Shown here one piece after another: positions 1 to 64,000 of a DNA stretch of 64,000 nucleotides (position 1 is the stretch's first letter; every line of letters starts with the position of its first letter). The notes beneath the pieces were generated by a model. It ran no database searches and had not been told where the DNA came from. It was given only the letters and a program-made list of their open reading frames with translations. The translations under genes and the position numbers were made by a program. The stretch is from assembly GCA_964561995.1 (NCBI GenBank), contig CAZLQZ010000002.1, positions 38,442 through 102,441 on the forward strand, written 5' to 3'. The DNA comes from an uncultured Methanosarcinales archaeon. GTDB lineage: Archaea; Nanobdellota; Nanobdellia; Woesearchaeales; JABIAG01.

Positions 1-22
1 TATTTTTTTTAAAGATTTCATA

Positions 23-901
23 TTATTTATTTTTGTTCATATCTGCTAAGAATCCAAATAATATTACTTGTATTCCTGTAAGTATAAACACTGCAGATAG
101 AATTGTTCTTGGAATTCCTCCTACTCCTCCTGTATTAATTAAGGTTATTAAAATCCAAATCCCCAAAGCAAAACCTATTGTTAAAAAAAACATTCCTAAT
201 TGTCCAAAAAATTTTAAAGGTTCAAAATCTCTATAAATTCTTAAAATATTGATCCATGCTTTAAATGCATAATCTAATGGTCCATTAAATAATCTGCTGG
301 GTCTGGTTTTTCTTGTTGTAATTGGAATTTCGGTAATTTTTAATCTTTTTTTCCCTGCCCTTATTAATTGTTCTTGAGTATAAGTGAAATTATTAATTAA
401 GGGTAATTCTGCAACTTCTGTAGTAAATGCTCTAAATCCGGTTGTAGTATCTGTTAATTTCGTTTTCAATAATCCCGAAAAAACTTTTGCAAAAGCAATA
501 TTTCCAAATTTTTTCATAATTGAACCACTATAATCTCCTTTTCCAAATCTACTTCCTAAAACTAAATCATTACCTTCTTCTATTTTTTTAATCATTAAAG
601 GAATAAATTTTGCAGGATATTGTCCGTCTGCATCAGTATGAATTATAATGTTGGCTTTATGTTCAATACACTTTTGCATTTCATGTTTAAAAGTCTCTGC
701 TAATCCTAGGTTTCTTTTATTAGAATATACAATTGCGCCTGCTTTTTTTGCAACTTCTATGGTTTTGTCTTTACTTCCATCATTTAGAACTAATATTTTA
801 AAATCATAATCAGTTTCTAGCATGACATCTTTAATTTCCTTAATTACTGGACCTAGATGTTTTTCTTCGTTATATGCGGGTATTGAAATAATTATCTTCA
901 T
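23..901 (-). CDS. GT2 glycosyltransferase, dolichyl-phosphate sugar synthase-like, with a C-terminal TM region
   Basis: N-terminal IISIPAYNEE...LNDGSKD...DADGQ motifs typical of GT2/DPM1-like enzymes. Hydrophobic C-terminal tail. Confidence 0.7.
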   Translation of the reverse strand: MKIIISIPAYNEEKHLGPVIKEIKDVMLETDYDFKILVLNDGSKDKTIEVAKKAGAIVYSNKRNLGLAETFKHEMQKCIEHKANIIIHTDADGQYPAKFIPLMIKKIEEGNDLVLGSRFGKGDYSGSIMKKFGNIAFAKVFSGLLKTKLTDTTTGFRAFTTEVAELPLINNFTYTQEQLIRAGKKRLKITEIPITTRKTRPSRLFNGPLDYAFKAWINILRIYRDFEPLKFFGQLGMFFLTIGFALGIWILITLINTGGVGGIPRTILSAVFILTGIQVILFGFLADMNKNK

Positions 902-988
902 AATGTGAATAATAAAATGACTATATTTAAATAGCTTACTAATTTATATATAATATTATTGGATATAATTAACCCTGACGAGATTATA

Positions 989-1582
989 TTATTTTTTCAA
1001 AATAACTTCTACTTCATATTTTTTTAAAGGGAGTAGTTTATCTGAAAATTTTACAATTTTTTCTTTTAAATCTTTTTTCTTTTTTTCTTCTATTGTTGGT
1101 TTTCGCTCTATTTTGTGTTGTTTTCCCGAACCTTTTTCGAATTTAAATATTAAACTTCTTAATGGATTAATTCTGTTAACTTTTAATTTAAGCATTTTTG
1201 AAAAAGGCGGAATTCCCTCTCCATCGTAACTTGTACTTCTTTGAACAACAAAACAATGAAATGAAGTTTCATCAAAAAATCTTAAATGATATGGATTCTG
1301 AACAGATAATCCCCACGGTACTTTTATATGAAGTAACCCTTTATTTTTTAAAACTCTGAAAAAATCTCTCAGAATCATTAAATAGTTTGTACTAAAATCT
1401 TCTAGAACATGACTGCAATATATACCATCAATTGTATTATTTTCAAATGGTAATGGTGCCGGAAGTTCATGACATATGTTTGCTCCATTTTCTAAATGTC
1501 TATCAATATTTATCCATTTTTTTTCATTAGTTGATATTTTTATGTCTCTTCCTGAACCAACATTTAACCATATTTGAGTCAT
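989..1582 (-). CDS. putative SAM-dependent methyltransferase
   Basis: Short class I MTase-like protein (LEDFSTNYLMILRDFFRVLKNKGLLHIKVP). It overlaps the next gene by 4 nt, which suggests an operon. Confidence 0.4.
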   Translation of the reverse strand: MTQIWLNVGSGRDIKISTNEKKWINIDRHLENGANICHELPAPLPFENNTIDGIYCSHVLEDFSTNYLMILRDFFRVLKNKGLLHIKVPWGLSVQNPYHLRFFDETSFHCFVVQRSTSYDGEGIPPFSKMLKLKVNRINPLRSLIFKFEKGSGKQHKIERKPTIEEKKKKDLKEKIVKFSDKLLPLKKYEVEVILKK

Positions 1583-2352
1583 AATTTTACCACCATAACA
1601 TGTTTATCTAACAGCGGAATGAATGTTTCAGGTTTATCTTTGAAAAATTCTTCAAAAGCTTTAACAACTCCTTTTCCAACTGGAAAATCATGAGATAAAA
1701 TAACTCCCCCTTTAGACATTCTTGGATAAAAAAATTCAAGGCAGTCTTTTGCAGACCTATAAATATCAACATCAAAATGAACAAATGAAAACTTTTTATT
1801 ATTTATTGGTTTTGAAGTTTCTGGAAAAATTCCTTTATAGAAATAAACATTTTTATATTTTTTCAAGTATTTTTTAACTTCATTAAATGAGGCAGAGAAA
1901 TCGCCCTTTTTGAATTTATGAACTCCATCATATTTGAAATCAATAGAATCTGTTTCAGGTAAACCCTCGAAAGTATCAAATAAATGGAGTATTCTGTTTT
2001 CTTTCACTTTACAGATTACTTTTGCACTACTTCCACGATATACTCCTACTTCCGCAATATCTCCTCTTATTTTTTTGGTTGCTAAAGTAATTGTATATAC
2101 ATTATGTAAATCATTTACATTTAATGTAGTGACTCTTTCTTTCAATGCAATTTCTTCATAAATTTTTGCAAAATTTGGTTTTTGCAATAAGCTTGTAAGT
2201 GTCCATTTGTTATAATTCCATAAAACTTTTTGTATAAATTTTAGAGATTTTTCTTTAATCATAATTCTTAAAAAACAGGACTCTTTTTTAAAGTTTGTGG
2301 TACTATTGTTTGTGGATTTTTGGTTATATAATTTTTCAATTTTAAGATTCAC
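1579..2352 (-). CDS. TylF/MycF-like (macrocin O-methyltransferase family) sugar O-methyltransferase
   Basis: GDIAEVGVYRGSSA, DTFEGLPE and GGVILSHDF motifs resemble the TylF class I O-MT family. Confidence 0.55.
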   Translation of the reverse strand: MNLKIEKLYNQKSTNNSTTNFKKESCFLRIMIKEKSLKFIQKVLWNYNKWTLTSLLQKPNFAKIYEEIALKERVTTLNVNDLHNVYTITLATKKIRGDIAEVGVYRGSSAKVICKVKENRILHLFDTFEGLPETDSIDFKYDGVHKFKKGDFSASFNEVKKYLKKYKNVYFYKGIFPETSKPINNKKFSFVHFDVDIYRSAKDCLEFFYPRMSKGGVILSHDFPVGKGVVKAFEEFFKDKPETFIPLLDKHVMVVKL

Positions 2353-2386
2353 AAGTTTTAAAAACTAGTTAAAGTTTTACAATTTC

Positions 2387-3493
2387 ATGAAAGTAAATCA
2401 AAAATATTTCAGGACAATTTGGGTGAAAGAAGATGACAATAAAATTATTCAAATAATTGACCAAAGAAGTCTTCCTCACGATTTTATAATTGAAGATTTA
2501 ACAAATGTTGATGAAGTTGCAGTTGCAATTAAAGATATGCATGTCAGAGGTGCGGGATTAATTGGGGCTACTGCCGGTTATGGTATGTATGTTGCTTGTT
2601 TAGAAGCTTTAGAAAATGATTTTGAAAATCATATTGTAAAATTAGGTGAAAAATTAAAATCTACTCGGCCAACCGCAGTAAATCTTGCATGGGCAGTTGA
2701 TAGACAATTAAAAGCAATTAGTCATGGTAATTCAATTCAAGAAAAAATAAATATTGCATTTAATACTGCAAAAGATATCGCGGATGAAGATGCAGAGTTT
2801 TGTAGAAGGCTCGGAGAACATGGTTTTAAGGTTATTGAAGAAATAAGTAAAAGAAAAAATGGTGAAGTTGTAAATATTCTTACTCATTGTAATGCTGGAT
2901 GGTTGGCTTTTGTTGATTACGGTTCGGCTACTGCTCCAATTTATGCTGCTTTTGAGAAAGGAATAAAAGTTCACGTATGGGTTGATGAAACTCGTCCAAG
3001 AAATCAAGGTGCAAGACTTACTGCTTGGGAATTAGGACAACATGGAGTTTCCCATCATATTATTGCTGATAATGTAGGTGGACATTTAATGCAACATAAT
3101 TTGGTTGATATGGTGATTGTTGGAACCGATAGAACTACTTATACTGGAGATGTAGCAAATAAAATTGGAACTTATCTTAAAGCTTTAGCTGCTAAAGATA
3201 ATAATGTGCCATTTTATGTAGCTTTACCATCTTCAACTTTTGATTGGAAAATGAAAGATGGTGTTAAGGAAATACCTATTGAAGAACGTAACCAAGATGA
3301 AGTAAAATATATTCAAGGATTACATGATGGTAATATAAAAAAAGTTCTTTTAACTCCTGATAATAGTCCTGCTTCAAATCATGCTTTTGATGTAACTCCA
3401 GCAAGATTAGTAACTGGTTTAATTACTGAAAGAGGAATTTGTGAAGCAAATGAAGAATCAATAAAAGCATTATTTCCTGAAAAAAATGACTGA
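2387..3493 (+). CDS. eIF-2B alpha/beta/delta family isomerase (MtnA / ribose-1,5-bisphosphate isomerase-like)
   Basis: Conserved GAGLIGATAGYGMYVA and C-terminal AFDVTPA motifs of the e2b2/MtnA family. Length 368 aa. Confidence 0.7.
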   Translation: MKVNQKYFRTIWVKEDDNKIIQIIDQRSLPHDFIIEDLTNVDEVAVAIKDMHVRGAGLIGATAGYGMYVACLEALENDFENHIVKLGEKLKSTRPTAVNLAWAVDRQLKAISHGNSIQEKINIAFNTAKDIADEDAEFCRRLGEHGFKVIEEISKRKNGEVVNILTHCNAGWLAFVDYGSATAPIYAAFEKGIKVHVWVDETRPRNQGARLTAWELGQHGVSHHIIADNVGGHLMQHNLVDMVIVGTDRTTYTGDVANKIGTYLKALAAKDNNVPFYVALPSSTFDWKMKDGVKEIPIEERNQDEVKYIQGLHDGNIKKVLLTPDNSPASNHAFDVTPARLVTGLITERGICEANEESIKALFPEKND

Positions 3494-4469
3494 AATATTT
3501 TGTGATCAAATAAAAAAATATTTTAAATTTGTGATTAATTCTAATGAATTAGGTTTAAATGAAATTAAAATAATAGATGTTAAATTTTTAGCAAGAGGTG
3601 CTTCTAATCTCAATTATATTGTAAATGTAGATAATAAAAAATTTGTTTTTAGGATGAATATTTTACAACAGAGTTCATTTAAAAATCAACTAAAAAGAGA
3701 ATTTGATATTTTAAAATATCTTGAAAATGAAAATATCAGTCCTAAAGCTTTCATATTAGATGAATCTAATTCTTTTTTCAAACATGATTTAATTATAATT
3801 GAATATATTGAAGGAAGTAAAATTAAACCAAATTTTGATTCTTTATCTAGAACAGCTAAAACATTAAGAAAGTTACATAAAATGCCAATTAAACAAGAAT
3901 TGAATTTAAAAAAAGGTGGATATCAAAATGATTTAAAAGAAATTGAGGAAGTAATTGTTCAATATCAAAATAAAAACAATTTTAATTTAGAATTTTTAGA
4001 AAAGATTAAACGTTTTTATGAAAAAATAAAACAACAAGTTAATAATTTAAATATTGAATCTTTTTGTATAATTCATAGAGATTTAGTTGGTTCTAACGGA
4101 ATTGATGATGAAAATGTTGTTAAATTAATTGATTGGGAAGTTCAAAAAATTGATGAATGTTTTATGGATTTTGGTGTTTTTTTATCACCTGCTAATACAT
4201 TATGGGATTTTGGCAGGATTTTATCTGAAAAAGAAGAAATGCATTTTTTGAAATCTTATTTTGAGAGAAATCCAAACTCTGAAGAATTGAAAAAAACAAA
4301 ATTAAGAAAAATTTTAGCAAGTATATTTTTGGCAATTTGGATAGAAAATAAATTATTAGATATTCAAAATGATGAAATGCCTAAAGAAATGTATGATGAA
4401 GATGTTATTAATAGATGGACTCGTTCAAAAGATGGAGTTATGGAATATTTAAAAGAAAAATTAAATTAA
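3486..4469 (+). CDS. APH/choline-kinase family small-molecule kinase (candidate LicA-like or MtnK-like)
   Basis: Brenner-type motif IIHRDLVGSNGI followed by a LIDWE motif, as in ChoK/APH kinases. It overlaps the upstream isomerase gene by 8 nt. Confidence 0.5.
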   Translation: MTEIFCDQIKKYFKFVINSNELGLNEIKIIDVKFLARGASNLNYIVNVDNKKFVFRMNILQQSSFKNQLKREFDILKYLENENISPKAFILDESNSFFKHDLIIIEYIEGSKIKPNFDSLSRTAKTLRKLHKMPIKQELNLKKGGYQNDLKEIEEVIVQYQNKNNFNLEFLEKIKRFYEKIKQQVNNLNIESFCIIHRDLVGSNGIDDENVVKLIDWEVQKIDECFMDFGVFLSPANTLWDFGRILSEKEEMHFLKSYFERNPNSEELKKTKLRKILASIFLAIWIENKLLDIQNDEMPKEMYDEDVINRWTRSKDGVMEYLKEKLN

Positions 4470-6331
4470 TATTCTACAGGTTTTTCTTCAACAATCTCTT
4501 TAAGATTTTTGCAGAATTCAATAATGTCTTTTTCTGTTAGAGTTCCAATATTTGCAAAATGTAAAACTTTACCAAGTAATGGTCCTTTTCCAGGATAAAA
4601 AATATAACCTCTTTCTTTTAATTTGTCATGAAATTCTTTAAAAGTATAATTATTTGGTGTAAGAACATTAACCATTAAATTAGACATTTCTTGTTCTTTT
4701 AATTGAAATTTAAAACCCATTTCTTTAAATCTTTTTTTTAATAAATCACCATTATTTTTGTATCTTTTCCATCTATTTTCTAATCCTTCTTTTATTAATT
4801 GATTTAATGCTTCATCAAGCATATAAAACAAAGGAATTTGGGGTGTAAATGGTGTTTGATTCTCTTTATCACTATATTTAATATATTTAAAAAAATCAAG
4901 ATAATATGATCTTGGTTTTACATCTTTACTTTTTTCAATAATTGATTTTTTATAACATATTATTCCTAAAACTGGTAATCCTCCAAGACATTTGTTAGTA
5001 TTTGTTAAACAATAATCAACATTGTCTTTAACCATGTCTAATGGTTCTCCACCTAATGCACTTATTGCGTCTACAATAAAACTTTTATCATATTTTTTGC
5101 AAAGTTCTCCTGTTTCACGAACGGGATTAAGCATTCCTGTTGATGTTTCCATTAAAACCATTGAAACTGCTTCAATTGTTGGGTCTTCTTTTAATCTTGC
5201 TTCAATTTCATCTAATTTAGGAAATTCGCCCCATTCATAATGTAAGTAAGACGTAGTTAATCCATGCAATTCACAAATTTCATTTATTCTTTCACCAAAT
5301 GCTCCATTTGCAACAACTAATAATTTTTTATCATCATGCAATATTGAAGATAATAGTGTCTCTGTTGCAGATGTTCCAGAACCACCAATAACTACTGCCG
5401 AATAATTTTTTTCATTTCCTCTAAAAACTTTAATTAATTTTTCTCTTACATTTTTGAATAAGTTTGAAAATTCAGGTTCTCTATGACCTATTTCGCTATA
5501 AACTGTTGCTTTTTTAACTTCTTCTGAAACATTAACTGGACCTGCAACAAACATTCTGTACCCTTGTTGTTCAATATTTTCATCTGTTTTATTATTTAAT
5601 AAATTTAGTTCTTTAAGTTTTTTTATGTCTTGTTCATCATCAACATCAAAACAAAATTTTAAACTTTTTGGAATTGTTAAATTGTAAAATCCTTGATCGT
5701 CAATCATATTTATTAAAGTTAAAGTATACCAACCTTTTAGTGCTGCAGGATTGCTTAAGTTGTCCCTTAATTTTTTGGCTTCTTTTCCTTTAATTTTCAT
5801 AATGCCCATATAGGTGTGAAGTTTTTTGTTTTTATAATCTGGATTTAGCGGTTGTCCTTTTATTGGAATTGTCATTTTAATAATCAAGGAAGTGTCATCT
5901 ACTAAAATAATCTCGTCTTCAAATTTAGGTTTAAATTCAACTTCTTTAGTTACTAAAATATTTTCTTTTTTAGAATTCATTAGTTCTTGTATTAATTCTT
6001 CATCATAAACTAAATCTCCATCACAAATCAATATTTCTTCATCTTCTTTTAATTCTGAGTTTAATTTTTCTAATCCTAAATATACACTGTATGCATTACC
6101 CAATTCTTCATATTTATTGTTAATAATTATATTATTGTGAATTTTTTTAATTAATTCATTTTTATAGCCAGCAATAACAAAAATATTTTCATCTTTCAAA
6201 CCCGCTTTTTTAAGTGCATCAATTTGTCTTTCTAAAATTGTTTTAGAACCTACTTTTAAAAGAGTTTTTGGAACATCAAGTACATTTTTCAATTCATAAT
6301 CACGACCTGCTGCTAAAATAATTGCTTTCAT
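4466..6331 (-). CDS. bifunctional fusion: N-terminal LicC-like nucleotidyl(cytidylyl)transferase plus C-terminal class V aminotransferase
   Basis: N-terminus MKAIILAAGRDYELKNVLDVPKTLLKVG (MobA/LicC-like NTP-transferase). The C-terminal ~360 aa have a class V aminotransferase fold (GGSGTSATETLL, TGMLNPV). Length 621 aa. Confidence 0.6.
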   Translation of the reverse strand: MKAIILAAGRDYELKNVLDVPKTLLKVGSKTILERQIDALKKAGLKDENIFVIAGYKNELIKKIHNNIIINNKYEELGNAYSVYLGLEKLNSELKEDEEILICDGDLVYDEELIQELMNSKKENILVTKEVEFKPKFEDEIILVDDTSLIIKMTIPIKGQPLNPDYKNKKLHTYMGIMKIKGKEAKKLRDNLSNPAALKGWYTLTLINMIDDQGFYNLTIPKSLKFCFDVDDEQDIKKLKELNLLNNKTDENIEQQGYRMFVAGPVNVSEEVKKATVYSEIGHREPEFSNLFKNVREKLIKVFRGNEKNYSAVVIGGSGTSATETLLSSILHDDKKLLVVANGAFGERINEICELHGLTTSYLHYEWGEFPKLDEIEARLKEDPTIEAVSMVLMETSTGMLNPVRETGELCKKYDKSFIVDAISALGGEPLDMVKDNVDYCLTNTNKCLGGLPVLGIICYKKSIIEKSKDVKPRSYYLDFFKYIKYSDKENQTPFTPQIPLFYMLDEALNQLIKEGLENRWKRYKNNGDLLKKRFKEMGFKFQLKEQEMSNLMVNVLTPNNYTFKEFHDKLKERGYIFYPGKGPLLGKVLHFANIGTLTEKDIIEFCKNLKEIVEEKPVEY

Positions 6332-7071
6332 TTTGCTTCCTCATTAATACTTTTTAATCTTTCACAATCTTCCGGATTATCAATATCAAAACAGAATTTT
6401 AAACCATCTGGAATTTCTACACTATAAAATTCTCCGTTGTTTACAATATCTACTAATGGAATTGTATACCATCCTTTTTGCATTTCTGAAGTTGATAAAT
6501 CATTTTTCAATTTGATTGCATTATTTTTAGAAATTCCTAAAATACCAATATAAGTATAGAGTTGTTTTTCTTGCCATATTCCTTCTAAATTTATTCCCTT
6601 AGTTGGTATTGTCATTTTAATTATTTTTTTGTTTTCATCAATAATCATTGTTTCATCTTTTAACTTTGAAGAAAAATCAATTTTTTTAGTAACTATTATG
6701 TCTTTTTTATTTGAATTCATAATCTGTTTAATTAATTCATCATCATAAACCAAGTCACCATCAAAAATTAAAACGCTTTCATCTTTATTCATTTTGTCAG
6801 TTATGAAATTAAGTGCAAGGTAAACGCTGTATGCATTATCAAATTCCATAAATTTTTCATTATAAATTATCTTATCATGAACAGCTTCAATTAATTCTCG
6901 TTTATAACCACTAATTACATAAATCTCTTCTTTTTTTAATCCTGCATTTTTTAATGCTTGAATCTGTTTTTCAAGAATTGTTGTTTCGCCTATTTTTAAT
7001 AATGTTTTAGGAACATCAATTATTCCTTGTAATCTTCTATTATATCCTGCTGCTAAAATTACTGCTTTCAT
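6328..7071 (-). CDS. LicC-like nucleotidyltransferase (paralog of the N-terminal domain of the preceding fusion)
   Basis: MKAVILAAGYNRRLQGIIDVPKTLLKIG is about 55% identical by eye to the fusion N-terminus. It overlaps the fusion gene by 4 nt. Confidence 0.6.
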   Translation of the reverse strand: MKAVILAAGYNRRLQGIIDVPKTLLKIGETTILEKQIQALKNAGLKKEEIYVISGYKRELIEAVHDKIIYNEKFMEFDNAYSVYLALNFITDKMNKDESVLIFDGDLVYDDELIKQIMNSNKKDIIVTKKIDFSSKLKDETMIIDENKKIIKMTIPTKGINLEGIWQEKQLYTYIGILGISKNNAIKLKNDLSTSEMQKGWYTIPLVDIVNNGEFYSVEIPDGLKFCFDIDNPEDCERLKSINEEAK

Positions 7072-7164
7072 ATATTAAAATAACTTTACTTCTTTTTTAA
7101 ATCTTATGAATTTCTTATCTAGAAATGGGAAAATTATATAAATGGAATTATGTTTTGAATAAAT
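7072..7164. promoter_or_regulatory. divergent intergenic promoter region with a TATA-like element (ttatataaat)
   Basis: 93-bp AT-rich spacer between divergently transcribed genes, containing TTATATAAAT. Confidence 0.3.
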
Positions 7165-9078
7165 ATGTTTATTTCAATAATATTATTTTTTGTATATTGT
7201 TTTGGGTTTGGACATAGTCTTTCTCTTTTTATTAAAGAATGGAATGCTTCTTTTTTTGAAAAAGTTATTATGAAAATTGGTTTTGGATTAGCACTTATAA
7301 CACCAGTTGCAATAATGATTAATCTCTTTAAGTTACCTGTGTTATGGTGGATATTTTTAATATTATCTTTAATTGGACCAATTTATTCATTTAGATCTGG
7401 AATTAAAATACCTAAAATTAAGTTTAAAAAATCTGATATGTATTTAATTTTTGTATTAATTATTTTTGTTTTTTCATTATATATGTATATGGGTGGAGCA
7501 TTATCTCATCCTTGGTTAAGTGATGGAGATTCATGGCAACATGCAACTTCAATTAAATATATTGCTTCTGAAAAAACTGTTTTTGCTCCAGAAGGACAGG
7601 AGACTGTATTTAGATATTTAGATACTTATCCTCCTGGATATGGTGCTGTACTTGCAATTCTTTATCAGACTGTTGGTAGTTTAATTCCAACAATCAAAGT
7701 ATTTAATGCATTAATAATTTCTTTGGGTTATTTATTTTTCTTTTTTTTCTTTAAATCTTTTATGAAGAGTAATAAAAAAGCTTTAATGGCCACATTTATT
7801 TTAGCAATGGTTCCTTCTTTTGTAAGTAGATTTATTTGGGCTCATTCATTAGTCATCACCTTACTTCCTGTATTTTTATATGCATTGGTTAAAATTGAAG
7901 ATAATAAACGATGGGCAATTATTGCAGGAATTGTTTTTGGATGTACCACTTTAATACAACCTACTCAGCCAGTTAAGTTTTTTGTGATGTTTTTAATTTT
8001 CATTTCTATAAAATTATTTAAAGATAAAAATCTTTTAAAACCATATCTTATTGTTTTACTTTTTACCATTATTTTTTCTCTTTTTTGGTGGGGACCTATG
8101 GTGGTCAAATATCAAGATGACTTCTTTTTTGAGTTTATGGGTGGACAACAATCTTTTTACAAAGAGGATGGCACTAGAGGGAGTAAACCTTATATTGGTG
8201 GGTTAGGAACTGCAACTAGAATGTATTATTTCGATGATTTTTTTACCGCAAAAAGTCAAAATCAGATAAACAATCCAGTAGGTTGGGGTTCTATAGTTAG
8301 TATTTTATTTGCTTTTGGTTTGATTTCTTTATTTTTTAATTATAAAAAATTAAAACCTAAAAAAGCAAATTGGAGATTGATTTCTTTATTTTGGTTTGTT
8401 TTTACTTTTGCAGGACTTTATGGTGGTACTGTTTTCCCTATTGCTTTGGTTTCATTTAGATTTTGGACTTTAGTTAGTATTCCCATGGCTTTATTAGCTG
8501 TTGAAGGAATGTGGTTTTTGATTAATTTGGGTAAAAAAATTAATATTCCAGCATTTATTATTTTAATAATTGTATTATTAGGAGTTTTTGTTACTTCAGG
8601 TGTTGCAAAATTTGAATTAAACACTATGCAATGGGCACCAGAGGGAGCCCATATGCAATTTGGTCAGAGTGAAGCTTATTCTTGGATGTCTGAACTTCCA
8701 AAAGAAACTAAATTTTTCTATCCTTGTCATTGGGAAAAATTTGGTGATTTTACTGTTATTGCTTATGACTTATATGCTTGTCCTTGGTGTGATGAGGAAA
8801 TCAAATTTAGGGAAAAATTATTTAATGCAAATTATAGTATAGACCCTGTAGATTTAAGAAATTGGTTGGTTAAAAATAATTATGAATATTTTATGATTGA
8901 GGGTAATTGTATTGATGCAATGTCTCGACATGTTTTAAATGCTTATAATATCACAGATCCAGTATTAAGAAAGAAAGCAGGTCTTGATGCCACAAATCAG
9001 TTTTTAACAAATGTTTCTGCATCAGGATTGTTTACTCTATCTCATCAAACACAAGGCAGTTGGATATGGCGAATATAG
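7165..9078 (+). CDS. large polytopic membrane protein, GT-C-fold glycosyltransferase-like
   Basis: About 13 predicted TM helices followed by a Cys/Trp-rich soluble C-terminal domain. It lies inside the glycosylation cluster. Confidence 0.35.
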   Translation: MFISIILFFVYCFGFGHSLSLFIKEWNASFFEKVIMKIGFGLALITPVAIMINLFKLPVLWWIFLILSLIGPIYSFRSGIKIPKIKFKKSDMYLIFVLIIFVFSLYMYMGGALSHPWLSDGDSWQHATSIKYIASEKTVFAPEGQETVFRYLDTYPPGYGAVLAILYQTVGSLIPTIKVFNALIISLGYLFFFFFFKSFMKSNKKALMATFILAMVPSFVSRFIWAHSLVITLLPVFLYALVKIEDNKRWAIIAGIVFGCTTLIQPTQPVKFFVMFLIFISIKLFKDKNLLKPYLIVLLFTIIFSLFWWGPMVVKYQDDFFFEFMGGQQSFYKEDGTRGSKPYIGGLGTATRMYYFDDFFTAKSQNQINNPVGWGSIVSILFAFGLISLFFNYKKLKPKKANWRLISLFWFVFTFAGLYGGTVFPIALVSFRFWTLVSIPMALLAVEGMWFLINLGKKINIPAFIILIIVLLGVFVTSGVAKFELNTMQWAPEGAHMQFGQSEAYSWMSELPKETKFFYPCHWEKFGDFTVIAYDLYACPWCDEEIKFREKLFNANYSIDPVDLRNWLVKNNYEYFMIEGNCIDAMSRHVLNAYNITDPVLRKKAGLDATNQFLTNVSASGLFTLSHQTQGSWIWRI

Positions 9079-10445
9079 TTGATAAGTTTAAAAGAATGGA
9101 CAAATTTGTATTTATACTTTTTATTTTTTTTATTTTTTTTACTTTATTTTTTTTAACTCCTTGGATTCATGCAAATGATGGAGCAGGTTATTATTCTTAT
9201 GTTAGGTCTGCTTTTGTGGATAAAGATTTAAATTTACAAAATGAAAAGGAATTTTTTGAACAAAAGTTTCAAGTTTCAGCAATTCAACGAGATAATTTCA
9301 CAGGAGTTTATTATTCTCAATATCCTATTGGAACTCCTTTATTATGGAGTCCTTTTTATTTAATGGGTCATTTATTTGCAAATAGTTTTGGATATGATAC
9401 TGATGGATATTCATTTCCTTATATTTATATGATTAATTTAGGTTCTGCAATACTTGGATTTTTAGCTCTACTTATGATTTATAATTTTTGTAGAAAGTTT
9501 TTTTCAAAGAAAGTTTGTTTTCTTTCAATTATAACTTTTTGGCTTTCATCATCTATTTTTTATTATATGTATTTTGAAGCATCTTTAAGTCATTGTGCAT
9601 CTTTGTTTGCAGTTACGTCTTTTATTTATTATTGGTATAATACAAAAAATAATAGAACGTATTTACAATGGTTTTTTTTGGGATTGTTATCTTCTTTAAT
9701 GTTAATTGTTAGATATCAAAATGTTTTTTTTATGGTTTTACCTTTGATTTTTTCTTTATTATATTATTTAACAGTAATTAGAAAAAAAGATTGGAAGAAA
9801 ATGTTAAATTTATTTTTTAAAAATGTTTTATACCTAATGGTATTCCTAATTGGATTGATCCCACAACTGCTAGTTTTAAAATATCAACATGGCTATGTTT
9901 TTTCTGCAGAAAGTCATTATCATAATTCTTTTACTTTAATTAAAGCTTCTTATAATTGGATTAATGTTTTATTTTCAACAAATCATGGTTTATTTTTATG
10001 GACTCCCGTAATATTTATTTCAGTATTTGGTTTAATTTATGGCATTAAAATTAACAAAAATAAAGAAACAAAAAAATTAATTTTTGCTTTTTTGGTTGCA
10101 TTTTCATTACAATTATTATTAATATCAACAATAACTGCTTGGAATGGTGCTCAATCTTATGGTCATAGAATGTTTATTAATTGCTCTCTTATTTTTGTTT
10201 TTGGTTTTGCTATATTGATTAATAAGTTACAAAAACACATTAATTTTTCATATTTAATTGTAATTTGTATGATTTTTATAGGTTGGAATTTTAATTTGAT
10301 GATTCAGTATGGTTTAAGGTTAATTCCCGCTGAAGGCTCAATTAATTTTTTAGAAGTAATTAAAAATACTTTTTTTGTAATCCCTAACAAATTAATCGGT
10401 ATTCTTAAGAAATTCTTATTCTCTAGAAGTTCTTTTGTTTCATAG
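9060..10445 (+). CDS. polytopic membrane protein, GT-C / PMT/ArnT-like candidate
   Basis: 461 aa, all-TM architecture. It overlaps the upstream gene. Confidence 0.35.
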   Translation: MDMANIVDKFKRMDKFVFILFIFFIFFTLFFLTPWIHANDGAGYYSYVRSAFVDKDLNLQNEKEFFEQKFQVSAIQRDNFTGVYYSQYPIGTPLLWSPFYLMGHLFANSFGYDTDGYSFPYIYMINLGSAILGFLALLMIYNFCRKFFSKKVCFLSIITFWLSSSIFYYMYFEASLSHCASLFAVTSFIYYWYNTKNNRTYLQWFFLGLLSSLMLIVRYQNVFFMVLPLIFSLLYYLTVIRKKDWKKMLNLFFKNVLYLMVFLIGLIPQLLVLKYQHGYVFSAESHYHNSFTLIKASYNWINVLFSTNHGLFLWTPVIFISVFGLIYGIKINKNKETKKLIFAFLVAFSLQLLLISTITAWNGAQSYGHRMFINCSLIFVFGFAILINKLQKHINFSYLIVICMIFIGWNFNLMIQYGLRLIPAEGSINFLEVIKNTFFVIPNKLIGILKKFLFSRSSFVS

Positions 10446-11184
10446 TAAACTTTTTAAAACTGTATTGTTTATTGTTATTATGAAACTCTCAATTATAATC
10501 CCCATTTTCAATGAAGTATCAACTCTTAAAAAAATTCTTAGTAAAGTGGAGTCTGTTGAACTTCCTAATATTGAAAAAGAATTGGTTCTTGTTGATGATT
10601 ATTCGACAGATGGAACTAGAAGAATATTAAAAGATTTATCTATATCTAAAAAATATAAAATTATTTTAAGAAATAAAAATGGTGGTAAAGGTCGTGCTTT
10701 AAGAACTGGTTTAAAACATTGTACTGGAGACTTAATAGTTATACAAGACGCAGATTTGGAATATGAACCTTCCGATTATAAAATTTTAATTAAACCAATT
10801 TTAGAAGATAAAACTAGTGTAGTTTATGGTTCTAGATTTAAAAAACAAAAATTATTTTCAAAACAAAGATGGGATATTCCAACTCATTATATTGGCAATA
10901 TACTGCTTTCATTGGCTACTTCATTTCTTTATTTTAGAAGGATTACTGATATGGAGACTTGTTATAAAATGTTTACAAGAAAAGTTTACAATTCAATAAC
11001 TCTTAAATCTAAAAGGTTTGATTTTGAACCTGAGATTACTGCAAAAATTATTAAGAAAGGATATAAAATCATTGAAGTTCCTATTCATTATAATCCAAGG
11101 GACTTTTCAGAAGGGAAAAAAATAAATTGGAAAGATGGTGTTAAAGCTTTGCTTTATTTAATAAAATACAGGTTTGTTAACTAA
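10435..11184 (+). CDS. GT2 glycosyltransferase (true start probably at MKLSIIIP around 10480)
   Basis: SIIIPIFNE...LVDDYSTDGT...IQDADLE motifs. Confidence 0.7.
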   Translation: MFHSKLFKTVLFIVIMKLSIIIPIFNEVSTLKKILSKVESVELPNIEKELVLVDDYSTDGTRRILKDLSISKKYKIILRNKNGGKGRALRTGLKHCTGDLIVIQDADLEYEPSDYKILIKPILEDKTSVVYGSRFKKQKLFSKQRWDIPTHYIGNILLSLATSFLYFRRITDMETCYKMFTRKVYNSITLKSKRFDFEPEITAKIIKKGYKIIEVPIHYNPRDFSEGKKINWKDGVKALLYLIKYRFVN

Positions 11185-11896
11185 AATGAATAAATTTAAT
11201 TTGTCAGTTGTAATTCCAACAATAAACTCCGCAAAATCAATAGAATCTAATGTTTTTAAACTTTTAAGATTTTTAGAAAGTAATGATAAAATTAATGAAT
11301 TTGAGATAATTATTTCTGCTCAAACAAGTATTGATAAAACTTTTAAAGTTGTTAAAAGTTTAGAATCTGAAAAGGTTAAGTCCATTTTCATTAAAAAATG
11401 TGGAAAAGGAATCGGTTTAACATATGGTTTTAAAAAAGCAAATTTTGATTGGGTATTAATGGTCGATGATGATTTACCTTATCCTTTTGAAAGTATGAAT
11501 AGATTATTTGAAGAAGTTGAAAAATACGATGTAATTATAGCATCAAGATATGTTCAAGAAGTGAAACATAATGTTCCATTTATTAGAAAAATTGCAAGTT
11601 CAGTTTATATTAATGTTGTAAAGAGTATTTTAAGTATTCCTCAAAAAGATATTCAAGCCGGTATGAAACTTATTAAAAAAGAAATATTTGATGCTAGTTT
11701 TTATCCTAATGAAGTTGGTTATGTGTGGGATACTGAAATGTTATTTCTTGCAAACAAGAAAAATTATAAAGTAATTGAAGTTCCAGTAAAATGTGTTTAT
11801 GAACCAAATCAGTTAGTGGTTTATAAAGTTGCAATACCGATGTTAATGGGAGTAATAAGAGTGTGGTGGAGATACAATGTCAGCAAAAAAATTTGA
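11174..11896 (+). CDS. GT2-like glycosyltransferase
   Basis: LSVVIPTINS...MVDDDLPYP DxD-type motifs. The GT2 fold is plausible. Confidence 0.5.
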   Translation: MLTKMNKFNLSVVIPTINSAKSIESNVFKLLRFLESNDKINEFEIIISAQTSIDKTFKVVKSLESEKVKSIFIKKCGKGIGLTYGFKKANFDWVLMVDDDLPYPFESMNRLFEEVEKYDVIIASRYVQEVKHNVPFIRKIASSVYINVVKSILSIPQKDIQAGMKLIKKEIFDASFYPNEVGYVWDTEMLFLANKKNYKVIEVPVKCVYEPNQLVVYKVAIPMLMGVIRVWWRYNVSKKI

Positions 11897-12614
11897 TTAT
11901 GATTCTGTTCCAGGAGATTATCAATATAAGGCAATTCAAAGTGGCCATGGGTTACAAAAGTTTTGGCATTCATATAAAATAAAACTAATTAATCAAATTG
12001 TACCGTTTAAAAGTTCAGATATTGTTTTGGATTTGGGATGTGGGTCTGGAAATGTTTTAATTTCTATTTCTAAAAGAGTTAATAAGGCATATGGTGCAGA
12101 TATTAGTCAATCTGCTTTGAATTTTATTAAGAATAGAAAAGAAAAAGAAAATTTGATGAATGTTGAGGTAGTTAAATTAAATGAGAATAAACCTTGGCCT
12201 TTTGAAAAAAATTCATTTGATAAAATCATTCTTACTGAAGTAATAGAACATCTTAATAATCCTAAAATATTTGTTGAAAATTGTAAAAAAATTCTTAAAC
12301 CAGGAGGACTAATTTTGATAACTACTCCTAATTATTTTAGTTTTTGGCCAATATTAGAGTTTGTTTCAGATTTATTTCATTTAACTCCTAAAATGAAAGG
12401 TGAACAACATATTTCAAAGTTTAATAAAAAAAGTATGAAAAAGTTAATGAATAGTTTAGGTTTTAATGTTAAAAAACTAAAAACTTTTTATTTCATAAGT
12501 CCATTTATTTATATTATTTCAAAAAATTTAGCAAAAAGATCATTTTATAATGAAATACAATCCAATATTTTACCTGGTATGTTACTTTACACATTAGCTC
12601 AAAAAATAGATTAA
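11877..12614 (+). CDS. class I SAM-dependent methyltransferase
   Basis: VLDLGCGSGNVL motif I. ILKPGGLILITTPN post-motif. Confidence 0.6.
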   Translation: MSAKKFDYDSVPGDYQYKAIQSGHGLQKFWHSYKIKLINQIVPFKSSDIVLDLGCGSGNVLISISKRVNKAYGADISQSALNFIKNRKEKENLMNVEVVKLNENKPWPFEKNSFDKIILTEVIEHLNNPKIFVENCKKILKPGGLILITTPNYFSFWPILEFVSDLFHLTPKMKGEQHISKFNKKSMKKLMNSLGFNVKKLKTFYFISPFIYIISKNLAKRSFYNEIQSNILPGMLLYTLAQKID

Positions 12615-12621
12615 TTCAAAA

Positions 12622-14982
12622 ATGAATATTTCAAAAATAACTAAAAATAAACACTTTTTTTCAATTTTAATTATTTTAATTGTCATTTTAATAATCTCTT
12701 TTCCTCTTTTCAATTTAAATAATTCAAAAAGATCAGGAGATTGGAGAAATGGAGACACTCCTGGATTTAATCTCATTCAAAAAGTAATTATTGAAGACCA
12801 TGGTTGGCCACTATGGGACCATTATACTTTTGGTGGAAGACCAATGGCTGGATTAGGTATGCCTTTATTATATCCTGTTGCTTTAATTTTAGCATTATTT
12901 TTTATTCCTTCTGCAGTTTTAAATTTAATGTTAATTTTACATCTTTTACTTGCTGGAATTGGGATGTATTTTTTAGGTTATGAAGTTTTAAAAAGTAAAA
13001 GGTCTGCAACAATTGCGGCAGTTATTTATTCTTTTTCTCCTTATTTAATGGCAAGTTTGCGTCATCCATTTTGGCTTTACGGAATTGCTTTTATACCTTT
13101 AGAATTTTTTTTGGCAATTAAAACATACAAAAGCAAGAATTATGTTAATTATAGTATTTTGCTTGGAATTATTTTTGCTCTACATTTTTTAAGTTCAGGA
13201 GTTCTTCAATGGTATTATGCTGTTTTGTTAGTATCTTTTTATTTTGTATTCAAAGCATTTGGAAAAAACTTTTTTTCAAGAGCAATAAAATCAACAATAA
13301 TCATTTTTATTTTTGTTTTAGTTATGTTTTCATTAGTTGCAGTAAGATTTTTGCCTTCAAATGAATTTACTAGTTATACAAATCGGGGTACTGGTCTTCC
13401 AATTGAAGAAATTTTAAGAGTTGGACATATTAGTTTTAGTGGTTCTTTAGATACATTTATTTATCCTTTTAATCCAAAATCAAAAGATGGTGGACATAGT
13501 TATGGTCAAGTTGGTGTAATTGGAACTGTTTTTTTATTATTTGGATTAATTTGTTATTTTAAGAAAAAACAATTTCTTTCAAGGAAGAAAGATATTTTTT
13601 TATTTTTAATTCTTGTTATGATTGGAGTTACCATATTTGCAACTGGAATTTTTATTGAACAACTTTACAATCTTCCTGGAATGAGTTCTCAAAGAGGTTT
13701 GGATAGGTCATTAATTCTATTTGTTTTGTCTGCTTCATTATTTGCAGGATATGGTTTTAATTGTTTACAATTAAAATTACATGAAAAAGGATATTCAATG
13801 AAAAAATTGAAGTTTATTTTTTTAATTACATTATTATTAGTTTGGTTAAGTTTATTTGTAGTAAATCTTTCGAAAATTAATCAACAAAATGCTGAATTTG
13901 AACATTATTCAATTACAGAAAACAATCCTGTTTTTCTTATGATTGCAGAAGATAAAGGAATTTTTAGATTTCATGTTTTTGAAGTTACAGGAATTGATTA
14001 TAACAATTTTTTAGGTTCGTCTTTACCAAATGAACAGGAATCAGTTTATGGTACTTATGGTGGGGGATGGGATTATCGTTATTTTAATGTTTTTTTAGGT
14101 TCAACTTTTAGAGATCCTTCTAAATTATGGGGTATGTTTAATGTCAAATATATTATTTCTTCAATTGAAAGAGAAAATGAAGATTTTGAATTAATAGAGA
14201 AATTTGAAAATGTTCCAAAAGAAACAATCAATCAGCAAAGTTATCAAAATGTTGCATACTTATATGAAAATAAGAAGGTTATGGAAAGGTCAACAATAAT
14301 CCCTACTTCGATTCTTGTTGTTGGAAATGAAGATTCTACTTTAAAGACAATTTACGCTTTAATAATTAATCCAAATATAGACCCTAAGAAAACGATTGTA
14401 GTTCAAGGGAAACAGAAAATAAATGATTATTCTTTAATGGAATTAAGTCCATTTGATATTGTTCTCTTATCAACTGGTTCAGTTGATGAAAATTCGGCAT
14501 TTATTATAAGAAGATTTGAAGAAAATGGAGGAATTGTTTTTCCAAGGATACTTGAAGGTGAAAATTCAATTAATGAAGGAGAAATATATGATAAGTTATC
14601 TGAATTTAATGAAACAGTAATTGATTCAGAAATAGAAATTGTAAGTTATTATGATTCAACTCCTAATAAAATGGAATTAAAAGTTACTACAAATGAAAGT
14701 GCATTATTGTTTATTGCTGAGAAATATACCTTATATCCTGGATGGACTGCTAAAATAGATGGTAAAAATACAGACATACTGCTTGCAAATGGAGTATTAA
14801 GTACAATTAATGTCCCTATAGGAACTCATAATATTGTATTTGAGTATTATCCAGCAAGTTTTAGAAAAGGTTTAATAACCACTTCTGTTTCATTATTGTT
14901 AATTGTAGTTTATTTCATTTATTATTATTTTAAAAAAAGAAAAAATGGCAAAAATATGCGGAATATTGAAAACAAAGAGTAA
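12622..14982 (+). CDS. YfhO-like GT-C membrane glycosyltransferase candidate
   Basis: 786 aa. Many N-terminal TM helices, a large soluble domain and a terminal TM helix (TTSVSLLLIVVYFIYYYF), as in the YfhO family. Confidence 0.4.
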   Translation: MNISKITKNKHFFSILIILIVILIISFPLFNLNNSKRSGDWRNGDTPGFNLIQKVIIEDHGWPLWDHYTFGGRPMAGLGMPLLYPVALILALFFIPSAVLNLMLILHLLLAGIGMYFLGYEVLKSKRSATIAAVIYSFSPYLMASLRHPFWLYGIAFIPLEFFLAIKTYKSKNYVNYSILLGIIFALHFLSSGVLQWYYAVLLVSFYFVFKAFGKNFFSRAIKSTIIIFIFVLVMFSLVAVRFLPSNEFTSYTNRGTGLPIEEILRVGHISFSGSLDTFIYPFNPKSKDGGHSYGQVGVIGTVFLLFGLICYFKKKQFLSRKKDIFLFLILVMIGVTIFATGIFIEQLYNLPGMSSQRGLDRSLILFVLSASLFAGYGFNCLQLKLHEKGYSMKKLKFIFLITLLLVWLSLFVVNLSKINQQNAEFEHYSITENNPVFLMIAEDKGIFRFHVFEVTGIDYNNFLGSSLPNEQESVYGTYGGGWDYRYFNVFLGSTFRDPSKLWGMFNVKYIISSIERENEDFELIEKFENVPKETINQQSYQNVAYLYENKKVMERSTIIPTSILVVGNEDSTLKTIYALIINPNIDPKKTIVVQGKQKINDYSLMELSPFDIVLLSTGSVDENSAFIIRRFEENGGIVFPRILEGENSINEGEIYDKLSEFNETVIDSEIEIVSYYDSTPNKMELKVTTNESALLFIAEKYTLYPGWTAKIDGKNTDILLANGVLSTINVPIGTHNIVFEYYPASFRKGLITTSVSLLLIVVYFIYYYFKKRKNGKNMRNIENKE

Positions 14983-16705
14983 AGATACTTCTAATTTAAT
15001 TAAAGATATGACTCTTTTAATGAAGCATGAGTCTTGGCATAAAGAGTTTAATTTTTCTAAAAAAAATATTTCTTTTGGAATTGTAAGTTTAAATCAAATT
15101 AATTCAGAACAGCCAATTTGGAATAAAGATAAAACGAAATGCATTATTATGTCGGGAAAAATTTTTGATTATGATTTTAAAAATGTAAAAAATGATGCAG
15201 AATATATTTTATCTTCTTATGAAAAATTTGGTAAAGAATTTATTAAAAAATTAAATGGTATATTTGCTTTCGCATTATTTGATTTTAAAGAAGAGTCTAT
15301 TGTTCTTGTTAATGATAGATATGGTTTTAGACCTTTGTATTATCATATTGATTTTGATAAAATTATTTTTGCTTCTGAGGTTAAATCAATTATTGCTGAT
15401 AAAACAATAAAAAAGGAGATTGATTGGAAAGCATGGGGTGATTTTTTTTATTTTGGAGAAATACATGGTAATAATACTTTTTTTAAGAATATTTCAGCTT
15501 TACCTCCCGCATCAATTTTAACTTTTAAAAATTCAAAAGTAAGTATTGAAAAATATTATGATTTTAGTTTTATAAAATCTGATGATTCAAAAAAAGCAAA
15601 TTATTTTGTAGATAAATCTATTGAGCTTTTGAATAGAAGTTTAGATAAACAAACAAAATGGTTGAAAGAAGCAGATTTATTGCTGACTGGCGGATTTGAT
15701 TCAAGATGTATTGCAATGATAATTAAAAATCAGAATAGAATTAAATTAAATACTTTTACTACCTTAAAAGAGGGTGATGGTGATAAAGATAAAATTTATG
15801 CAAAAAAAGTTGCAGATTTTCTCGGTTTCAAAAATACTTTTGTTCCATTATCAAAAGATCTTTATCAAAAACATTTTCTTAAGACATTTTATTTAACTGA
15901 TGGAATGACTAATGGTCATTTGTTTTTAATGCCTTTAATTGAAAAATTAGATAAAAAACATATTAATTTTGATGGAATTGTGGGTGATATATTATTAAGG
16001 GGAAGTTTTACTGATGAATATAAATTAAAGATTGGTAGTAAAAAATTAATTAATACTTTATTAAATAAAAATAAATCTAAAATTGTTAAAAAAGTATTTA
16101 ATAGTGATGTTGCAAAAATAATTAATAATTCAATATTGGAAGAAACTAAAAAAGAACTTAATAATTTTAAAGACACTAATAATTTTTTAACATTATACCT
16201 TTTGATGAATGAAGGAAGAAGAAAAGTTGCTTTAAATTCAATGAATACTTTATTATTAAAAAAAGAAAGTTTTGCTCCTTTTTTGGATAATGATTTTGTT
16301 GAATTTGCTTTAACAATTCCTACTAAATTAAAGAATAAAGAAGCAATTTATAATAAGATCATGAATAAATTGAATTCTGAATGTATGAAAATATCAAGTA
16401 CTAGAGGATTAGTTGAAAATAAAAATTTAATTTTTTATTTAAAACGTTTAACTTTTATTAGAAATATTAGATCAAGATTATATTTCTTTTTATCTTCTTC
16501 TTCATTATTTATGAAGTTTTTAACAAAAATTGGTTTATATAAAAGAGATTCAAAAGACAATTTGAACTTTGAAGAAAAACTTTTGAAAAAATGTACTGAA
16601 AGAGATTTTATTAATGATTTCAAACATAATTCTGATCTGTATTCTAAGTATCGTTTACAATTTCTATTGTGGTATAATCTCTTTTTTAAAGGGAAAGTTT
16701 TATAA
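14945..16705 (+). CDS. asparagine synthetase (glutamine-hydrolysing)-like amidotransferase
   Basis: N-terminal glutamine amidotransferase class II-like region (ICGI...) and PP-loop region (LLTGGFDSR). It overlaps the upstream gene by 38 nt. Confidence 0.55.
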   Translation: MAKICGILKTKSKDTSNLIKDMTLLMKHESWHKEFNFSKKNISFGIVSLNQINSEQPIWNKDKTKCIIMSGKIFDYDFKNVKNDAEYILSSYEKFGKEFIKKLNGIFAFALFDFKEESIVLVNDRYGFRPLYYHIDFDKIIFASEVKSIIADKTIKKEIDWKAWGDFFYFGEIHGNNTFFKNISALPPASILTFKNSKVSIEKYYDFSFIKSDDSKKANYFVDKSIELLNRSLDKQTKWLKEADLLLTGGFDSRCIAMIIKNQNRIKLNTFTTLKEGDGDKDKIYAKKVADFLGFKNTFVPLSKDLYQKHFLKTFYLTDGMTNGHLFLMPLIEKLDKKHINFDGIVGDILLRGSFTDEYKLKIGSKKLINTLLNKNKSKIVKKVFNSDVAKIINNSILEETKKELNNFKDTNNFLTLYLLMNEGRRKVALNSMNTLLLKKESFAPFLDNDFVEFALTIPTKLKNKEAIYNKIMNKLNSECMKISSTRGLVENKNLIFYLKRLTFIRNIRSRLYFFLSSSSLFMKFLTKIGLYKRDSKDNLNFEEKLLKKCTERDFINDFKHNSDLYSKYRLQFLLWYNLFFKGKVL

Positions 16706-16728
16706 AAGGTTAAATTCATTATTAAAGC

Positions 16729-17511
16729 ATGAAATTTAAAGAAATTCTTCATGGAACAGCAGCGTCCAGGGATGCTGAACAAGGATATTCTGGTTTGAAA
16801 TATCAAATTTATGAATTTCTTGCAGCTGTACTTGTAAAAATTCTAATGTATACTCCAATTACTGCAAACCAAATTACTTTATTGGGAATTGTTTTTGTTT
16901 ATGTTGCTGCTATATTATTTGGTTATGGAACTTTATATCTTGGAATATTAGCAGTTGGTTTTATTTATCTTGGAGAGTTAATGGATGCAACTGATGGAAC
17001 TTTGGCAAGATCTAAAAAAGCTTGTTCTAAATTACAATCTAATATTTTAGGAAATTTATATCATTCTTCAGCTTATTCAATACTTTTTTTGGGAATTGGA
17101 TTTGGTGTTTTTGTAGGTACTGGAAATTGTATTTTTATTCTATTGGGTGGAATTTCTGCTTTTTTTCAACAAACAATGGGTTTGATTCGTTTCTTAGGAA
17201 GTCAAGTAATGTTTAAGAATAGAGAATTGTTAAAAGAAAAAGGAAAAGAAAATTTATTAGATGAAGCAGATGAAAAAAAATTATTTAAAGTTGGTAAAAA
17301 ATCATTCAAGAATTTCTTTATTGAATTGATTGGTGCACCAATTAAACATTTAAGATTAATAATTATTGTAGTATTAATTTTGAATTATACAATATATCCA
17401 ATGGCGTTTTCAATATTTACTATATTTTATGCGATTTTCATTCCAATTAAAACGCTTGGTTTCTTGCATAGTATTTATTATTCTTTCAAAAGAATAGAAA
17501 CAAAGAATTAA
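16729..17511 (+). CDS. CDP-alcohol phosphatidyltransferase family protein
   Basis: DATDGTLAR matches the DxxDGxxAR core of the CDP-alcohol phosphotransferase signature. Polytopic membrane protein. Confidence 0.55.
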   Translation: MKFKEILHGTAASRDAEQGYSGLKYQIYEFLAAVLVKILMYTPITANQITLLGIVFVYVAAILFGYGTLYLGILAVGFIYLGELMDATDGTLARSKKACSKLQSNILGNLYHSSAYSILFLGIGFGVFVGTGNCIFILLGGISAFFQQTMGLIRFLGSQVMFKNRELLKEKGKENLLDEADEKKLFKVGKKSFKNFFIELIGAPIKHLRLIIIVVLILNYTIYPMAFSIFTIFYAIFIPIKTLGFLHSIYYSFKRIETKN

Positions 17512-17532
17512 TTTTATATAGTTTGAAATAAT

Positions 17533-19029
17533 TTGTTAATTATGAGCTATCTTAAAAAGGGGTTATTAGGTGTTATTTTAATATTTACTGCAACTACTTT
17601 AGGCAATATAGCAGGTTATTTTGTCAGATTAATTTTGGCTAGAAATATTACTCTTGAAGAAATTGGATTATTTTATTCCGTTTTCACATTAATTACTTTT
17701 GTACTTCTTTTTGTTAATATTGGTACAACTCCTGCTTTAATTAAATTCATTTCACAATTTAAAGCAGAAAAGAATTATGGCAAATTGTGGTATTCTATTA
17801 AGTTTGTTACAATTATTAAATTATTTTTAGCTGTTATTGCATCATTATTAATTTATTTTTCATCTAATTTTTTAGCTTTATATTATTTTAAGGATCCTGC
17901 TGCTCAATTAGTATTGCAAATTTTTTCAATTGTTTTGTTTTGTATTGTTGTTGTGGGATTAATGGGAGCTATATTTCAAGGTTTTCAAAGTATGATGACT
18001 TTATCTTTGATTCTTTTTAGTGAGAATCTTTTATTTTTATTATCAACAATTGTGTTAATTTTTTATGGTTTTGAAAAAAGTGCTTTGTTACCTTCTTATG
18101 GTTTTTTAGCAGGTTGGGGATTCACTATTTTGTTATTTTTGCCTTTTTTATTTCGTTATAAGAAATTTTTAGAAAAGGATATAAAAATCAATCATTTATC
18201 TAAAAAAATAATGAATTTTGCTTTAGCATCATTTTTAATTTCATTAGGTAATTTAATTATTGGATATTTAGATACTTTAATTTTAACTTTTTTTAGGCCA
18301 TTAAGTGAAGTTGGAGTTTACAATGTTGTTTTACCTACTGTTATAATAATTGGTTTTTTAAGTCGGTCTATTTCTCAAGTTTTTTTCCCAATGGTTTCAG
18401 AATTGTGGACTAAAGGATTAAAAAACAAATTAATTGAAGGTACTAATTTACTTCATAAATATTCAATGTTAACGGTAATACCTTTGTCAATGACTTTATT
18501 TGTTTTTCCTGAAATTTTATTGAATTTTTTGTTTGGTGCCGAATATGTAATTGGTAGTATGGTAATGAGAATACTTTCAGTAGGAATTATTTTTTTCACA
18601 ATTGGAACGGTGGATCAATCAATACTTTCAGGCATTGGAAAACCAAAAGTTGTTACAAAAATTCTTTTATTAGCAGCATTATTCAATGTGGTAACAAATT
18701 TTATATTTATTCCATATTATGGAATGTTGGCCGCGTCTATAACTACTACATTAAGTTACTTATTAATCTTTATTTTAACAACCTTAGCTCTTAAAAAACA
18801 TATTCAATTGAATTTTAAATATTTAGATTGGTTAAAATATTTTTCATCAGCGGTTGTATTTGTATTATCTGTTTATTTATTAAAAAACATTTTAAAATTC
18901 AATGCTATTTTAGAATTCTTTATTTGTTTAGTATTCGCTTCTTTAGTTTATTTAATTGTTTGTTATTTAGTTGGTTTATTAAATATTAAAGAAGTTAAAT
19001 TTTTCATCAAATCAGTATTGAAGAGATAA
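17533..19029 (+). CDS. Wzx/AglR-type oligosaccharide flippase (polysaccharide biosynthesis protein family)
   Basis: 498 aa, about 12-14 TM helices, MOP-superfamily-like layout, within the glycosylation cluster. Confidence 0.6.
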   Translation: MLIMSYLKKGLLGVILIFTATTLGNIAGYFVRLILARNITLEEIGLFYSVFTLITFVLLFVNIGTTPALIKFISQFKAEKNYGKLWYSIKFVTIIKLFLAVIASLLIYFSSNFLALYYFKDPAAQLVLQIFSIVLFCIVVVGLMGAIFQGFQSMMTLSLILFSENLLFLLSTIVLIFYGFEKSALLPSYGFLAGWGFTILLFLPFLFRYKKFLEKDIKINHLSKKIMNFALASFLISLGNLIIGYLDTLILTFFRPLSEVGVYNVVLPTVIIIGFLSRSISQVFFPMVSELWTKGLKNKLIEGTNLLHKYSMLTVIPLSMTLFVFPEILLNFLFGAEYVIGSMVMRILSVGIIFFTIGTVDQSILSGIGKPKVVTKILLLAALFNVVTNFIFIPYYGMLAASITTTLSYLLIFILTTLALKKHIQLNFKYLDWLKYFSSAVVFVLSVYLLKNILKFNAILEFFICLVFASLVYLIVCYLVGLLNIKEVKFFIKSVLKR

Positions 19030-19060
19030 ACTTTTAAAACCTTAAAAAACTCACAAGATT

Positions 19061-19822
19061 ATGAAACCAATATTTAATGTTAAAAGTGAAAAAAACGTAA
19101 AAGAATGGTATGAAAGAGAAGATATTGCTCAAAAATATCTAAAGAAAAGATTTCAAGATCCTATGGGTAGATTAAGACATAATTCTCAAGTAAAAATAAT
19201 TAATTTAGAAGTTAAAAAAAATATGCCCAAAACTCTTTTAGATTTAGCTTGTGGACCTGCAAGAGTTAGTGCTGATATTAAAGGGGAATTTGAAGGTATT
19301 GCTGCAGATAATAGTGATGAAATGCTTGAGATTGCTAAACAAAGATTACAACCTATAAAGTGGAAAATTAAAAAAGTTGATGCTTTTAATTTAAATTTTA
19401 AAGAAAAATTTGGTTTTGTAACTAGTTTTAGATTTGTAAGACATTTTGAAATGCATGAAAGAAAAGTAATTTATGGTGAAATAAGAAAAATTTTGAAACC
19501 GTCAGGTATTTTTATTTTTGATGTTGTAAATTTTAAGAAATGGAAGTCAATCCGAAATTTGACAAAAGTATTGGGAAGAAATAAACCTTTGCCTGTATAT
19601 GATAAATTTTACAATGTTAAAGAAATCAAAAAAGAATTAAAAGAAAATGGTTTTAAAGTTGTTAAAATGCAACCAATAATCAATCATTTTTTAATTCAAT
19701 ATATTATTTCAAAGATTCTACCAAATAAACTTGCTTTTAAAATAATTAGTTGGTTAGATGAATTCGGAGGCAAAAATCCCTGGGAGTGGGTTGTTGTTTG
19801 TAAAAAAATTGAAAAAAGATAA
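19061..19822 (+). CDS. class I SAM-dependent methyltransferase
   Basis: LLDLACGPARVS motif I. Confidence 0.5.
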   Translation: MKPIFNVKSEKNVKEWYEREDIAQKYLKKRFQDPMGRLRHNSQVKIINLEVKKNMPKTLLDLACGPARVSADIKGEFEGIAADNSDEMLEIAKQRLQPIKWKIKKVDAFNLNFKEKFGFVTSFRFVRHFEMHERKVIYGEIRKILKPSGIFIFDVVNFKKWKSIRNLTKVLGRNKPLPVYDKFYNVKEIKKELKENGFKVVKMQPIINHFLIQYIISKILPNKLAFKIISWLDEFGGKNPWEWVVVCKKIEKR

Positions 19823-20588
19823 TTATCAAATTACAAAAGAGTATTACAATCAGGTTGCAATGTGGCGTTCATCTGGTTTTCTTAAAGGATGGGTTGGTCA
19901 AATTGCTAAAAGACGAGTTCTCCCTGCATTTAAAGCTTTGAAGTTTAATGTAAGTGATAAATGGTTAGATATGGGTTGTGGTCCTGGATTTAATTTTAGG
20001 CTTGGTTTTTTATTAAATAAGAACAAAAACCTAAAAATTTATGGTATTGATCTTTCTAATCAAAATATTAAAATTGCAAAAGAAGAAATAAAAAATTCTA
20101 AATTTGATATTGGAAATGTAGAAAAACTTCCTTATGAAAATGAATTTTTTGACAAAATAACATATTTGCATGTAATTGAACATGTACCTAATCCTTTACA
20201 GTCTTTAAGAGAATTAAAAAGAGTTTTGAAGTTTAATGGCGTAGGAAGCATTTGTTTTCAAAATAAGTATGGGATTGAAAATTTAGGTATGGGTTTTTCA
20301 AAGAAATTAGTTTCAATTCTTGGTGGAGATAAAGCTGGATTTGACAAACCTTCTGGAGTATTGGATGTAAGAAGATCATATTTTGAAATTAAAAAAATGT
20401 GTGAAAAAGCAGGACTTAAGGTAATTAGAGTTGATGGAGCCATATTAATGTTGCCCTCATTAGCTTGGAGAATTCCTTGTTTAAGAAAATTAACTTTAAT
20501 AATCTCAGATTTTCTTGAAAAGCTACCTCTTATTAAATATTTTTCTAGTTATATTTGTATTACTGTAATTAGAACCAATAGACCATAA
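19758..20588 (+). CDS. class I SAM-dependent methyltransferase (true start probably downstream, around the MWRSSGF Met)
   Basis: WLDMGCGPGFN motif I. The 65-nt overlap with the upstream gene suggests the called start is too early. Confidence 0.5.
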   Translation: MNSEAKIPGSGLLFVKKLKKDNYQITKEYYNQVAMWRSSGFLKGWVGQIAKRRVLPAFKALKFNVSDKWLDMGCGPGFNFRLGFLLNKNKNLKIYGIDLSNQNIKIAKEEIKNSKFDIGNVEKLPYENEFFDKITYLHVIEHVPNPLQSLRELKRVLKFNGVGSICFQNKYGIENLGMGFSKKLVSILGGDKAGFDKPSGVLDVRRSYFEIKKMCEKAGLKVIRVDGAILMLPSLAWRIPCLRKLTLIISDFLEKLPLIKYFSSYICITVIRTNRP

Positions 20589-20629
20589 TTCCATAACTTT
20601 TATAAACTAATTCTCTTTTTGAAGATTAT

Positions 20630-21592
20630 ATGTTGTTTAAAAATAAAGTTGTTTTAGTTACTGGTGGAGCAGGATTTATTGGTTCTCATTTAGTTGATAG
20701 AGCATTAAAAGAAGGTGCAGAAAAAGTAATTAGTTTTGACAATTTGATTGGAGGAAAACTTGAAAATCATGCTCATTTAAAAGATGAACCACGATTTGAG
20801 TTTGTTAATGGAGATATAAGAGATTATGATGCAATAAAGCCTTGTGTAGAACAGGCAGATGTAATATTTAATGAAGCAGCTTCTAAATTGGTAGTTAGTT
20901 TGAAAGACCCAAAAATGGATGTTGAAACCAACGTATTAGGAAATTTTAATATTTTAGAAATAATTAGAAAAAGCGGTAAAAATCCAAGATTAATTCATGC
21001 ATCAACTGGTAGTGTTTTTGGTAGTAGTGAAAAACCATTTGAAGAAAATTCACCAAAAAATCCCTCTACTATTTATGGTATTAGTAAATTTGCTGCAGAA
21101 AATTATATTAAGTTTTATCATAAAAATTATGGAATTAATGCTTCAATTCTTAGATATTTTCACGTTTTTGGTCCAAGACAAGATTATCATGGAGAAGCTG
21201 GAGTAATTAATATTTTTTTATCTAGAACTCTTAAAGGTCAAGCTCCTCAAGTTTGTAGTCCTGGAATACAAATAAGATGTTTTACTTTTGTTCAAGATGT
21301 AGTAGAAGCAAATATGATGATGTACAAGAATGATTCAACAATTGGACAGGAATATAATGTGGCTTCAAAGACTAGAATTAGTATTCTTGATTTAGCAAAT
21401 TTAATTGTTAAAAAATATGGTCCCTTGGATATGAAATCTGATATGATAGCATCAAGAATGGGTGAAAATCTCAAACCAATTCCAAATACATATAAAATAG
21501 AAAGTTTAGGTTTTAATGAATCAATTTCTTTTGAAGAAGGTTTAGACATTACTAAAAAATGGATTGAGGAGGATATTAAAAATGGTAATTAA
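20630..21592 (+). CDS. NAD-dependent NDP-sugar epimerase/dehydratase (SDR family)
   Basis: VLVTGGAGFIGSHLV Rossmann motif and YGISK catalytic YxxxK. Confidence 0.75.
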   Translation: MLFKNKVVLVTGGAGFIGSHLVDRALKEGAEKVISFDNLIGGKLENHAHLKDEPRFEFVNGDIRDYDAIKPCVEQADVIFNEAASKLVVSLKDPKMDVETNVLGNFNILEIIRKSGKNPRLIHASTGSVFGSSEKPFEENSPKNPSTIYGISKFAAENYIKFYHKNYGINASILRYFHVFGPRQDYHGEAGVINIFLSRTLKGQAPQVCSPGIQIRCFTFVQDVVEANMMMYKNDSTIGQEYNVASKTRISILDLANLIVKKYGPLDMKSDMIASRMGENLKPIPNTYKIESLGFNESISFEEGLDITKKWIEEDIKNGN

Positions 21593-22610
21593 ATTCGCAG
21601 TAATTGGATGTGGAAGAATAGCTCCAAAACATATTGAATCAATTAAAGAAATTAAAGGGGCCAAACTTGTTGCAGTTTGTGATATCGTTGAAGCCAAGGC
21701 AAAAGATTTTGCTGAAAAATATACTTGTAAATATTATACTGATTATAAAGAATTACTTGAAAATGAAAAAGATGTAGATTGTATTAATGTATGTACTCCT
21801 CATGCAATTCATGCTGAAATTACAATTGTAGCTGCTAAATTTGGAAAAAATGTTGTTACAGAAAAACCTATGGCTACAAGTTTAGAAGAAGCAGATGAAA
21901 TGATTAAAACTTGTAAAGAAAATAATGTTAAATTATTTGTTATTAAACAAAATCGATATAATGAACCAATTATAAAACTTAAAGAAGCTTTAGATAAAGG
22001 TAGATTTGGTAAATTGTTTTATGGTAATACTACTGTTTATTGGACTCGCCCTCAAGATTATTATGACCAAGATCCTTGGCGTGGAACAAAAGAACACGAT
22101 GATGGAGTTTTAATGAATCAATCATCTCATCACATTGATATGTTGAGGTGGTTAATGGGAGAGGTCGAAGATGTTCATGCTTTTACTGAAACCCAAACAC
22201 ATAATATAGAAGCAGAAGATATGGGTATTGCAGTTCTTAAATTTAAGAATGGAGCAGTAGGAACTATTGTTGCAACTACTTCTGTTTTTCCACATAATTT
22301 GGAAGGTTCAGTTACAATTATGGGTGCCGATGGTAGCGTTAAAGTTGGTGGAACTGCATTAAATAAAATGGAATTTTGGCATTTTAAGGATTGGACAAAT
22401 GATGATGAAATAATTGCTAAAACTTCTGAAAATCCACCTAATGTTTATGGATTTGGACATCAAAAATATTTGAAAGAAGTTGTTAATTGTATTGAAAATA
22501 ACCTTCCACCAAGTATTGGTGGGGAAGAAGGAAGAAAAACTCTTGCTTTAATTCAAAAAATTAAAGAAGTTGCAAAACTAAATAAAGAAAATGAATGTCC
22601 AAATTGCTGA
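21564..22610 (+). CDS. Gfo/Idh/MocA-family oxidoreductase, WbpB-like UDP-sugar 3-dehydrogenase
   Basis: FAVIGCGRIAPKH N-terminal Rossmann. EKP motif. 348 aa. Confidence 0.65.
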   Translation: MRRILKMVIKFAVIGCGRIAPKHIESIKEIKGAKLVAVCDIVEAKAKDFAEKYTCKYYTDYKELLENEKDVDCINVCTPHAIHAEITIVAAKFGKNVVTEKPMATSLEEADEMIKTCKENNVKLFVIKQNRYNEPIIKLKEALDKGRFGKLFYGNTTVYWTRPQDYYDQDPWRGTKEHDDGVLMNQSSHHIDMLRWLMGEVEDVHAFTETQTHNIEAEDMGIAVLKFKNGAVGTIVATTSVFPHNLEGSVTIMGADGSVKVGGTALNKMEFWHFKDWTNDDEIIAKTSENPPNVYGFGHQKYLKEVVNCIENNLPPSIGGEEGRKTLALIQKIKEVAKLNKENECPNC

Positions 22611-23061
22611 AACGGCCATTGTAAAAGATAGTAAAATTGGTAATGGAACCAAAATCTGGGAGTTTGCTAATATTTATGGTACTGAGATTGATAAAAATTG
22701 TAATATTGGTGCATATGTTGAAATTCAAAGTAATTCTAAGATAGGTAAAAATGTAATTATTTCTTCTCATTCTTTTATTTGTTCATTAGTTACAGTTGAA
22801 GATGATGTTTTTATAGGTCATGGAGTTATGACAATAAATGATTTACATCCTCCTTCAAGAAGAAAAACAGGTAGTGAAGAAACATGGAAATCAACTTTAA
22901 TTAAGAAAGGTGCAAGTATTGGAAGTAATGTGACTTTATTTCCTGTAGTAATTGGTGAAAATGCAGTTGTTGGTGCTGGAGCAGTTGTCACTAAAGATGT
23001 TCCGCCAAATAGTACGGTGGTTGGTAATCCTGCTAAAATAATTCGGACGGTAAAATCATGA
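22591..23061 (+). CDS. hexapeptide-repeat (LbH) acetyltransferase, WbpD-like
   Basis: Repeated [LIV]G hexapeptide pattern. 156 aa. Located between the oxidoreductase and the DegT aminotransferase. Confidence 0.6.
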   Translation: MNVQIAETAIVKDSKIGNGTKIWEFANIYGTEIDKNCNIGAYVEIQSNSKIGKNVIISSHSFICSLVTVEDDVFIGHGVMTINDLHPPSRRKTGSEETWKSTLIKKGASIGSNVTLFPVVIGENAVVGAGAVVTKDVPPNSTVVGNPAKIIRTVKS

Positions 23062-24158
23062 TTCCACTTGTAGATTTAAAAGCACAGTATTTAACAATTA
23101 AAAAAGAAGTTGATTCTGCAATAAAAAATATTCTTGATAATACTTCATTTATTATGGGAAAACCCGTTGAAAGTTTTGAAAATAATTTGGCTAGTTTTTG
23201 TAATTGTAAACATGCAATTGGTGTTAGTTCTGGTTCTGCAGCTTTATTTTTAGCATTAAAATCTTACAATATTAAAGAAGGTGACGAAGTAATTACTGTT
23301 CCAAATTCATTTATTGCAACAGCTGAAGCAATAGTTCAATGTGGTGCAAAACCAGTTTTTGTTGATGTTGAAGAATCAACAATGTTAATGGATTCAAAAA
23401 AGATTGAAGAAAAAATAACTGATAAGACAAAAGCAATAATTCCAGTTCATTTATACGGTCAAGTTTGTGACATGGACGATATTATTGACATTGCAAACAA
23501 ACACAATTTAATTATTATCGAAGATGCTGCCCAAGCAATAGATGCTGAATATAAGGGAATGAAACTTCCAATTCATGAAACTGCAATATTCAGTTTTTTT
23601 CCTGCTAAAAATTTAGGTTGTTATGGGGATGGAGGGGCAGTAATAACTAATAATCAATCTGTTGCAAAATTAGTTGCAAAATTAAGAAATCATGGCAGAA
23701 TATCAAAATATGAATCTGATATAATTGGTTATGGTGAAAGATTAGATGCACTACAGGCTGCAATTTTAGATATTAAATTAAAACATTTAAATGAATGGAG
23801 TAATCAAAGAATGAAAAATGCTTATTTATATAATGAGTTATTGAAAGATACCCTTCAAATTTCTATTCCTTTTGAAGAAAAACATTCAAAACATGTTTAT
23901 TATATGTATGAAGTAAAAGCTCAGAAAAGAGACGATTTGATGGCTTTTTTAAAAGAAAAAAACATTGCTTCGGGTATACATTATCCTTTACCACTTCATT
24001 TACAGAAATCATTAGAATTTTTAGGATATAAAGAAGGAGATTTTCCTATTGTTGAAAAAGTTGCAAAAAATATACTTTCTTTGCCAATGTATCCAGAATT
24101 AACTGAACAACAAATTAGAGAAATAGTTAATCAAATTAAAACTTTTTATTCATTATAA
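23058..24158 (+). CDS. DegT/DnrJ/EryC1/StrS-family sugar aminotransferase, WbpE-like
   Basis: GVSSGSAALFLAL, PNSFIATAEA and the AKNLG Lys region typical of the family. Confidence 0.75.
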   Translation: MIPLVDLKAQYLTIKKEVDSAIKNILDNTSFIMGKPVESFENNLASFCNCKHAIGVSSGSAALFLALKSYNIKEGDEVITVPNSFIATAEAIVQCGAKPVFVDVEESTMLMDSKKIEEKITDKTKAIIPVHLYGQVCDMDDIIDIANKHNLIIIEDAAQAIDAEYKGMKLPIHETAIFSFFPAKNLGCYGDGGAVITNNQSVAKLVAKLRNHGRISKYESDIIGYGERLDALQAAILDIKLKHLNEWSNQRMKNAYLYNELLKDTLQISIPFEEKHSKHVYYMYEVKAQKRDDLMAFLKEKNIASGIHYPLPLHLQKSLEFLGYKEGDFPIVEKVAKNILSLPMYPELTEQQIREIVNQIKTFYSL

Positions 24159-25302
24159 TTTCTTTATAATAATTAATTAATTCATCTGCAAGTTTATTCC
24201 AATCATATTCTAATATCTTTTTTCTTGCATTTTTCGCTTTTTTTAAAGTTTCTTTTTTATTGTTTATTATGAAATTAATTTGTTTAGCGAATGAATCTAA
24301 GTCGCTAGGTTCATATAAGAATGCTGAGTCTTTTAAAATTTCTTTTAATACTCCAATTCCACTAACAACTAAAGGTTTTTCCATTCCCATATATTCTAAA
24401 ATTTTCAGATTAAGAGTAAATTCAGCACCAATCATTGATTTTGAAAATGGTGCTACTAAAATATCGGCAGCATTTAGATAATGCGGAATTTTATCATGTT
24501 GTATTCTTCCAACAAAAAAACATCTCTTTTCGACTTTTAAATCTTTTGCAAGTTTTTGTAATTCTTGTTTTCCCTTCCCTTCTCCAACAACTACTAATCC
24601 TACCTCTTTAACTTTTGGTAATACTTTGATTACATCTAAGATATGATTGACTTTGTCTAATTTTCCAATGAAAATTAGATTGTTTTTTGTATTTAATTTA
24701 TCTTTGAAAATCTTTTTAATTGAATTATCTGTATTTTTATTTGAAAATATTTTACTATCTATTCCTGATGGAATTGTTTTTATTTCTCGATTATATTTTT
24801 TTTCAAAATAATCTGAAAGAGTTGGAGACATAGTTGTTATACCGTTTGCTCTTTTAATTAAAAATTCTTCTAACCATTTAACTATTTTAACTCTGTAATT
24901 TGGGTGAGTTTTTAATTCTTTCATAGTTTCCCATTCTATATCTCCCATTTCTAATACAAAAGGAACTTTTTGTTTTTTAGCAATTTTTTGTCCTATAAAT
25001 CCAGAAAAAGGAGTAGGTCTAAAACCATGTACTATGTCATAATTTTGTTTATTACCTTTTATAATTGCAGATGGAATATAAAATATCATTGATATTTCTA
25101 AAATTTTGCTATTAAATTGTTTAGGATGAATTATTTTTAAATTTTTAATCTCTTCAAATTTTAATTCTTTATATCCGGAATATTTATCGAATCTTGGAAG
25201 AATTAAAGTAACTTCATGACCTTTTTTTGCAACAGCTTTAGCTAAGTTATATTGTCTTATTGCCGCAAATTTTGAAAAAGGATTAAGCATACTAATTTTC
25301 AT
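24136..25302 (-). CDS. GT4 (group 1) glycosyltransferase
   Basis: C-terminal E-x7-E-like region (EYMGMEKPLVVS) and GT-B architecture. Confidence 0.65.
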   Translation of the reverse strand: MKISMLNPFSKFAAIRQYNLAKAVAKKGHEVTLILPRFDKYSGYKELKFEEIKNLKIIHPKQFNSKILEISMIFYIPSAIIKGNKQNYDIVHGFRPTPFSGFIGQKIAKKQKVPFVLEMGDIEWETMKELKTHPNYRVKIVKWLEEFLIKRANGITTMSPTLSDYFEKKYNREIKTIPSGIDSKIFSNKNTDNSIKKIFKDKLNTKNNLIFIGKLDKVNHILDVIKVLPKVKEVGLVVVGEGKGKQELQKLAKDLKVEKRCFFVGRIQHDKIPHYLNAADILVAPFSKSMIGAEFTLNLKILEYMGMEKPLVVSGIGVLKEILKDSAFLYEPSDLDSFAKQINFIINNKKETLKKAKNARKKILEYDWNKLADELINYYKEIIMNKKF

Positions 25303-26459
25303 TTTTCAAATAACTCCAAAGTTTTATCACTAATTTTATCCCAAGTATAATTTTTAATTTTTTCAATAATTTTTTCCATTTTTTCTTTAATTTTTTTATC
25401 ATCAAATATGTCTTTAACATGTTCTGCGATTTGTTTATGAATATTAGCTTCCATTTCAAGTGGATATCCCCCTATTTCTTTAAGAACATATTTTAGTCCT
25501 CCCATGTCTGCAAGTATTGATGGGATTCCTAAACTCATTGCTTCAACTGCTGTAAGTCCAAATCCTTCTCCAGTGGATGCAAGTACAAATATGTCTGCTA
25601 AAGAATAATAATCATCAACAGAAGGAACTTTTCCTGTAAAAAAACAATTATTTTCAACATTATTTTCTTTAGCAATTTTTTTTAATTCTTCGCCATAACC
25701 TTGATCTTCACCAACAAAAACAAAACTTGTTGAAGGTTCATTTTTTAAAATTTCTTTAGCTGCTTTTATAATATGTTGAGCTCCTTTATATTTTACTAAT
25801 CTTGCAACAAATAGTATTATCTTTTTTGGATTATTAAATTGTTTTTTTAAGTTTTCAACATTTTTTCTTCTTATTTTTTCAATACCATTTGGAATCAATT
25901 CAATTTTATTTTTACAATTTATGATTTCATTATATTGTTTAATATTTTCAGGAGTTAAAGCAATCAAGTTTTTTGCCCTTTTAAGAATTCTTCTTCCAAT
26001 AATTGAATCAAATATATTTTTCAAAAAACCTAAAACTCCATCATAGTGGGCGATTATATCATGTGCTGTAAGAATATATTTTTTTGAATATTTTGATACG
26101 ATGTCCGCTTCGTACGTTTGATATCCGTGTACATGAACAATATCATATTTATTTATGTTATTTTTAAGAAAACGCTTCATTTGAGGATTGAAACTATAAG
26201 GAAATAATTGAAATAAAGGTTGAAATCTAAAAATTTTAATTCCTTCAACGTTTTCTTTGTAACTTTTTTTATTTTTTGATTGAAAACTGAAAAATCTTCC
26301 TGTTGAAAATCCTCTTGTATCATTATTAGTTAAAGAAGTTGAAGTAATGACTGTAACATCGTGTCCTTTATTTTTGAATTGTTTAGATAATTCATGTACT
26401 ACTTTTTCTGATCCTCCTATTGCAGGTGGAAATCTATGACATACTTCTAATATTTTCAT
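25299..26459 (-). CDS. GT4 (group 1) glycosyltransferase
   Basis: GEGFGLTAVEAMSLGIPSI motif. 4-nt overlap with neighbours. Confidence 0.7.
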   Translation of the reverse strand: MKILEVCHRFPPAIGGSEKVVHELSKQFKNKGHDVTVITSTSLTNNDTRGFSTGRFFSFQSKNKKSYKENVEGIKIFRFQPLFQLFPYSFNPQMKRFLKNNINKYDIVHVHGYQTYEADIVSKYSKKYILTAHDIIAHYDGVLGFLKNIFDSIIGRRILKRAKNLIALTPENIKQYNEIINCKNKIELIPNGIEKIRRKNVENLKKQFNNPKKIILFVARLVKYKGAQHIIKAAKEILKNEPSTSFVFVGEDQGYGEELKKIAKENNVENNCFFTGKVPSVDDYYSLADIFVLASTGEGFGLTAVEAMSLGIPSILADMGGLKYVLKEIGGYPLEMEANIHKQIAEHVKDIFDDKKIKEKMEKIIEKIKNYTWDKISDKTLELFEK

Positions 26460-27583
26460 TTTAATTCTCCATAAATTTCTTCATATTTAGCAATTGTATC
26501 TTTCCATAAAAATTTCTTTTCAGGAAATTTGTCATATTCTTTATTAAAAATGCTTACTACTCCTGATGTAATTTCTTTTTCATTTCCTGGTTCAACTAAT
26601 TTTCCTTTTCCAGTTATTACTTCCGGTAGAGAGGTCGTATTTGATGCTACTACCGGTTTTCCTAAGCTACAGGCTTCTACACAAGTATAACCAAATCCTT
26701 CTGAAAGTGATGGGATAACAACACAATCTGCCATTATAACATAATTTGGAAGTTCACTATAAGGTACTGGATCAAGAATAACAACTTCTTCTTTAATCTT
26801 AAGTTCTTTAATTATATTAATCAATTTATCATATTCTTTTTTGTATGTTTTATCTTTGCTTAATATTAATACTAATCTTGAGTTTTTAATTTGTTTTTTA
26901 ATTAAAGGTACTGCTTTAATCAAGTATTCAAATCCTTTAGATGTTCCAGGTCTTCCGGATGCAAAATAAACAAATTTATTTTTCAAGTTGAGTTTATTTC
27001 TTATTTTATCTCCATTATATTTTTTTGGATTCCATTGTTCGTAGTCCATTCCATTATGAACAGTAATTACTTTTTTCTCTGGAATTTTTAGTTTAAGTAA
27101 TTCTTTTTTAGTTGAATTTGATACACAAGCATATTTATCAAAAGAAATATTATAAATTCTTTTTTCAAGAAAGTTATGAATAAAAGCAGAAGTTTTACTC
27201 TTTTTTGTAACATTTTTCCACAAATTTACCCAGACTTCATGGACTGTAATTAAAACTTTTTTCTTATTAATTTTTGCTCCAATCCATGCTGGTAAACTTC
27301 CAGTAAAAGTTGTTGTATGAACTAAATCATATTTTTTACTCTCTTTGATTACTTTTGGAATTGCAAATAATGTGAAGAAATATCTTGAATTAAATTTTGG
27401 AACTAAAATTCTTTCAATTTCTACTCCATTTAAGATTTCTTTTCTTTTAGTATTGGGTAATCTAGAAGTAATTACTTTAATTTTATGACCTTTTTTTGCT
27501 AAACCTTCACATAAATTTTTGAATACTATCTCTACTCCTCCTATGTGAGGTAAGTAATATTCTAATACAAATAATATCTTCAT
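26456..27583 (-). CDS. GT4 (group 1) glycosyltransferase
   Basis: SEGFGYTCVEACSLGKPVVAS motif. Confidence 0.7.
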   Translation of the reverse strand: MKILFVLEYYLPHIGGVEIVFKNLCEGLAKKGHKIKVITSRLPNTKRKEILNGVEIERILVPKFNSRYFFTLFAIPKVIKESKKYDLVHTTTFTGSLPAWIGAKINKKKVLITVHEVWVNLWKNVTKKSKTSAFIHNFLEKRIYNISFDKYACVSNSTKKELLKLKIPEKKVITVHNGMDYEQWNPKKYNGDKIRNKLNLKNKFVYFASGRPGTSKGFEYLIKAVPLIKKQIKNSRLVLILSKDKTYKKEYDKLINIIKELKIKEEVVILDPVPYSELPNYVIMADCVVIPSLSEGFGYTCVEACSLGKPVVASNTTSLPEVITGKGKLVEPGNEKEITSGVVSIFNKEYDKFPEKKFLWKDTIAKYEEIYGELK

Positions 27584-27619
27584 TTTAATAATTAAGAATA
27601 ATATGTATTTAAAGTTATC

Positions 27620-27958
27620 TTATTTTTTCTTTTCAGCACTATTAAATGCAATTTTTCTAACTAAATTTTCGAGTTTATTATTATTTTTTTTAACAATTAA
27701 ATAGTTTTGGATAGTTAATGCAGTTAAAAATAAAAACCCAAGTACTGTAAAAAAATCCATTGTTCTTGATATAGACAAGCTTTCTACAATAAAATCTAAA
27801 GACCCTGGAAAAAGAGTAACAAAACCAAATAAAACCCAAATTAATAACCAAAACATTAATTCTGGTTTACTAAATTCTTTTCTTTTATAATGTAAGAACG
27901 TAAAGTACATAATTCCTATTGCAAATAATAACCCTATAATTTGTATTCCTAATAACAT
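27620..27958 (-). CDS. small 3-4 TM membrane protein (GtrA/DUF2304-like partner of the GT2)
   Basis: 112 aa, hydrophobic, immediately adjacent to a dolichyl-phosphate-type GT2. Confidence 0.3.
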   Translation of the reverse strand: MLLGIQIIGLLFAIGIMYFTFLHYKRKEFSKPELMFWLLIWVLFGFVTLFPGSLDFIVESLSISRTMDFFTVLGFLFLTALTIQNYLIVKKNNNKLENLVRKIAFNSAEKKK

Positions 27959-27959
27959 T

Positions 27960-28631
27960 TTATAATGAAAACAACCTCCACTTTATTAAGTTTATTCCTA
28001 CTTTTAATCCATCCATGATTGTTGTGCCTTTATATTTGTCTCCGTAGATAGTACTGATTGGTACTTCACAATATTTGATTTTTCTATTTCCTGCACGAGC
28101 AATCATTTCTGATTCCATTGAATAATCATTTGCTTTCCACCTAATTTTTTTATAAGTTTTGGAAGTAAATGCTCTAAACCCTGATTGAGTATCTCTTAAT
28201 TTTATGCCATAAAAAATTGTAGTTAATTTATTAATTCCAAAATTGCCTATTCTAAATAGTAGTGGCATTCTTGCTGATAACTCTCTATATCCAAAAACTA
28301 AATCATACTTTTCTAATGCTTTAATGAAATTAGGAATTAATTTTGGATCGTGTTGTCCATCAGCATCAACAACTACAATTGCTTTTGCATTTTTTTGAAT
28401 TGCATAATCACATCCTGTTTTCAATGCAGCTCCTTTTCCCAAATTTACAATGTGTTTTAATACAATAGTTCCTTTTTCTTTTTTTGCAATTTCAGAAGTA
28501 TTATCTTTGCTTCCATCATCAACTACAATTACATTATTTACTATATTTTTAACTTCTTTTAGAACTTTTCCAATTCTTTCACCTTCATTATGAGCGGGTA
28601 TTACAACGAAAACATTATTTTTTTGTTTCAT
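27960..28631 (-). CDS. GT2 dolichyl-phosphate glycosyltransferase-like
   Basis: VFVVIPAHNE...VVDDGSKD...VDADGQHD motifs. Confidence 0.7.
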   Translation of the reverse strand: MKQKNNVFVVIPAHNEGERIGKVLKEVKNIVNNVIVVDDGSKDNTSEIAKKEKGTIVLKHIVNLGKGAALKTGCDYAIQKNAKAIVVVDADGQHDPKLIPNFIKALEKYDLVFGYRELSARMPLLFRIGNFGINKLTTIFYGIKLRDTQSGFRAFTSKTYKKIRWKANDYSMESEMIARAGNRKIKYCEVPISTIYGDKYKGTTIMDGLKVGINLIKWRLFSL

Positions 28632-28642
28632 TATTATTTAAG

Positions 28643-31486
28643 TTAATTTGTTATTGATTCATTAATGTTTGTTTTAAAATAAACATTGTTCTTTGAGTTA
28701 CATTCCCAATCAACACTGTAAACATAAATTTTTCCACCCGTTATTTGTGTTTGTTCATCAAATAAGTTGAAACATTTTAAACCATGTCCTTGAGTAAAAA
28801 ACATTCTTGTAAACATACCATTGACTAATAATGGGTCTGTAAACATCATTTTATATGTGTTTCCGATTGGAATAATTAAAGCAGAAACTCCTATTTTGGA
28901 ATCGTTATACTTAATTTCATTACTTCCATTTTCATTCATGTAAACACTTGATGAAATGTGAATTTTTTCATCTCCTTGTAATACATAAGTTTCTTTTGAA
29001 GTTGTGTTAAAAATTAAAGGTATTTGATTTCCATTAAGTGTATTTACACATTGAAATGTTTCATCATTAACTTTTTGACAAGTATTTAAATTAGATACAT
29101 ATCCTGGCCAAGGACTAATCCATCTGTTAGCATCTTCTGTTCTTATTTCATCATAATATTGAAGTGCTTTTTCTTCATCTAATCCAAATTCCTCTTTTAA
29201 AATTGTAATTCCTTCTGATTCACTTTTTCCTTTTACTTTTTGAATCATTGAAGCTTTTTCAAAGTTCCAAGTTCCAAAATGCCCCCATACTCCCGATTTT
29301 CCAATCATATCTTCTGAAGCAATAACAAATGCTTCTGGAGGAGTACAATGAGAATTTTCAATAACTAAGTCTATTGTAGATTGACTTATGCTTTTGTTAT
29401 TTAAATAATTAATTGCTTCTTGTTTTTTCATTAAAATAATTTCTTTAATTATTTTTATACTTTGTAAGTCATTATTTAATTCTTTGTTAAGATATTTGTA
29501 TGCGTTGTTTCCGCCACAATCAATCATTCTTAAAATAGCTACTGATTCTTTTTCATTTGAAGTTTGTAATAATTTTCCTACCCAATGGGCCTGTGGTTTA
29601 TCTTGTGATGCACCATCAAAAGTTACTGATCTATCTGCAACATATTGGAACCAATGTCCAAAATCCCACCATGATGTGATGATTGCATTTTCATTAGATG
29701 AAATTTTAATGTTAGTTAAAGAACTCCACCATGCATCATTCATTGAAGGAATTTCATGAACTGCTTGATTATATCCTGCTTTGACTGGATTAATTAATAA
29801 AACAATTGCTAAAACAATAAAACAAACTTGTATAAAAATTTTGTTTATGTTTAATGCTTTTGGTATTTTTTTTGCTGCTAATTCATATAGTATTCCAATT
29901 AAACATCCAATAGCAATACTAAATGCTGGAACTAATAATAAAGTAAATCTTAAACCTTTTGTTGAACCATAAATTGTTCCTATAAACCAAACTGCTAAAA
30001 ATGCCATATATTTAATATCAACCTTTCCTTTTTTGTTTTTAATAAATAATGTTAATATTATTCCAAGAACTGCTAAGGCAAAAAATAAAGTGCCACCCAT
30101 TGCACTTATTGTTTGTTCTACTGAAGCAGGGTTTAATTCTGCAACTGTTGTTAAAACATTAGGCCAAATTTTTGTAGTTGCAACATCTTTAATATTAATA
30201 ATACTTAAAGGAAATCCTAAAAATGCATTGAAAAAATGGTTTATGCCTGCAAAAAAACCAGTATCATATAATATTCCAACTCCTAAAGTTGAAAAAATAA
30301 AGAATGGTAAACCAGTATTCATTAAATCTTTTATGTTTTGTTTAATTTCTTTTCTGTTTATAATTAATACATACATTAAGTAAATTATTATTGTTGCTAT
30401 TATAAAGTCAAATATGTACCACCATCCAGTCCAAAATCTGGAATAAATTCCTACACAAATTCCAGAAAGTGAACTTAAAATGATTTTTTTCTTTAATGTT
30501 TTAGCTTCAAAAGCTTCTAAAAATATCCAAGCAATTAATAATGGAAAAAATACATTATATGGGTCAGTGTCAGCAAAACCAGCCACTGTTCTTGTCATAA
30601 AAGCATTGTGAACAGCTAATAAAGTTGAACCTACTGTTGCTCCAAAATTTCCTGCAACTTTTTTAATTATAAAAAAACAAGGGATTATAGCTAATGTTGA
30701 AATTATTAATGGAACAAAGAATATTGCTCTTAATAAGTCATTATTGCCAAATATTTGTGATATTTTATATGTGAATAAGTTAATATAAATGTGCCAATTA
30801 TGGTCTGCTGGGTCTCCTAATGGTGCAACTCGATGATTGTTCCATGAAATTCCATCTCTAATTTCATCTCCTACATGACCATTTTCTATTAAATTTCTTG
30901 TATGTCTTGCATAATAATATGGGTCTATTGCTAATAAATAAGTTTGACCATCTTCATTTCTTAATCTTGATTTAAATGAATTTGCATAAAGTTCAATTCC
31001 TTGTTTGTAAGGTACTTGTGCAATTTGTCCATTTTGTGGTATGTAAACTTTATCTTTTTTTAGTTTAAACCATTCTTCTTCAATTAATTTATTTATATTT
31101 GCATCAGGTAAATTAGGATATTGTTGTTTAACTGATTGGGCAATAAGATTTTTATTAAAACTTTCAAGACTTCCTGCTGCGGATTCATCCATTAAGGGTA
31201 AGTGAGCGGGTTGAATTCTAATGAATATACTTAAAAAAATGGGAATTAATATTAATAATATAATTGAATATTTTTTTGTGAATGTTTGAGTCTCTTTCCA
31301 CCCTTTTTTGAAACTTTCTTTTACATCTACTTCATCATCGGATGTTTTTTCAGTTTTAATTTCTTCTTGTGAATCTTTTTTTTTTCCAAACCAACCTTTA
31401 ATTTTATCTTTTACTTTAGAAAAATCAATTTGAATTTCTTCATCTTTTTCTTTATGTTGTTGTTCTTCCATTTTTAAACCCCTCAC
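28643..31486 (-). CDS. aglB: archaeal oligosaccharyltransferase AglB (STT3 family)
   Basis: 947 aa. N-terminal 13-TM domain, WWDFGHW (a WWDYG-motif variant) and a large C-terminal soluble domain. Confidence 0.85.
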   Translation of the reverse strand: MRGLKMEEQQHKEKDEEIQIDFSKVKDKIKGWFGKKKDSQEEIKTEKTSDDEVDVKESFKKGWKETQTFTKKYSIILLILIPIFLSIFIRIQPAHLPLMDESAAGSLESFNKNLIAQSVKQQYPNLPDANINKLIEEEWFKLKKDKVYIPQNGQIAQVPYKQGIELYANSFKSRLRNEDGQTYLLAIDPYYYARHTRNLIENGHVGDEIRDGISWNNHRVAPLGDPADHNWHIYINLFTYKISQIFGNNDLLRAIFFVPLIISTLAIIPCFFIIKKVAGNFGATVGSTLLAVHNAFMTRTVAGFADTDPYNVFFPLLIAWIFLEAFEAKTLKKKIILSSLSGICVGIYSRFWTGWWYIFDFIIATIIIYLMYVLIINRKEIKQNIKDLMNTGLPFFIFSTLGVGILYDTGFFAGINHFFNAFLGFPLSIINIKDVATTKIWPNVLTTVAELNPASVEQTISAMGGTLFFALAVLGIILTLFIKNKKGKVDIKYMAFLAVWFIGTIYGSTKGLRFTLLLVPAFSIAIGCLIGILYELAAKKIPKALNINKIFIQVCFIVLAIVLLINPVKAGYNQAVHEIPSMNDAWWSSLTNIKISSNENAIITSWWDFGHWFQYVADRSVTFDGASQDKPQAHWVGKLLQTSNEKESVAILRMIDCGGNNAYKYLNKELNNDLQSIKIIKEIILMKKQEAINYLNNKSISQSTIDLVIENSHCTPPEAFVIASEDMIGKSGVWGHFGTWNFEKASMIQKVKGKSESEGITILKEEFGLDEEKALQYYDEIRTEDANRWISPWPGYVSNLNTCQKVNDETFQCVNTLNGNQIPLIFNTTSKETYVLQGDEKIHISSSVYMNENGSNEIKYNDSKIGVSALIIPIGNTYKMMFTDPLLVNGMFTRMFFTQGHGLKCFNLFDEQTQITGGKIYVYSVDWECNSKNNVYFKTNINESITN

Positions 31487-31512
31487 GGATTGTTTAAGAA
31501 TAAGTAATTTCT

Positions 31513-32568
31513 TTATAAAGTTTTGGGGACTAAGAGTAATAGCTTTGGTTCTTTTATTATTAATTGAATTATTACTTTTTTAAGATTATCTCTGTCTATA
31601 TTTGATATGATCTTTTTATTTTTTTCTTTTGATAATGTTTTTATCAAATAATCAATATCTTTTGAAGATAATTTGTCTAAGATTTTTCTTGCAATTAAAT
31701 GAATCCATAGTTCTTTTCTTACTTTTTTTAATCCTTTTTTATAGTTTTTGTTATTAATTAAACAATTTGCTAAAATTTTTGATGACATTAAACCTTGTAC
31801 AATTCCTCCTCCTGTTGTTGCTTTAACTAATGATGCCGCATCTCCAACAACATATGTTGATTTTTTTTGAAATATTTCTTTACTATTATATATAGGGATT
31901 AATCCTGCTTGTAATTCTTTATTTCTGTTCTTTGAAAATTTATTAAAAATGGTTTTAGCATTTTTTTGGTTTGCTATAATCCCTTTTCTACATTTTTTAT
32001 TATTTTCTGGAACAATCCATCCAAATTTACCAAATTTAAGAAAAACTTCTATATCATTATTATTTTTTAGATTAATAAGCTCTTGTATCCCCATAAAATT
32101 TTTATTTTTATTTTTTAAATATTTTGAGACAATTGAGTTTGGACCATCAGCTCCAATTAAAATTCCTTTTTTTATTTCTATTCTTTTATTTTTATTTTTT
32201 AGAATAATTTTATTTTTTTTAATTTCGATAAGTCTATGTTCTAGAAAAAACGTCACTCCTTTTTTTTTTGCTTTTTTATAAAAATGTTTATCCAATTTTT
32301 CTCTATCTAAAATTAAATCTGGATTTTTAAGAATTATATTTATTTTTTTTTTGTTTCCGTGAATTGTAAACTGATTTATTTTATTTACTATTATTTCTTT
32401 TGGTATATTTACTACGTTATTAATTTCATTAGTTACAATGCCAGTACATTGAACTGGTTTACCTACTTCATTGTGTTCTTCGTAAACATTAACTTTAAAT
32501 TTTTTTACAAGAAGGTATGCCAAATAACAACCAACAGGGCCTGCACCGATAATATTAATGGTTTTCAT
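31513..32568 (-). CDS. geranylgeranyl reductase-family FAD-dependent oxidoreductase (possible polyprenol/dolichol reductase)
   Basis: INIIGAGPVGCYLA FAD-binding motif. GGR-family length. Adjacent to aglB. Confidence 0.55.
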   Translation of the reverse strand: MKTINIIGAGPVGCYLAYLLVKKFKVNVYEEHNEVGKPVQCTGIVTNEINNVVNIPKEIIVNKINQFTIHGNKKKINIILKNPDLILDREKLDKHFYKKAKKKGVTFFLEHRLIEIKKNKIILKNKNKRIEIKKGILIGADGPNSIVSKYLKNKNKNFMGIQELINLKNNNDIEVFLKFGKFGWIVPENNKKCRKGIIANQKNAKTIFNKFSKNRNKELQAGLIPIYNSKEIFQKKSTYVVGDAASLVKATTGGGIVQGLMSSKILANCLINNKNYKKGLKKVRKELWIHLIARKILDKLSSKDIDYLIKTLSKEKNKKIISNIDRDNLKKVIIQLIIKEPKLLLLVPKTL

Positions 32569-32616
32569 TTTGTATGTTTAATTGGGTATGATTTAATATT
32601 CATTTTGTTCTTTTAT

Positions 32617-32693
32617 AATCTTTATAAGTGATTAATTCTTTATTTCAATTTAATCACTATTTAATAATGGTAAACTGGGGTAATCTTTATAAG
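32617..32693 (+). promoter_or_regulatory. two copies of AATCTTTATAAG (TATA-like) 65 bp apart, upstream of the surface-protein gene run
   Basis: Exact 12-nt direct repeat at 32617-32628 and 32682-32693. Confidence 0.25.
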
Positions 32694-32751
32694 CTTTACT
32701 CAATTACCTTGATAAACTTATTAGGATAAAATATTTGAGGGGTTAATAAAA

Positions 32752-33612
32752 ATGAAAAAAGGATATATTGCTGGTGCTGTTGCTGGAGTTGTTATAGTTA
32801 GTGGTACAGTAGGAGTAGGATTAAATTCATTATATAATAAAGTACGTGGATCAGAAATACAAGGGTCTGAAAATCAACCTATTGTTGCTGTTGAACAATC
32901 TAAAGTAAATCAACAAGTTGTTTTACAATATGAAGATAGATTAAAAGATATGGAAGCACAGTTAAAACAAAGTCAAGATTTATTGGCAAATTCTAATGCT
33001 GTTGCTGATAATTTACAAAGAGAACTATATAAAACTAATAATCAAAGAACTCCTTTACAAGCTTTTTTTGGAACAAACAAAGTTCCAAAAAATTTGGATG
33101 CTGAAGACATGATTAAAGCAGGATGGGGTGGAAAATATATTTGTGTTGATGATAATGGAAATGCTGATATTTATCAAGATGGAATTACTTCACAATTTAC
33201 TGGTGGAATCAGTAGTATTTTAGCATATCCAACAAAAAAATTAAGTGATGTTACTCAAAAAGTTCCAGTTGTTAATTATTTAACTGCTGCAACTAATGGT
33301 ATTGTAGGTTCTACTGCTTATATCTTGGATGATGGTTGGATTGCATTGGATACTCTTGTAAGAGGAGATAAATCAATGGATCAAATTGCCGAAGAAGTTA
33401 AATTTGCATTAAATGCTTGTGATCCAAAAGATAGAAAAGTCGCTTCAATTCAATTAATTGGTGCTGGTGCCAGAACTTACTTAGCTATTAAAACTATTGA
33501 AGGCATCGAAGACCTTTTTGATTCAGGTGATTCAAATAATAATAATAATAATAACAACAACAACAATAATTTAGGCGTTGGTGGGAATATGAATGGAGGA
33601 GACGCTTTTTAA
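32752..33612 (+). CDS. N-terminally membrane-anchored coiled-coil protein with a C-terminal poly-Asn tail
   Basis: N-terminal hydrophobic anchor. Run of 13 N encoded by (AAT/AAC)12. GAGGGGT SD-like motif 8 nt upstream. Confidence 0.4.
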   Translation: MKKGYIAGAVAGVVIVSGTVGVGLNSLYNKVRGSEIQGSENQPIVAVEQSKVNQQVVLQYEDRLKDMEAQLKQSQDLLANSNAVADNLQRELYKTNNQRTPLQAFFGTNKVPKNLDAEDMIKAGWGGKYICVDDNGNADIYQDGITSQFTGGISSILAYPTKKLSDVTQKVPVVNYLTAATNGIVGSTAYILDDGWIALDTLVRGDKSMDQIAEEVKFALNACDPKDRKVASIQLIGAGARTYLAIKTIEGIEDLFDSGDSNNNNNNNNNNNNLGVGGNMNGGDAF

Positions 33613-33669
33613 TTATTTTTTTATTAATAATTAATTATACTATATGTATTGCGCATTTGGGGGTTTAAA

Positions 33670-35697
33670 ATGAAAGCATTAAGATTTATATTGGTGATGA
33701 TGATTTTGGTAGTTTCATCTAGTTTCGCTTCGGCTTATGTAGATGTTACATTTAATTTTGATCAAAATAATGTACAGTCTTTAATTTATAATTGTTTAGA
33801 TGAAAATTGTAATAACGTAGCAAGTTTTTCAGGTACTTTTGAAAGTGAAACAACAGATGGTAATTTAGAAGTAATCTTTCCATCAACATTAATGTCTGAA
33901 TTTGGTTATGCTGTTTATTTCTTTTCAGAAGGTTACATACCTAAAGAATATGTTTCAACATTTCATTCATATGGGGATGATGAACATTACGAATTGTCTT
34001 ATGATATAGATTTTAATAAAGTTCAAGAATGTCAATCTTTAATTGATGAATTTACTGTTGTTAAAGATACTTTTGCTTATGAACCTTTACAAATTGATGT
34101 TAGTTCTTCATTAGATGCAGTTACTGCTTCCGCATTTTCTTCAATAAATAACGGTGTAGGATATGTTCCACAAGAAATGAAAGATGAATATTATTCTTCT
34201 GATGTTGAAGTTGAGCTTGTAATTGAAGATCAAAATGGAAATGTTGTTAAAACTTTAACTGAAGATTTTACAATTTATATGAATGAACAAGCAGATGTTG
34301 AATTTTCTTGGACTCCAGAAGATGAAGGAAAATATACAGCAACTGTAACTTCTAATGTTATAGATTCACAATGTTCTCTTCCGACTTTAGATGCTAGTTC
34401 TGCAAAAGAATTTAATGTATTACCTGGCAGACCTACTAATGAATATTATACTATTTTAAACGACTTGGATGTTGATAATTCATATCCCGTTGCAAAAGAA
34501 GAATTAACTTTTACTTATACAAAAATTAGTAACTATGCTGATTCAAATCATGATTTAACTCCAGTTGGAACTGAAGTTATTTATTATATCTATTATAATG
34601 GTGATTTAATCGATTCTTGGAATGATGTATTAAATGCAAATTCTGATTATATGAATCCAACTACTCAAACATTTACTTACACTCCAGAAAACTCTGGTCA
34701 GTATGTTGTAATTGTTGATGGTGTGGCATCAGATGACTTGAATAATGGCAATCCTAATAATTCAGAAAGAATTATTTTGAATTTTAATGTTGCAGATGTT
34801 CCAGCTTATGAAATTAGTTTCCAAGTAAGAGATTCAGTGTCTGGAGAAGCAATTGAAAATGCTTTAATTACTATTAACGGACAAGTTTCTGGTACTACTG
34901 ATTTAATGGGTGCATTAACATTTGTAGGTCTAGAATCTGGAACTTATACTTATGTAAGTGAACATGATAATTATCAAACAAGAGATGGTAGTGTTCAAGT
35001 TATTAATGGAAATATGGAAGTTTATTTTACTATGGTTTCAACATCGATTGATGATCCTGTAGACCCAATAGACCCTGTTGACCCTCCAGTAACTACTGAT
35101 ATTACTTTTACAAATAATCCTTTAACAATTGCTTATGTTGCAGTACCATACGAATTTGATTTAGATGCAATAAGTTCTAATTCTAATTCAATTACTTTTG
35201 AAAAAGTAAATGGTCCCGATAGTTTAACTGTTGGAAGTAATGGCCAAATTGAATGGTTGCCATTGCCTCATGACATTGGTGTTCATACAGTTAAAGTAAA
35301 GGCAAATGATGGCTCAGGGGTTAATTATCTTGAATGGGCAATAGATGTTAAATCTAAAATGTCAGAACAAGACCCAGAAATTAATGAATTAAGTGTTATT
35401 CAAATTAGATTTCCAAATGGTTACTTAATCAAATCTGGAAGCGCATTAGCTGTTTCAGTGATGGTTGAAAATACTGGTGACTATGACTTAGATGATGTAA
35501 GATTACAAGTGTCTGTACCTTCTTTAGGTTTAATGAGAAGTGTAGGACCTTTTGATGTAGATGAAAATGACGAAGAACAAAGAACAGTAATGTTAGATAT
35601 TCCTAAAGGAGTTAGTGAAGGAGAATATGAATTAAGGATAGTGATAGGCAATGAAGACTATAGGGCTGTGAAATACAGACCTTTTGGGATTAACTAA
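33670..35697 (+). CDS. secreted acidic cell-surface protein (S-layer/adhesin candidate)
   Basis: Signal peptide MKALRFILVMMILVVSSSFASA. D/E-rich. DPVDPIDPVDPP linker. GGGGGT SD 7 nt upstream of the ATG at 33670 (the ORF track begins at an upstream TTG). Confidence 0.45.
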   Translation: MKALRFILVMMILVVSSSFASAYVDVTFNFDQNNVQSLIYNCLDENCNNVASFSGTFESETTDGNLEVIFPSTLMSEFGYAVYFFSEGYIPKEYVSTFHSYGDDEHYELSYDIDFNKVQECQSLIDEFTVVKDTFAYEPLQIDVSSSLDAVTASAFSSINNGVGYVPQEMKDEYYSSDVEVELVIEDQNGNVVKTLTEDFTIYMNEQADVEFSWTPEDEGKYTATVTSNVIDSQCSLPTLDASSAKEFNVLPGRPTNEYYTILNDLDVDNSYPVAKEELTFTYTKISNYADSNHDLTPVGTEVIYYIYYNGDLIDSWNDVLNANSDYMNPTTQTFTYTPENSGQYVVIVDGVASDDLNNGNPNNSERIILNFNVADVPAYEISFQVRDSVSGEAIENALITINGQVSGTTDLMGALTFVGLESGTYTYVSEHDNYQTRDGSVQVINGNMEVYFTMVSTSIDDPVDPIDPVDPPVTTDITFTNNPLTIAYVAVPYEFDLDAISSNSNSITFEKVNGPDSLTVGSNGQIEWLPLPHDIGVHTVKVKANDGSGVNYLEWAIDVKSKMSEQDPEINELSVIQIRFPNGYLIKSGSALAVSVMVENTGDYDLDDVRLQVSVPSLGLMRSVGPFDVDENDEEQRTVMLDIPKGVSEGEYELRIVIGNEDYRAVKYRPFGIN

Positions 35698-35801
35698 TAA
35701 GTAGTTATTTATTTTAACTACTACTGTATACTAAAATACATAAAGCTTTAAAAACATGCAAGAATTAACATTCAAAATTAGCATGGGGGTATAACAAGAA
35801 A

Positions 35802-37055
35802 ATGAAAGGAAACATAAAAATTGGTATTTTGTTGGTTTTAGTGGCACTATTAGCTATTGGTTCTGTTAGTGCATTACCTGACGTAGAATACATAAAAATT
35901 AACGGTGATCAGTATGAAAATGGTGATTCCGTTGTAGTTGAGAAAGGCGACGATTTAGAAATTAAAGTAAAACTTCAAGCAGATGTGAGTTATGACAATC
36001 TTGAAGTTGAAGCTGATATAATCGGTTATGAATACAATGATATTGATGAAATCTCAGACTCTACTCATACATTTGATGTAGATGCTGGTGATACTGTTTA
36101 TAAGGAATTAGATTTAACAATTCCAAGTAAAGCTGATAAAGATTATTATGATCTTAGAATCAGAGTTAGCGGTAGAACTGGATCTTCTGTAGAATATTTA
36201 ATGAGAGTTAATCTTAAAGGTTCAAGACATGATCTTGAAGTTAAAAGAGTGATGCTTCATCCATCTAATGCTGTTGATGCAGGTAGCTATTTACTAGTTA
36301 ATGCAAAAATAACAAATAGGGGAGAAGAATCCGAAGAAGAAGATGTAAGAGTTACTGCAAGAATCGAAGATTTAGATCTTGAAGACACTACTTATATTAA
36401 CGAAATTGAAGAAGACGAATCAAAAACTTCAGAAGAATTATTCCTAAGAATTCCAGCATGTGCTGAAGCAGGAATTTATGAAGTTGAAGTTGAAGTTGCT
36501 TATGATGAAGATTCAGAAGTAGTTACTGAAATTGAAACAATTGAAATAAGAGAATCAGATCTATGCAATGCTGCAGATGATGATACTGAATCCGTAATTT
36601 CAGTTGGTTCACAAACACAACAAGTAACTGCTGGAGAAGGTGGGGCTACTTATTCACTTTCAATAACAAATCCAAGCAACTCTGATAGATCTTATACATT
36701 AAGCGTTTCAGGTCTAGATTCATGGGGTACATTTAGAGTGGACCCAGCAACAACTCAAATTGTTAAAGCTGGTGAAACAGAAGCAATGTTCGTATTTGTT
36801 TCCGCAAAAGATGACGCAACAGAAGGTCAACAAAGTTTTGTTGTAAATGTTGTATCTGGAGACGAATCAGAAGCTGTTCAATTTTATGCAAATGTTGTTA
36901 AAGATGAAAGCAACATTAGAAAATGGGCAGAATTCGTACTAATTGCTTTGGTTGTACTGTTAATAATCTTAGGACTAATCGTTGGCTTCAGTAGAATGAG
37001 AAATAAACCTGAAGACGATGAAGACGAAGATCTAACAGGTCAAACATATTATTAA
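35802..37055 (+). CDS. secreted very acidic surface protein with a C-terminal TM anchor
   Basis: Signal peptide, extreme D/E content, C-terminal TM helix plus acidic tail. GGGGGT upstream. Followed by a hairpin/T-tract terminator. Confidence 0.45.
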   Translation: MKGNIKIGILLVLVALLAIGSVSALPDVEYIKINGDQYENGDSVVVEKGDDLEIKVKLQADVSYDNLEVEADIIGYEYNDIDEISDSTHTFDVDAGDTVYKELDLTIPSKADKDYYDLRIRVSGRTGSSVEYLMRVNLKGSRHDLEVKRVMLHPSNAVDAGSYLLVNAKITNRGEESEEEDVRVTARIEDLDLEDTTYINEIEEDESKTSEELFLRIPACAEAGIYEVEVEVAYDEDSEVVTEIETIEIRESDLCNAADDDTESVISVGSQTQQVTAGEGGATYSLSITNPSNSDRSYTLSVSGLDSWGTFRVDPATTQIVKAGETEAMFVFVSAKDDATEGQQSFVVNVVSGDESEAVQFYANVVKDESNIRKWAEFVLIALVVLLIILGLIVGFSRMRNKPEDDEDEDLTGQTYY

Positions 37056-37077
37056 ATATTTTTTTTTCTTTTAACAT

Positions 37078-37111
37078 CCAGTCCTGGTTATGCCCCTTTG
37101 GACTGGTTTTT
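37078..37111 (+). terminator. hairpin (CCAGTCC/GGACTGG) followed by T5, preceded by a T9 tract, after the acidic surface-protein gene
   Basis: Perfect 7-bp inverted repeat with a 15-nt loop, then TTTTT. T9 run at 37058-37068. Confidence 0.45.
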
Positions 37112-37127
37112 AAAGTTTTTTAAGGGT

Positions 37128-39185
37128 ATGAAAAACATGAAATTCAAGATTTTTTTAATATTATTGGCTTTTATATTAGTTCTTCCTAATGTATATTCTT
37201 TTGATACTTGGACTACTTCAGTTTCTTTATGTGATTGTGGTATTGATAGTCAAGAATTATATATTTTTAATACTGGCAAAGATAATACCTTCTTAATAGA
37301 TATTAGTGGTGATGCAAAAAATTGGGTTAGTTTATCTGATAATTCTATTTTTTTGGAATCTGGAGAAAGAACAAGTGTTAGTTTGAATTATAAAGTTCCG
37401 TGTGGAGGTAAAGATTCAAATATTATTTTTAAAGTTACTCCGCTTGGTGAACAATCAAAAGAATTAAATCAAAAATTAATAGTTAATGAATGTTCAAATA
37501 TTCAAATAATACCTATCAAAACATTTGATATTGATTGTCCTTGTAAAGAATTAGAGTATCAATTTAAAATTAAAAATACTGGATCTTTTCAAGAAAAATA
37601 TACTTTTGATTCTTCTAAATTTAAAGAAGAAATGATTTTTATTCCTTCAACTGTTTTATTAAATCCTGGACAAGAAGTTGTTGTTACAGCCGTTTTAAAG
37701 GCAGAATGCAAGGTATCTGGTAAATATTCATATGATATTAATGTTTTAGCAGAATATAATGAACTTAAGACCTCTTTTTCTGTTGGCGCTGAAATCAAGC
37801 CTTGTTATGGTTATTCCTTGTCTGCGGGAGAAATAGGGAGTTCATTTGAATCTCAGCAAGGTTTGTATAATGTATGTGTTGGAACTGAGAATTCTATTCC
37901 TTTGTTAATAACAAATGATGCTGATTTTAATAATAGTTATGATCTTTCTTTAAGGGGTAAGTTTGCAACATTACAAAATAAAAATGTTGAAATTGGTTCT
38001 AGTAAAAGTATTTTGACAAATATTTTATTTAATCCAGCTAATGTTGGTAATTATACTTTATTTTTAGAATCAAAATCAAAATTAGGTAAGTTAAAAGGAA
38101 AGTTTAAATTACCGATTATCGTTGAAGATTGTTACAATTTGGAAATTATTATGCCAAGTAAGGTTGAAGTGAATAGTTCTATTGTTCCTATCTTATTAAA
38201 AAACACTGGTACAAAGGAATTAAATGCATTAATTGCTGTATCTGGTAGTGAATTTGTTTCAGTTGATAATGGTGCTTTGACAATTAATGGTGAAAAGGTA
38301 ATTAATCTAGTTTTACAAGACCCGGGTAAATCACTGGTTGAAAATGTTAAAGTATCAGTACAGTTAGATAATGGTGATGTAAAAAATAAAAATTTAAAAT
38401 TGGTATTTGGAAAACCTTTCTTTTATACTTATGGTGTTTTTATTATTTTGGGAATAATTATCTTGATTATTTTAATTATATTTATTGTTTATGTTATTTC
38501 AAAGAGACCTAAAAAAGAAAAAATTAAGAAAGAAAAAAGAATAAAATCTATTGATCGAATTAAAGAGACAGTAATTGAAAATAAAACTAAAAAGAAAGTG
38601 AAAGATAAATCTAAAGAAAAAAAGAACTCCGGTTCTGGTTTTAAGATCTTTTTGTTTGTTGCCTTAATACTTTTAATTTTGATATTTATTTTTTCTCTTC
38701 CAATTCAAACTGTTTCGCCAAATTTATCTGAAAGACAAGTGGGAAAAATGTTAGAACAAAAATGGCCTGTTAATAAAATTTTAAGAACAGATTTAAATGA
38801 ACTTTTTTCTAATTCCTCTTTAAATTTACAATCTAGCGATAAAGTTAATGTTCAAATGATTGGAAAAGTTGCTTATTTATATCCTTCTTCTAATTGGACT
38901 GGTTCAAATTTTTTAGATTTAATTGTTAATAATAAGTCTGAAAAAGTATTTTTTACAATTGAAGGAGCTGTTAATGAAACTTATTTTCAACAAGGAACTT
39001 ATGTTTATGGTACTTTAAGTTATCTTGTTTATGATTATGTTAGAATTCCTATTGTTTTGATAATTGTTGTGTTGGTAATTATTTTGATTATTTTTATAAT
39101 TTTTAAAGCAATTAAATCTAAAAATAAACCTAAAAAAAGTAAGAAAAATAAGGATACTAGGCTGACAACAATAGTTGTTAAATAA
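37128..39185 (+). CDS. large surface/membrane protein with two internal TM segments and Lys-rich spacers
   Basis: Signal peptide (MKFKIFLILLAFILVLPNVYS if translation starts at 37137). TM helices at about residues 440-465 and 515-535 flanking a K-rich segment. The ORF track begins at an upstream TTG. Confidence 0.4.
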   Translation: MKNMKFKIFLILLAFILVLPNVYSFDTWTTSVSLCDCGIDSQELYIFNTGKDNTFLIDISGDAKNWVSLSDNSIFLESGERTSVSLNYKVPCGGKDSNIIFKVTPLGEQSKELNQKLIVNECSNIQIIPIKTFDIDCPCKELEYQFKIKNTGSFQEKYTFDSSKFKEEMIFIPSTVLLNPGQEVVVTAVLKAECKVSGKYSYDINVLAEYNELKTSFSVGAEIKPCYGYSLSAGEIGSSFESQQGLYNVCVGTENSIPLLITNDADFNNSYDLSLRGKFATLQNKNVEIGSSKSILTNILFNPANVGNYTLFLESKSKLGKLKGKFKLPIIVEDCYNLEIIMPSKVEVNSSIVPILLKNTGTKELNALIAVSGSEFVSVDNGALTINGEKVINLVLQDPGKSLVENVKVSVQLDNGDVKNKNLKLVFGKPFFYTYGVFIILGIIILIILIIFIVYVISKRPKKEKIKKEKRIKSIDRIKETVIENKTKKKVKDKSKEKKNSGSGFKIFLFVALILLILIFIFSLPIQTVSPNLSERQVGKMLEQKWPVNKILRTDLNELFSNSSLNLQSSDKVNVQMIGKVAYLYPSSNWTGSNFLDLIVNNKSEKVFFTIEGAVNETYFQQGTYVYGTLSYLVYDYVRIPIVLIIVVLVIILIIFIIFKAIKSKNKPKKSKKNKDTRLTTIVVK

Positions 39186-39226
39186 TTATTTGATTTATTT
39201 TATTTTTTGTAATATTCTTTTTTCAA

Positions 39227-39976
39227 TTAATTTTTTTGAAATATTACTAAACTTCCATATTTATTAAAAAATTTAAATCTTGGATCTTTTTTCACTTCTT
39301 CAACTACGTTAATTACTCCTTGAAATTCATCAGAATAATCGTGAAAAATTAAAAATCCTTTTTTAACAATTAATTCATTCCAAAGATCAAAATCTAATTT
39401 GACATTTTCATATTCATGGCTTCCATCTATAAATAATAATGAAATTTCTTCTTTGAAATTAGTAATTACGTCTTGCGATCTTCCTTTTAAAATTTTGATA
39501 TAATCTTCGACTTTTGCTTTTGAAATGTTATTTTTAAATATTTCAAAAGTTGAGCCTACTTTAGGAAAAAATTCCATTATTTTATTTGAGTTATTCAAGT
39601 CAAATTCTGGCGAATCTCCTCCATCAAATGGGTCTATACAATAAAGGACATTATTTTGTTTTGAATGTTTTATGCCTTTTGTAATATAAATTGAGGATAT
39701 TCCTTTAAAACTTCCTATTTCAACAATTGGTTTTTTTAAGTTTATAGAAGTCTGTTTGGATAATTCATGAAGTACTATTCCTTGTTTAGCATCAATTCCT
39801 TCGGAATCTAAAGATTTAATTAAATCAATTAACCAACTTATTTTGATTGTGTTATTAATGTCTTCCTTTATTTTTTCATTATTAAAAATTTCATTCATAA
39901 TTTTAATTTTTTTATTTAATTTAAAAGCTTTTTGTAACTTAAAAAAAGAAATTAAACAATTCATAAAATATTGCAA
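39227..39976 (-). CDS. class I SAM-dependent O-methyltransferase (Methyltransf_24/CmcI-like)
   Basis: PIVEIGSFKGISS motif I. LLFIDGSHEYENV. Confidence 0.5.
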   Translation of the reverse strand: MQYFMNCLISFFKLQKAFKLNKKIKIMNEIFNNEKIKEDINNTIKISWLIDLIKSLDSEGIDAKQGIVLHELSKQTSINLKKPIVEIGSFKGISSIYITKGIKHSKQNNVLYCIDPFDGGDSPEFDLNNSNKIMEFFPKVGSTFEIFKNNISKAKVEDYIKILKGRSQDVITNFKEEISLLFIDGSHEYENVKLDFDLWNELIVKKGFLIFHDYSDEFQGVINVVEEVKKDPRFKFFNKYGSLVIFQKN

Positions 39977-41093
39977 TTAAAAACAAAATAACCATCATGG
40001 TGCTTAAAAATTTATATCCTTTAATTTTATATTCTGGTTTTCTTTTTCCTATTTTTTTAGCTTTATGAAATATGGCAACTACTAAAATGCAAGTAATTCC
40101 TCCTGAAACTGCCCCTGTTAAACTTAATATTTGAATAAAGTTAGTAATATCAGAAATAAAAACATCCCAAAAAAAGATAACTAACGGCACAATAATTGTT
40201 AATAGCCATGCATTTACTTTTTTCATATTATAATCATATTCATACATTTTTTCTAATGCAATTCCAAGGGCTAAAAATGAAGTTCCCATTGCAATTATGG
40301 CAAATAAATTAACAAATAATCCTATTGGTCCATTGATAAATACATTTAATGCTGCAGAAGCAATTCTTTCATCTATACTTAAAGATTCAAATCCTTTTAT
40401 TCCAACAATTCCAACTACTGTTAAAGCAAATATTAAATATATTGCTATTGAAATAATGCTTCCCCATATTACTGCTTTTTTTATTTCTTTTCTGTTCCTA
40501 GTTAATTGTTCTTTTAATAGGGGTATTGTAGTAACTCCCAAAAATGCAAAGAGTATAATTCCAAAGGGAATGAATATATTTCCTTTTCCTGCAGTATAAT
40601 TCTCTGGTGAAATATGTGATGTTGAAAATATTGAAACTAAAACAATTGTAATTAATAAAATGGTAACTAAAACAAATTCCGTTTTTCCAATTGTTTTTAA
40701 TCCTTTGAAAATTAAGTAACTAGCAACAATAAAAAATATTATTGAATAAATAAAAGCATTTCCTCCAAATAATGAAGCAAAACTTGTTCCTTGTCCAATT
40801 GTGTATGCTAATAATGCTCCATAGATTTCAATCATCATTGCAATAGTGAGAATTAATTTTCCTTTTTTTCCAAGATATTTTTCAGCATATCCTGTCAATT
40901 GATGATTGCCTTTAGTTCTTAGAGTTACTTCTCCTAAATATAAGTTTAACATCATTAGTAATAAACCAATTCCAACAATGTCTATAATTCCTGCAATCAA
41001 TCCTGCTTTAGCAATAATGTAGGGTATGCCAAGTATTCCTGCACCTACTATTGTTCCTACTAAAGTTGCAATACTTATACCTATTTTATTCAT
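39939..41093 (-). CDS. amino acid permease (APC-superfamily transporter)
   Basis: About 11 TM helices. N-terminal GAGILGIP motif typical of amino acid transporters. Confidence 0.5.
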   Translation of the reverse strand: MNKIGISIATLVGTIVGAGILGIPYIIAKAGLIAGIIDIVGIGLLLMMLNLYLGEVTLRTKGNHQLTGYAEKYLGKKGKLILTIAMMIEIYGALLAYTIGQGTSFASLFGGNAFIYSIIFFIVASYLIFKGLKTIGKTEFVLVTILLITIVLVSIFSTSHISPENYTAGKGNIFIPFGIILFAFLGVTTIPLLKEQLTRNRKEIKKAVIWGSIISIAIYLIFALTVVGIVGIKGFESLSIDERIASAALNVFINGPIGLFVNLFAIIAMGTSFLALGIALEKMYEYDYNMKKVNAWLLTIIVPLVIFFWDVFISDITNFIQILSLTGAVSGGITCILVVAIFHKAKKIGKRKPEYKIKGYKFLSTMMVILFLIAIFYELFNFFF

Positions 41094-41179
41094 TTTATTA
41101 TTTCTAACAGAACTATTATTTAAATCTTGACTTGCGTTTATATCTTACAAACTATATTTTGCAAAATAGCTATATTTTT

Positions 41180-41245
41180 AAACTAGTTTTACCTGTAAAA
41201 CTACAGGTGTGGTACTCAATTATTGTGTGCGCTACAGGTGGTGTT
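41180..41245 (+). promoter_or_regulatory. candidate operator/promoter of the nrd operon: palindrome CCTGTAAAACTACAGG plus a second CTACAGGTG copy, and a GGTGG SD
   Basis: Perfect inverted repeat at 41192-41207. CTACAGGTG repeated 32 bp downstream (41233-41241). Confidence 0.35.
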
Positions 41246-41696
41246 TAAAATGAAATGTCCTTTTTGTAATTCCAATGAATTAAAAGTTGTTGAAACTAGG
41301 GAATCGGTTGATAATCTTACGAGAAGAAGAAAAGAATGTTTTTCTTGTAATAAAAGATTTACTACATATGAAAAAATTGATTTGGGTAATATTTTTGTAG
41401 TTAAAAAAGATGGAACAAAACAAGAATTCAAAGAACAAAAAATCAAAGGGAGTATAATTAGAGCGTATGATAAAAGAAACTTTCCTGAAGATAAAGTTGA
41501 AAAGATTTCAAGAGATATAATTTCTAAGTTATACTCATTGGGTCAAAAAGAAGTTCTTTCAACTCAGATCGGAAGGATGATTTTAAGTAAGTTAAAAACT
41601 TTAGATAAACTTGCATATTTACGATTTAGTTATGTCTTTAACGATTTTCAAGACATTGAGAATATAAAAGAGGTTATTAAAAAAATAGAAAAATGA
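41223..41696 (+). CDS. nrdR: NrdR transcriptional repressor (Zn-ribbon plus ATP-cone)
   Basis: MKCPFCNSNELKVVETRE...RRRKECFSCNKRFTTYEKID is the canonical NrdR N-terminus. 157 aa. Confidence 0.8.
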   Translation: MCALQVVFKMKCPFCNSNELKVVETRESVDNLTRRRKECFSCNKRFTTYEKIDLGNIFVVKKDGTKQEFKEQKIKGSIIRAYDKRNFPEDKVEKISRDIISKLYSLGQKEVLSTQIGRMILSKLKTLDKLAYLRFSYVFNDFQDIENIKEVIKKIEK

Positions 41697-43531
41697 TTGT
41701 ATTAGAAGAAAGAAATCAGGAATTGCTGCAAAAATTCAAAAAGAAACATGAAGAATTTCAAAAATATAGTAATCTTGTTAATCATGTTAATATTGTAAAA
41801 AGTTATCTTGAAAATCTGGATTGGAAAGTTAAAGAAAATTCCAATATGAGTTTTTCTTTGCAAGGTTTAAATAATTATATTACTTCTAAAGTTACAACTG
41901 ATTTTTGGTTGTCAACAATTTATAGTGCGAAAATTGCCGATGCTCATAAAGAAGGCGATATGCACATTCATGATTTGTCTATGTTGAGTCCTTATTGTGT
42001 AGGGTGGGATTTGATGGATTTATTATTGAAGGGTTTTGGTGGTGTTTCAAATAAAATACAATCTTTGCCCCCTAAACATTTCAAGTCTGCTTTAGGTCAA
42101 ATTGTTAATTTCTTTTATACTTTACAAGGCGAAAGTGCTGGAGCTCAAGCATTTTCTAATCTTGATACTTTACTAGCTCCTTTTATTAGATTTGACAATT
42201 TAAGTTATGATGAAGTCAAACAAGCTTTGCAAGAATTTATTTTTAATCTTAATATTCCAACTAGGACCGGTTTTCAAACACCTTTTACAAATCTTACTTT
42301 TGATTTGAAATGTAGTCCAATATTTAAACAACTATTTGTAATTATTGGTGGAAAACCTGTTGATTTTAAATATGGTGAATTTCAAAAAGAAATGGATTTA
42401 CTGAATAAAGCTTTTGCAGATGTAATGATTGAAGGGGACGCATCTGGCAGAGTTTTTTCTTTTCCAATTCCGACATATAATATAACTAAAGATTTTGATT
42501 GGGATAATGAGAATTATGAAAAAATCTGGATTATGACTGCAAAATATGGTGTTCCTTATTTTGCTAATTATATTAATTCTGATATGAAACCCGAAGATGC
42601 AATGAGCATGTGTTGCAGGTTGAGATTGGATAAAAGACAATTAAATAAACGGGGTGGTGGGTTGTTTGGTTCTAATCCTTTAACTGGTTCGTTGGGTGTT
42701 GTAACTATTAATCTTCCAAGAATTAGTTTTATTTCAAAAAGTATGTCTGATTTTAAAGAAAATCTTTTATCTATTCTGGAATTAGCAAAAGATTCTTTAG
42801 AATTAAAAAGAGTAATCATTGAACAATTTACTGAGTTGGGTTTGTATCCTTATTCAAAATTTTATCTTAGTTCCATTAAAAAAAATCATGGTGAATATTG
42901 GGCTAATCATTTTTCTACAATTGGGATTGTTGGAATGAATGAAGCATTAATTAATCTTGTTGGCAAAGATATTACTAGTAGTGCTGGTTCAAATGCTGCA
43001 AAAGAAATTTTGGATTTTATGAGAGAAAAAATTTTAGAATATCAGAAAAAAACAGGAAATAATTATAATTTAGAAGCTACTCCTGCTGAAGGAACTTCTT
43101 ATAGGTTGGCAAATTTAGATAATAAAAAGTTCTCATTATCAAATTCTTATTACACCAATTCTTCACAATTGCCTGTTGGATTTACGGATGATTTATTTCA
43201 TGCATTAGATTTGCAAGATGAAATTCAGTGTAAATATACTGGGGGTACTGTGTTTCATGCTTTTATTGGTGAAGAATTGCCCGATTCTAAATCTGTAAAA
43301 CAATTAGTAAAGAAAATTGCTTCAAATTATTCTTTACCTTATTTTACTTTAACTCCTACTTTTAGTATTTGTTTACAGCACAATTATATTTCTGGAAAAC
43401 ATGAAATTTGTCCTACTTGTGGGAAGAAATGTGAAGTTTATAGTCGTATTGTTGGTTATTTAAGACCTGTTGATCAGTGGAATAAGGGCAAGCAAAAAGA
43501 GTTTTTTGATAGAAAGGAATTTTTAGTATGA
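41693..43531 (+). CDS. nrdD: anaerobic ribonucleoside-triphosphate reductase (class III RNR)
   Basis: C-terminal Zn site CPTCGKKC and glycyl-radical motif SRIVGYL. 612 aa. Confidence 0.85.
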   Translation: MIVLEERNQELLQKFKKKHEEFQKYSNLVNHVNIVKSYLENLDWKVKENSNMSFSLQGLNNYITSKVTTDFWLSTIYSAKIADAHKEGDMHIHDLSMLSPYCVGWDLMDLLLKGFGGVSNKIQSLPPKHFKSALGQIVNFFYTLQGESAGAQAFSNLDTLLAPFIRFDNLSYDEVKQALQEFIFNLNIPTRTGFQTPFTNLTFDLKCSPIFKQLFVIIGGKPVDFKYGEFQKEMDLLNKAFADVMIEGDASGRVFSFPIPTYNITKDFDWDNENYEKIWIMTAKYGVPYFANYINSDMKPEDAMSMCCRLRLDKRQLNKRGGGLFGSNPLTGSLGVVTINLPRISFISKSMSDFKENLLSILELAKDSLELKRVIIEQFTELGLYPYSKFYLSSIKKNHGEYWANHFSTIGIVGMNEALINLVGKDITSSAGSNAAKEILDFMREKILEYQKKTGNNYNLEATPAEGTSYRLANLDNKKFSLSNSYYTNSSQLPVGFTDDLFHALDLQDEIQCKYTGGTVFHAFIGEELPDSKSVKQLVKKIASNYSLPYFTLTPTFSICLQHNYISGKHEICPTCGKKCEVYSRIVGYLRPVDQWNKGKQKEFFDRKEFLV

Positions 43532-44004
43532 TTGGTGCATTTCAAAAATTAACTTTGCAAGATTATCCTGGTAGGGTTGCTTGTATAATTTTCACGAGAG
43601 GTTGTAATTTAAGGTGTAGTTATTGTCATAATCCTGATTTATTAAAAGAAGGTAAAAATATTTCTGAAATTGAAATTTTAAATTTTCTTGAAAACAGAAA
43701 AAATTTGCTTGATGGGGTTGTAGTTACTGGTGGTGAGCCAACAATTCATGGTGACTTGCCTAATTTATTGTTTAAAATTAAAAAACTGGGTTACTCAATT
43801 AAATTATATACTAATGGTACTAGACCTTTGATGCTAAAAAAGTTAACTGAAAAAAATTTGGTTGATGTAGTTGCAATGGATTATGAATTAAGTGATGAGA
43901 AATCTAAAAAAATTGTAAAAGAAAGTGGTGTTGAATATGAATTAAGGGTTCATTCTGATGAAAATGTAAAAGAAAAGAATGCAGTTTACTATGATATAAA
44001 ATAA
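43528..44004 (+). CDS. nrdG: anaerobic RNR activating enzyme (radical SAM)
   Basis: CNLRCSYCHN CxxxCxxC cluster motif. 158 aa. Translationally coupled to nrdD. Confidence 0.8.
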   Translation: MIGAFQKLTLQDYPGRVACIIFTRGCNLRCSYCHNPDLLKEGKNISEIEILNFLENRKNLLDGVVVTGGEPTIHGDLPNLLFKIKKLGYSIKLYTNGTRPLMLKKLTEKNLVDVVAMDYELSDEKSKKIVKESGVEYELRVHSDENVKEKNAVYYDIK

Positions 44005-44007
44005 ATA

Positions 44008-44121
44008 TGGGGATGTGAGGATTTGAACCCCAATCCGTCGGTATCTTCAAAAATCATTGACTTTCGTCTCATATTTCCATTGTTGGAGCCGACTATTCTA
44101 GCCAGATTATACTACATCCCC
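44008..44121 (-). tRNA. tRNA-Trp (anticodon CCA) with a ~40-nt intron 3' of position 37
   Basis: Reverse complement reads GGGGATG...CATCCCC-A (acceptor), a GG-containing D-loop, anticodon stem GTCGG/CCGAC with loop CUCCAA(intron)A, and T-arm TGGGG-TTCAAAT-CCTCA. The D-stem is weak and AT-rich, hence moderate confidence. Confidence 0.65.
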
Positions 44122-44164
44122 TATAACCTTTTGTTAAAGAACTATATTCATTTTATAAATATTT

Positions 44165-44434
44165 CTACCAATTGGGTATTTCTTTAAGTTTTTTTGAACT
44201 TTCGACTGCATATCTTGCTTTTTTTTTGGAAGTATAAATTGAAAATGGTTTAAAATTTTCTTTAGTTTCTACTAATTCTTTTTTTTCATTAAGGAAGTAT
44301 ACATTTATTGGAAAAAATACAAAACATGTGTGTAAGTTAATGTTCATTTCCTTGCCTAAATCTAAAACTATTGTTTTTTTCTTAGAAAACATCAGACCTT
44401 TTGTTAAACTAAATATGTTGTTACAAATTTTCAT
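44165..44434 (-). CDS. small hypothetical protein, possibly DUF192-like
   Basis: 89 aa. KGLMF motif reminiscent of DUF192. 4-nt overlap with the upstream gene. Confidence 0.25.
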   Translation of the reverse strand: MKICNNIFSLTKGLMFSKKKTIVLDLGKEMNINLHTCFVFFPINVYFLNEKKELVETKENFKPFSIYTSKKKARYAVESSKKLKEIPNW

Positions 44435-44814
44435 TGTACAAGTATTTCCATTTTATTGATTTTGCCATTTCTTTTTAATTCTTCTATGTATCTGTAAAAT
44501 GATGCTTTTGAACAGTATTTTTGTTGGTCAACTATTATTTCTTTAATTTCTGGTATTGATTGATTTATTTCTAATTGTTCTATTATTTTTTGTTTGATTA
44601 TGCCTTTTTTATTTCTATTAAGTTTGTTATTTATTTCAGTTTGGAGGGTTGGAGCAATTTTCACATTTTGTATTTTTCCTTCCAAGTGTATAATTTTTTC
44701 TTTTAATTCTTTATTTTCTGACTTTATTTTATTTATGTCTGATTTTAAAAAATCTATGTCTTTTTTTATTTTGGAAAAACTTTCTTTCAGTGCTTCTTTT
44801 AGTTCTGTTTCCAT
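44431..44814 (-). CDS. small coiled-coil protein with a C-terminal winged-helix-like DNA-binding segment
   Basis: Heptad-rich N-terminus (LKEALKESFSKIKKDIDFLKSDINKIKSENKELKEKIIHLEGKI). C-terminus SKASFYRYIEELKRNGKI resembles a wHTH recognition region. Its start abuts the GAGACT array. Confidence 0.3.
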   Translation of the reverse strand: METELKEALKESFSKIKKDIDFLKSDINKIKSENKELKEKIIHLEGKIQNVKIAPTLQTEINNKLNRNKKGIIKQKIIEQLEINQSIPEIKEIIVDQQKYCSKASFYRYIEELKRNGKINKMEILVQ

Positions 44815-44857
44815 ATCTTTTTTCTTATTTTTTTCTTATTTAAACATTTCTGTTTTT

Positions 44858-45009
44858 GAGACAAGTCTGAGACTAGTCTCATTTGAGACTGGGACTTTGG
44901 TGAGACTAGCTTGAGACTGATTTCTCCACAGGAAATGGGGGGGTGTCTGAGACTTCTCTGAGACTGTCCTGAGACTCTTCTGGGGCTGGCTTGAGACTAT
45001 TTTGAGACT
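44858..45009. repeat. array of about 10 TGAGACT heptamers with mostly 11-bp (or 22-bp) spacing, including the palindrome GAGACTAGTCTC. Iteron/operator-like.
   Basis: GAGACT at 44869, 44885, 44902, 44913, 44949, 44960, 44971, 44993 and 45004, plus GAGACA at 44858. Spacings are 16, 17, 11, 36, 11, 11, 22 and 11. Local GC is well above the window average. Confidence 0.6.
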
Positions 45010-45122
45010 TTATTTATTTGCCCAGGCCTTTTTAGACGTTAATTAGTCAATAGATTCTCAAATGGTCTTTGAGTACTAGATTTACACAAAATTTATATAG
45101 TATTTTTAAGATTTAACTTCTT

Positions 45123-47663
45123 ATGAAGAAATCTATATCTTTTCTTATCTGTATGTTGTTTTTAGCTAGTTTTGTATCTGCCGGATATTCTTCTAACGCT
45201 CATACTGCTACGGTTTCTTGGGTAGTTCCTATTCCTACTCAAATATATGAACACAGTAAAAGTGCATTTATGCTTAAAGTTGATAATGGTCTTGGTGCTG
45301 GAAATAAAAGTATTGATTTTGTAAGTTTGAACACATATAATTTTGAAGTTCAACCAATTACGCCAAATAATTGGAATTTGATTTCAAGTCAATTTACTTC
45401 AAATTGGTCAACAAATCTTGTTGCACTTGCAAATGGTGCTTCTCAAATATTTCAATTTAATCTTACTGCTCCTAATGTAATTGGCAATACGGTATATAAT
45501 GTAACTATCCTTACTAATGATACTGTTTCAAGTCAAAATATCAATAATCTTTCAATTACTGTACTTAATGATGTAATTCCTCCAAGATATACTATTATAA
45601 ACCCATTAAATGCAACAATTGTTAAAAATGAAACTATTTTGTTTAATATTACTTATACTGAATCAGAATCTGGATTTAATAATGGAAGTTTAATATACAA
45701 TTATACTTCTTTGCTTTTTGAATCAGAATTAAAAAATTATTTGTTGATGGATTGTGTTATAAATAGTTGTAATACTTTTCTTAATATTACAAAATTAGAA
45801 TCCTTTTTTAGTTTAAAGTTTAATTTGACAGATAAGGCTGGCAACCATAATGAAACTCCTTACATTTGGTTGTATGTAGATGTCGATTCTCCAACAATTA
45901 ACAATATTTTTCCAGATGATGGATTTAATACTAGTTTAGAATTGTTTAACGTAACTGTTAATGTTTCTGATGATTCATTTAGTTTAGATTCTGGATTTTC
46001 TCCCTTAGTTAATTGTAGTGTTAATATTGATAATATTTATTTTTCAAGTGTAACTTTTAATTCTAATAATACTAAATCAATTGAATCTAACATTTCATCT
46101 TTAATCGATGGAAATCATTCGTGGTATGTTGAATGTGTAGATAAGACTGGGTGGAATACTGTTTCTTCAAATAGAACTTTTAAATTTGATACTACGGGTC
46201 CTGTTATTTCATTAATTAATCCTTTAAACAATTCTGTTATTGAAGAGGGATCAATTGTAAATCTTAATGTTGTTGATGGTTTAAGTGATGTTGATGTAGT
46301 TTGGTATACTAATTCAAGTAATAATGTAACTATTAATCCATATAATGTTAATACTAGTGGGTGGAGTTACGGAATTAATTATTTAAATGTCTTTGCAAAT
46401 GATTCTTTAGGTAATTTAGGTCAAAATTTGTTTACTTTTAAAGTTGATAATTTAGGTCCAAGTATAATTTTATTACATCCTAATAATAATTCCTTATCAA
46501 ATTCAGTAAGATTTAATGCTACTGATGAATTTAGTTTTAATTTAAGTTGTAATTTGTTAATTAATGGTAGTATTAATCAAACTGTTATTGCACAGAATTC
46601 AACTGAAAAATAAATTAATTTAAGTTTAATTGATGGATCTTACAGATGGCAAATTAATTGTTCTGATATTTTTAACAATTCAAATGCAAGTGAAGTTAGA
46701 GTAATTAAATTAGATAATACTGTTCCCTTTATAGAAATAATATCTCCATTAAATAATAGTAATGGTCAAACAGTTAATGTATCTTATAATTATACTGAAA
46801 ATAATTTAGCAAATTGTAGTGTTTATGTTAATGGTGTTTTAAATAAAACTAGTAATGGGAATAATTTTACAATTAATTTATCTTCATCTAATTTAGAACA
46901 AATAATTAATGTTTCTTGTTTGGATCTTGCAGGTAATGTTGGTTGGAGTGACGATGCTATAGTTTATCATGATAATATCAGTCCTGTTTTGGGAAATACT
47001 TCTGTATTTGTAACTTATAACTCTGCAAAAATTAATTGGAGTGTAAGTGAAATAGCTAATAATAGTGTAAATTATACTCATTCAGGTAATAATAATTCAT
47101 TTTTAACTTATGGTAATCTTAATGCTTTTGCAGAAGTTAATTTAACAAGTTTAGGTGCCAATACTCTATATTTTTATTATGTAAGTTCTTGTGATAAATT
47201 CAATCAATGTTCAAATAGTAGTTTATTAAATTTTACAACAACTTTTGCTCCATCAAGTCCTAGTTCTAGTGGTGGCGGTGGTAGTAGTAATGATGATTCA
47301 GAAGATGATACTGATTTTATTTGCTATGAAGAATGGATTTGCGGACCTTGGTCTAGTTGTGTAGATGGTGAAGAAACAAAAAAATGTTTTGATGGTAATA
47401 ATTGTGGGACTGATGATGATAAACCTGAAATGTCTAGAGAATGTGAATTAGTCTTGGAAGAAAATGATGATGGAGATACTTCTGACGATGTAAATGTTTT
47501 GGGTAATGAAACTCAAGAAAATGGTTTGGGTGGAGTAACTGGTGCTTTTTTAGGTATTAATTCATTTACTTGGTTTGGAATAATTGGTTTATTTTTAATA
47601 ATCATAATTCTCTTGATTTGGTTGTATATATCTAAAAGAAAAATTAAAGTTGAATTAGATTAA
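45123..47663 (+). pseudogene. sequon-rich surface glycoprotein (signal peptide ... Ser/Gly/Asp linker ... C-terminal TM anchor) whose 846-codon frame is interrupted by one in-frame TAA at 46611-46613
   Basis: ORFs 45123-46613 and 46920-47663 are in the same frame. Translating 46614-46919 by hand gives no further stops. Only the first part has a signal peptide and only the last has the TM anchor. There are more than 30 N-x-S/T sequons. Repeated ~100-aa modules begin with I-x-P-L-N-x-S/T. Confidence 0.5.
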
Positions 47664-48548
47664 ACTTTCAAATTCTTTTAAGAATTTTTTTACAATTTCT
47701 TTTTCTCTGATTATGATTATGTTCTCATCATTTATTTTATTTCCCGAACCTGTTGGGTTATAGCTGCCTGTTATTACTGTATTGTTATCTATAATGAATG
47801 TTTTATGATGTAGTGTATGAGGATTAGAATCTAAAAAAACTTCAAAGCTCGAGTTCATAAATTTAAACTTATTGTATTTCATATTTATTCTTTTTTTTTC
47901 CATTACGCCTTTTACTTCAATATCTTTACTTTTTTCAATTAATAGCTGAGCAATATCTTGATCTGTAAAAGAAAATGTCATAAAGTAAATGCTTTCTTTT
48001 GCTTTTTTTAATTCATTTAAAACTTTTTCTTGACAATTATCTTCAGGACAAAAATAATTGTTTAATATTTTATTGTTTAAAACAATAGTTGGATATTTCA
48101 CCTTACTTCCTTTTCCATAAACTTCATAATCTAATTCTTTGAATTCATCCAAGTAATTTTTAGCTAAATAATCTGATTCAATGATTAATACATTGTTGTT
48201 ATTTTTGTAATTGCCATTTAATGTGGGGTTCATGCTTCCAGTCCAGATTATGCTATTATTTATAATGCAAAATTTGTTGTGCATTAGACCGCTTTTTCTT
48301 TTATGAATTATTAGTTCATCGACATTGTCTTTTATTTCTTTTAAGTTTAAATCATAGAAAGCACATTTTACTTCTGAGTTTTTTGTTAGTTTGACAAACT
48401 CATTTGAGCAGTTAGTTTTTGGACAAAAAAATACTGTTGTTTTTCCTTGTTCTGTTGGAATTGGATTCTGAACAATTTCAGCAGTAAAATTATTCAAACT
48501 ACAAGCTGTTAGTAATAATAATAATAGTAAAAGTATTGCATATTTCAT
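47655..48548 (-). CDS. secreted/lipoprotein phospholipase D-family protein with two HKD motifs
   Basis: HNKFCII...GSMN and HHKTFII...GSYN HKD motifs. N-terminal LLLLLLLTACSL lipobox-like signal. 9-nt convergent overlap with the surface-protein gene. Confidence 0.65.
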   Translation of the reverse strand: MKYAILLLLLLLLTACSLNNFTAEIVQNPIPTEQGKTTVFFCPKTNCSNEFVKLTKNSEVKCAFYDLNLKEIKDNVDELIIHKRKSGLMHNKFCIINNSIIWTGSMNPTLNGNYKNNNNVLIIESDYLAKNYLDEFKELDYEVYGKGSKVKYPTIVLNNKILNNYFCPEDNCQEKVLNELKKAKESIYFMTFSFTDQDIAQLLIEKSKDIEVKGVMEKKRINMKYNKFKFMNSSFEVFLDSNPHTLHHKTFIIDNNTVITGSYNPTGSGNKINDENIIIIREKEIVKKFLKEFESLI

Positions 48549-48699
48549 GATTTAATTTATATTTTTATTATTAATAAATCTTAATGAAGAAATTTCGTAA
48601 TTTTTCTAGTTATTTCGGAATATTTTTGAAATCAAGTATTAACCTTATATTAATTTTATATTATAAATATTTATAAACTTTAATTATTTGTAGTATTAT

Positions 48700-50031
48700 A
48701 TGGAATTATCAGTTGGTAATTTGATTTTAATTGGATTATATTTCTTAATAGTATTTGCAATTGGTTTTTGGGTTAAAAAAAAAGAAAGTGTTAAAGATTA
48801 TTTGAATGCTAATCGAAAGGTTGGTTTATTACAAACTACTGCTTCAATTGTAGCTGTCATGGGTGGAATGATGATTGTTGCTCAGGCAACTTTGGGATTT
48901 GAAATGGGTATTGCTGCAGTATGGTATTTTATTGGTATTGCATTAGGCATGGTATTTTTAGGTTTTTGTGCTGGTAAAGTTAGAAAAATTGCTATTGAAA
49001 AAAACTTTTTGACTTTGTCTGATTATTTTATGGAAAAATTTGATTATAAAAATAAAATTTTGGCTGCGATTATTCTTTTTATTGCTTTTTTTTCATTATT
49101 AGTTGGTCAGTTTATTGCAGCTGGTAGTTTATTTTCACCTTTATTGGGGATTCATTATTCCGCTTCAATTATTTTAATGATGGTTACAGTATTGATTTAT
49201 TTGCTTTTAGGTGGTTTTAAAGCTGTTATAAAAACAGATTTATTACAATTTTTTATTATGGCAATAGTTTTTTTCTCAATTCTTTTTGTAATTAATATAG
49301 GTGATTATGCACCTGAACAAGTTAATATTTCTTCCATCGGTGGGTCATATATTGCAATCTTTTTACTAATTGGTGCTTTTGCAATTTTGAGTGGTCCTGA
49401 TATTTGGCAAAGAATATTTTCTGCAAAAGATTCTAAAACTGCAAAAAATGCTTCTTTTTTGTCTGCGGCTTTATTTTTAATTTTTGGTACTGTTTTAACA
49501 ATTATTGGAATTGCAGCTAAGAATAATTTTTCAGGAATAAAACCCGAAGAAGCTTTGTATTATGGTTTGTTTCAACTTATTCCTTTACCTTTAATTGGAA
49601 TCGCAATTATTTTTATTTTAGCAGCAATTATGTCCACAATCGATACTGAATTATTTTATTTGTCTTCAAGTATTTCAAAAGATTTTCTTCAAAATAAACA
49701 TATTTATTCTGAAAAAGAACTGGTGAAAAATATTAGAAAGTATATTTTAATTATAGCTATAGTTTCAGCATTGACTGCAATATTTTTCTCAAATATTATT
49801 ACTCTTATTTTTGGAATTGTGAGTTTATCTTTAGCAGTATCTCCGTCACTTGTTGCTTCTTTTTTTTGGAAATTAAAAAACAATGCTGTTTTTATTAGTA
49901 TGCTTTCTGGTTTAATTAGTTTAGTGGTTCTTTTTATTTTTGGAAGTTTTAATCCTGATACTTCTTTAATACCTTTGCCTGTTGCAATTTTATTTTTAAT
50001 TGTAGGGCAAATATTTTGTCGAAAAAAATAG
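48700..50031 (+). CDS. sodium:solute symporter (SSS) family transporter
   Basis: About 13 TM helices and an N-terminal layout typical of the SSS family (PutP/PanF-like). Confidence 0.55.
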   Translation: MELSVGNLILIGLYFLIVFAIGFWVKKKESVKDYLNANRKVGLLQTTASIVAVMGGMMIVAQATLGFEMGIAAVWYFIGIALGMVFLGFCAGKVRKIAIEKNFLTLSDYFMEKFDYKNKILAAIILFIAFFSLLVGQFIAAGSLFSPLLGIHYSASIILMMVTVLIYLLLGGFKAVIKTDLLQFFIMAIVFFSILFVINIGDYAPEQVNISSIGGSYIAIFLLIGAFAILSGPDIWQRIFSAKDSKTAKNASFLSAALFLIFGTVLTIIGIAAKNNFSGIKPEEALYYGLFQLIPLPLIGIAIIFILAAIMSTIDTELFYLSSSISKDFLQNKHIYSEKELVKNIRKYILIIAIVSALTAIFFSNIITLIFGIVSLSLAVSPSLVASFFWKLKNNAVFISMLSGLISLVVLFIFGSFNPDTSLIPLPVAILFLIVGQIFCRKK

Positions 50032-50033
50032 AA

Positions 50034-50327
50034 TTATAATATTTTTGTTGCACTAATTAACTTGAACATTAAAGTAATTGCAATAATTATTATTACAGTT
50101 CCCAAAACAATTCCCGCAATTTGTATTGTAACTTTATCATTGTTAGCATTATTTGTTCTTGAGTGATTTACGTAGCTAATTCCAATGAAAATGTATAACG
50201 TTAATACCGAAAATATAACATTTTTAAATAAATCATCTCCAATTACAATAAATAAAATGGAAATCATAAATCCAATTAGTGAAAGTCTATGTATCCATGT
50301 TAATATTGAATCTAATTTGTTGTTCAT
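50034..50327 (-). CDS. small 2-3 TM membrane protein
   Basis: 97 aa, hydrophobic. Confidence 0.25.
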   Translation of the reverse strand: MNNKLDSILTWIHRLSLIGFMISILFIVIGDDLFKNVIFSVLTLYIFIGISYVNHSRTNNANNDKVTIQIAGIVLGTVIIIIAITLMFKLISATKIL

Positions 50328-50454
50328 ATTGTTGTATTTATTTATTTAAGTTAAATAACTTTGTTACTACTTTAGAATGCTCCCTTATAGAAATCTTTAT
50401 AAATCTCTTTATCTTCCTTTTTAATTAATTATTATCTATCACCTCTTTTTCCCG

Positions 50455-50480
50455 CACAAGCTTCCTTCGGGGAGCTTGTG
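50455..50480. other. GC-rich 11-bp stem hairpin with a UUCG tetraloop (terminator or small structured RNA)
   Basis: CACAAGCTTCC-TTCG-GGGAGCTTGTG. A single G-U pair. In an AT-rich intergenic region just downstream of the stop of the Lon-like gene. Confidence 0.4.
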
Positions 50481-50498
50481 AGGGTTTATAATCTTCTA

Positions 50499-52226
50499 TT
50501 AATGATCTAAATGCTTAGCAAGAACAATATAAGTAATAATTACACCTGTTAATATTCCCATTACATAAACTAAAAATAGTTCATATTTACCTTCTTCTTT
50601 TTCTTGAAAGGTAATCTTATTATTATTAGTAAAATAAACGTCAAAACTACTTAATTCTAAGGCATATTGAGAAAATAATAAAGAAGAATAAATGCTTTCA
50701 TTTTTAAGATTAGATGAATATTCATAATACGAATATCCTATAATTGGAAAAAATCCTCTTTCTTGTTCTTTTATTATATTATTTTTAGCAACTTTTAGTT
50801 TTAAGTCAACAATTTGTTTTAAAACTTCTTCATCAGATGTTCCCATGCTACTAATTATTGAATCTGAATTTGCTTTAGCTAAAGATGCTGAGTTTAAACA
50901 TAAGGCATAATTTCTATTGTTATATTCGGTTCTGGCTTTTTCAATTTGTCCTTTTATTTGTTCTAAATCAATAGGATATACTTCCATTACATATTGATAT
51001 CGTTCTTCAGCTTCTGCAGTTTTAGTTTGGCATGATTCTTTTAAAACTTCTTGACTGAGTTCTAACTCTTTTCCTTCCATCTCAAAAAATTTACTCCATG
51101 AAATTGCCGAATTAAATCTTTCTTCAGAATAAGAATATAAATATATGGCATTTACTGTTTCATTATTATTTAATGATAAGTTGGCATTATTTAATAGTGT
51201 TGATGCTTCATTAATTCTTTCTTTAACTATCATAAAAGTTTGAAGTTTTGGAATCGTATTTATTTTTTTATTTGTAATATCTTTATCATACTTTTTTATT
51301 TTTTCAATAAGCACTTTTATTTTTGATTGAAGTAAATCTTCGCTAATACCTTCATTTGCATAATTGTTTAATCTTATATTTGCTGAAAAACACTTTGACG
51401 CTGCAGAATAATAATCTCCTTTTTCATATAATAATTTTGATTCGTTAACGATATTAATGGTTGAATTTAATTCCTTTTTTTCTTTTTCAATAGGGGGAAT
51501 TAATTCTTTTGTTCTATCACAAAGTTCTTTAGAAACTTGTTTCATAATCTTATTATATTCTTCATTAATTTCTACATCTTTATTAACATCTTTTTTTAAT
51601 TCTTTATTTAGTAATTCTGTTAAAGCATCATTTAAGATTCCTATTTCTTTGACGATTATTCCTTTTTCTTTTGCATATTTAATTAAATCAAAAGTTTCAT
51701 TATTTTCTTCAGTAATTGATTCTCCAATTGGAATTAGTACTTTTTTTATACCTGCTTTTTTAGCTGCTTCAATTTTTTCTTTTATTCCGCTAACGGGTCC
51801 TACTATTCCTCCTGAATTAATTGTTCCAGTCATAGCTGTTTTTTGATCGAATTTTTCATCAAGTAATGTTATGACCGTTAAAGCAGACATTGCGGCACCT
51901 GCGGATGGTCCTCCAACAATTGGTGCAGAAGATTTAATAGTATAAACAAAATCTAAATTAGAACAGTCTGTTTCTAAATATTTACATGCAATTTCTTTTG
52001 CTAATCTTGTTGAAACTTGGGTGTCTATTTTTGTTAATGGTGAAGTTTCTAAAAAAACACGTCCTTTTCCATCAGTAATTTCTAAAGTTAATTCAGCAGT
52101 TCCGCCTTCAAAACCATTGTCTGTTTCTTTTACTGCTAGTAATGTCATACTGTTTTCAACTGCAAGTACAGAGTTAATCATTAAAAGCAATATAAAAAAC
52201 ATAAAAAACAGCAATCTTTTTTTCAT
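50499..52226 (-). CDS. Lon (S16) protease-domain protein without an AAA+ module. Signal peptide plus C-terminal TM anchor.
   Basis: GPSAGAAMSALTVI (catalytic Ser) and GIKEKIEAAKKAGIKKVLIP (catalytic Lys region). N-terminal signal. C-terminal hydrophobic helix. Confidence 0.6.
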   Translation of the reverse strand: MKKRLLFFMFFILLLMINSVLAVENSMTLLAVKETDNGFEGGTAELTLEITDGKGRVFLETSPLTKIDTQVSTRLAKEIACKYLETDCSNLDFVYTIKSSAPIVGGPSAGAAMSALTVITLLDEKFDQKTAMTGTINSGGIVGPVSGIKEKIEAAKKAGIKKVLIPIGESITEENNETFDLIKYAKEKGIIVKEIGILNDALTELLNKELKKDVNKDVEINEEYNKIMKQVSKELCDRTKELIPPIEKEKKELNSTINIVNESKLLYEKGDYYSAASKCFSANIRLNNYANEGISEDLLQSKIKVLIEKIKKYDKDITNKKINTIPKLQTFMIVKERINEASTLLNNANLSLNNNETVNAIYLYSYSEERFNSAISWSKFFEMEGKELELSQEVLKESCQTKTAEAEERYQYVMEVYPIDLEQIKGQIEKARTEYNNRNYALCLNSASLAKANSDSIISSMGTSDEEVLKQIVDLKLKVAKNNIIKEQERGFFPIIGYSYYEYSSNLKNESIYSSLLFSQYALELSSFDVYFTNNNKITFQEKEEGKYELFLVYVMGILTGVIITYIVLAKHLDH

Positions 52227-52320
52227 TTTAATTACCTTTTTTTGAGTTTTTATAAATATTCTTGTAATTATAGCTATAATACAGGTAAAATTTATTAATC
52301 AAACCTTTTTAATCTTAAAT

Positions 52321-54753
52321 ATGGAATTACCTAAACACTATAAACCTGAAGAATCTGAACCAAAATGGCAAAAACTTTGGGAAGATGAAAAGATTTATTC
52401 ATTTGACTCCGAAAATACTGAAAAAGAAATCTTTTCTATTGATACTCCGCCACCAACTGTTTCTGGTAAAATGCATATGGGGCACGCTTTTAGTAATTCT
52501 CATCAAGATTTTATTGCAAGATATAAAAGAATGAAAGGTTTTAATGTTTTACAGCCTTTAGGAACAGATGATAATGGTCTACCTACTTTAATTCTGATTC
52601 AAAAATTAGAAAAGGTTAAAGCTTCAAAAATGGATAGAAAGGAGTTTAGAAAATTAGTTTTAGATAAGTTAGAAAAGGAACTTAAACCAAGTTATATTGG
52701 AGATTGGAAAAGATTAGGAATTAGTTGCGATTTTGATGTAACATATTCAACAATTGATCCACATTGTCAAAAAATCTCACAAAAGTCATTTATTGATTTG
52801 TATAAAGCAGGTAAAGAGTATAGAATTGAAGCTCCAATGATGATTTGTCCTAAATGTATGACTGCAATTGCTCAAGTTGAACTTGAAGATGCAGAATTAG
52901 ATTCTCAATTAGTTTATATTAAAGTAAAAGTTGAAACTGGGGATGAATTAGTTTTTGCAACAACAAGGCCTGAATTACTTCCTGCATGTGTTGGAATTAG
53001 TGTTCATCCTGATGATGAAAGGTATAAACATTTAATTGGTAAAAAAGTTAAACTTCCTTTAATAAATAGAGAGGTAGTTCTTTCTGCTGATAAAGAAACA
53101 GATCCTGAATATGGTTCTGGAGTTGTTTATTATTGTAGTTATGGTGGTATTGAATGTGTTGAGTGGCTTACTCGTCATCCAGATGCTAAACCAATTCATA
53201 TAATGGGTGTAAAGGGAGTTTATAATCAAAAGGCTGGAAAATATGAAGGTATGAACAGTCATGAAGCAAGAAAAGAAATTGTTATAGACCTAGAAAACGA
53301 TGGTTCTTTAGTTAAAACTGAAAACATAAAACATTCTGTAAATGTTCACGAAAGATGTGGTACTGAAATTGAGTTTGTAGCAACAAAACAATGGTTTATC
53401 AAATATCTTGAAATGAAAGATGATATGTTAAAATGGGGTAATGAACTTAATTGGTATCCTAAACATATGAAAAATCGTTATGATAATTGGGCAAATGGTC
53501 TTAAATGGGATTGGTGTATTTCAAGACAAATTCCATACGGTATTCCTTTTCCAGTTTGGTATTGTAAAGATTGTGATGAGATTATTCTAGCTAATGAAGA
53601 AGATTTACCTGTTGATCCTTTAGAAGATTCTGCTCCTGTAGATTCTTGTCCTAAATGTAATTCAAAAAATATTATTGGAGAAAAAGATATAATTAATACG
53701 TGGGCAACTAGTTCACTTACTCCAACTATTGTAAAAGAATTATTTAAAGGAAAACCAGTTTATGAAAAATTAATTAATAATCCTGAAAGTTTAAGACCGC
53801 AAGCTCACGATATTATTTCTTTTTGGTTATTTAATACAGTTGTAAAAAGTCAGCTTCATTATCAAATGCTTCCCTGGAATAATTGTATGATTAGTGGCTG
53901 GATGTTAGATCCAAAAGGGAAAAAAATGTCCAAATCAAAAGGTAATACTATTGAACCAAGAGATATGATTGAGAAATATTCCGCAGATGCTCTACGTTTT
54001 ATGGCAGGCGGAAGTAAACTTGGAGATGATTTATCTTTTCCTGAAAAAGAAGTTATGACTGGTCAAAAAACAATTACTAAATTATGGAATGCTTCTAAAT
54101 TTGCAATAATGCATTTGGAAGATTATGACCATTCTTGTCCTGAATTAAGATTAGTTGATAAATGGGCAATGAGTAAATTGCATAAATTGATTAAAGAATG
54201 TACAGAAAATTTTGAAAATTATGACTTTTCTCATGTAAGAAAAAATGTTGAAAGCTTTTTTTGGCAAGTTTTATGTGAAAACTATTTAGAAATTGCAAAA
54301 GACAGATTGTATAATCCTGATGTATGGGGAAAAACTCATAGAAAAGCTGCACAATGTACATTAAATAATTTAGTATTAAATATTTTAAAGTTGTTTGCAC
54401 CTTTCTTGCCACATATTACAGAAGAAATATATCATCTTTATTTTAAAGAAAACGAAGGTAAAAAAAGTATTCATATATCTTCTTGGCCTAAATTCCATTC
54501 GAATTTTATTGATGAAGATGCAGAAAGGGTGGGTGATATTTTAATAGATGTTGTAAATCAAATCAGAAAGGCAAAATCTGATGCAAAATTATCTATGAAA
54601 TCTGTTGTTAAGAATTTAAAATTAGTTGCACCTTTAACTAAAGATGAATTTGAAAGTATTGCAATGGAAATTGAAAAGGCATTATTTGTTGAATCTATTG
54701 ATTTTAGTGAAGGTGATTTATTGGTTGAAGTAGAATTCTTAGAAAAGCAGTAA
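52321..54753 (+). CDS. valS: valyl-tRNA synthetase
   Basis: PPPTVSGKMHMGHA...QDFIARYKRMKG (ValRS-type HIGH region). DWCISRQ. KMSKSKGN. 810 aa. Confidence 0.75.
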   Translation: MELPKHYKPEESEPKWQKLWEDEKIYSFDSENTEKEIFSIDTPPPTVSGKMHMGHAFSNSHQDFIARYKRMKGFNVLQPLGTDDNGLPTLILIQKLEKVKASKMDRKEFRKLVLDKLEKELKPSYIGDWKRLGISCDFDVTYSTIDPHCQKISQKSFIDLYKAGKEYRIEAPMMICPKCMTAIAQVELEDAELDSQLVYIKVKVETGDELVFATTRPELLPACVGISVHPDDERYKHLIGKKVKLPLINREVVLSADKETDPEYGSGVVYYCSYGGIECVEWLTRHPDAKPIHIMGVKGVYNQKAGKYEGMNSHEARKEIVIDLENDGSLVKTENIKHSVNVHERCGTEIEFVATKQWFIKYLEMKDDMLKWGNELNWYPKHMKNRYDNWANGLKWDWCISRQIPYGIPFPVWYCKDCDEIILANEEDLPVDPLEDSAPVDSCPKCNSKNIIGEKDIINTWATSSLTPTIVKELFKGKPVYEKLINNPESLRPQAHDIISFWLFNTVVKSQLHYQMLPWNNCMISGWMLDPKGKKMSKSKGNTIEPRDMIEKYSADALRFMAGGSKLGDDLSFPEKEVMTGQKTITKLWNASKFAIMHLEDYDHSCPELRLVDKWAMSKLHKLIKECTENFENYDFSHVRKNVESFFWQVLCENYLEIAKDRLYNPDVWGKTHRKAAQCTLNNLVLNILKLFAPFLPHITEEIYHLYFKENEGKKSIHISSWPKFHSNFIDEDAERVGDILIDVVNQIRKAKSDAKLSMKSVVKNLKLVAPLTKDEFESIAMEIEKALFVESIDFSEGDLLVEVEFLEKQ

Positions 54754-54816
54754 TTGTTTAACTCAGTAGTAGTTACAAAGGATATCTTTATATAATGAAT
54801 TCATTTACTCTACACT

Positions 54817-55464
54817 ATGAATCATACTGAAATAGTACATCAATCTTCGATAAATCGTTTATTGATTGAATTAGGTAATGTAACTTTAGAAGGAAAGATA
54901 AAAGAATGTTCTGGTTCTGATAAATTATTAGTAATAGTGCCTGAAATTAATGAAAGTAAAAGTTCTTTAAGTTATGTTGTGGATTATTTTTCAGATTATA
55001 ATATTTTCACTTTAGATTTAACTCCTTTTGATAAAGAGAGTAAAGATTTCAATGGGGATTTATTTAGAATGATTGATTTATCCATCGATTTAATTGAAAA
55101 GGATTATTTTAATACAAGATACAATAAAGAAATTAATTCAAGAGCATTTTTTGGTTATGGTTTTGGTGCATCAATTGGATTATTAGGTTCTTCAACAAAA
55201 TCTGCATTTAGTGCTTTTGGATTATTTAATCCTGTTATTTCATCATTAACTTATTCTTCCGGATTGCCTGTAGATTTGTTTTGTGATTGTAAGCAACCCA
55301 TTAAACCATTTTTATTAATGAAATATTTAAATGAAAAATTAATTTTTTCAAAAAACAATCTTGGATTTGATGTTAATTCTCCAAAAATTAATTATTTAGA
55401 TATTTGGAAAAACAATCCAGAAGTGTTAACTTATTATAAGAACTGGTTTCAATCTAATTTTTAA
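54817..55464 (+). CDS. hypothetical protein (possible alpha/beta-fold)
   Basis: 215 aa. No confident motif. Confidence 0.25.
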   Translation: MNHTEIVHQSSINRLLIELGNVTLEGKIKECSGSDKLLVIVPEINESKSSLSYVVDYFSDYNIFTLDLTPFDKESKDFNGDLFRMIDLSIDLIEKDYFNTRYNKEINSRAFFGYGFGASIGLLGSSTKSAFSAFGLFNPVISSLTYSSGLPVDLFCDCKQPIKPFLLMKYLNEKLIFSKNNLGFDVNSPKINYLDIWKNNPEVLTYYKNWFQSNF

Positions 55465-56035
55465 CTAATTCTTTTTTTAAAGTTTGTTTAGTTTTACAAA
55501 TTCCTGGTTCATCTTTTAGAATTATGATGTCTCCTTCACTTTCAAATTCTGGTTTAATTGTGACATCATTAATTCCAATAACAAATGGATAATCTTGTTT
55601 CTCTGTCTTTAAATGTGGAAATCTATAAAAAAATAAAGTAGTGGCCTGGTCTTCACAAAAAGATCTAACAAAATTAATTCTATATGAACAATATGTTTCA
55701 ACAAGTTTTTTATGAAACTTAGTAACACTATATTTAGTATAATCAGGTTTTTCATGTTTTTTTAATCCATAATTTAATATTAATTGTTTTCGTAATTCTT
55801 TTTGAAGATGTTTTTTTTGTTCATCCATTTCTTTAACTACAAGATTAACAGCCTCTTCTAAGGGTCTTTTGCCTAAAGTAATTATGGTTATTGATTCTTC
55901 TGGGTGATTTGCTGCTAAAGCATATTCCATTAGCATATCTCCTGCTATTTGAGCATTTAATTTTGGATTTGATTTACAAAAAAAGTCTGTTAAATTACTA
56001 AATCCTTGACTCTTTTGTCTATATATTAACACCAT
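55454..56035 (-). CDS. hypothetical protein
   Basis: 193 aa. No confident family assignment. Confidence 0.25.
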   Translation of the reverse strand: MVLIYRQKSQGFSNLTDFFCKSNPKLNAQIAGDMLMEYALAANHPEESITIITLGKRPLEEAVNLVVKEMDEQKKHLQKELRKQLILNYGLKKHEKPDYTKYSVTKFHKKLVETYCSYRINFVRSFCEDQATTLFFYRFPHLKTEKQDYPFVIGINDVTIKPEFESEGDIIILKDEPGICKTKQTLKKELVKN

Positions 56036-56098
56036 TTACTTCTGGAGTGGGGTAACATTTAAATAGCTTACCGAAGAATTTTGTTAAAAAATAAAAAA

Positions 56099-57487
56099 TT
56101 ATATTTTTGTGATTTTATAACCTTCTTTTGAGTCTTTAATTTCATAACCTTTTTCTTTAATTTCATTCCTTAATTTGTCTGATTCTTCCCAATTTTTATT
56201 ATTTCTTACTTTGAGTCTTTTATCGGCTAGTTGTTTAATCTCATCAGGAATCTTTAATTTTTCATGTTGCATAATTCCTAAAACAGAATCAATATGTTGC
56301 ATGAAATCTTTAATTTCTTGAGCATTAGATTTACTAAATTTTTGTTTATTTATTTCAGTCATAAATTCAAACATTGCAGCTAATGCTCCAGAAATATTTA
56401 AATCATTATCTAAAGATTCTTCAAATTGTTCTTTGTACTTTTTTATAATGTTTGAAATTTCTTTATTATCGTTATCATTAACATCTTCTAAATTATCTAA
56501 AAAATTGTAAATTTTGTTTAACGTATTGGGTATGTTTTTCAGATTATCTTCTCTAAAATCTAATTTCTGTCTATAATGAGTAGAAAGTAATTCGTATCTT
56601 ATTGCCATGGAACTATAACCTTTTTCTAATAGATCTTTTAAGGTATAAAAGTTACCTGAACTTTTACTCATTTTTTCTCCATTAACTATTAAGTGTTCAT
56701 TATGTATCCAAAAATTACACATTTTTTTATCATATGCAGCTTCAGTTTGGGCAATCTCATTGGTATGGTGAGGAAATATCAAGTCTACTCCTCCTGTATG
56801 AATATCAAAGGGAATATTTAACACACCAGACATAACAGAACATTCAATGTGCCATCCTGGTCTTCCTTTTCCCAATTCAGTATCCCAAAATACTTCGCCA
56901 TCTTTTTTATCGTAAGCTTTCCATAATGCAAAATCTCTTACATCTTCTTTATCATATTCGTCTTTATTACTTAATCTTCCTTCTGCATTTTGTTTTAATT
57001 TTTCTGGATCAACTAATGCCAATTTACCATAGTCTTTGAATTTTGAAATACTAAAATAAACATCTCCATTTTCTGTTTTGTAAGCATAATCTTTTTCTAA
57101 TAATCTTTTAATTAATTCAACCATTCCTTTTATTTGGTCAGTTGCTTTTGGCATAGATTCAGGAATTTCAATATTTAATGTTTTTAGATCATTAAGAAAA
57201 GCTTCGGAATAAAATTCAGTAAATTCTTTTAATGATTTTCCTTCTTTTTGTGAATCTCTAATTGTTTTATCATCAACGTCTGTAAGGTTCATCACATGAT
57301 GTAATTTAAAACCTTTATATTTTAAGTATCTTCTAAGTAAATCTACAAAAATGTATGCTCTTAAATTTCCTATATGGACATAGTTATATACTGTGGGACC
57401 ACAGGAGTAGATTCTAACTTCATTATCTTTTAATGGTTTGAATATTTCTACTTTTCTTGTTAATGTGTTGAATAATTTAAGTGTCAT
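56099..57487 (-). CDS. cysS: cysteinyl-tRNA synthetase
   Basis: YSCGPTVYNYVHIGNLRAY (HIGH). Zn-binding Cys. KMSKSSGN. 462 aa. Confidence 0.85.
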   Translation of the reverse strand: MTLKLFNTLTRKVEIFKPLKDNEVRIYSCGPTVYNYVHIGNLRAYIFVDLLRRYLKYKGFKLHHVMNLTDVDDKTIRDSQKEGKSLKEFTEFYSEAFLNDLKTLNIEIPESMPKATDQIKGMVELIKRLLEKDYAYKTENGDVYFSISKFKDYGKLALVDPEKLKQNAEGRLSNKDEYDKEDVRDFALWKAYDKKDGEVFWDTELGKGRPGWHIECSVMSGVLNIPFDIHTGGVDLIFPHHTNEIAQTEAAYDKKMCNFWIHNEHLIVNGEKMSKSSGNFYTLKDLLEKGYSSMAIRYELLSTHYRQKLDFREDNLKNIPNTLNKIYNFLDNLEDVNDNDNKEISNIIKKYKEQFEESLDNDLNISGALAAMFEFMTEINKQKFSKSNAQEIKDFMQHIDSVLGIMQHEKLKIPDEIKQLADKRLKVRNNKNWEESDKLRNEIKEKGYEIKDSKEGYKITKI

Positions 57488-57612
57488 TTTATTGTTAAAA
57501 CCTCTGTTAGTTTATAATATTTTGGATTAAAGACTACGTAAAAGAAATTAGTAACAACAACAAATTGTTTTAATCATAATTATAAGAAATGTAATGATGT
57601 TTTTAAATCTTT

Positions 57613-58857
57613 TCAAATTATTTTAAGATCAACATTAAAGATTGTTTTACTTAGTTCACTAAGTTTATTATTATTTTCATGATTTTGTGATGAGTTGATA
57701 AGTTCATCCAATTTAGTAATCTCGTCATTGAGTCTGATTAATTCTTCTTTAGATCTTGATAGTTTTATTTCTTCTTCTTTTATTTTTTTATTAATTTCTA
57801 TGTTTTCAAGTTTAATGTTAAGTTCTTTATTTTTTTCATTAAGTTTATTGTGATTTATTTTAATATCTTTAAGTAAATTAGAATTTTTAATTGATTCTAA
57901 ACAATTTTTTTCTTGTTTTTCATTAAGGTTTAAAGTTTTAATACTTTTTTCTAATTGTTCTAAAATTGAAATAATCATTAATTCATTATCTTCTTGAAAA
58001 GCTTTAATTGGATTATCTATATATGTTTGAATTACATTTCCTTCTAAAGAAATTTTTTGATATTTTCTTAATGCTCTTGCTAGTACTGAAAAATATTCTT
58101 TTACTTTGTTAGAAATACTTTCAATTTCTTTTTCAACGTTTTTTCTTTCTTCATTAAGTTGATTAAATGATTTGTATTCTTCGCTTTCTTCTAATAATTT
58201 AGCATTTTCTTGTATTTTTTTAATTTGTTGAGTTAATTCTTCTTTTTTAATCTTTTTTTCTTTAAGATCTTTAATTTCAACTTCAATTTTTGCTTTTTCT
58301 TCTTTTAATGATGCGATTGTTAATTTTAATTCATTAATCTTATCTAATCCTGCTTTTTCTAATTTCTTTTTGAATTTGTTAACTTGAAGATTTATTTCAC
58401 CAATTGATTTGTAAACTGCTTGGACTTCATTAAAAAATAAATGTTGAGCTGCTTGATAGCTTTTTTGAGTTTTTTTAGCTAAATCGTCTAATTTTAAGTT
58501 TAAATCCGTATTAAAAGCAATTACTGTTTTCAAATCTCGTTTTTCTGAAATTATAAGATCATTAAAAAACCATGCAACATCTTTAGTAAAATTATTTCTA
58601 TTGACCAACACAATATTTCTTATTCTATTTTCAACTTTATATTTTTCACTTACTTTTGCTTCATTTAAAATTACTATTTTATCTTGAAGAATTTGTTTTT
58701 GTTCTGTTAATTTATTCAATAATTCTGAAATTTCAACACTTAAATCAATATTTAATAGTTTTTCATCTATCCATTTTTCTATTTCATCTATTTTAACTGT
58801 TTCTTTAGTTATTTCTTTTTGTTCTTCTTTGAACAATTTTTTAATGAATTTTAGCAT
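57613..58857 (-). CDS. long coiled-coil protein of unknown function
   Basis: 414 aa, K/E-rich heptad repeats throughout. Confidence 0.3.
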   Translation of the reverse strand: MLKFIKKLFKEEQKEITKETVKIDEIEKWIDEKLLNIDLSVEISELLNKLTEQKQILQDKIVILNEAKVSEKYKVENRIRNIVLVNRNNFTKDVAWFFNDLIISEKRDLKTVIAFNTDLNLKLDDLAKKTQKSYQAAQHLFFNEVQAVYKSIGEINLQVNKFKKKLEKAGLDKINELKLTIASLKEEKAKIEVEIKDLKEKKIKKEELTQQIKKIQENAKLLEESEEYKSFNQLNEERKNVEKEIESISNKVKEYFSVLARALRKYQKISLEGNVIQTYIDNPIKAFQEDNELMIISILEQLEKSIKTLNLNEKQEKNCLESIKNSNLLKDIKINHNKLNEKNKELNIKLENIEINKKIKEEEIKLSRSKEELIRLNDEITKLDELINSSQNHENNNKLSELSKTIFNVDLKII

Positions 58858-58899
58858 AATTGTTAAGAATGCAATGGTTCTTATAAATATTTTTAATAT

Positions 58900-59649
58900 T
58901 TACTTGTTAATAATATAAAATAACTCACTTTCTGTTTCTATATATTCAAAATTTATATCTAGTCTTTCTAACATCAAATCCATCCATCCTCTTTTAGGAA
59001 AGTTCATGGGATTTCCAGCTAAAGTTTTAGTAGAAAATGAAATTACCAAATTTTTAGTAGGTAAATCTTTAATTAAATTTTCAGTAATTTTATGCCCTCT
59101 GCCAAGTTCTAAACTATCGACTAGTTTAAGTAGAAAATAAATGTCCGCAATAGGAAACTTTTTGATTTCTAAAACATCTTTACAGTAAGCTTTTCCATTT
59201 ATTTTATTTTTTTCAAAGAATTTATTTATTTCTTTAACTTGTTCTTGATTAATTTCATAGGCAATATATTCCGGATTGCATTCTAATTGTTTGTATGATT
59301 GAGGATTTAAACCACTTCCTAAATCAACTATTTTTTTTGGTTTTTTAGTAAGTTCAAATATTTTTTTGTATATAGAATAATCTCTGTCTTTTGTTGATAA
59401 ATGATCTAATCCTTTGGCTTTAGTAAATACACCAATACCTTTGTGTAAGTTTGTTTTTACCGATTTAACTAAATCTTGAAAATGTTTTTTCTTTTCTAAC
59501 TTGTTGATTAGAGCTGGATTATTTCTTAATTGTTTAATAATTTCTTTTTTAATAACTTCTTTACTAATTTCTTTATATTTGCCTGTTGACGCTGCAATAA
59601 CTAGCTCATCGAATTTTTTCTCATTTAATTCTTTACTATATATTTTCAT
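58900..59649 (-). CDS. putative SAM-dependent methyltransferase-like protein
   Basis: VDLGSGLNP glycine-rich motif I-like segment. Confidence 0.35.
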   Translation of the reverse strand: MKIYSKELNEKKFDELVIAASTGKYKEISKEVIKKEIIKQLRNNPALINKLEKKKHFQDLVKSVKTNLHKGIGVFTKAKGLDHLSTKDRDYSIYKKIFELTKKPKKIVDLGSGLNPQSYKQLECNPEYIAYEINQEQVKEINKFFEKNKINGKAYCKDVLEIKKFPIADIYFLLKLVDSLELGRGHKITENLIKDLPTKNLVISFSTKTLAGNPMNFPKRGWMDLMLERLDINFEYIETESELFYIINK

Positions 59650-59687
59650 ATTAAGTACTAATTAGTTTGAATATTTAAAATGTTTCC

Positions 59688-60365
59688 TTAGATTGCTTGA
59701 AGAACGTATTTTTTATCCATTCCTAAACTCCAGTTCTGAATTGCTCTAACTAAGGCATTTTTTCTACTTTTATTTAATGGAACTGTAATTCTTTGTTCTT
59801 CATAGGGTATGTGATGCATTAAAGTTGGAATTTTTTGTCTAATTTTATGAAAAGATTCATATTTTGAACTATGTTGTATTGCAATCATGGAAGATATTAA
59901 GTCTGCTAAATTAATTATTGGTATGCTTTTATCTCCAGATTGGACTAAATTAATTTTTTTATGACTAATGTTAAACCCCCTAGCTTTCATATATTGTTGA
60001 AGGATATCAACACTTTTTTGTTCAGAATTATAAAATTGATCAATATAAATTTCTGTATTTTTAGCGTCATAGCCTTTTGCAGTAACTATGTGAGCAATAC
60101 TTGCATGCTGAACTTCTTGCATAGAAAATCCTGAAGATCTAGCTAGTGTCCAATAATAATTATCTAATCCTTTTTCAAACATTTCATCTAAAGATGGAAA
60201 ATTTTCTTCTCCATTAAGAATATCTTTTGCTTTTAAAAGTGCATTCCATCCTAAATCTATTGTTAATTCTGGGTTAGAGGTCTCAGCAACAACGATTACT
60301 CGCTGACTGCCTAAATAAAGTGGAGTTTCGTCTATACCTAAGTATTTCATACTTTTTAAAGGCAT
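59688..60365 (-). CDS. hypothetical protein, possibly DUF99/UPF0215-like
   Basis: N-terminal YLGIDETP...RVIVVAE resembles the GIDD start of the archaeal UPF0215 family. Low confidence. Confidence 0.25.
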   Translation of the reverse strand: MPLKSMKYLGIDETPLYLGSQRVIVVAETSNPELTIDLGWNALLKAKDILNGEENFPSLDEMFEKGLDNYYWTLARSSGFSMQEVQHASIAHIVTAKGYDAKNTEIYIDQFYNSEQKSVDILQQYMKARGFNISHKKINLVQSGDKSIPIINLADLISSMIAIQHSSKYESFHKIRQKIPTLMHHIPYEEQRITVPLNKSRKNALVRAIQNWSLGMDKKYVLQAI

Positions 60366-60407
60366 ATTTTATTTATTATTATTGTGGTTTTAGAAAAGAG
60401 TATATTT

Positions 60408-61493
60408 TTATGAAATTAATTTTTTAAAAAAGTATTTACTATTTAATACACTGTTAGTATTTATTTTTCTTTTAATATTTTTTTTACTAAAATTGTTTGA
60501 AAAATTTAATCTATCCTGAGCTTCTTCAATTATTTTTTTTGGATGAGAAAATATTTGATATGCAGAAAATATGCCCGCTGTAAGTCCTGTTAAAAAACTT
60601 CCAAATCCAAATAGTCCTGGATTTGTTTGTCCAATTTTAATTCCAAGATAAGCACCTAAAAATGGACTTGCAAAACTAATTGCTCGATTTCCTATCATAA
60701 AAAGTTCTCCCCCTGTATTAGTTTCATTCATTTCAAAATTATAACTAGAAATTTGAACATTTGTAACTTCGGATTCAAGTAATTTTCCAAAACAACCATC
60801 AGTTGTAATTCCACCCTTTATTTCGACATTGATTCGATGAAAATTGTGCCAGCATTTCCATCCTAATTTTGTAATTCCATATCTTAATTCTTGAATGTGC
60901 GGTATTACGTAATTGACATTTGCTTTAAAAGGTGTGACATAATTTTCTAATACACAAATATTTTTTTTTACATCTTGTTCAAAAGGTATTAACAAATCTT
61001 CATCTATTTTATTTAAAGTAGATTTTTTACCTAATTGAATTATTATTGGAATTACTTCTGAAGTCCTAGAAGCATAATTATTTGGCATATTTGCATTGTT
61101 ATCAATTATATTGATTAGAGGATTAACAATTTTAGATTCATATCTTTTTCCAGTAATCATGTCTTTTACAGTAACACTATTTTCTTTTTTATCAACAATA
61201 TAAGGTCTTGATTGTATAGTTGGTCTAGCAAAAGTGTAATCTGTATTTGTTGGGTCCCAAAAAAGCATATCTGATAAATCTGGAACTGGTCCATGTAAAT
61301 AAACAGTTGATCCATGAGAATAATTTCTTTTTTCTTGCCATTCTTGAATTCCTTGTTCAACTTTTGTTTTAAATTCATTTTTTACAGAAAATAAATGATC
61401 TTCTGAAAATAAAGTTTCATAATTAGCAATTCTATTACGAATAATTTCTTCTAATACATTTGGACTTAAAGTAGCTTTAATTATTTCTACCAT
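60408..61493 (-). CDS. hypothetical protein with a C-terminal glycine-zipper TM helix
   Basis: 361 aa. C-terminal GLFGFGSFLTGLTAGIFSAY. No recognised N-terminal domain. Confidence 0.3.
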   Translation of the reverse strand: MVEIIKATLSPNVLEEIIRNRIANYETLFSEDHLFSVKNEFKTKVEQGIQEWQEKRNYSHGSTVYLHGPVPDLSDMLFWDPTNTDYTFARPTIQSRPYIVDKKENSVTVKDMITGKRYESKIVNPLINIIDNNANMPNNYASRTSEVIPIIIQLGKKSTLNKIDEDLLIPFEQDVKKNICVLENYVTPFKANVNYVIPHIQELRYGITKLGWKCWHNFHRINVEIKGGITTDGCFGKLLESEVTNVQISSYNFEMNETNTGGELFMIGNRAISFASPFLGAYLGIKIGQTNPGLFGFGSFLTGLTAGIFSAYQIFSHPKKIIEEAQDRLNFSNNFSKKNIKRKINTNSVLNSKYFFKKLIS

Positions 61494-61495
61494 TT

Positions 61496-62515
61496 CTATT
61501 TATATTCTCCAAATTTATTTTTAAATTCACCATTACTTAAACCGCCACTCATATTCATAATTGGAAATCCTTCTAAATCTCTTAATGCTTGCATAAATAA
61601 TGCATACTTTGGTTCAATATCTGCTTTTTTTGCACCTTCTCCAATTCCTTCAAGATTCATTTTTGTTTTTATTTTATCGTAAATTGGATTTCCATCTAAA
61701 TCTGGTTTTTCTGAAGAACCAGTCAAATTATTTTGATATTGAAGCATAACTAATGCACCAAATTCTGGTCCTAATGACTGACTTAATTGAATTGCAAGAT
61801 TGGAAAATATTTCTGCTTCTTTTGTTTTATAATTAATGTTTAATTCATATTCTCTTGCTTTAAGGTCTAGTTCTGCTGAGCCAGTAATTCTTCTTATATT
61901 TGCATCTTTTTGTGCTTTGATTTCAGCAATTGCTTTTTGTAATTCTTCTTTTGCTTTAAGGATTGGTCCTTTTACATTTGTTTCATAATCCATTTCTGGC
62001 ACTTCACTAATAACTTCTGGAAATATGATGTTTGTTAATTCAATATTTTCAGTTTTTATTCCCCAATAAGAAGTTTCACTTTGTAAAAAGTTTTCAATAT
62101 TTTCTCTTAAAATACTTCTATTATTATAAATTGCTTTCCAAGTGTGATCTCTTGCAATTTTTTCACTTCCTTGTCCTCTTAATAATGTTTCTAATTCTTC
62201 ATCTAAATCAGAAGGTGCATTTTCCATATAGTTTCGTGGGTTTTCAATTCTATATCTGGTTGATAAAGAAATATCTAATTTAAATCCAGCATCAAATTTT
62301 GAATTATCACTTTTACATATTGCTGAAAATGATGTTTTATATCTATGTGGTTCTAATGATACAATTGCAACTTGATGTAATCTTGGAATGCCAATTTTAA
62401 AACCGGGTTCTTTTATGTCAACAATTCTTCCTCCAAAAGTTACAATACCTCTCTCGTGAGGATTAATTCTTTGAATCCATCTTACATCTTTATATTCTGG
62501 TTTTTCAAATGTCAT
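61496..62515 (-). CDS. SPFH/band-7 (stomatin/flotillin-like) domain protein lacking an N-terminal TM segment
   Basis: VDIKEPGFKIGIPRLHQVAIVS plus a long coiled-coil region typical of SPFH proteins. No hydrophobic N-terminus. Confidence 0.5.
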   Translation of the reverse strand: MTFEKPEYKDVRWIQRINPHERGIVTFGGRIVDIKEPGFKIGIPRLHQVAIVSLEPHRYKTSFSAICKSDNSKFDAGFKLDISLSTRYRIENPRNYMENAPSDLDEELETLLRGQGSEKIARDHTWKAIYNNRSILRENIENFLQSETSYWGIKTENIELTNIIFPEVISEVPEMDYETNVKGPILKAKEELQKAIAEIKAQKDANIRRITGSAELDLKAREYELNINYKTKEAEIFSNLAIQLSQSLGPEFGALVMLQYQNNLTGSSEKPDLDGNPIYDKIKTKMNLEGIGEGAKKADIEPKYALFMQALRDLEGFPIMNMSGGLSNGEFKNKFGEYK

Positions 62516-62641
62516 ATTTTATTTAAGGAAGTAATTTAATTTAATTAATAAAGTTTTGGCAAGGAAAGGGCCAGAGTTCATCCCTGCCCAGTAGTTAAAA
62601 TCAAAACATTTAAATATCAGTAATACATTCCTTTTATTAGA

Positions 62642-62995
62642 ATGAGTTATTTAAGAAATACAGTTGGTGCATTGCTTGCAAGTGTTGCTTTAGCTAGTAC
62701 TGCAATGGGCGGAGAATTAGAAAGAAAGCTAGGTTTTCCCCTTAATGAAGAAAATGCAGTAACAAAACAAGAAAAAGCCTTAGTTCAAAAAGCAAATCAA
62801 AAATTTAATTCTTTAGAACAACAAGAAAAACTTTTAGATTTTTATAAAAAATGTGTTAAAGATGCTAATTTAACTGATTCAAAATATCAAATGGGAATTT
62901 TAAGAGGGGAAGAAAAAGTAGAAACTTTAAGAAATCAAGTTCAGAATTATGCTTTTTTAGTTCCTGAATATACCAAACAGTTATCCCAAAAGTAA
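62642..62995 (+). CDS. small secreted protein
   Basis: 117 aa with N-terminal signal peptide. Confidence 0.3.
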   Translation: MSYLRNTVGALLASVALASTAMGGELERKLGFPLNEENAVTKQEKALVQKANQKFNSLEQQEKLLDFYKKCVKDANLTDSKYQMGILRGEEKVETLRNQVQNYAFLVPEYTKQLSQK

Positions 62996-63766
62996 ATGCC
63001 ATTTTTCACTTTCATTATCAGAAAGATTCATTTTGTCAATAGCTTTCTTAATTTTAGCAATTTGATGCTCATTTAAATTTTCTTTTGCATCTAAAAATTT
63101 CAAATATAAATCTGCGAAACTTTTTTTATTTAATTTGACAATCTCATTAATTTTTATTCCAAATTTGCTAAAAGCGATTACAATGTCATTATCCTTTGAA
63201 TATTCTTCTAAAAGATTGGTTGCTTTTTTAAGAAGTGTTAATTGTTTAATTAAACTTTCAACAGAATTATTTCTTGTTGCTTTTTCAAATTCATTTAATA
63301 ATTTAATTAATTTTGGAAAATCTTGACTTACAACTTTTTGTGCTTTTTCCCCAATAATTTCTCCAACTTTAACTTCAGTTAATACTTTTGCCATTCTAGC
63401 AATACACATTGCTTTAACTCCTGCTTTAGAGTACCACCTAGCTTTTTCCATTTCATCAAGGTTTTGTTGTTCAACATCCATAATTTGTTTTCTTAATGCT
63501 TTTTCGCTTAATTCTTCAACAACTTTTAAAGCATAATCTCTTTGAATTAAAAGAATTAAATCGTATAAATCTTTTGCATCTTTATGATTAATTAAAGAAC
63601 CTTTTTTTATTATGTGTATTTTGTTATTAATAACTAATTCAGCTTGTGATTTTAAACTTAAAGCTTCTGTGGTACTTGCTATTGTTTTTGGTTGTCCAAG
63701 TAATGCTGCACCTAAAGCTGTAGCAAGATAAAGTTTTTTAAGCCAATTTTTTTTTAACTTACTCAT
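62981..63766 (-). CDS. secreted alpha-helical protein
   Basis: 261 aa. Signal peptide MSKLKKNWLKKLYLATALGAALLG. Confidence 0.3.
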   Translation of the reverse strand: MSKLKKNWLKKLYLATALGAALLGQPKTIASTTEALSLKSQAELVINNKIHIIKKGSLINHKDAKDLYDLILLIQRDYALKVVEELSEKALRKQIMDVEQQNLDEMEKARWYSKAGVKAMCIARMAKVLTEVKVGEIIGEKAQKVVSQDFPKLIKLLNEFEKATRNNSVESLIKQLTLLKKATNLLEEYSKDNDIVIAFSKFGIKINEIVKLNKKSFADLYLKFLDAKENLNEHQIAKIKKAIDKMNLSDNESEKWHLLLG

Positions 63767-63796
63767 AGTCTTATTAAGAAAACTTCTTATTTAAAT

Positions 63797-64000
63797 CTAT
63801 TTCTTTTTTACAACAATCATTACATGATCTTTTTCAAAAGGTTCTAAACTTCTAAAATCAACAATTGTTAATTCTTTTTCTAATTGAGCACGTACTTTTC
63901 TAAAAATATCTCTTGGACGAGCAGAAATGTCAACACTTCTCGCTTTAACTGCAATCATTCCAAATCCACCTTTTTTAAGATATTTATTTACGTTTTTTAA
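63797..64000 (-). CDS. 3' end of a gene that continues beyond the window (C-terminus ...GMIAVKARSVDISARPRDIFRKVRAQLEKELTIVDFRSLEPFEKDHVMIVVKKK)
   Basis: Open frame on the minus strand running to the window edge. TAG stop at 63797-63799. Confidence 0.3.
   Translation of the reverse strand, partial: LKNVNKYLKKGGFGMIAVKARSVDISARPRDIFRKVRAQLEKELTIVDFRSLEPFEKDHVMIVVKKK

What the first reader, a model, noticed from the sequence alone, without database searches (positions are those of the whole stretch)
45123..47663. Heavily N-glycosylatable surface protein whose 846-codon reading frame is split by a single in-frame TAA
Hand translation shows that ORFs 45123-46613 and 46920-47663 share a frame, and the 306 nt between them are open. 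Only the first half carries a signal peptide. Only the second carries the Ser/Gly/Asp-rich stalk and C-terminal TM anchor. The protein has more than 30 N-x-S/T sequons and repeated ~100-aa Ig-like modules that begin I-x-P-L-N-x-S/T, which makes it an obvious AglB substrate. TAA, TAG and TGA are each used as normal stops elsewhere in the window, so this is not a recoded stop. Possible explanations are a recent nonsense mutation (which could produce an on/off surface variant in a population), a sequencing or assembly error, or programmed readthrough.
Basis: seen in the sequence. Interest (0 to 1): 0.55.

Follow-up and report, generated by a model that had tools for sequence, protein, structure and literature searches.

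The report
Surface glycoprotein gene broken by nonsense codon
A roughly 850-residue, heavily glycosylatable cell-surface protein gene of an uncultured DPANN (Woesearchaeota-like) archaeon carries one premature TAA stop in the middle of a folded domain; this is most likely an ordinary, recent nonsense mutation, not a new way of decoding.

Summary
Window 45123-47663 (+) is one 846-codon frame with a single TAA at 46611-46613. The signal peptide is only upstream of it. The Ser/Gly linker, a 6-Cys module and the TM anchor are only downstream. There are 55 N-x-S/T sequons, against 23.6±4.0 expected from composition.

At least 25 homologues of 837-947 aa from Woesearchaeota-type MAGs and metagenomes align end to end as single ORFs. 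All have a sense residue or a gap at the stop column. The stop lies in a loop inside an Ig-like beta-sandwich (residues 446-535) and separates the family-invariant Cys476 from Cys513. The downstream part has no in-frame start for 102 codons, no SD-like motif and no signal peptide.

The same split is on record from contigs of four different lengths, and the Logan re-assembly is 100% identical across the stop. An assembler artefact is therefore unlikely.

TAA ends 36 of 52 ORFs in the window, there is no RNA structure downstream (z=0.18), and the stop is not conserved, so programmed readthrough has no support. The 349 downstream codons show no decay, so the mutation is recent.

Verdict: an ordinary nonsense allele (a young pseudogene or a truncated secreted form) of an unnamed archaeal surface-glycoprotein family. 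Read-level heterogeneity could not be tested. Low interest.

The parts
45093..45100 (+). TATA-box-like TTTATATA about 22 nt upstream of the ATG. No SD-like motif follows, which suggests a leaderless or near-leaderless transcript (inferred).
   Evidence: Read directly from the sequence. Homologous loci have TTTATATA/CTTTATAAAA plus a GAGGGTGAT/GGTG Shine-Dalgarno motif instead.
45123..45185 (+). Sec-type signal peptide (residues 1-21, MKKSISFLICMLFLASFVSAG).
   Evidence: Hydropathy windows 3-6 exceed 1.6. AF2 helix 3-18. All homologues start with MKK plus a hydrophobic stretch.
45123..46610 (+). Upstream 496 codons: signal peptide, N-terminal beta domain (residues 22-153), Ig-like modules 1-3 (154-446) and the first four strands of module 4.
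   Evidence: (Big_13 E=1.4e-4, below the Pfam cut-off).
46458..46727 (+). Ig-like module 4 (residues 446-535), the folded unit that the stop interrupts. Family-invariant Cys476 lies before the stop and Cys513 after it.
   Evidence: AF2 strands 447-452, 463-467, 473-480, 483-491 | stop at 497 | 505-514, 520-522, 526-530, with pLDDT about 90. Invariant columns C476 and C513 in the 26-sequence alignment.
46611..46613 (+). Premature in-frame TAA (codon 497), context GAA AAA TAA ATT AAT.
   Evidence: Identical in the Logan re-assembly. Homologues have T, S, N, Q, E, F, R, I, Y, V or L at this column.
46614..47660 (+). Downstream 349 open codons, probably untranslated now: rest of module 4, module 5 (535-621), FN3-like domain (621-706), S/G linker, Cys module, acidic stalk, TM anchor and tail.
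   Evidence: (Big_7, Pur_ac_phosph_N, both weak).
46920..47663 (+). The 247-aa 'second ORF' as called by ORF finders and gene callers. Its TTG 'start' is Leu600 inside module 5 (VSCLDLAGN), so it is an artefact of the ORF definition and not an independent gene.
   Evidence: No SD-like purine run upstream. No signal peptide.
47253..47288 (+). Ser/Gly linker SSPSSSGGGGSS (residues 711-722).
   Evidence: Conserved as SPSSSxGGGGGG in the family. pLDDT below 50.
47322..47444 (+). Six-Cys module (residues 734-774), C-x-E-x-W-x-C-x-x-W-S-x-C-x-x-G-x-x-T-[KR]-x-C-x-D-x-N-x-C-G-T-x3-K-P-x5-C.
   Evidence: Family consensus. No Pfam or NCBIfam hit.
47565..47630 (+). C-terminal transmembrane anchor (residues 815-836), followed by the short basic tail SKRKIKVELD.
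   Evidence: Hydropathy and AF2 helix 818-836. Most homologues have a longer tail with KEEExIRxKLRxxGLIK, which is absent here.

Best explanation
The gene encodes a member of an unnamed family of roughly 840-950-aa cell-surface glycoproteins found in Woesearchaeota-type DPANN archaea. The family architecture is: signal peptide, N-terminal beta domain, five Ig-like modules separated by D-x-x-x-P, one FN3-like domain, a Ser/Gly linker, a 6-Cys module, an acidic stalk and a C-terminal TM anchor.

In this organism a single-base substitution has turned a sense codon into TAA at codon 497. One-step precursors are TCA Ser, CAA Gln, GAA Glu, AAA Lys, TTA Leu and TAT/TAC Tyr; Ser, Gln, Glu, Leu and Tyr all occur at this column in relatives.

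Translation therefore ends in a loop inside Ig-like module 4. At most, the cell makes a secreted, unanchored, N-glycosylated fragment of about 475 aa with an incomplete last domain. The 349 downstream codons, including the anchor, are not translated apart from background misreading. The allele is a young pseudogene or truncated variant that dominates the sampled population.

Shown: the stop, its position inside a domain, the single-ORF state of all relatives, the lack of an independent start or signal for the second half, its reproducibility across assemblies, and normal TAA usage. Inferred: the direction and recency of the mutation, the fate of the truncated product, and glycosylation by the AglB encoded in the window.
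For: (1) There is a single TAA in an otherwise open 846-codon frame.
(2) Homologues of 854-921 aa align collinearly across the stop. An exhaustive profile search finds at least 22 further or overlapping 50%-identity clusters of 837-947 aa that match the profile end to end in one stretch. The window's N-terminal half (P0001, profile 12-500) is the only listed hit that ends at the stop position. In the 26-sequence alignment, all 25 relatives have a sense residue (T7, S6, N2, and one each of Q, E, F, R, I, Y, V, L) or a gap there.
(3) The stop sits between AF2 strands 483-491 and 505-514 of one beta-sandwich (pLDDT about 90) and between invariant Cys476 and Cys513.
(4) The downstream part has no in-frame ATG/GTG/TTG for 102 codons. 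The TTG at 46920 is an internal Leu with no SD-like motif, and there is no signal peptide.
(5) The split products (486/496 aa plus 247 aa) are on record from contigs of 34.7, 52.3, 107.2 and 154.3 kb (Logan, JGI/IMG, ENA, NCBI). The Logan contig is 100% identical over 551 nt around the stop.
(6) There is no decay downstream. All family-invariant residues are retained. The downstream/upstream identity ratio to homologues is 1.04, against 1.11±0.09 among the homologues themselves. 4.9% of random substitutions downstream would create a further stop, so P(still open) is about 0.07 at 5% neutral divergence, which points to a recent event.
(7) No other gene in the 64-kb window is split, so the assembly is not generally error-ridden.
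Against: No reads were available, so it is unknown whether a sense allele coexists in the population, or whether the four contigs derive from independent read sets.

No close relative (above 40% identity) exists in any searched collection. The ancestral codon and the age of the mutation therefore cannot be measured directly.

The perfectly preserved downstream half fits recency. It would equally fit continued expression by readthrough, or a consensus error.
Confidence: 0.78

Rival explanations
1. Population polymorphism or an on/off surface variant. Both a sense allele and the TAA allele circulate in the population, and the assemblers report the commoner one. Loss of the anchored protein would be selected in some cells, for example to escape a virus or to change host attachment.
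For: The downstream half is fully intact, as expected for a very young or balanced allele. Surface proteins of DPANN symbionts carry the highest non-synonymous SNP densities in single-cell population data (PMC6142677).
Against: All assemblies on record carry the split, and no intact allele exists in the 5.8-billion-cluster protein collection. There is no mutational switch at the site: only an A5 run, which would shift the frame rather than create an in-frame stop, and no convincing inverted repeats around the promoter. This is a sub-case of the best explanation rather than a true alternative.
Confidence: 0.12
2. Sequencing, assembly or consensus error. The organism really has a sense codon and an intact 846-aa protein.
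For: It is a single-base difference. The downstream reading frame is perfectly preserved. The source is a metagenome-assembled sequence.
Against: The same split products occur on contigs of four different lengths from four sources. An independent Logan re-assembly of the raw reads is identical base for base. No other gene in the window is broken. Substitution errors rarely survive in short-read consensus (established knowledge).
Confidence: 0.06
3. Programmed or efficient natural readthrough of UAA yields two isoforms: a secreted 496-aa form and a membrane-anchored 846-aa form.
For: The downstream frame is intact and retains all family-invariant residues. Adenines immediately 5' of the stop (GAA AAA UAA) mildly favour readthrough in yeast, and UAA can be misread by Gln, Tyr and Lys tRNAs in eukaryotes (own knowledge; PMC4150775 was listed but not read in full).
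Against: UAA is the main terminator in this window (36 of 52 ORFs). The stop is followed by A; a purine at +4 generally favours termination (own knowledge). The 121 nt downstream show no RNA structure beyond shuffles (z=0.18). None of 25 relatives has a stop at this column. The stop lies inside a domain and not at a linker where two isoforms would make structural sense. No suppressor tRNA is present in the window; the only tRNA is an intron-containing tRNA-Trp(CCA). No UAA recoding is known in archaea (own knowledge).
Confidence: 0.03
4. Two genuine genes: the lineage has evolved a separate secreted N-terminal protein and a separately translated C-terminal anchored protein.
For: Gene callers annotate two ORFs.
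Against: The 102 codons after the stop still encode the rest of module 4 and most of module 5, with 12 sequons. The called start is an internal Leu codon without an RBS or signal peptide. No relative is organised as two genes.
Confidence: 0.01

Closest known systems
Unnamed Woesearchaeota-type surface protein family (e.g. P0004, 'hypothetical protein J4228_02705, Candidatus Woesearchaeota archaeon', 918 aa; also P0002, P0003, P0005-P0007, P0036, ...)
   Same: The alignment is collinear end to end at 31-38% identity. Shared features: signal peptide, N-terminal domain, D-x-x-x-P-delimited Ig-like modules with conserved Cys pairs, FN3-like domain, SPSSS-GGGG linker, 6-Cys module, TM anchor and high sequon density.
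   Different: This copy has a premature TAA at codon 497. It lacks the conserved cytoplasmic tail KEEExIRxKLRxxGLIK. It has the highest sequon density of the set (6.5 against 1.5-4.8 per 100 aa). Its genomic neighbours differ: NrdR-NrdD-NrdG/tRNA-Trp and PLD here, against ThrRS...SpoIIM for P0003 and P0004.
Archaeal S-layer glycoproteins / membrane-anchored surface glycoproteins that are AglB substrates
   Same: Sec signal peptide, many N-x-S/T sequons, a Ser/Gly- or Thr-rich stalk next to a C-terminal membrane anchor, and an AglB gene plus glycan-synthesis genes in the same genome region.
   Different: No sequence or fold match to any characterised S-layer protein; Foldseek returns only generic Ig/FN3 chains. 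No PGF-CTERM motif. Lattice formation and abundance are unknown.
Bacterial Ig-like domain families (Pfam Big_13 PF19077, Big_7 PF17957) in giant adhesin-like proteins
   Same: The modules are beta-sandwiches with weak Big_13 and Big_7 matches. Thousands of 2,000-7,000-aa repeat proteins match the family profile through these modules.
   Different: The matches here fall below the Pfam gathering scores (22.7 against 27 bits; 19.6 against 24.1). The family has a fixed number of modules and its own N- and C-terminal domains.
Nonsense-mutated (unitary) pseudogenes of prokaryotic surface proteins
   Same: A single premature stop in an otherwise intact gene whose relatives are uninterrupted; a surface-exposed product.
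   Different: Nothing distinguishes it in kind. The only open points are whether it is fixed in the population and whether the truncated product is used.

Membership tests
Woesearchaeota-type ~900-aa Ig-repeat surface glycoprotein family (unnamed) | End-to-end collinear similarity to the family profile, from signal peptide to TM anchor | tested here: met
   31-38% identity over 78-96% of the query to P0002-P0007. 32 columns are invariant across the 26 sequences, on both sides of the stop.
Woesearchaeota-type ~900-aa Ig-repeat surface glycoprotein family (unnamed) | Encoded as one uninterrupted ORF | tested here: not met
   TAA at codon 497. All 25 aligned relatives are uninterrupted. It is therefore a disrupted member of the family.
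Woesearchaeota-type ~900-aa Ig-repeat surface glycoprotein family (unnamed) | Cytoplasmic tail motif KEEExIRxKLRxxGLIK after the TM helix (present in most members) | tested here: not met
   The tail here is SKRKIKVELD. Several other members (P0006, P0007, P0070, P0120, P0143) also lack the motif.
Pfam Big_13 (PF19077) bacterial Ig-like domain | Score at or above the gathering threshold (27 bits) | tested here: inconclusive
   22.7 bits, E=1.4e-4, residues 293-357. Homologues carry precomputed PF19077 hits. The AF2 model shows beta-sandwich modules.
Archaeal S-layer glycoprotein | Signal peptide, N-glycosylation sequons, C-terminal membrane anchor | tested here: met
Archaeal S-layer glycoprotein | Forms the paracrystalline envelope lattice; most abundant envelope protein | not testable with these tools
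   Needs microscopy or proteomics. Foldseek against the PDB gave no S-layer match among the top hits.
Archaeal S-layer glycoprotein | PGF-CTERM / archaeosortase sorting signal (haloarchaeal type) | tested here: not met
   No PGF motif in the protein.
Programmed stop-codon recoding (Sec, Pyl or readthrough) | The stop codon is UGA (Sec) or UAG (Pyl), or the codon is reassigned genome-wide | tested here: not met
   The codon is UAA, and UAA terminates 36 of 52 window ORFs.
Programmed stop-codon recoding (Sec, Pyl or readthrough) | The in-frame stop is conserved in orthologues | tested here: not met
   0 of 25 relatives have a stop at that column. No close sister genome is available.
Programmed stop-codon recoding (Sec, Pyl or readthrough) | A stimulatory RNA structure or context 3' of the stop | tested here: not met
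   The MFE of 46600-46720 is -13.9 kcal/mol against -14.4±2.9 for shuffles, z=0.18. The +4 base is A.
Nonsense-mutation pseudogene | Relatives have a single ORF; the stop lies inside a folded domain; the downstream part has no start or signal of its own | tested here: met
Nonsense-mutation pseudogene | The stop is supported by the reads and is the fixed or majority allele | not testable with these tools
   Indirect evidence only: the same split on contigs of four lengths from four sources, and an identical Logan re-assembly.
Phase-variable contingency locus | A hypermutable simple-sequence repeat or invertible element at the switch site | tested here: not met
   Only an A5 run precedes the stop. 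No convincing invertible-promoter repeats; the best inverted repeat is 25 nt at 72%.

The most novel reading that the evidence does not exclude
The TAA is deliberately leaky. A DPANN archaeon would then make both a shed, soluble N-terminal glycoprotein and, by low-level UAA readthrough, a membrane-anchored full-length form from one gene. That would be the first case of functional UAA readthrough in archaea. A milder variant: the truncated allele is kept in the population as an adaptive surface-off variant.
Probability: 0.03. Interest if true: 0.7.

Novelty: new member of a known kind. Interest (0 to 1): 0.15.

Why it matters
If the best explanation holds, the practical value is modest, and it lies mainly in annotation. 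The two called ORFs (496/486 aa and 247 aa) should be merged and flagged as one disrupted gene. The protein also defines, together with at least 25 relatives, an unnamed and conserved surface-glycoprotein family of Woesearchaeota-type archaea with no Pfam or NCBIfam model. That family is a reasonable candidate for the main envelope or attachment protein of these episymbionts and a likely substrate of the AglB encoded 14 kb away. Loss of its anchor in a natural population would be one small data point on surface-protein turnover in DPANN archaea. It would matter for translation biology only if readthrough were shown.

Tried and rejected
- Suppressor tRNA nearby. The only tRNA in the window (44008-44121, minus strand; missed by ARAGORN, found by Rfam) is an intron-containing tRNA with anticodon CCA (Trp), so it is not a suppressor.
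- A second TAA-split surface gene. The pair 35802-37055 / 37098-39185 shares a frame across one TAA, but these are two complete genes.
- Sister genomes. A scan of GTDB representative genomes and a scan of JGI metagenome contigs with six peptide patterns found only about 34-36% identical Ig-repeat regions. In the two GTDB loci these lie inside roughly 3,180-aa giant proteins. No close relative turned up.
- Exact look-up of the 496-aa product in the contig index returned nothing, and the same was true of the Leu-start 247-aa version. The 486-aa and Met-start versions were found.
- Readthrough-stimulating RNA structure: none.
- Bacterial-type promoter and terminator scan: uninformative for an archaeon, with 26 hits against 21.5 expected.
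- Fold search of the whole model against the PDB gave only generic Ig/FN3 chains such as Robo2, contactin, alpha-2-macroglobulin and GhpA.
- NCBIfam: no family for the protein or its homologue P0004.
- Are the promoter-proximal direct repeats a family feature? They were seen upstream of P0004 and P0002 but not upstream of P0005, P0007 or P0003, so the idea was rejected.
- Literature search for SRR8526173: no paper found.
Full report
**Observation.** Translating window 45123-47663 (+) gives 847 codons with one internal stop, TAA at codon 497 (46611-46613, context TCA ACT GAA AAA TAA ATT AAT), and the terminal TAA. The mechanical ORFs are 45123-46613 (496 aa) and 46920-47663 (247 aa, TTG). The 306 nt between them are open and contain no in-frame ATG, GTG or TTG. 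This openness is not chance. None of 2000 shuffles of the downstream 1047 nt stays open, and the other two frames never exceed 44 open codons. The only hydrophobic segments are the N-terminal signal peptide (residues 1-21) and the C-terminal helix (residues 815-836). The Ser/Gly linker, a six-Cys module and an acidic stalk all lie after the stop. There are 55 N-x-S/T sequons (33 before and 22 after the stop), against 23.6 ± 4.0 in composition-preserving shuffles and 0-1.9 per 100 aa in every other ORF of the window. Six D-x-x-x-P boundaries divide the protein into modules. The I-x-P-L-N-x-S/T start motif occurs three times exactly and once in degenerate form. TAA, TGA and TAG end 36, 11 and 5 of the 52 ORFs of at least 150 aa.

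**Organism and setting.** The window has 23-31% G+C. It carries an intron-containing tRNA-Trp(CCA) that only the covariance model detects. The closest relatives of the protein are from Candidatus Woesearchaeota MAGs. This is therefore a DPANN-type archaeon. Upstream lie NrdR, NrdD, NrdG, the tRNA and two small minus-strand ORFs. Downstream lie a convergent PLD-like gene that overlaps the 3' end by 9 nt, a sodium:solute symporter and a Lon-like protease. About 14-38 kb upstream there is a glycan-synthesis cluster. It includes an STT3/AglB oligosaccharyltransferase (28643-31486, minus strand, E=4e-47), four glycosyltransferases, a DegT aminotransferase, an epimerase, an oxidoreductase, an acetyltransferase, two methyltransferases and a flippase. 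N-glycosylation of this protein is therefore plausible, though inferred.

**What the gene is.** The 846-residue conceptual protein has full-length relatives of 854-921 aa at 31-38% identity that align collinearly across the stop. An exhaustive profile search of 1.84 billion cluster representatives lists many more proteins of 837-947 aa that match the profile end to end in a single stretch. The window's N-terminal half (P0001, profile 12-500) is the only listed hit that ends at the stop position; a few other short hits (for example P0091, P0097, P0111 and P0164) cover other parts of the profile. In a 26-sequence alignment, all 25 relatives have a sense residue at the stop column (T 7, S 6, N 2, and one each of Q, E, F, R, I, Y, V, L) or a gap. 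Single-step precursors of TAA (TCA, CAA, GAA, TTA, TAY) are among these residues. The family has no Pfam or NCBIfam model of its own, and only sub-threshold Big_13, Big_7 and Pur_ac_phosph_N matches appear. An AlphaFold2 model (mean pLDDT 71.7) is all-beta up to residue 706, then disordered linker, a small Cys-rich unit and a TM helix. Foldseek finds only generic chains of Ig/FN3 domains.

**Where the stop falls.** Residue 497 lies in the loop between strands 483-491 and 505-514 of the beta-sandwich that spans residues 446-535, modelled at pLDDT about 90. It also lies between the family-invariant Cys476 and Cys513. It is therefore not at a domain boundary. The downstream 'ORF' begins at a TTG that encodes Leu600 inside module 5. 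It has no SD-like motif and no signal peptide. 'Two genuine genes' can be dismissed.

**Is the stop real?** The split products are on record from contigs of 34.7 kb (Logan re-assembly of SRR8526173), 52.3 kb (JGI/IMG), 107.2 kb (ENA) and 154.3 kb (NCBI/JGI). The Logan contig is identical to the window over 551 nt around the stop. No intact allele exists in the protein collections. No other gene in the window is disrupted. An assembler artefact is therefore unlikely. Whether the four contigs rest on independent reads could not be established.

**Is it decoded?** There is no evidence for that.
- UAA is the principal terminator here.
- The +4 base is A.
- The RNA downstream folds no better than shuffles (z=0.18).
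- The stop is not conserved in any relative.
- The only tRNA nearby is tRNA-Trp.
- Alignment shows no insertion at the site, so an intervening sequence is excluded.

**Age.** The downstream half keeps all invariant residues. Relative to the upstream half, it is as similar to homologues (ratio 1.04) as is typical among the homologues themselves (1.11 ± 0.09). About 4.9% of random substitutions there would create another stop, so the frame would probably be broken again after a few percent of neutral divergence: P(open) is 0.35 at 2% and 0.07 at 5%. The mutation is therefore recent, or the allele is still segregating.

**Conclusion.** The most likely explanation (about 0.78, plus about 0.12 for the segregating-variant sub-case) is an ordinary, recent nonsense mutation. 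It converts a membrane-anchored surface glycoprotein into, at best, a shed fragment of about 475 aa ending in half a domain. Error (about 0.06) and programmed readthrough (about 0.03) are not excluded but lack support. The finding is real and well described, but it is of a familiar kind. Its practical consequences are an annotation fix (one disrupted gene, not two ORFs) and the recognition of an unnamed, conserved surface-protein family in Woesearchaeota-type archaea. The decisive test is a read pile-up at 46611-46613, which could not be run here.

**Side observations.** All ten copies of TGAGACT in the 64-kb window lie within 142 nt of the divergent intergenic region just upstream of this gene, mostly 11 or 22 nt apart. 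The array is not shared by homologous loci, and its role is unknown. Three neighbouring genes whose products have signal-peptide or TM features or surface-type domains (33649-39185) carry far fewer sequons than this protein, and two of them almost none.

Noticed in passing
window 44868-45009 (intergenic, between minus-strand ORF 44431-44814 and the glycoprotein ATG at 45123): All 10 copies of TGAGACT in the 64-kb window cluster in 142 nt: 9 on the plus strand and 1 on the minus strand, which forms the palindrome TGAGACTAGTCTCA. Successive spacings are 16, 17, 11, 36, 11, 11, 22 and 11 nt, and TRF reports periods of 11 and 22. The region is richer in G+C than its surroundings and has a G7 run in the middle. 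It looks like a helically phased array of protein-binding sites upstream of the TATA box. There is no Rfam match, and RNA folding z-scores are only -1.8 and -2.2. The array is not present upstream of homologues P0005, P0007 or P0003.
   Followed up: partly
window 44431-44814 (-) and 44165-44434 (-): Two small ORFs are transcribed divergently from the glycoprotein gene. One is a 127-aa coiled-coil protein with a faint HTH_11 match, a candidate binder of the TGAGACT array. The other is an 89-aa DUF192/PRK03760-like protein (NCBIfam E=4e-13, below cut-off).
   Followed up: partly
window 44008-44121 (-): tRNA-Trp (anticodon CCA) with an intron of about 40 nt after the anticodon. Rfam finds it (41.1 bits), but ARAGORN in bacterial mode reports no tRNA in the window.
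   Followed up: yes
window ~7165-31486: A large glycan-synthesis / N-glycosylation cluster: YfhO-like membrane protein (12622-14982), AsnB-like amidotransferase (14945-16705), Wzx-type flippase (17533-19029), two methyltransferases, an epimerase/dehydratase, a GFO/IDH/MocA oxidoreductase, a hexapeptide acetyltransferase, a DegT aminotransferase, three GT4 and one GT2 glycosyltransferases, and STT3/AglB (28643-31486, minus strand, 947 aa).
   Followed up: partly
window 33649-35697, 35802-37055, 37098-39185 (+): Three consecutive genes have surface-type features. The first is a 682-aa CarboxypepD_reg-domain protein. The second is a 417-aa CARDB/FixG_C Ig-like protein with a signal peptide and TM anchor. 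The third is a 695-aa protein with a signal peptide and TM segments. They have 1, 0 and 9 sequons; the first is depleted relative to its composition (z=-3.0). This contrasts sharply with the 55 sequons of the studied protein.
   Followed up: no
L006 5800-5960 (upstream of P0004) and L008 270-370 (upstream of P0002): Two homologous genes also have short, species-specific tandem direct repeats just upstream of their TATA boxes: TGAAATCAATGA-like and TTCATTTTCAAAAC x2 in L006, GTTTCAATTGGAATGTGTGT x3 and TGACATATTACTAAC x2 in L008. Both share a strong SD, AAAAGAGAGGGT(A/G)AT. Three other homologous loci lack such repeats.
   Followed up: partly
L002 1746-11279 and L003 1662-11204: Giant ORFs of about 3,180 aa in a Woesearchaeota MAG and in a MAG labelled Methanosarcinales carry the same type of Ig-like module. 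The profile search lists thousands of 2,000-7,700-aa repeat proteins built from these modules.
   Followed up: no
window 47655-47663: The 3' end of the glycoprotein gene overlaps the convergent PLD-like gene (47655-48548, minus strand) by 9 nt. This copy also lacks the roughly 45-aa cytoplasmic tail with the KEEExIRxKLRxxGLIK motif that most family members have.
   Followed up: partly

Follow-up and report, generated by a model that had tools for sequence, protein, structure and literature searches.

The block of five co-directional genes described here is best explained, and with reasonable probability, as a conserved two-gene cassette of an SPFH protein and its partner, followed by three unrelated neighbours. 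The partner would tether a cytosolic SPFH protein to the membrane. The window is the whole stretch of DNA analysed, 64,000 nucleotides in length, and the five genes within it are as follows.

61496..62515, minus strand: gene 1, SPFH/Band_7 protein of 339 aa, with an SPFH domain, a helical region and a conserved C-terminal tail
60408..61493, minus strand: gene 2, partner protein of 361 aa, its ATG 2 bp past the SPFH stop
59688..60365, minus strand: gene 3, a near-orphan of 225 aa whose membership in the SPFH unit is unsupported
58900..59649, minus strand: gene 4, FmrO/Arm(Rmt)-type SAM-dependent rRNA methyltransferase homologue of 249 aa, treated as an independent neighbour
57613..58857, minus strand: gene 5, coiled-coil protein of 414 aa assigned to no family, treated as an independent neighbour

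The host genome is AT-rich and of the DPANN archaeal type, and the block is flanked by the housekeeping genes for fibrillarin/Nop5 and CysRS. An initial annotation had described all five genes as a single operon headed by an SPFH protein without a transmembrane (TM) segment, with spacings of 2-45 bp. The five ORFs are present on the minus strand, and their gaps, in order from gene 1, are 2, 42, 38 and 42 bp, within that range. The tight packing that was taken as the mark of an operon does not hold up as one: among the 38 pairs of co-directional neighbours in the window, 84% have a gap of ≤45 bp and the median is 4.5 bp, so gaps of 38-42 bp are rather long by the standard of this genome. Genes 3-5 would lie close to the cassette only because the genome is compact.

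It is very unlikely that all five genes form one co-transcribed module with a role in stress, defence or membrane microdomains, in which a nuclease-like 225-aa protein, the methyltransferase and the coiled-coil protein work with the pair. Such a module would be consistent with the shared strand and with gaps of ≤45 bp. In its favour, too, no strong terminator separates one gene from the next, a single terminator-like site falling inside the partner gene, and the block of rare or unassigned genes as a whole is set between housekeeping genes. The ordinary spacing counts against this explanation, as do the promoter signals, the absence of a significant PADLOC system match and the comparison of related loci.

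The transcription and translation signals of the window follow the spacing of its genes. Spacers of about 40 bp often hold a TATA box at -30 from the ATG. This box is found in 17 of the 33 genes with an upstream gap of at least 20 bp vs 1 of the 21 with a shorter gap (Fisher p=3e-4), and its position fits leaderless transcripts. Shine-Dalgarno-like motifs precede 8 of the 21 genes with an upstream gap below 20 bp and none of those with a gap of 20-63 bp. Signals of these kinds within the block include the following.

61507..61510, minus strand: GGAG (Shine-Dalgarno-like), inside the end of the SPFH gene, 14-17 nt 5' of the partner ATG
59672..59679, minus strand: perfect match to the archaeal TATA box, TTTAAATA, at -30 to -23 relative to the ATG of the methyltransferase gene
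58880..58887, minus strand: TATA-like TTTATAAG, -30 to -23 from the coiled-coil ATG, with 6/8 consensus bases at the modal -30 position

To judge from the 2-bp gap and the upstream GGAG, the partner is translationally coupled to the SPFH gene. A perfect TATA box occurs in the position window at 0.2% of random coding positions vs 8 of the 33 genes with a gap of at least 20 bp; TTTAAATA is likely to be the promoter for a leaderless transcript of the methyltransferase gene alone. Elsewhere in the window the variant TTTATAAA is common at -30; a promoter of its own is probable for the coiled-coil gene as well. The perfect box of the one gene and the near-TATA at the same position of the other count against a five-gene transcript. 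They argue for separate transcription of the methyltransferase gene at least and, probably, of the coiled-coil gene. TATA boxes at -30 would still be compatible with read-through that co-transcribes genes 3-5. The 225-aa gene has a TATA match of only 6/8. The partner gene has a 7/8 TATA-like match at -32, a score reached by ~8% of random coding positions, and this may be an internal promoter.

The cassette itself is defined by conservation. The survey covered the three lineages in which a partner homologue was found, this genome included, and in all three the homologue lies directly downstream of a gene of the same SPFH subfamily. Synteny statistics are thin because there are only three such lineages. 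The homologue P0013, with 29% identity to the partner, adjoins a 57%-identical SPFH gene in a Ca. Woesearchaeota metagenome-assembled genome (MAG). P0014, with ~26% identity, follows a 30%-identical SPFH gene on three Logan contigs of 37-39% GC. The junction is a 2-bp gap here, a 4-nt overlap at the P0013 locus (L003) and a 62-bp gap for P0014. The occurrences of the pair seen so far are this AT-rich archaeal genome, the MAG of Ca. Woesearchaeota (DPANN) and a few metagenome contigs.

The genes around the pair differ in each case: Hef and primase, a spermine-synthase-like membrane protein, and, here, fibrillarin and CysRS. Homologues of genes 3-5 gave no tblastn match in the related loci L003 or L004, so the pair has already been seen twice in loci without them. 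The 225-aa homologue (P0012, locus L007) has unrelated neighbours. The module proposed at first is thus real in its first two genes, which co-occur, but does not extend to genes 3-5, whose adjacency is conserved in no related locus. The initial annotation had named conserved housekeeping genes with unconserved adjacency as the outcome that would undo the module; half of this holds, in that genes 3-5 do not keep their adjacency, whereas the 225-aa gene, a rare near-orphan, is no housekeeping gene.

That the SPFH and partner genes adjoin by descent only, without any functional link, is extremely improbable. The two genes have stayed together at partner identities of 23-30% and over a shift in GC from 27% to 39%, while all other flanking genes have changed, and the start and stop codons are coupled both here and, by overlap, in L003. 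The lineages number three, two of which may be fairly close DPANN relatives, and to that extent common descent would account for the arrangement.

The SPFH domain of gene 1 matches Pfam PF01145 (Band_7) at residues 16-181 (nt 61973-62470) with 76.4 bits vs a cut-off of 23.6 (3.8e-21), and the protein profile matches stomatin chains over residues 15-218 (6e-5). Among known SPFH proteins it is nearest to HflK and stomatin; as an HflK equivalog (TIGR01933) it scores 40.1 bits, under the NCBIfam cut-off of 159.4. The Woesearchaeota orthologue is 57% identical and the L005 fragment 30%, and the C-terminal tail YALFMxALRxLEGFPIMNM is conserved. A word-index search with the SPFH protein returned the query itself as sole match.

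An N-terminal hydrophobic anchor is typical of 10 of the 12 prokaryotic SPFH subfamilies, though it is not strictly defining. A hydropathy scan of gene 1 found no such anchor of the type typical of most of these subfamilies, nor any other hydrophobic segment, the maximal Kyte-Doolittle mean over 19 residues being 1.13. The ORF already has its maximal length, and MTFKKP is also how the Woesearchaeota orthologue begins, which leaves no room for an N-terminal extension. The Pfam match and the hydropathy maximum confirm the original description of an SPFH/band-7 protein without an N-terminal anchor.

The partner belongs to a family which, on the searches made, is new and very rare. An exhaustive HMMER search of 1.84 billion representative proteins found just 3 clusters at E≤1e-3. 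As had been reported, the protein has no recognisable domain: Pfam, NCBIfam, PADLOC, PHROG and PDB gave no match. Its layout consists of N-terminal helices, a conserved core at ~residues 85-250, a C-terminal glycine-zipper hairpin and a basic tail. The confidence of structure prediction was low (pLDDT 35) and yielded no usable model.

60546..60671, minus strand: glycine-zipper hydrophobic hairpin of the partner, residues ~275-316, followed by a tail (residues 317-361) of net charge +8

The first helix of the hairpin contains GAYLGIKIG, a GxxxGxxxG motif at residue 280, and the second is GLFGFGSFLTGLTAGIFSA at 293-311, with GxxxG at 303. A single C-terminal glycine-zipper TM helix had been proposed; the glycine-rich hydrophobic region is there, but it consists of two helices, and its hydropathy of 1.35 is moderate and under the usual TM threshold. 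In the alignment of partner homologues, the hairpin is also present in P0013 and absent in P0014.

The tether model starts from insertion of this hairpin in the cytoplasmic membrane, by which the 270-residue N-terminal domain and the basic tail would remain cytoplasmic. The cytoplasmic domain of the partner would bind the SPFH protein, which may oligomerise via its helical C-terminal half like stomatin, HflK/C and flotillin. The partner would thereby provide the membrane attachment that other SPFH proteins hold in their own N-terminus. The physiological role of such a complex could be, for example, in a membrane microdomain or as a stress scaffold. Since P0014 is without the hydrophobic hairpin, membrane anchoring cannot be the sole role of the partner family, and some function must reside in the soluble domain itself.

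This same homologue is among the evidence for a pair that is functional without the partner being an anchor. The SPFH oligomer could regulate or cage a partner whose glycine-zipper helices homo-oligomerise into a membrane pore or channel, an effector of the toxin, holin or stress-valve type, or the two could be a soluble cage and its cargo. GxxxGxxxG motifs, which are typical of homo-oligomeric membrane helix packing, are found in two of the three homologues. Regulation of a bound client is common among SPFH proteins, HflK/C-FtsH and the stomatin-channel pairs being examples, and the patchy, rare distribution of the pair suggests an accessory function. This explanation is nevertheless rather unlikely: the partner does not resemble any known toxin, holin or defence protein, its homologue alignment has no conserved catalytic-looking motif, no viral or plasmid relatives of it were found, and no conserved immunity or regulator gene adjoins it.

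An unlikely further proposal is that the pair is a previously undescribed kind of SPFH assembly. The partner would form an oligomeric glycine-zipper pore or plug in the membrane, on which a ring or cage of soluble SPFH subunits is nucleated. If true, the membrane and scaffold parts of a stomatin-like cage would be split over two polypeptides, and this arrangement might serve in channel gating or in membrane stabilisation in these small cells.

By analogy, the best reading is the tether model, in which the pair may work like SamG/SamH–SamI or NfeD–stomatin. YdjI/SamI of Bacillus subtilis is a soluble SPFH protein whose membrane localisation needs the operon-encoded YdjG and YdjH (PMC8581546; bioRxiv 10.64898/2026.02.06.704340). 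The resemblance to PspA-YdjGHI (SamGHI) lies in an SPFH protein without a hydrophobic anchor and an operon-encoded membrane protein that could supply the attachment. There are several differences. No homology of the partner to YdjG or YdjH was detected (neither Pfam nor NCBIfam gave a match), and the gene order is reversed, with the SPFH gene at the head of the cassette and at the end of ydjGHI. The surroundings contain no PspA/ESCRT-III gene, the neighbours being without a PspA_IM30 or Snf7 match. The host is an archaeon, and its SPFH protein matches Band_7 (PF01145), nearest to HflK and stomatin.

In the published descriptions drawn on here, stomatin/NfeD (STOPP) operons include PH1511/PH1510 of Pyrococcus horikoshii, QmcA/YbbJ of E. 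coli and FloT/YuaF of B. subtilis (PMC2636767, PMC4208085). Like these, the cassette is a tightly coupled two-gene unit of an SPFH protein and a putative membrane-embedded partner, and its SPFH domain is distantly related to stomatin. The absence of NfeD noted initially is borne out, since no NfeD domain (PF01957, E≤1) was detected in the five proteins, nor in P0013 or P0014. The SPFH protein here is also without the N-terminal hairpin or TM segment of the STOPP type, and no ClpP-type protease domain is present. In the partner the hydrophobic helices lie towards the C-terminus; in NfeD the TM helices are N-terminal and the C-terminal part is an OB fold.

Prokaryotic SPFH subfamilies that lack a TM segment, namely SPFH8 and SPFH9, were already described in 2009 by Hinderhofer et al. 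(PMC2636767). Gene 1 resembles them in its lack of a predicted TM segment, a likeness by description that does not assign it to either subfamily. As far as that description goes, the two were defined mainly on bacterial genomes, and a partner like gene 2 does not appear in it (PMC2636767).

A role in defence is not borne out: PADLOC gave no match for the SPFH protein, its partner or the 225-aa protein, and viral or plasmid relatives of the partner were absent. The weak matches recorded were of the methyltransferase to mad2 (7.6e-5, over 86 residues of the generic methyltransferase fold) and of the coiled-coil protein to JetC (0.021). The coiled-coil designation of gene 5 is consistent with its composition, in which a single Pro and 3 Gly occur among 414 residues and E/K/Q/L/I/N make up 69%, and with a heptad periodicity of 3.5 or 2.33 residues. 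Its Pfam, NCBIfam and PADLOC matches were all sub-threshold and the PDB search was empty.

The methyltransferase-like character of gene 4 was upheld by Pfam FmrO (6.8e-11; 42.5 bits vs a gathering cut-off of 27) and by Sgm in the PDB (3e-7). In alignments to Sgm and RmtC, its segments HLSTKDR, GSGLNP and FSTKTLAG fall on the shared motifs HxSTxxR, GLNP and F(S/P)TK(T/S)L. By homology, gene 4 is a distant FmrO/Arm-type rRNA methyltransferase. It resembles the Arm/Rmt/Sgm (FmrO) 16S rRNA m7G1405 methyltransferases in layout and in the motifs HxSTxxR, xGLNP and FxTKxL across the catalytic domain. It differs from them in its archaeal host and in its score against the NCBIfam Rmt equivalog, a proxy for resistance function, of 79.6 bits, far under the cut-off of 250. 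In other genomes the gene is not linked to the SPFH pair.

Gene 3 has a single non-self homologue, P0012, with 44% identity. The label 'DUF99-like' given to it at first was not sustained, as no Pfam, NCBIfam or PDB match was obtained at E≤1-10. For DUF99, or endonuclease-V-like (PF01949), there was no Pfam match at E≤1 with gene 3 or P0012. RNase HII, a lead from the motif order GIDE...D...GDKxxP, found no support either, with an hhalign probability of 0.3% (E 0.22) and negative Pfam and PDB searches. The local hhalign alignment of gene 3 with RNase HII falls on the GDK/GDS motif.

The five genes lie on the minus strand at exactly the coordinates initially annotated, in the following arrangement, which includes two predicted promoter elements located within the block:

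62515-61496 (-): gene 1, SPFH protein, 339 aa; 2 bp to gene 2
61493-60408 (-): gene 2, partner protein, 361 aa; 42 bp to gene 3
60365-59688 (-): gene 3, 225-aa protein; 38 bp to gene 4
59649-58900 (-): gene 4, methyltransferase, 249 aa; 42 bp to gene 5
58857-57613 (-): gene 5, coiled-coil protein, 414 aa; 125 bp to the CysRS gene
59679-59672 (-): perfect TATA box, TTTAAATA, at -30 of the methyltransferase gene
58880-58887 (-): TATA-like sequence, TTTATAAG, at -30 of the coiled-coil gene

No paralogues were found in the window. The observations of the initial annotation are largely accurate with regard to the open reading frames (ORFs), an SPFH protein without a transmembrane (TM) segment and the absence of NfeD. 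The reading of the block as a five-gene operon is unsupported, as the spacing is ordinary, the spacers are promoter-like and there is no conserved adjacency of genes 3-5. Three independent lines, namely spacing, promoter grammar and conservation, say that the probable operon consists of genes 1 and 2 only.

Between co-directional neighbours in the window (38 pairs) the median gap is 4.5 bp, and 84% of the pairs are no more than 45 bp apart. Against this median the gaps of 38-42 bp are on the long side and only the 2-bp gap is distinctive. A scan for bacterial sigma-70 promoters and terminators was uninformative, the counts being equal to shuffled expectation, and was replaced by an archaeal TATA analysis. 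A match was defined as at least 7/8 bases of TTTAWATA with its start between -38 and -22 relative to the ATG. Of the 33 genes preceded by a gap of at least 20 bp, 17 have such a match (8 of them perfect), mostly at -30 or -31, compared with 1/21 short-gap genes (Fisher p = 3e-4). The background is 8% of random coding positions for at least 7/8 and 0.2% for perfect matches. Shine-Dalgarno (SD)-like motifs accompany 8/21 short-gap genes and none of the genes with gaps of 20-63 bp; outside overlapping and short-gap genes they are confined to those with gaps of at least 94 bp. The combined TATA and SD pattern is the predicted signature of leaderless transcripts. Spacers of 36-42 bp recur between co-directional genes and resemble minimal promoters that would give leaderless mRNAs. 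This grammar is window-wide, with examples at 59672-59679(-), 58880-58887(-), upstream of 26456-27583(-) and upstream of 54817. Because, in this compact genome, a putative leaderless promoter with TATA at -30 is often present in co-directional spacers of ~40 bp, a gap of this length should not be counted here as a sign of an operon. Upstream of the 225-aa gene the TATA match is weak (6/8). The partner gene has a GGAG at -17 to -14, within the end of the SPFH gene, and is the sole short-gap gene with a 7/8 TATA-like match (at -32), a level reached by ~8% of random coding positions.

Conservation was assessed by comparing the window with the loci of two partner homologues, P0013 and P0014, and for gene 3 with the locus of its homologue P0012. 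P0013, on a Candidatus Woesearchaeota metagenome-assembled genome (MAG) contig, is immediately preceded by a Band_7 gene (337 aa, 57% identity to gene 1) with which it overlaps by 4 nt. P0014 lies 62 bp downstream of a gene that matches the last 210 residues of the gene 1 product (~30% identity), an arrangement seen in three contigs of 37-39% GC. The flanking genes are all different: Hef and primase at one of these two loci, a spermine-synthase-like membrane protein at the second, and, in the window, fibrillarin and CysRS. With tblastn, nothing homologous to gene 3, 4 or 5 was detected in the P0013 or P0014 loci, and the sole gene 3 homologue is preceded by an unrelated gene and followed by a convergent one. 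The adjacency of genes 1 and 2 is thus kept and that of genes 3-5 is not. The tight packing had been taken to indicate a functional module; what remains of it is a modestly interesting two-gene SPFH cassette beside three unrelated neighbours. In the P0013 locus (L003), a small protein (74 aa, two TM helices) is encoded at 6536-6760 (+), 35 bp after the pair; nothing equivalent exists in the window.

Gene 1 encodes a clear SPFH/Band_7 protein (Pfam 3.8e-21, residues 16-181). HflK is only distantly related (40 bits against an NCBIfam cut-off of 159), stomatin is matched by the gene 1 profile at 6e-5, and tblastn against plasmids returned only slipin or SPFH proteins of no more than 27.5% identity. 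The nearest relative among the matches listed is from a Candidatus Woesearchaeota MAG. The label ‘TM-less’ is correct, as the protein has no hydrophobic segment and its N-terminus is not extendable and is shared with the Woesearchaeota orthologue. This is not unprecedented, since 2 of 12 prokaryotic SPFH subfamilies are already described as soluble (PMC2636767). The C-terminal tail, YALFMxALRxLEGFPIMNM, is strongly conserved. No NfeD domain was found by Pfam in any of the five proteins.

Searches of Pfam, NCBIfam, PADLOC, PHROGs and the PDB gave no match for the partner protein. An exhaustive HMMER search of 1.84 billion representative proteins found only two further partner clusters, P0013 (388 aa, 29% identity) and P0014 (271 aa, 27% identity); with three partner clusters in this set, the pair is very rare. 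Near the C-terminus of the partner, a pair of hydrophobic helices rich in Gly and of moderate hydropathy (1.35), namely GAYLGIKIG (GxxxGxxxG) and GLFGFGSFLTGLTAGIFSA, precedes a tail of net charge +8. From the positive-inside rule, both this tail and the 270-residue N-terminal domain are predicted to be cytoplasmic. AlphaFold2 models of the partner (3-sequence alignment, pLDDT 35.1) and the 225-aa protein (2-sequence alignment, pLDDT 36.8) were not usable, and gave no fold assignment for want of sequence depth. Foldseek comparison of the two models with the PDB yielded no hit better than E=0.13 and TM-scores of at most 0.19, and was discarded.

Membrane scaffolds of the SPFH type are universal, and the role of each subfamily is mainly deduced from its operon partners (NfeD, FtsH, YdjG/H). 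The conserved unit here is a soluble SPFH protein with a translationally coupled protein predicted to be able to insert into the membrane. The best-supported reading is that the partner would supply the anchor missing from the SPFH protein. In the proposed topology, the glycine-zipper hairpin of the partner would sit in the membrane and its cytoplasmic domain would bind the SPFH protein, perhaps via the conserved C-terminal tail. The SPFH protein would oligomerise through its helical C-terminal half, as do stomatin, flotillin and HflK/C. Alternatively, the glycine zipper may itself form an oligomeric membrane element that is regulated by the SPFH protein. The main counter-evidence to the anchor model is P0014, which is entirely without the hairpin. 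A recoding event hiding a TM hairpin past its stop codon was checked for and none is there, so the soluble domain must matter in its own right.

Partner-as-anchor would mirror a bacterial case, in which the soluble Bacillus subtilis SPFH protein YdjI/SamI was found by experiment to depend on the membrane proteins YdjG and YdjH of the same operon (PMC8581546; bioRxiv 2026). The resemblance to NfeD-stomatin pairs (PMC2636767, PMC4208085) is looser. The partner falls outside both the NfeD and YdjGH families, for which homology tests were negative. The pair appears to work like other SPFH-plus-operon-partner systems with a new, albeit tiny, partner family. It would be a second, independent example, here in archaea, of a soluble SPFH protein whose anchor seems to be provided by the product of an adjacent gene. 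If so, the view of scaffold and anchor as separable modules would gain support.

Further searches reflect the rarity of the pair. A word-index search with the partner and the SPFH protein returned the query itself only. The pair occurs in at least one locus of the GTDB species representatives, and a GTDB scan with the SPFH alignment gave, among the matches listed, only the known Woesearchaeota locus. Nothing was found in scans of JGI metagenomes, or of IMG/VR for the partner, SPFH and 225-aa proteins, and tblastn against plasmids and phages gave no partner match. No defence, viral or plasmid connection of the pair was found with PADLOC, IMG/VR or plasmid/phage tblastn.

The 225-aa protein was previously called DUF99-like, which is unsupported as it has no family or PDB match, DUF99 of Pfam included. 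Its one non-self homologue in the word-index search is P0012 (44% identity), and scans of GTDB genomes with the 225-aa alignment found nothing. The two proteins have the invariant motifs YLGIDET, IY(I/L)D and SGDKxxPIINxADL in common. The acidic motifs (D12 E13 ... D109 ... G144 D145 K146) resemble the catalytic motifs of RNase HII in order and spacing; comparison with an RNase HII alignment by hhalign fell short of significance (probability 0.3%, E 0.22) and this identity was rejected.

The methyltransferase-like and coiled-coil descriptions of genes 4 and 5 are borne out. Gene 4 matches Pfam FmrO above threshold and NCBIfam Rmt far below its cut-off, and its motifs HLSTKDR, GSGLNP and FSTKTLAG align with Sgm and RmtC. 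It truly belongs, if distantly, to the FmrO/Arm-Rmt methyltransferase fold and is an archaeal homologue of the Arm/Rmt/Sgm (FmrO) 16S rRNA m7G1405 methyltransferases of aminoglycoside resistance. The coiled coil of gene 5 is supported by composition and periodicity; it has no assignable family and nothing in the PDB. A PspA/ESCRT-III reading, prompted by the known PspA-SPFH linkage, had no Pfam or PDB support.

Directly upstream of the SPFH gene are two unassigned convergent genes with a 15-bp overlap, 62642-62995 (+) (117 aa) and 62981-63766 (-) (261 aa), both with signal-peptide-like N-termini. On the longer contig, the region is closely preceded by fibrillarin and Nop5. The 6-kb stretch between these and CysRS is rich in unassigned genes: the convergent two and genes 2, 3 and 5. 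A 575-aa protein encoded at 50499-52226 (-) has an N-terminal signal/TM segment, a Lon_C (S16) protease domain without an AAA+ ATPase domain, and a C-terminal TM helix. Its gene is separated by ~5.4 kb from where the five-gene block ends and by ~9 kb from the SPFH gene, and is not kept beside the SPFH pair at other loci. The window has a GC content of 23-31% (2-kb windows) and includes an AglB/STT3 gene. An intron-containing tRNA of 114 nt (intron ~43 nt; Rfam 41 bits) at 44008-44121 (-) is overlooked by ARAGORN, which reports no tRNA in the window. This tRNA, fibrillarin, Nop5 and AglB/STT3 mark the genome as archaeal, and the Woesearchaeota relative of the SPFH gene makes it likely to be of DPANN type. 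An overlapping three-gene cluster at 41223-44004 (+) encodes an NrdR-like regulator (zinc ribbon and ATP-cone), an anaerobic NrdD and a radical-SAM activase; NrdR is usually considered a bacterial regulator.
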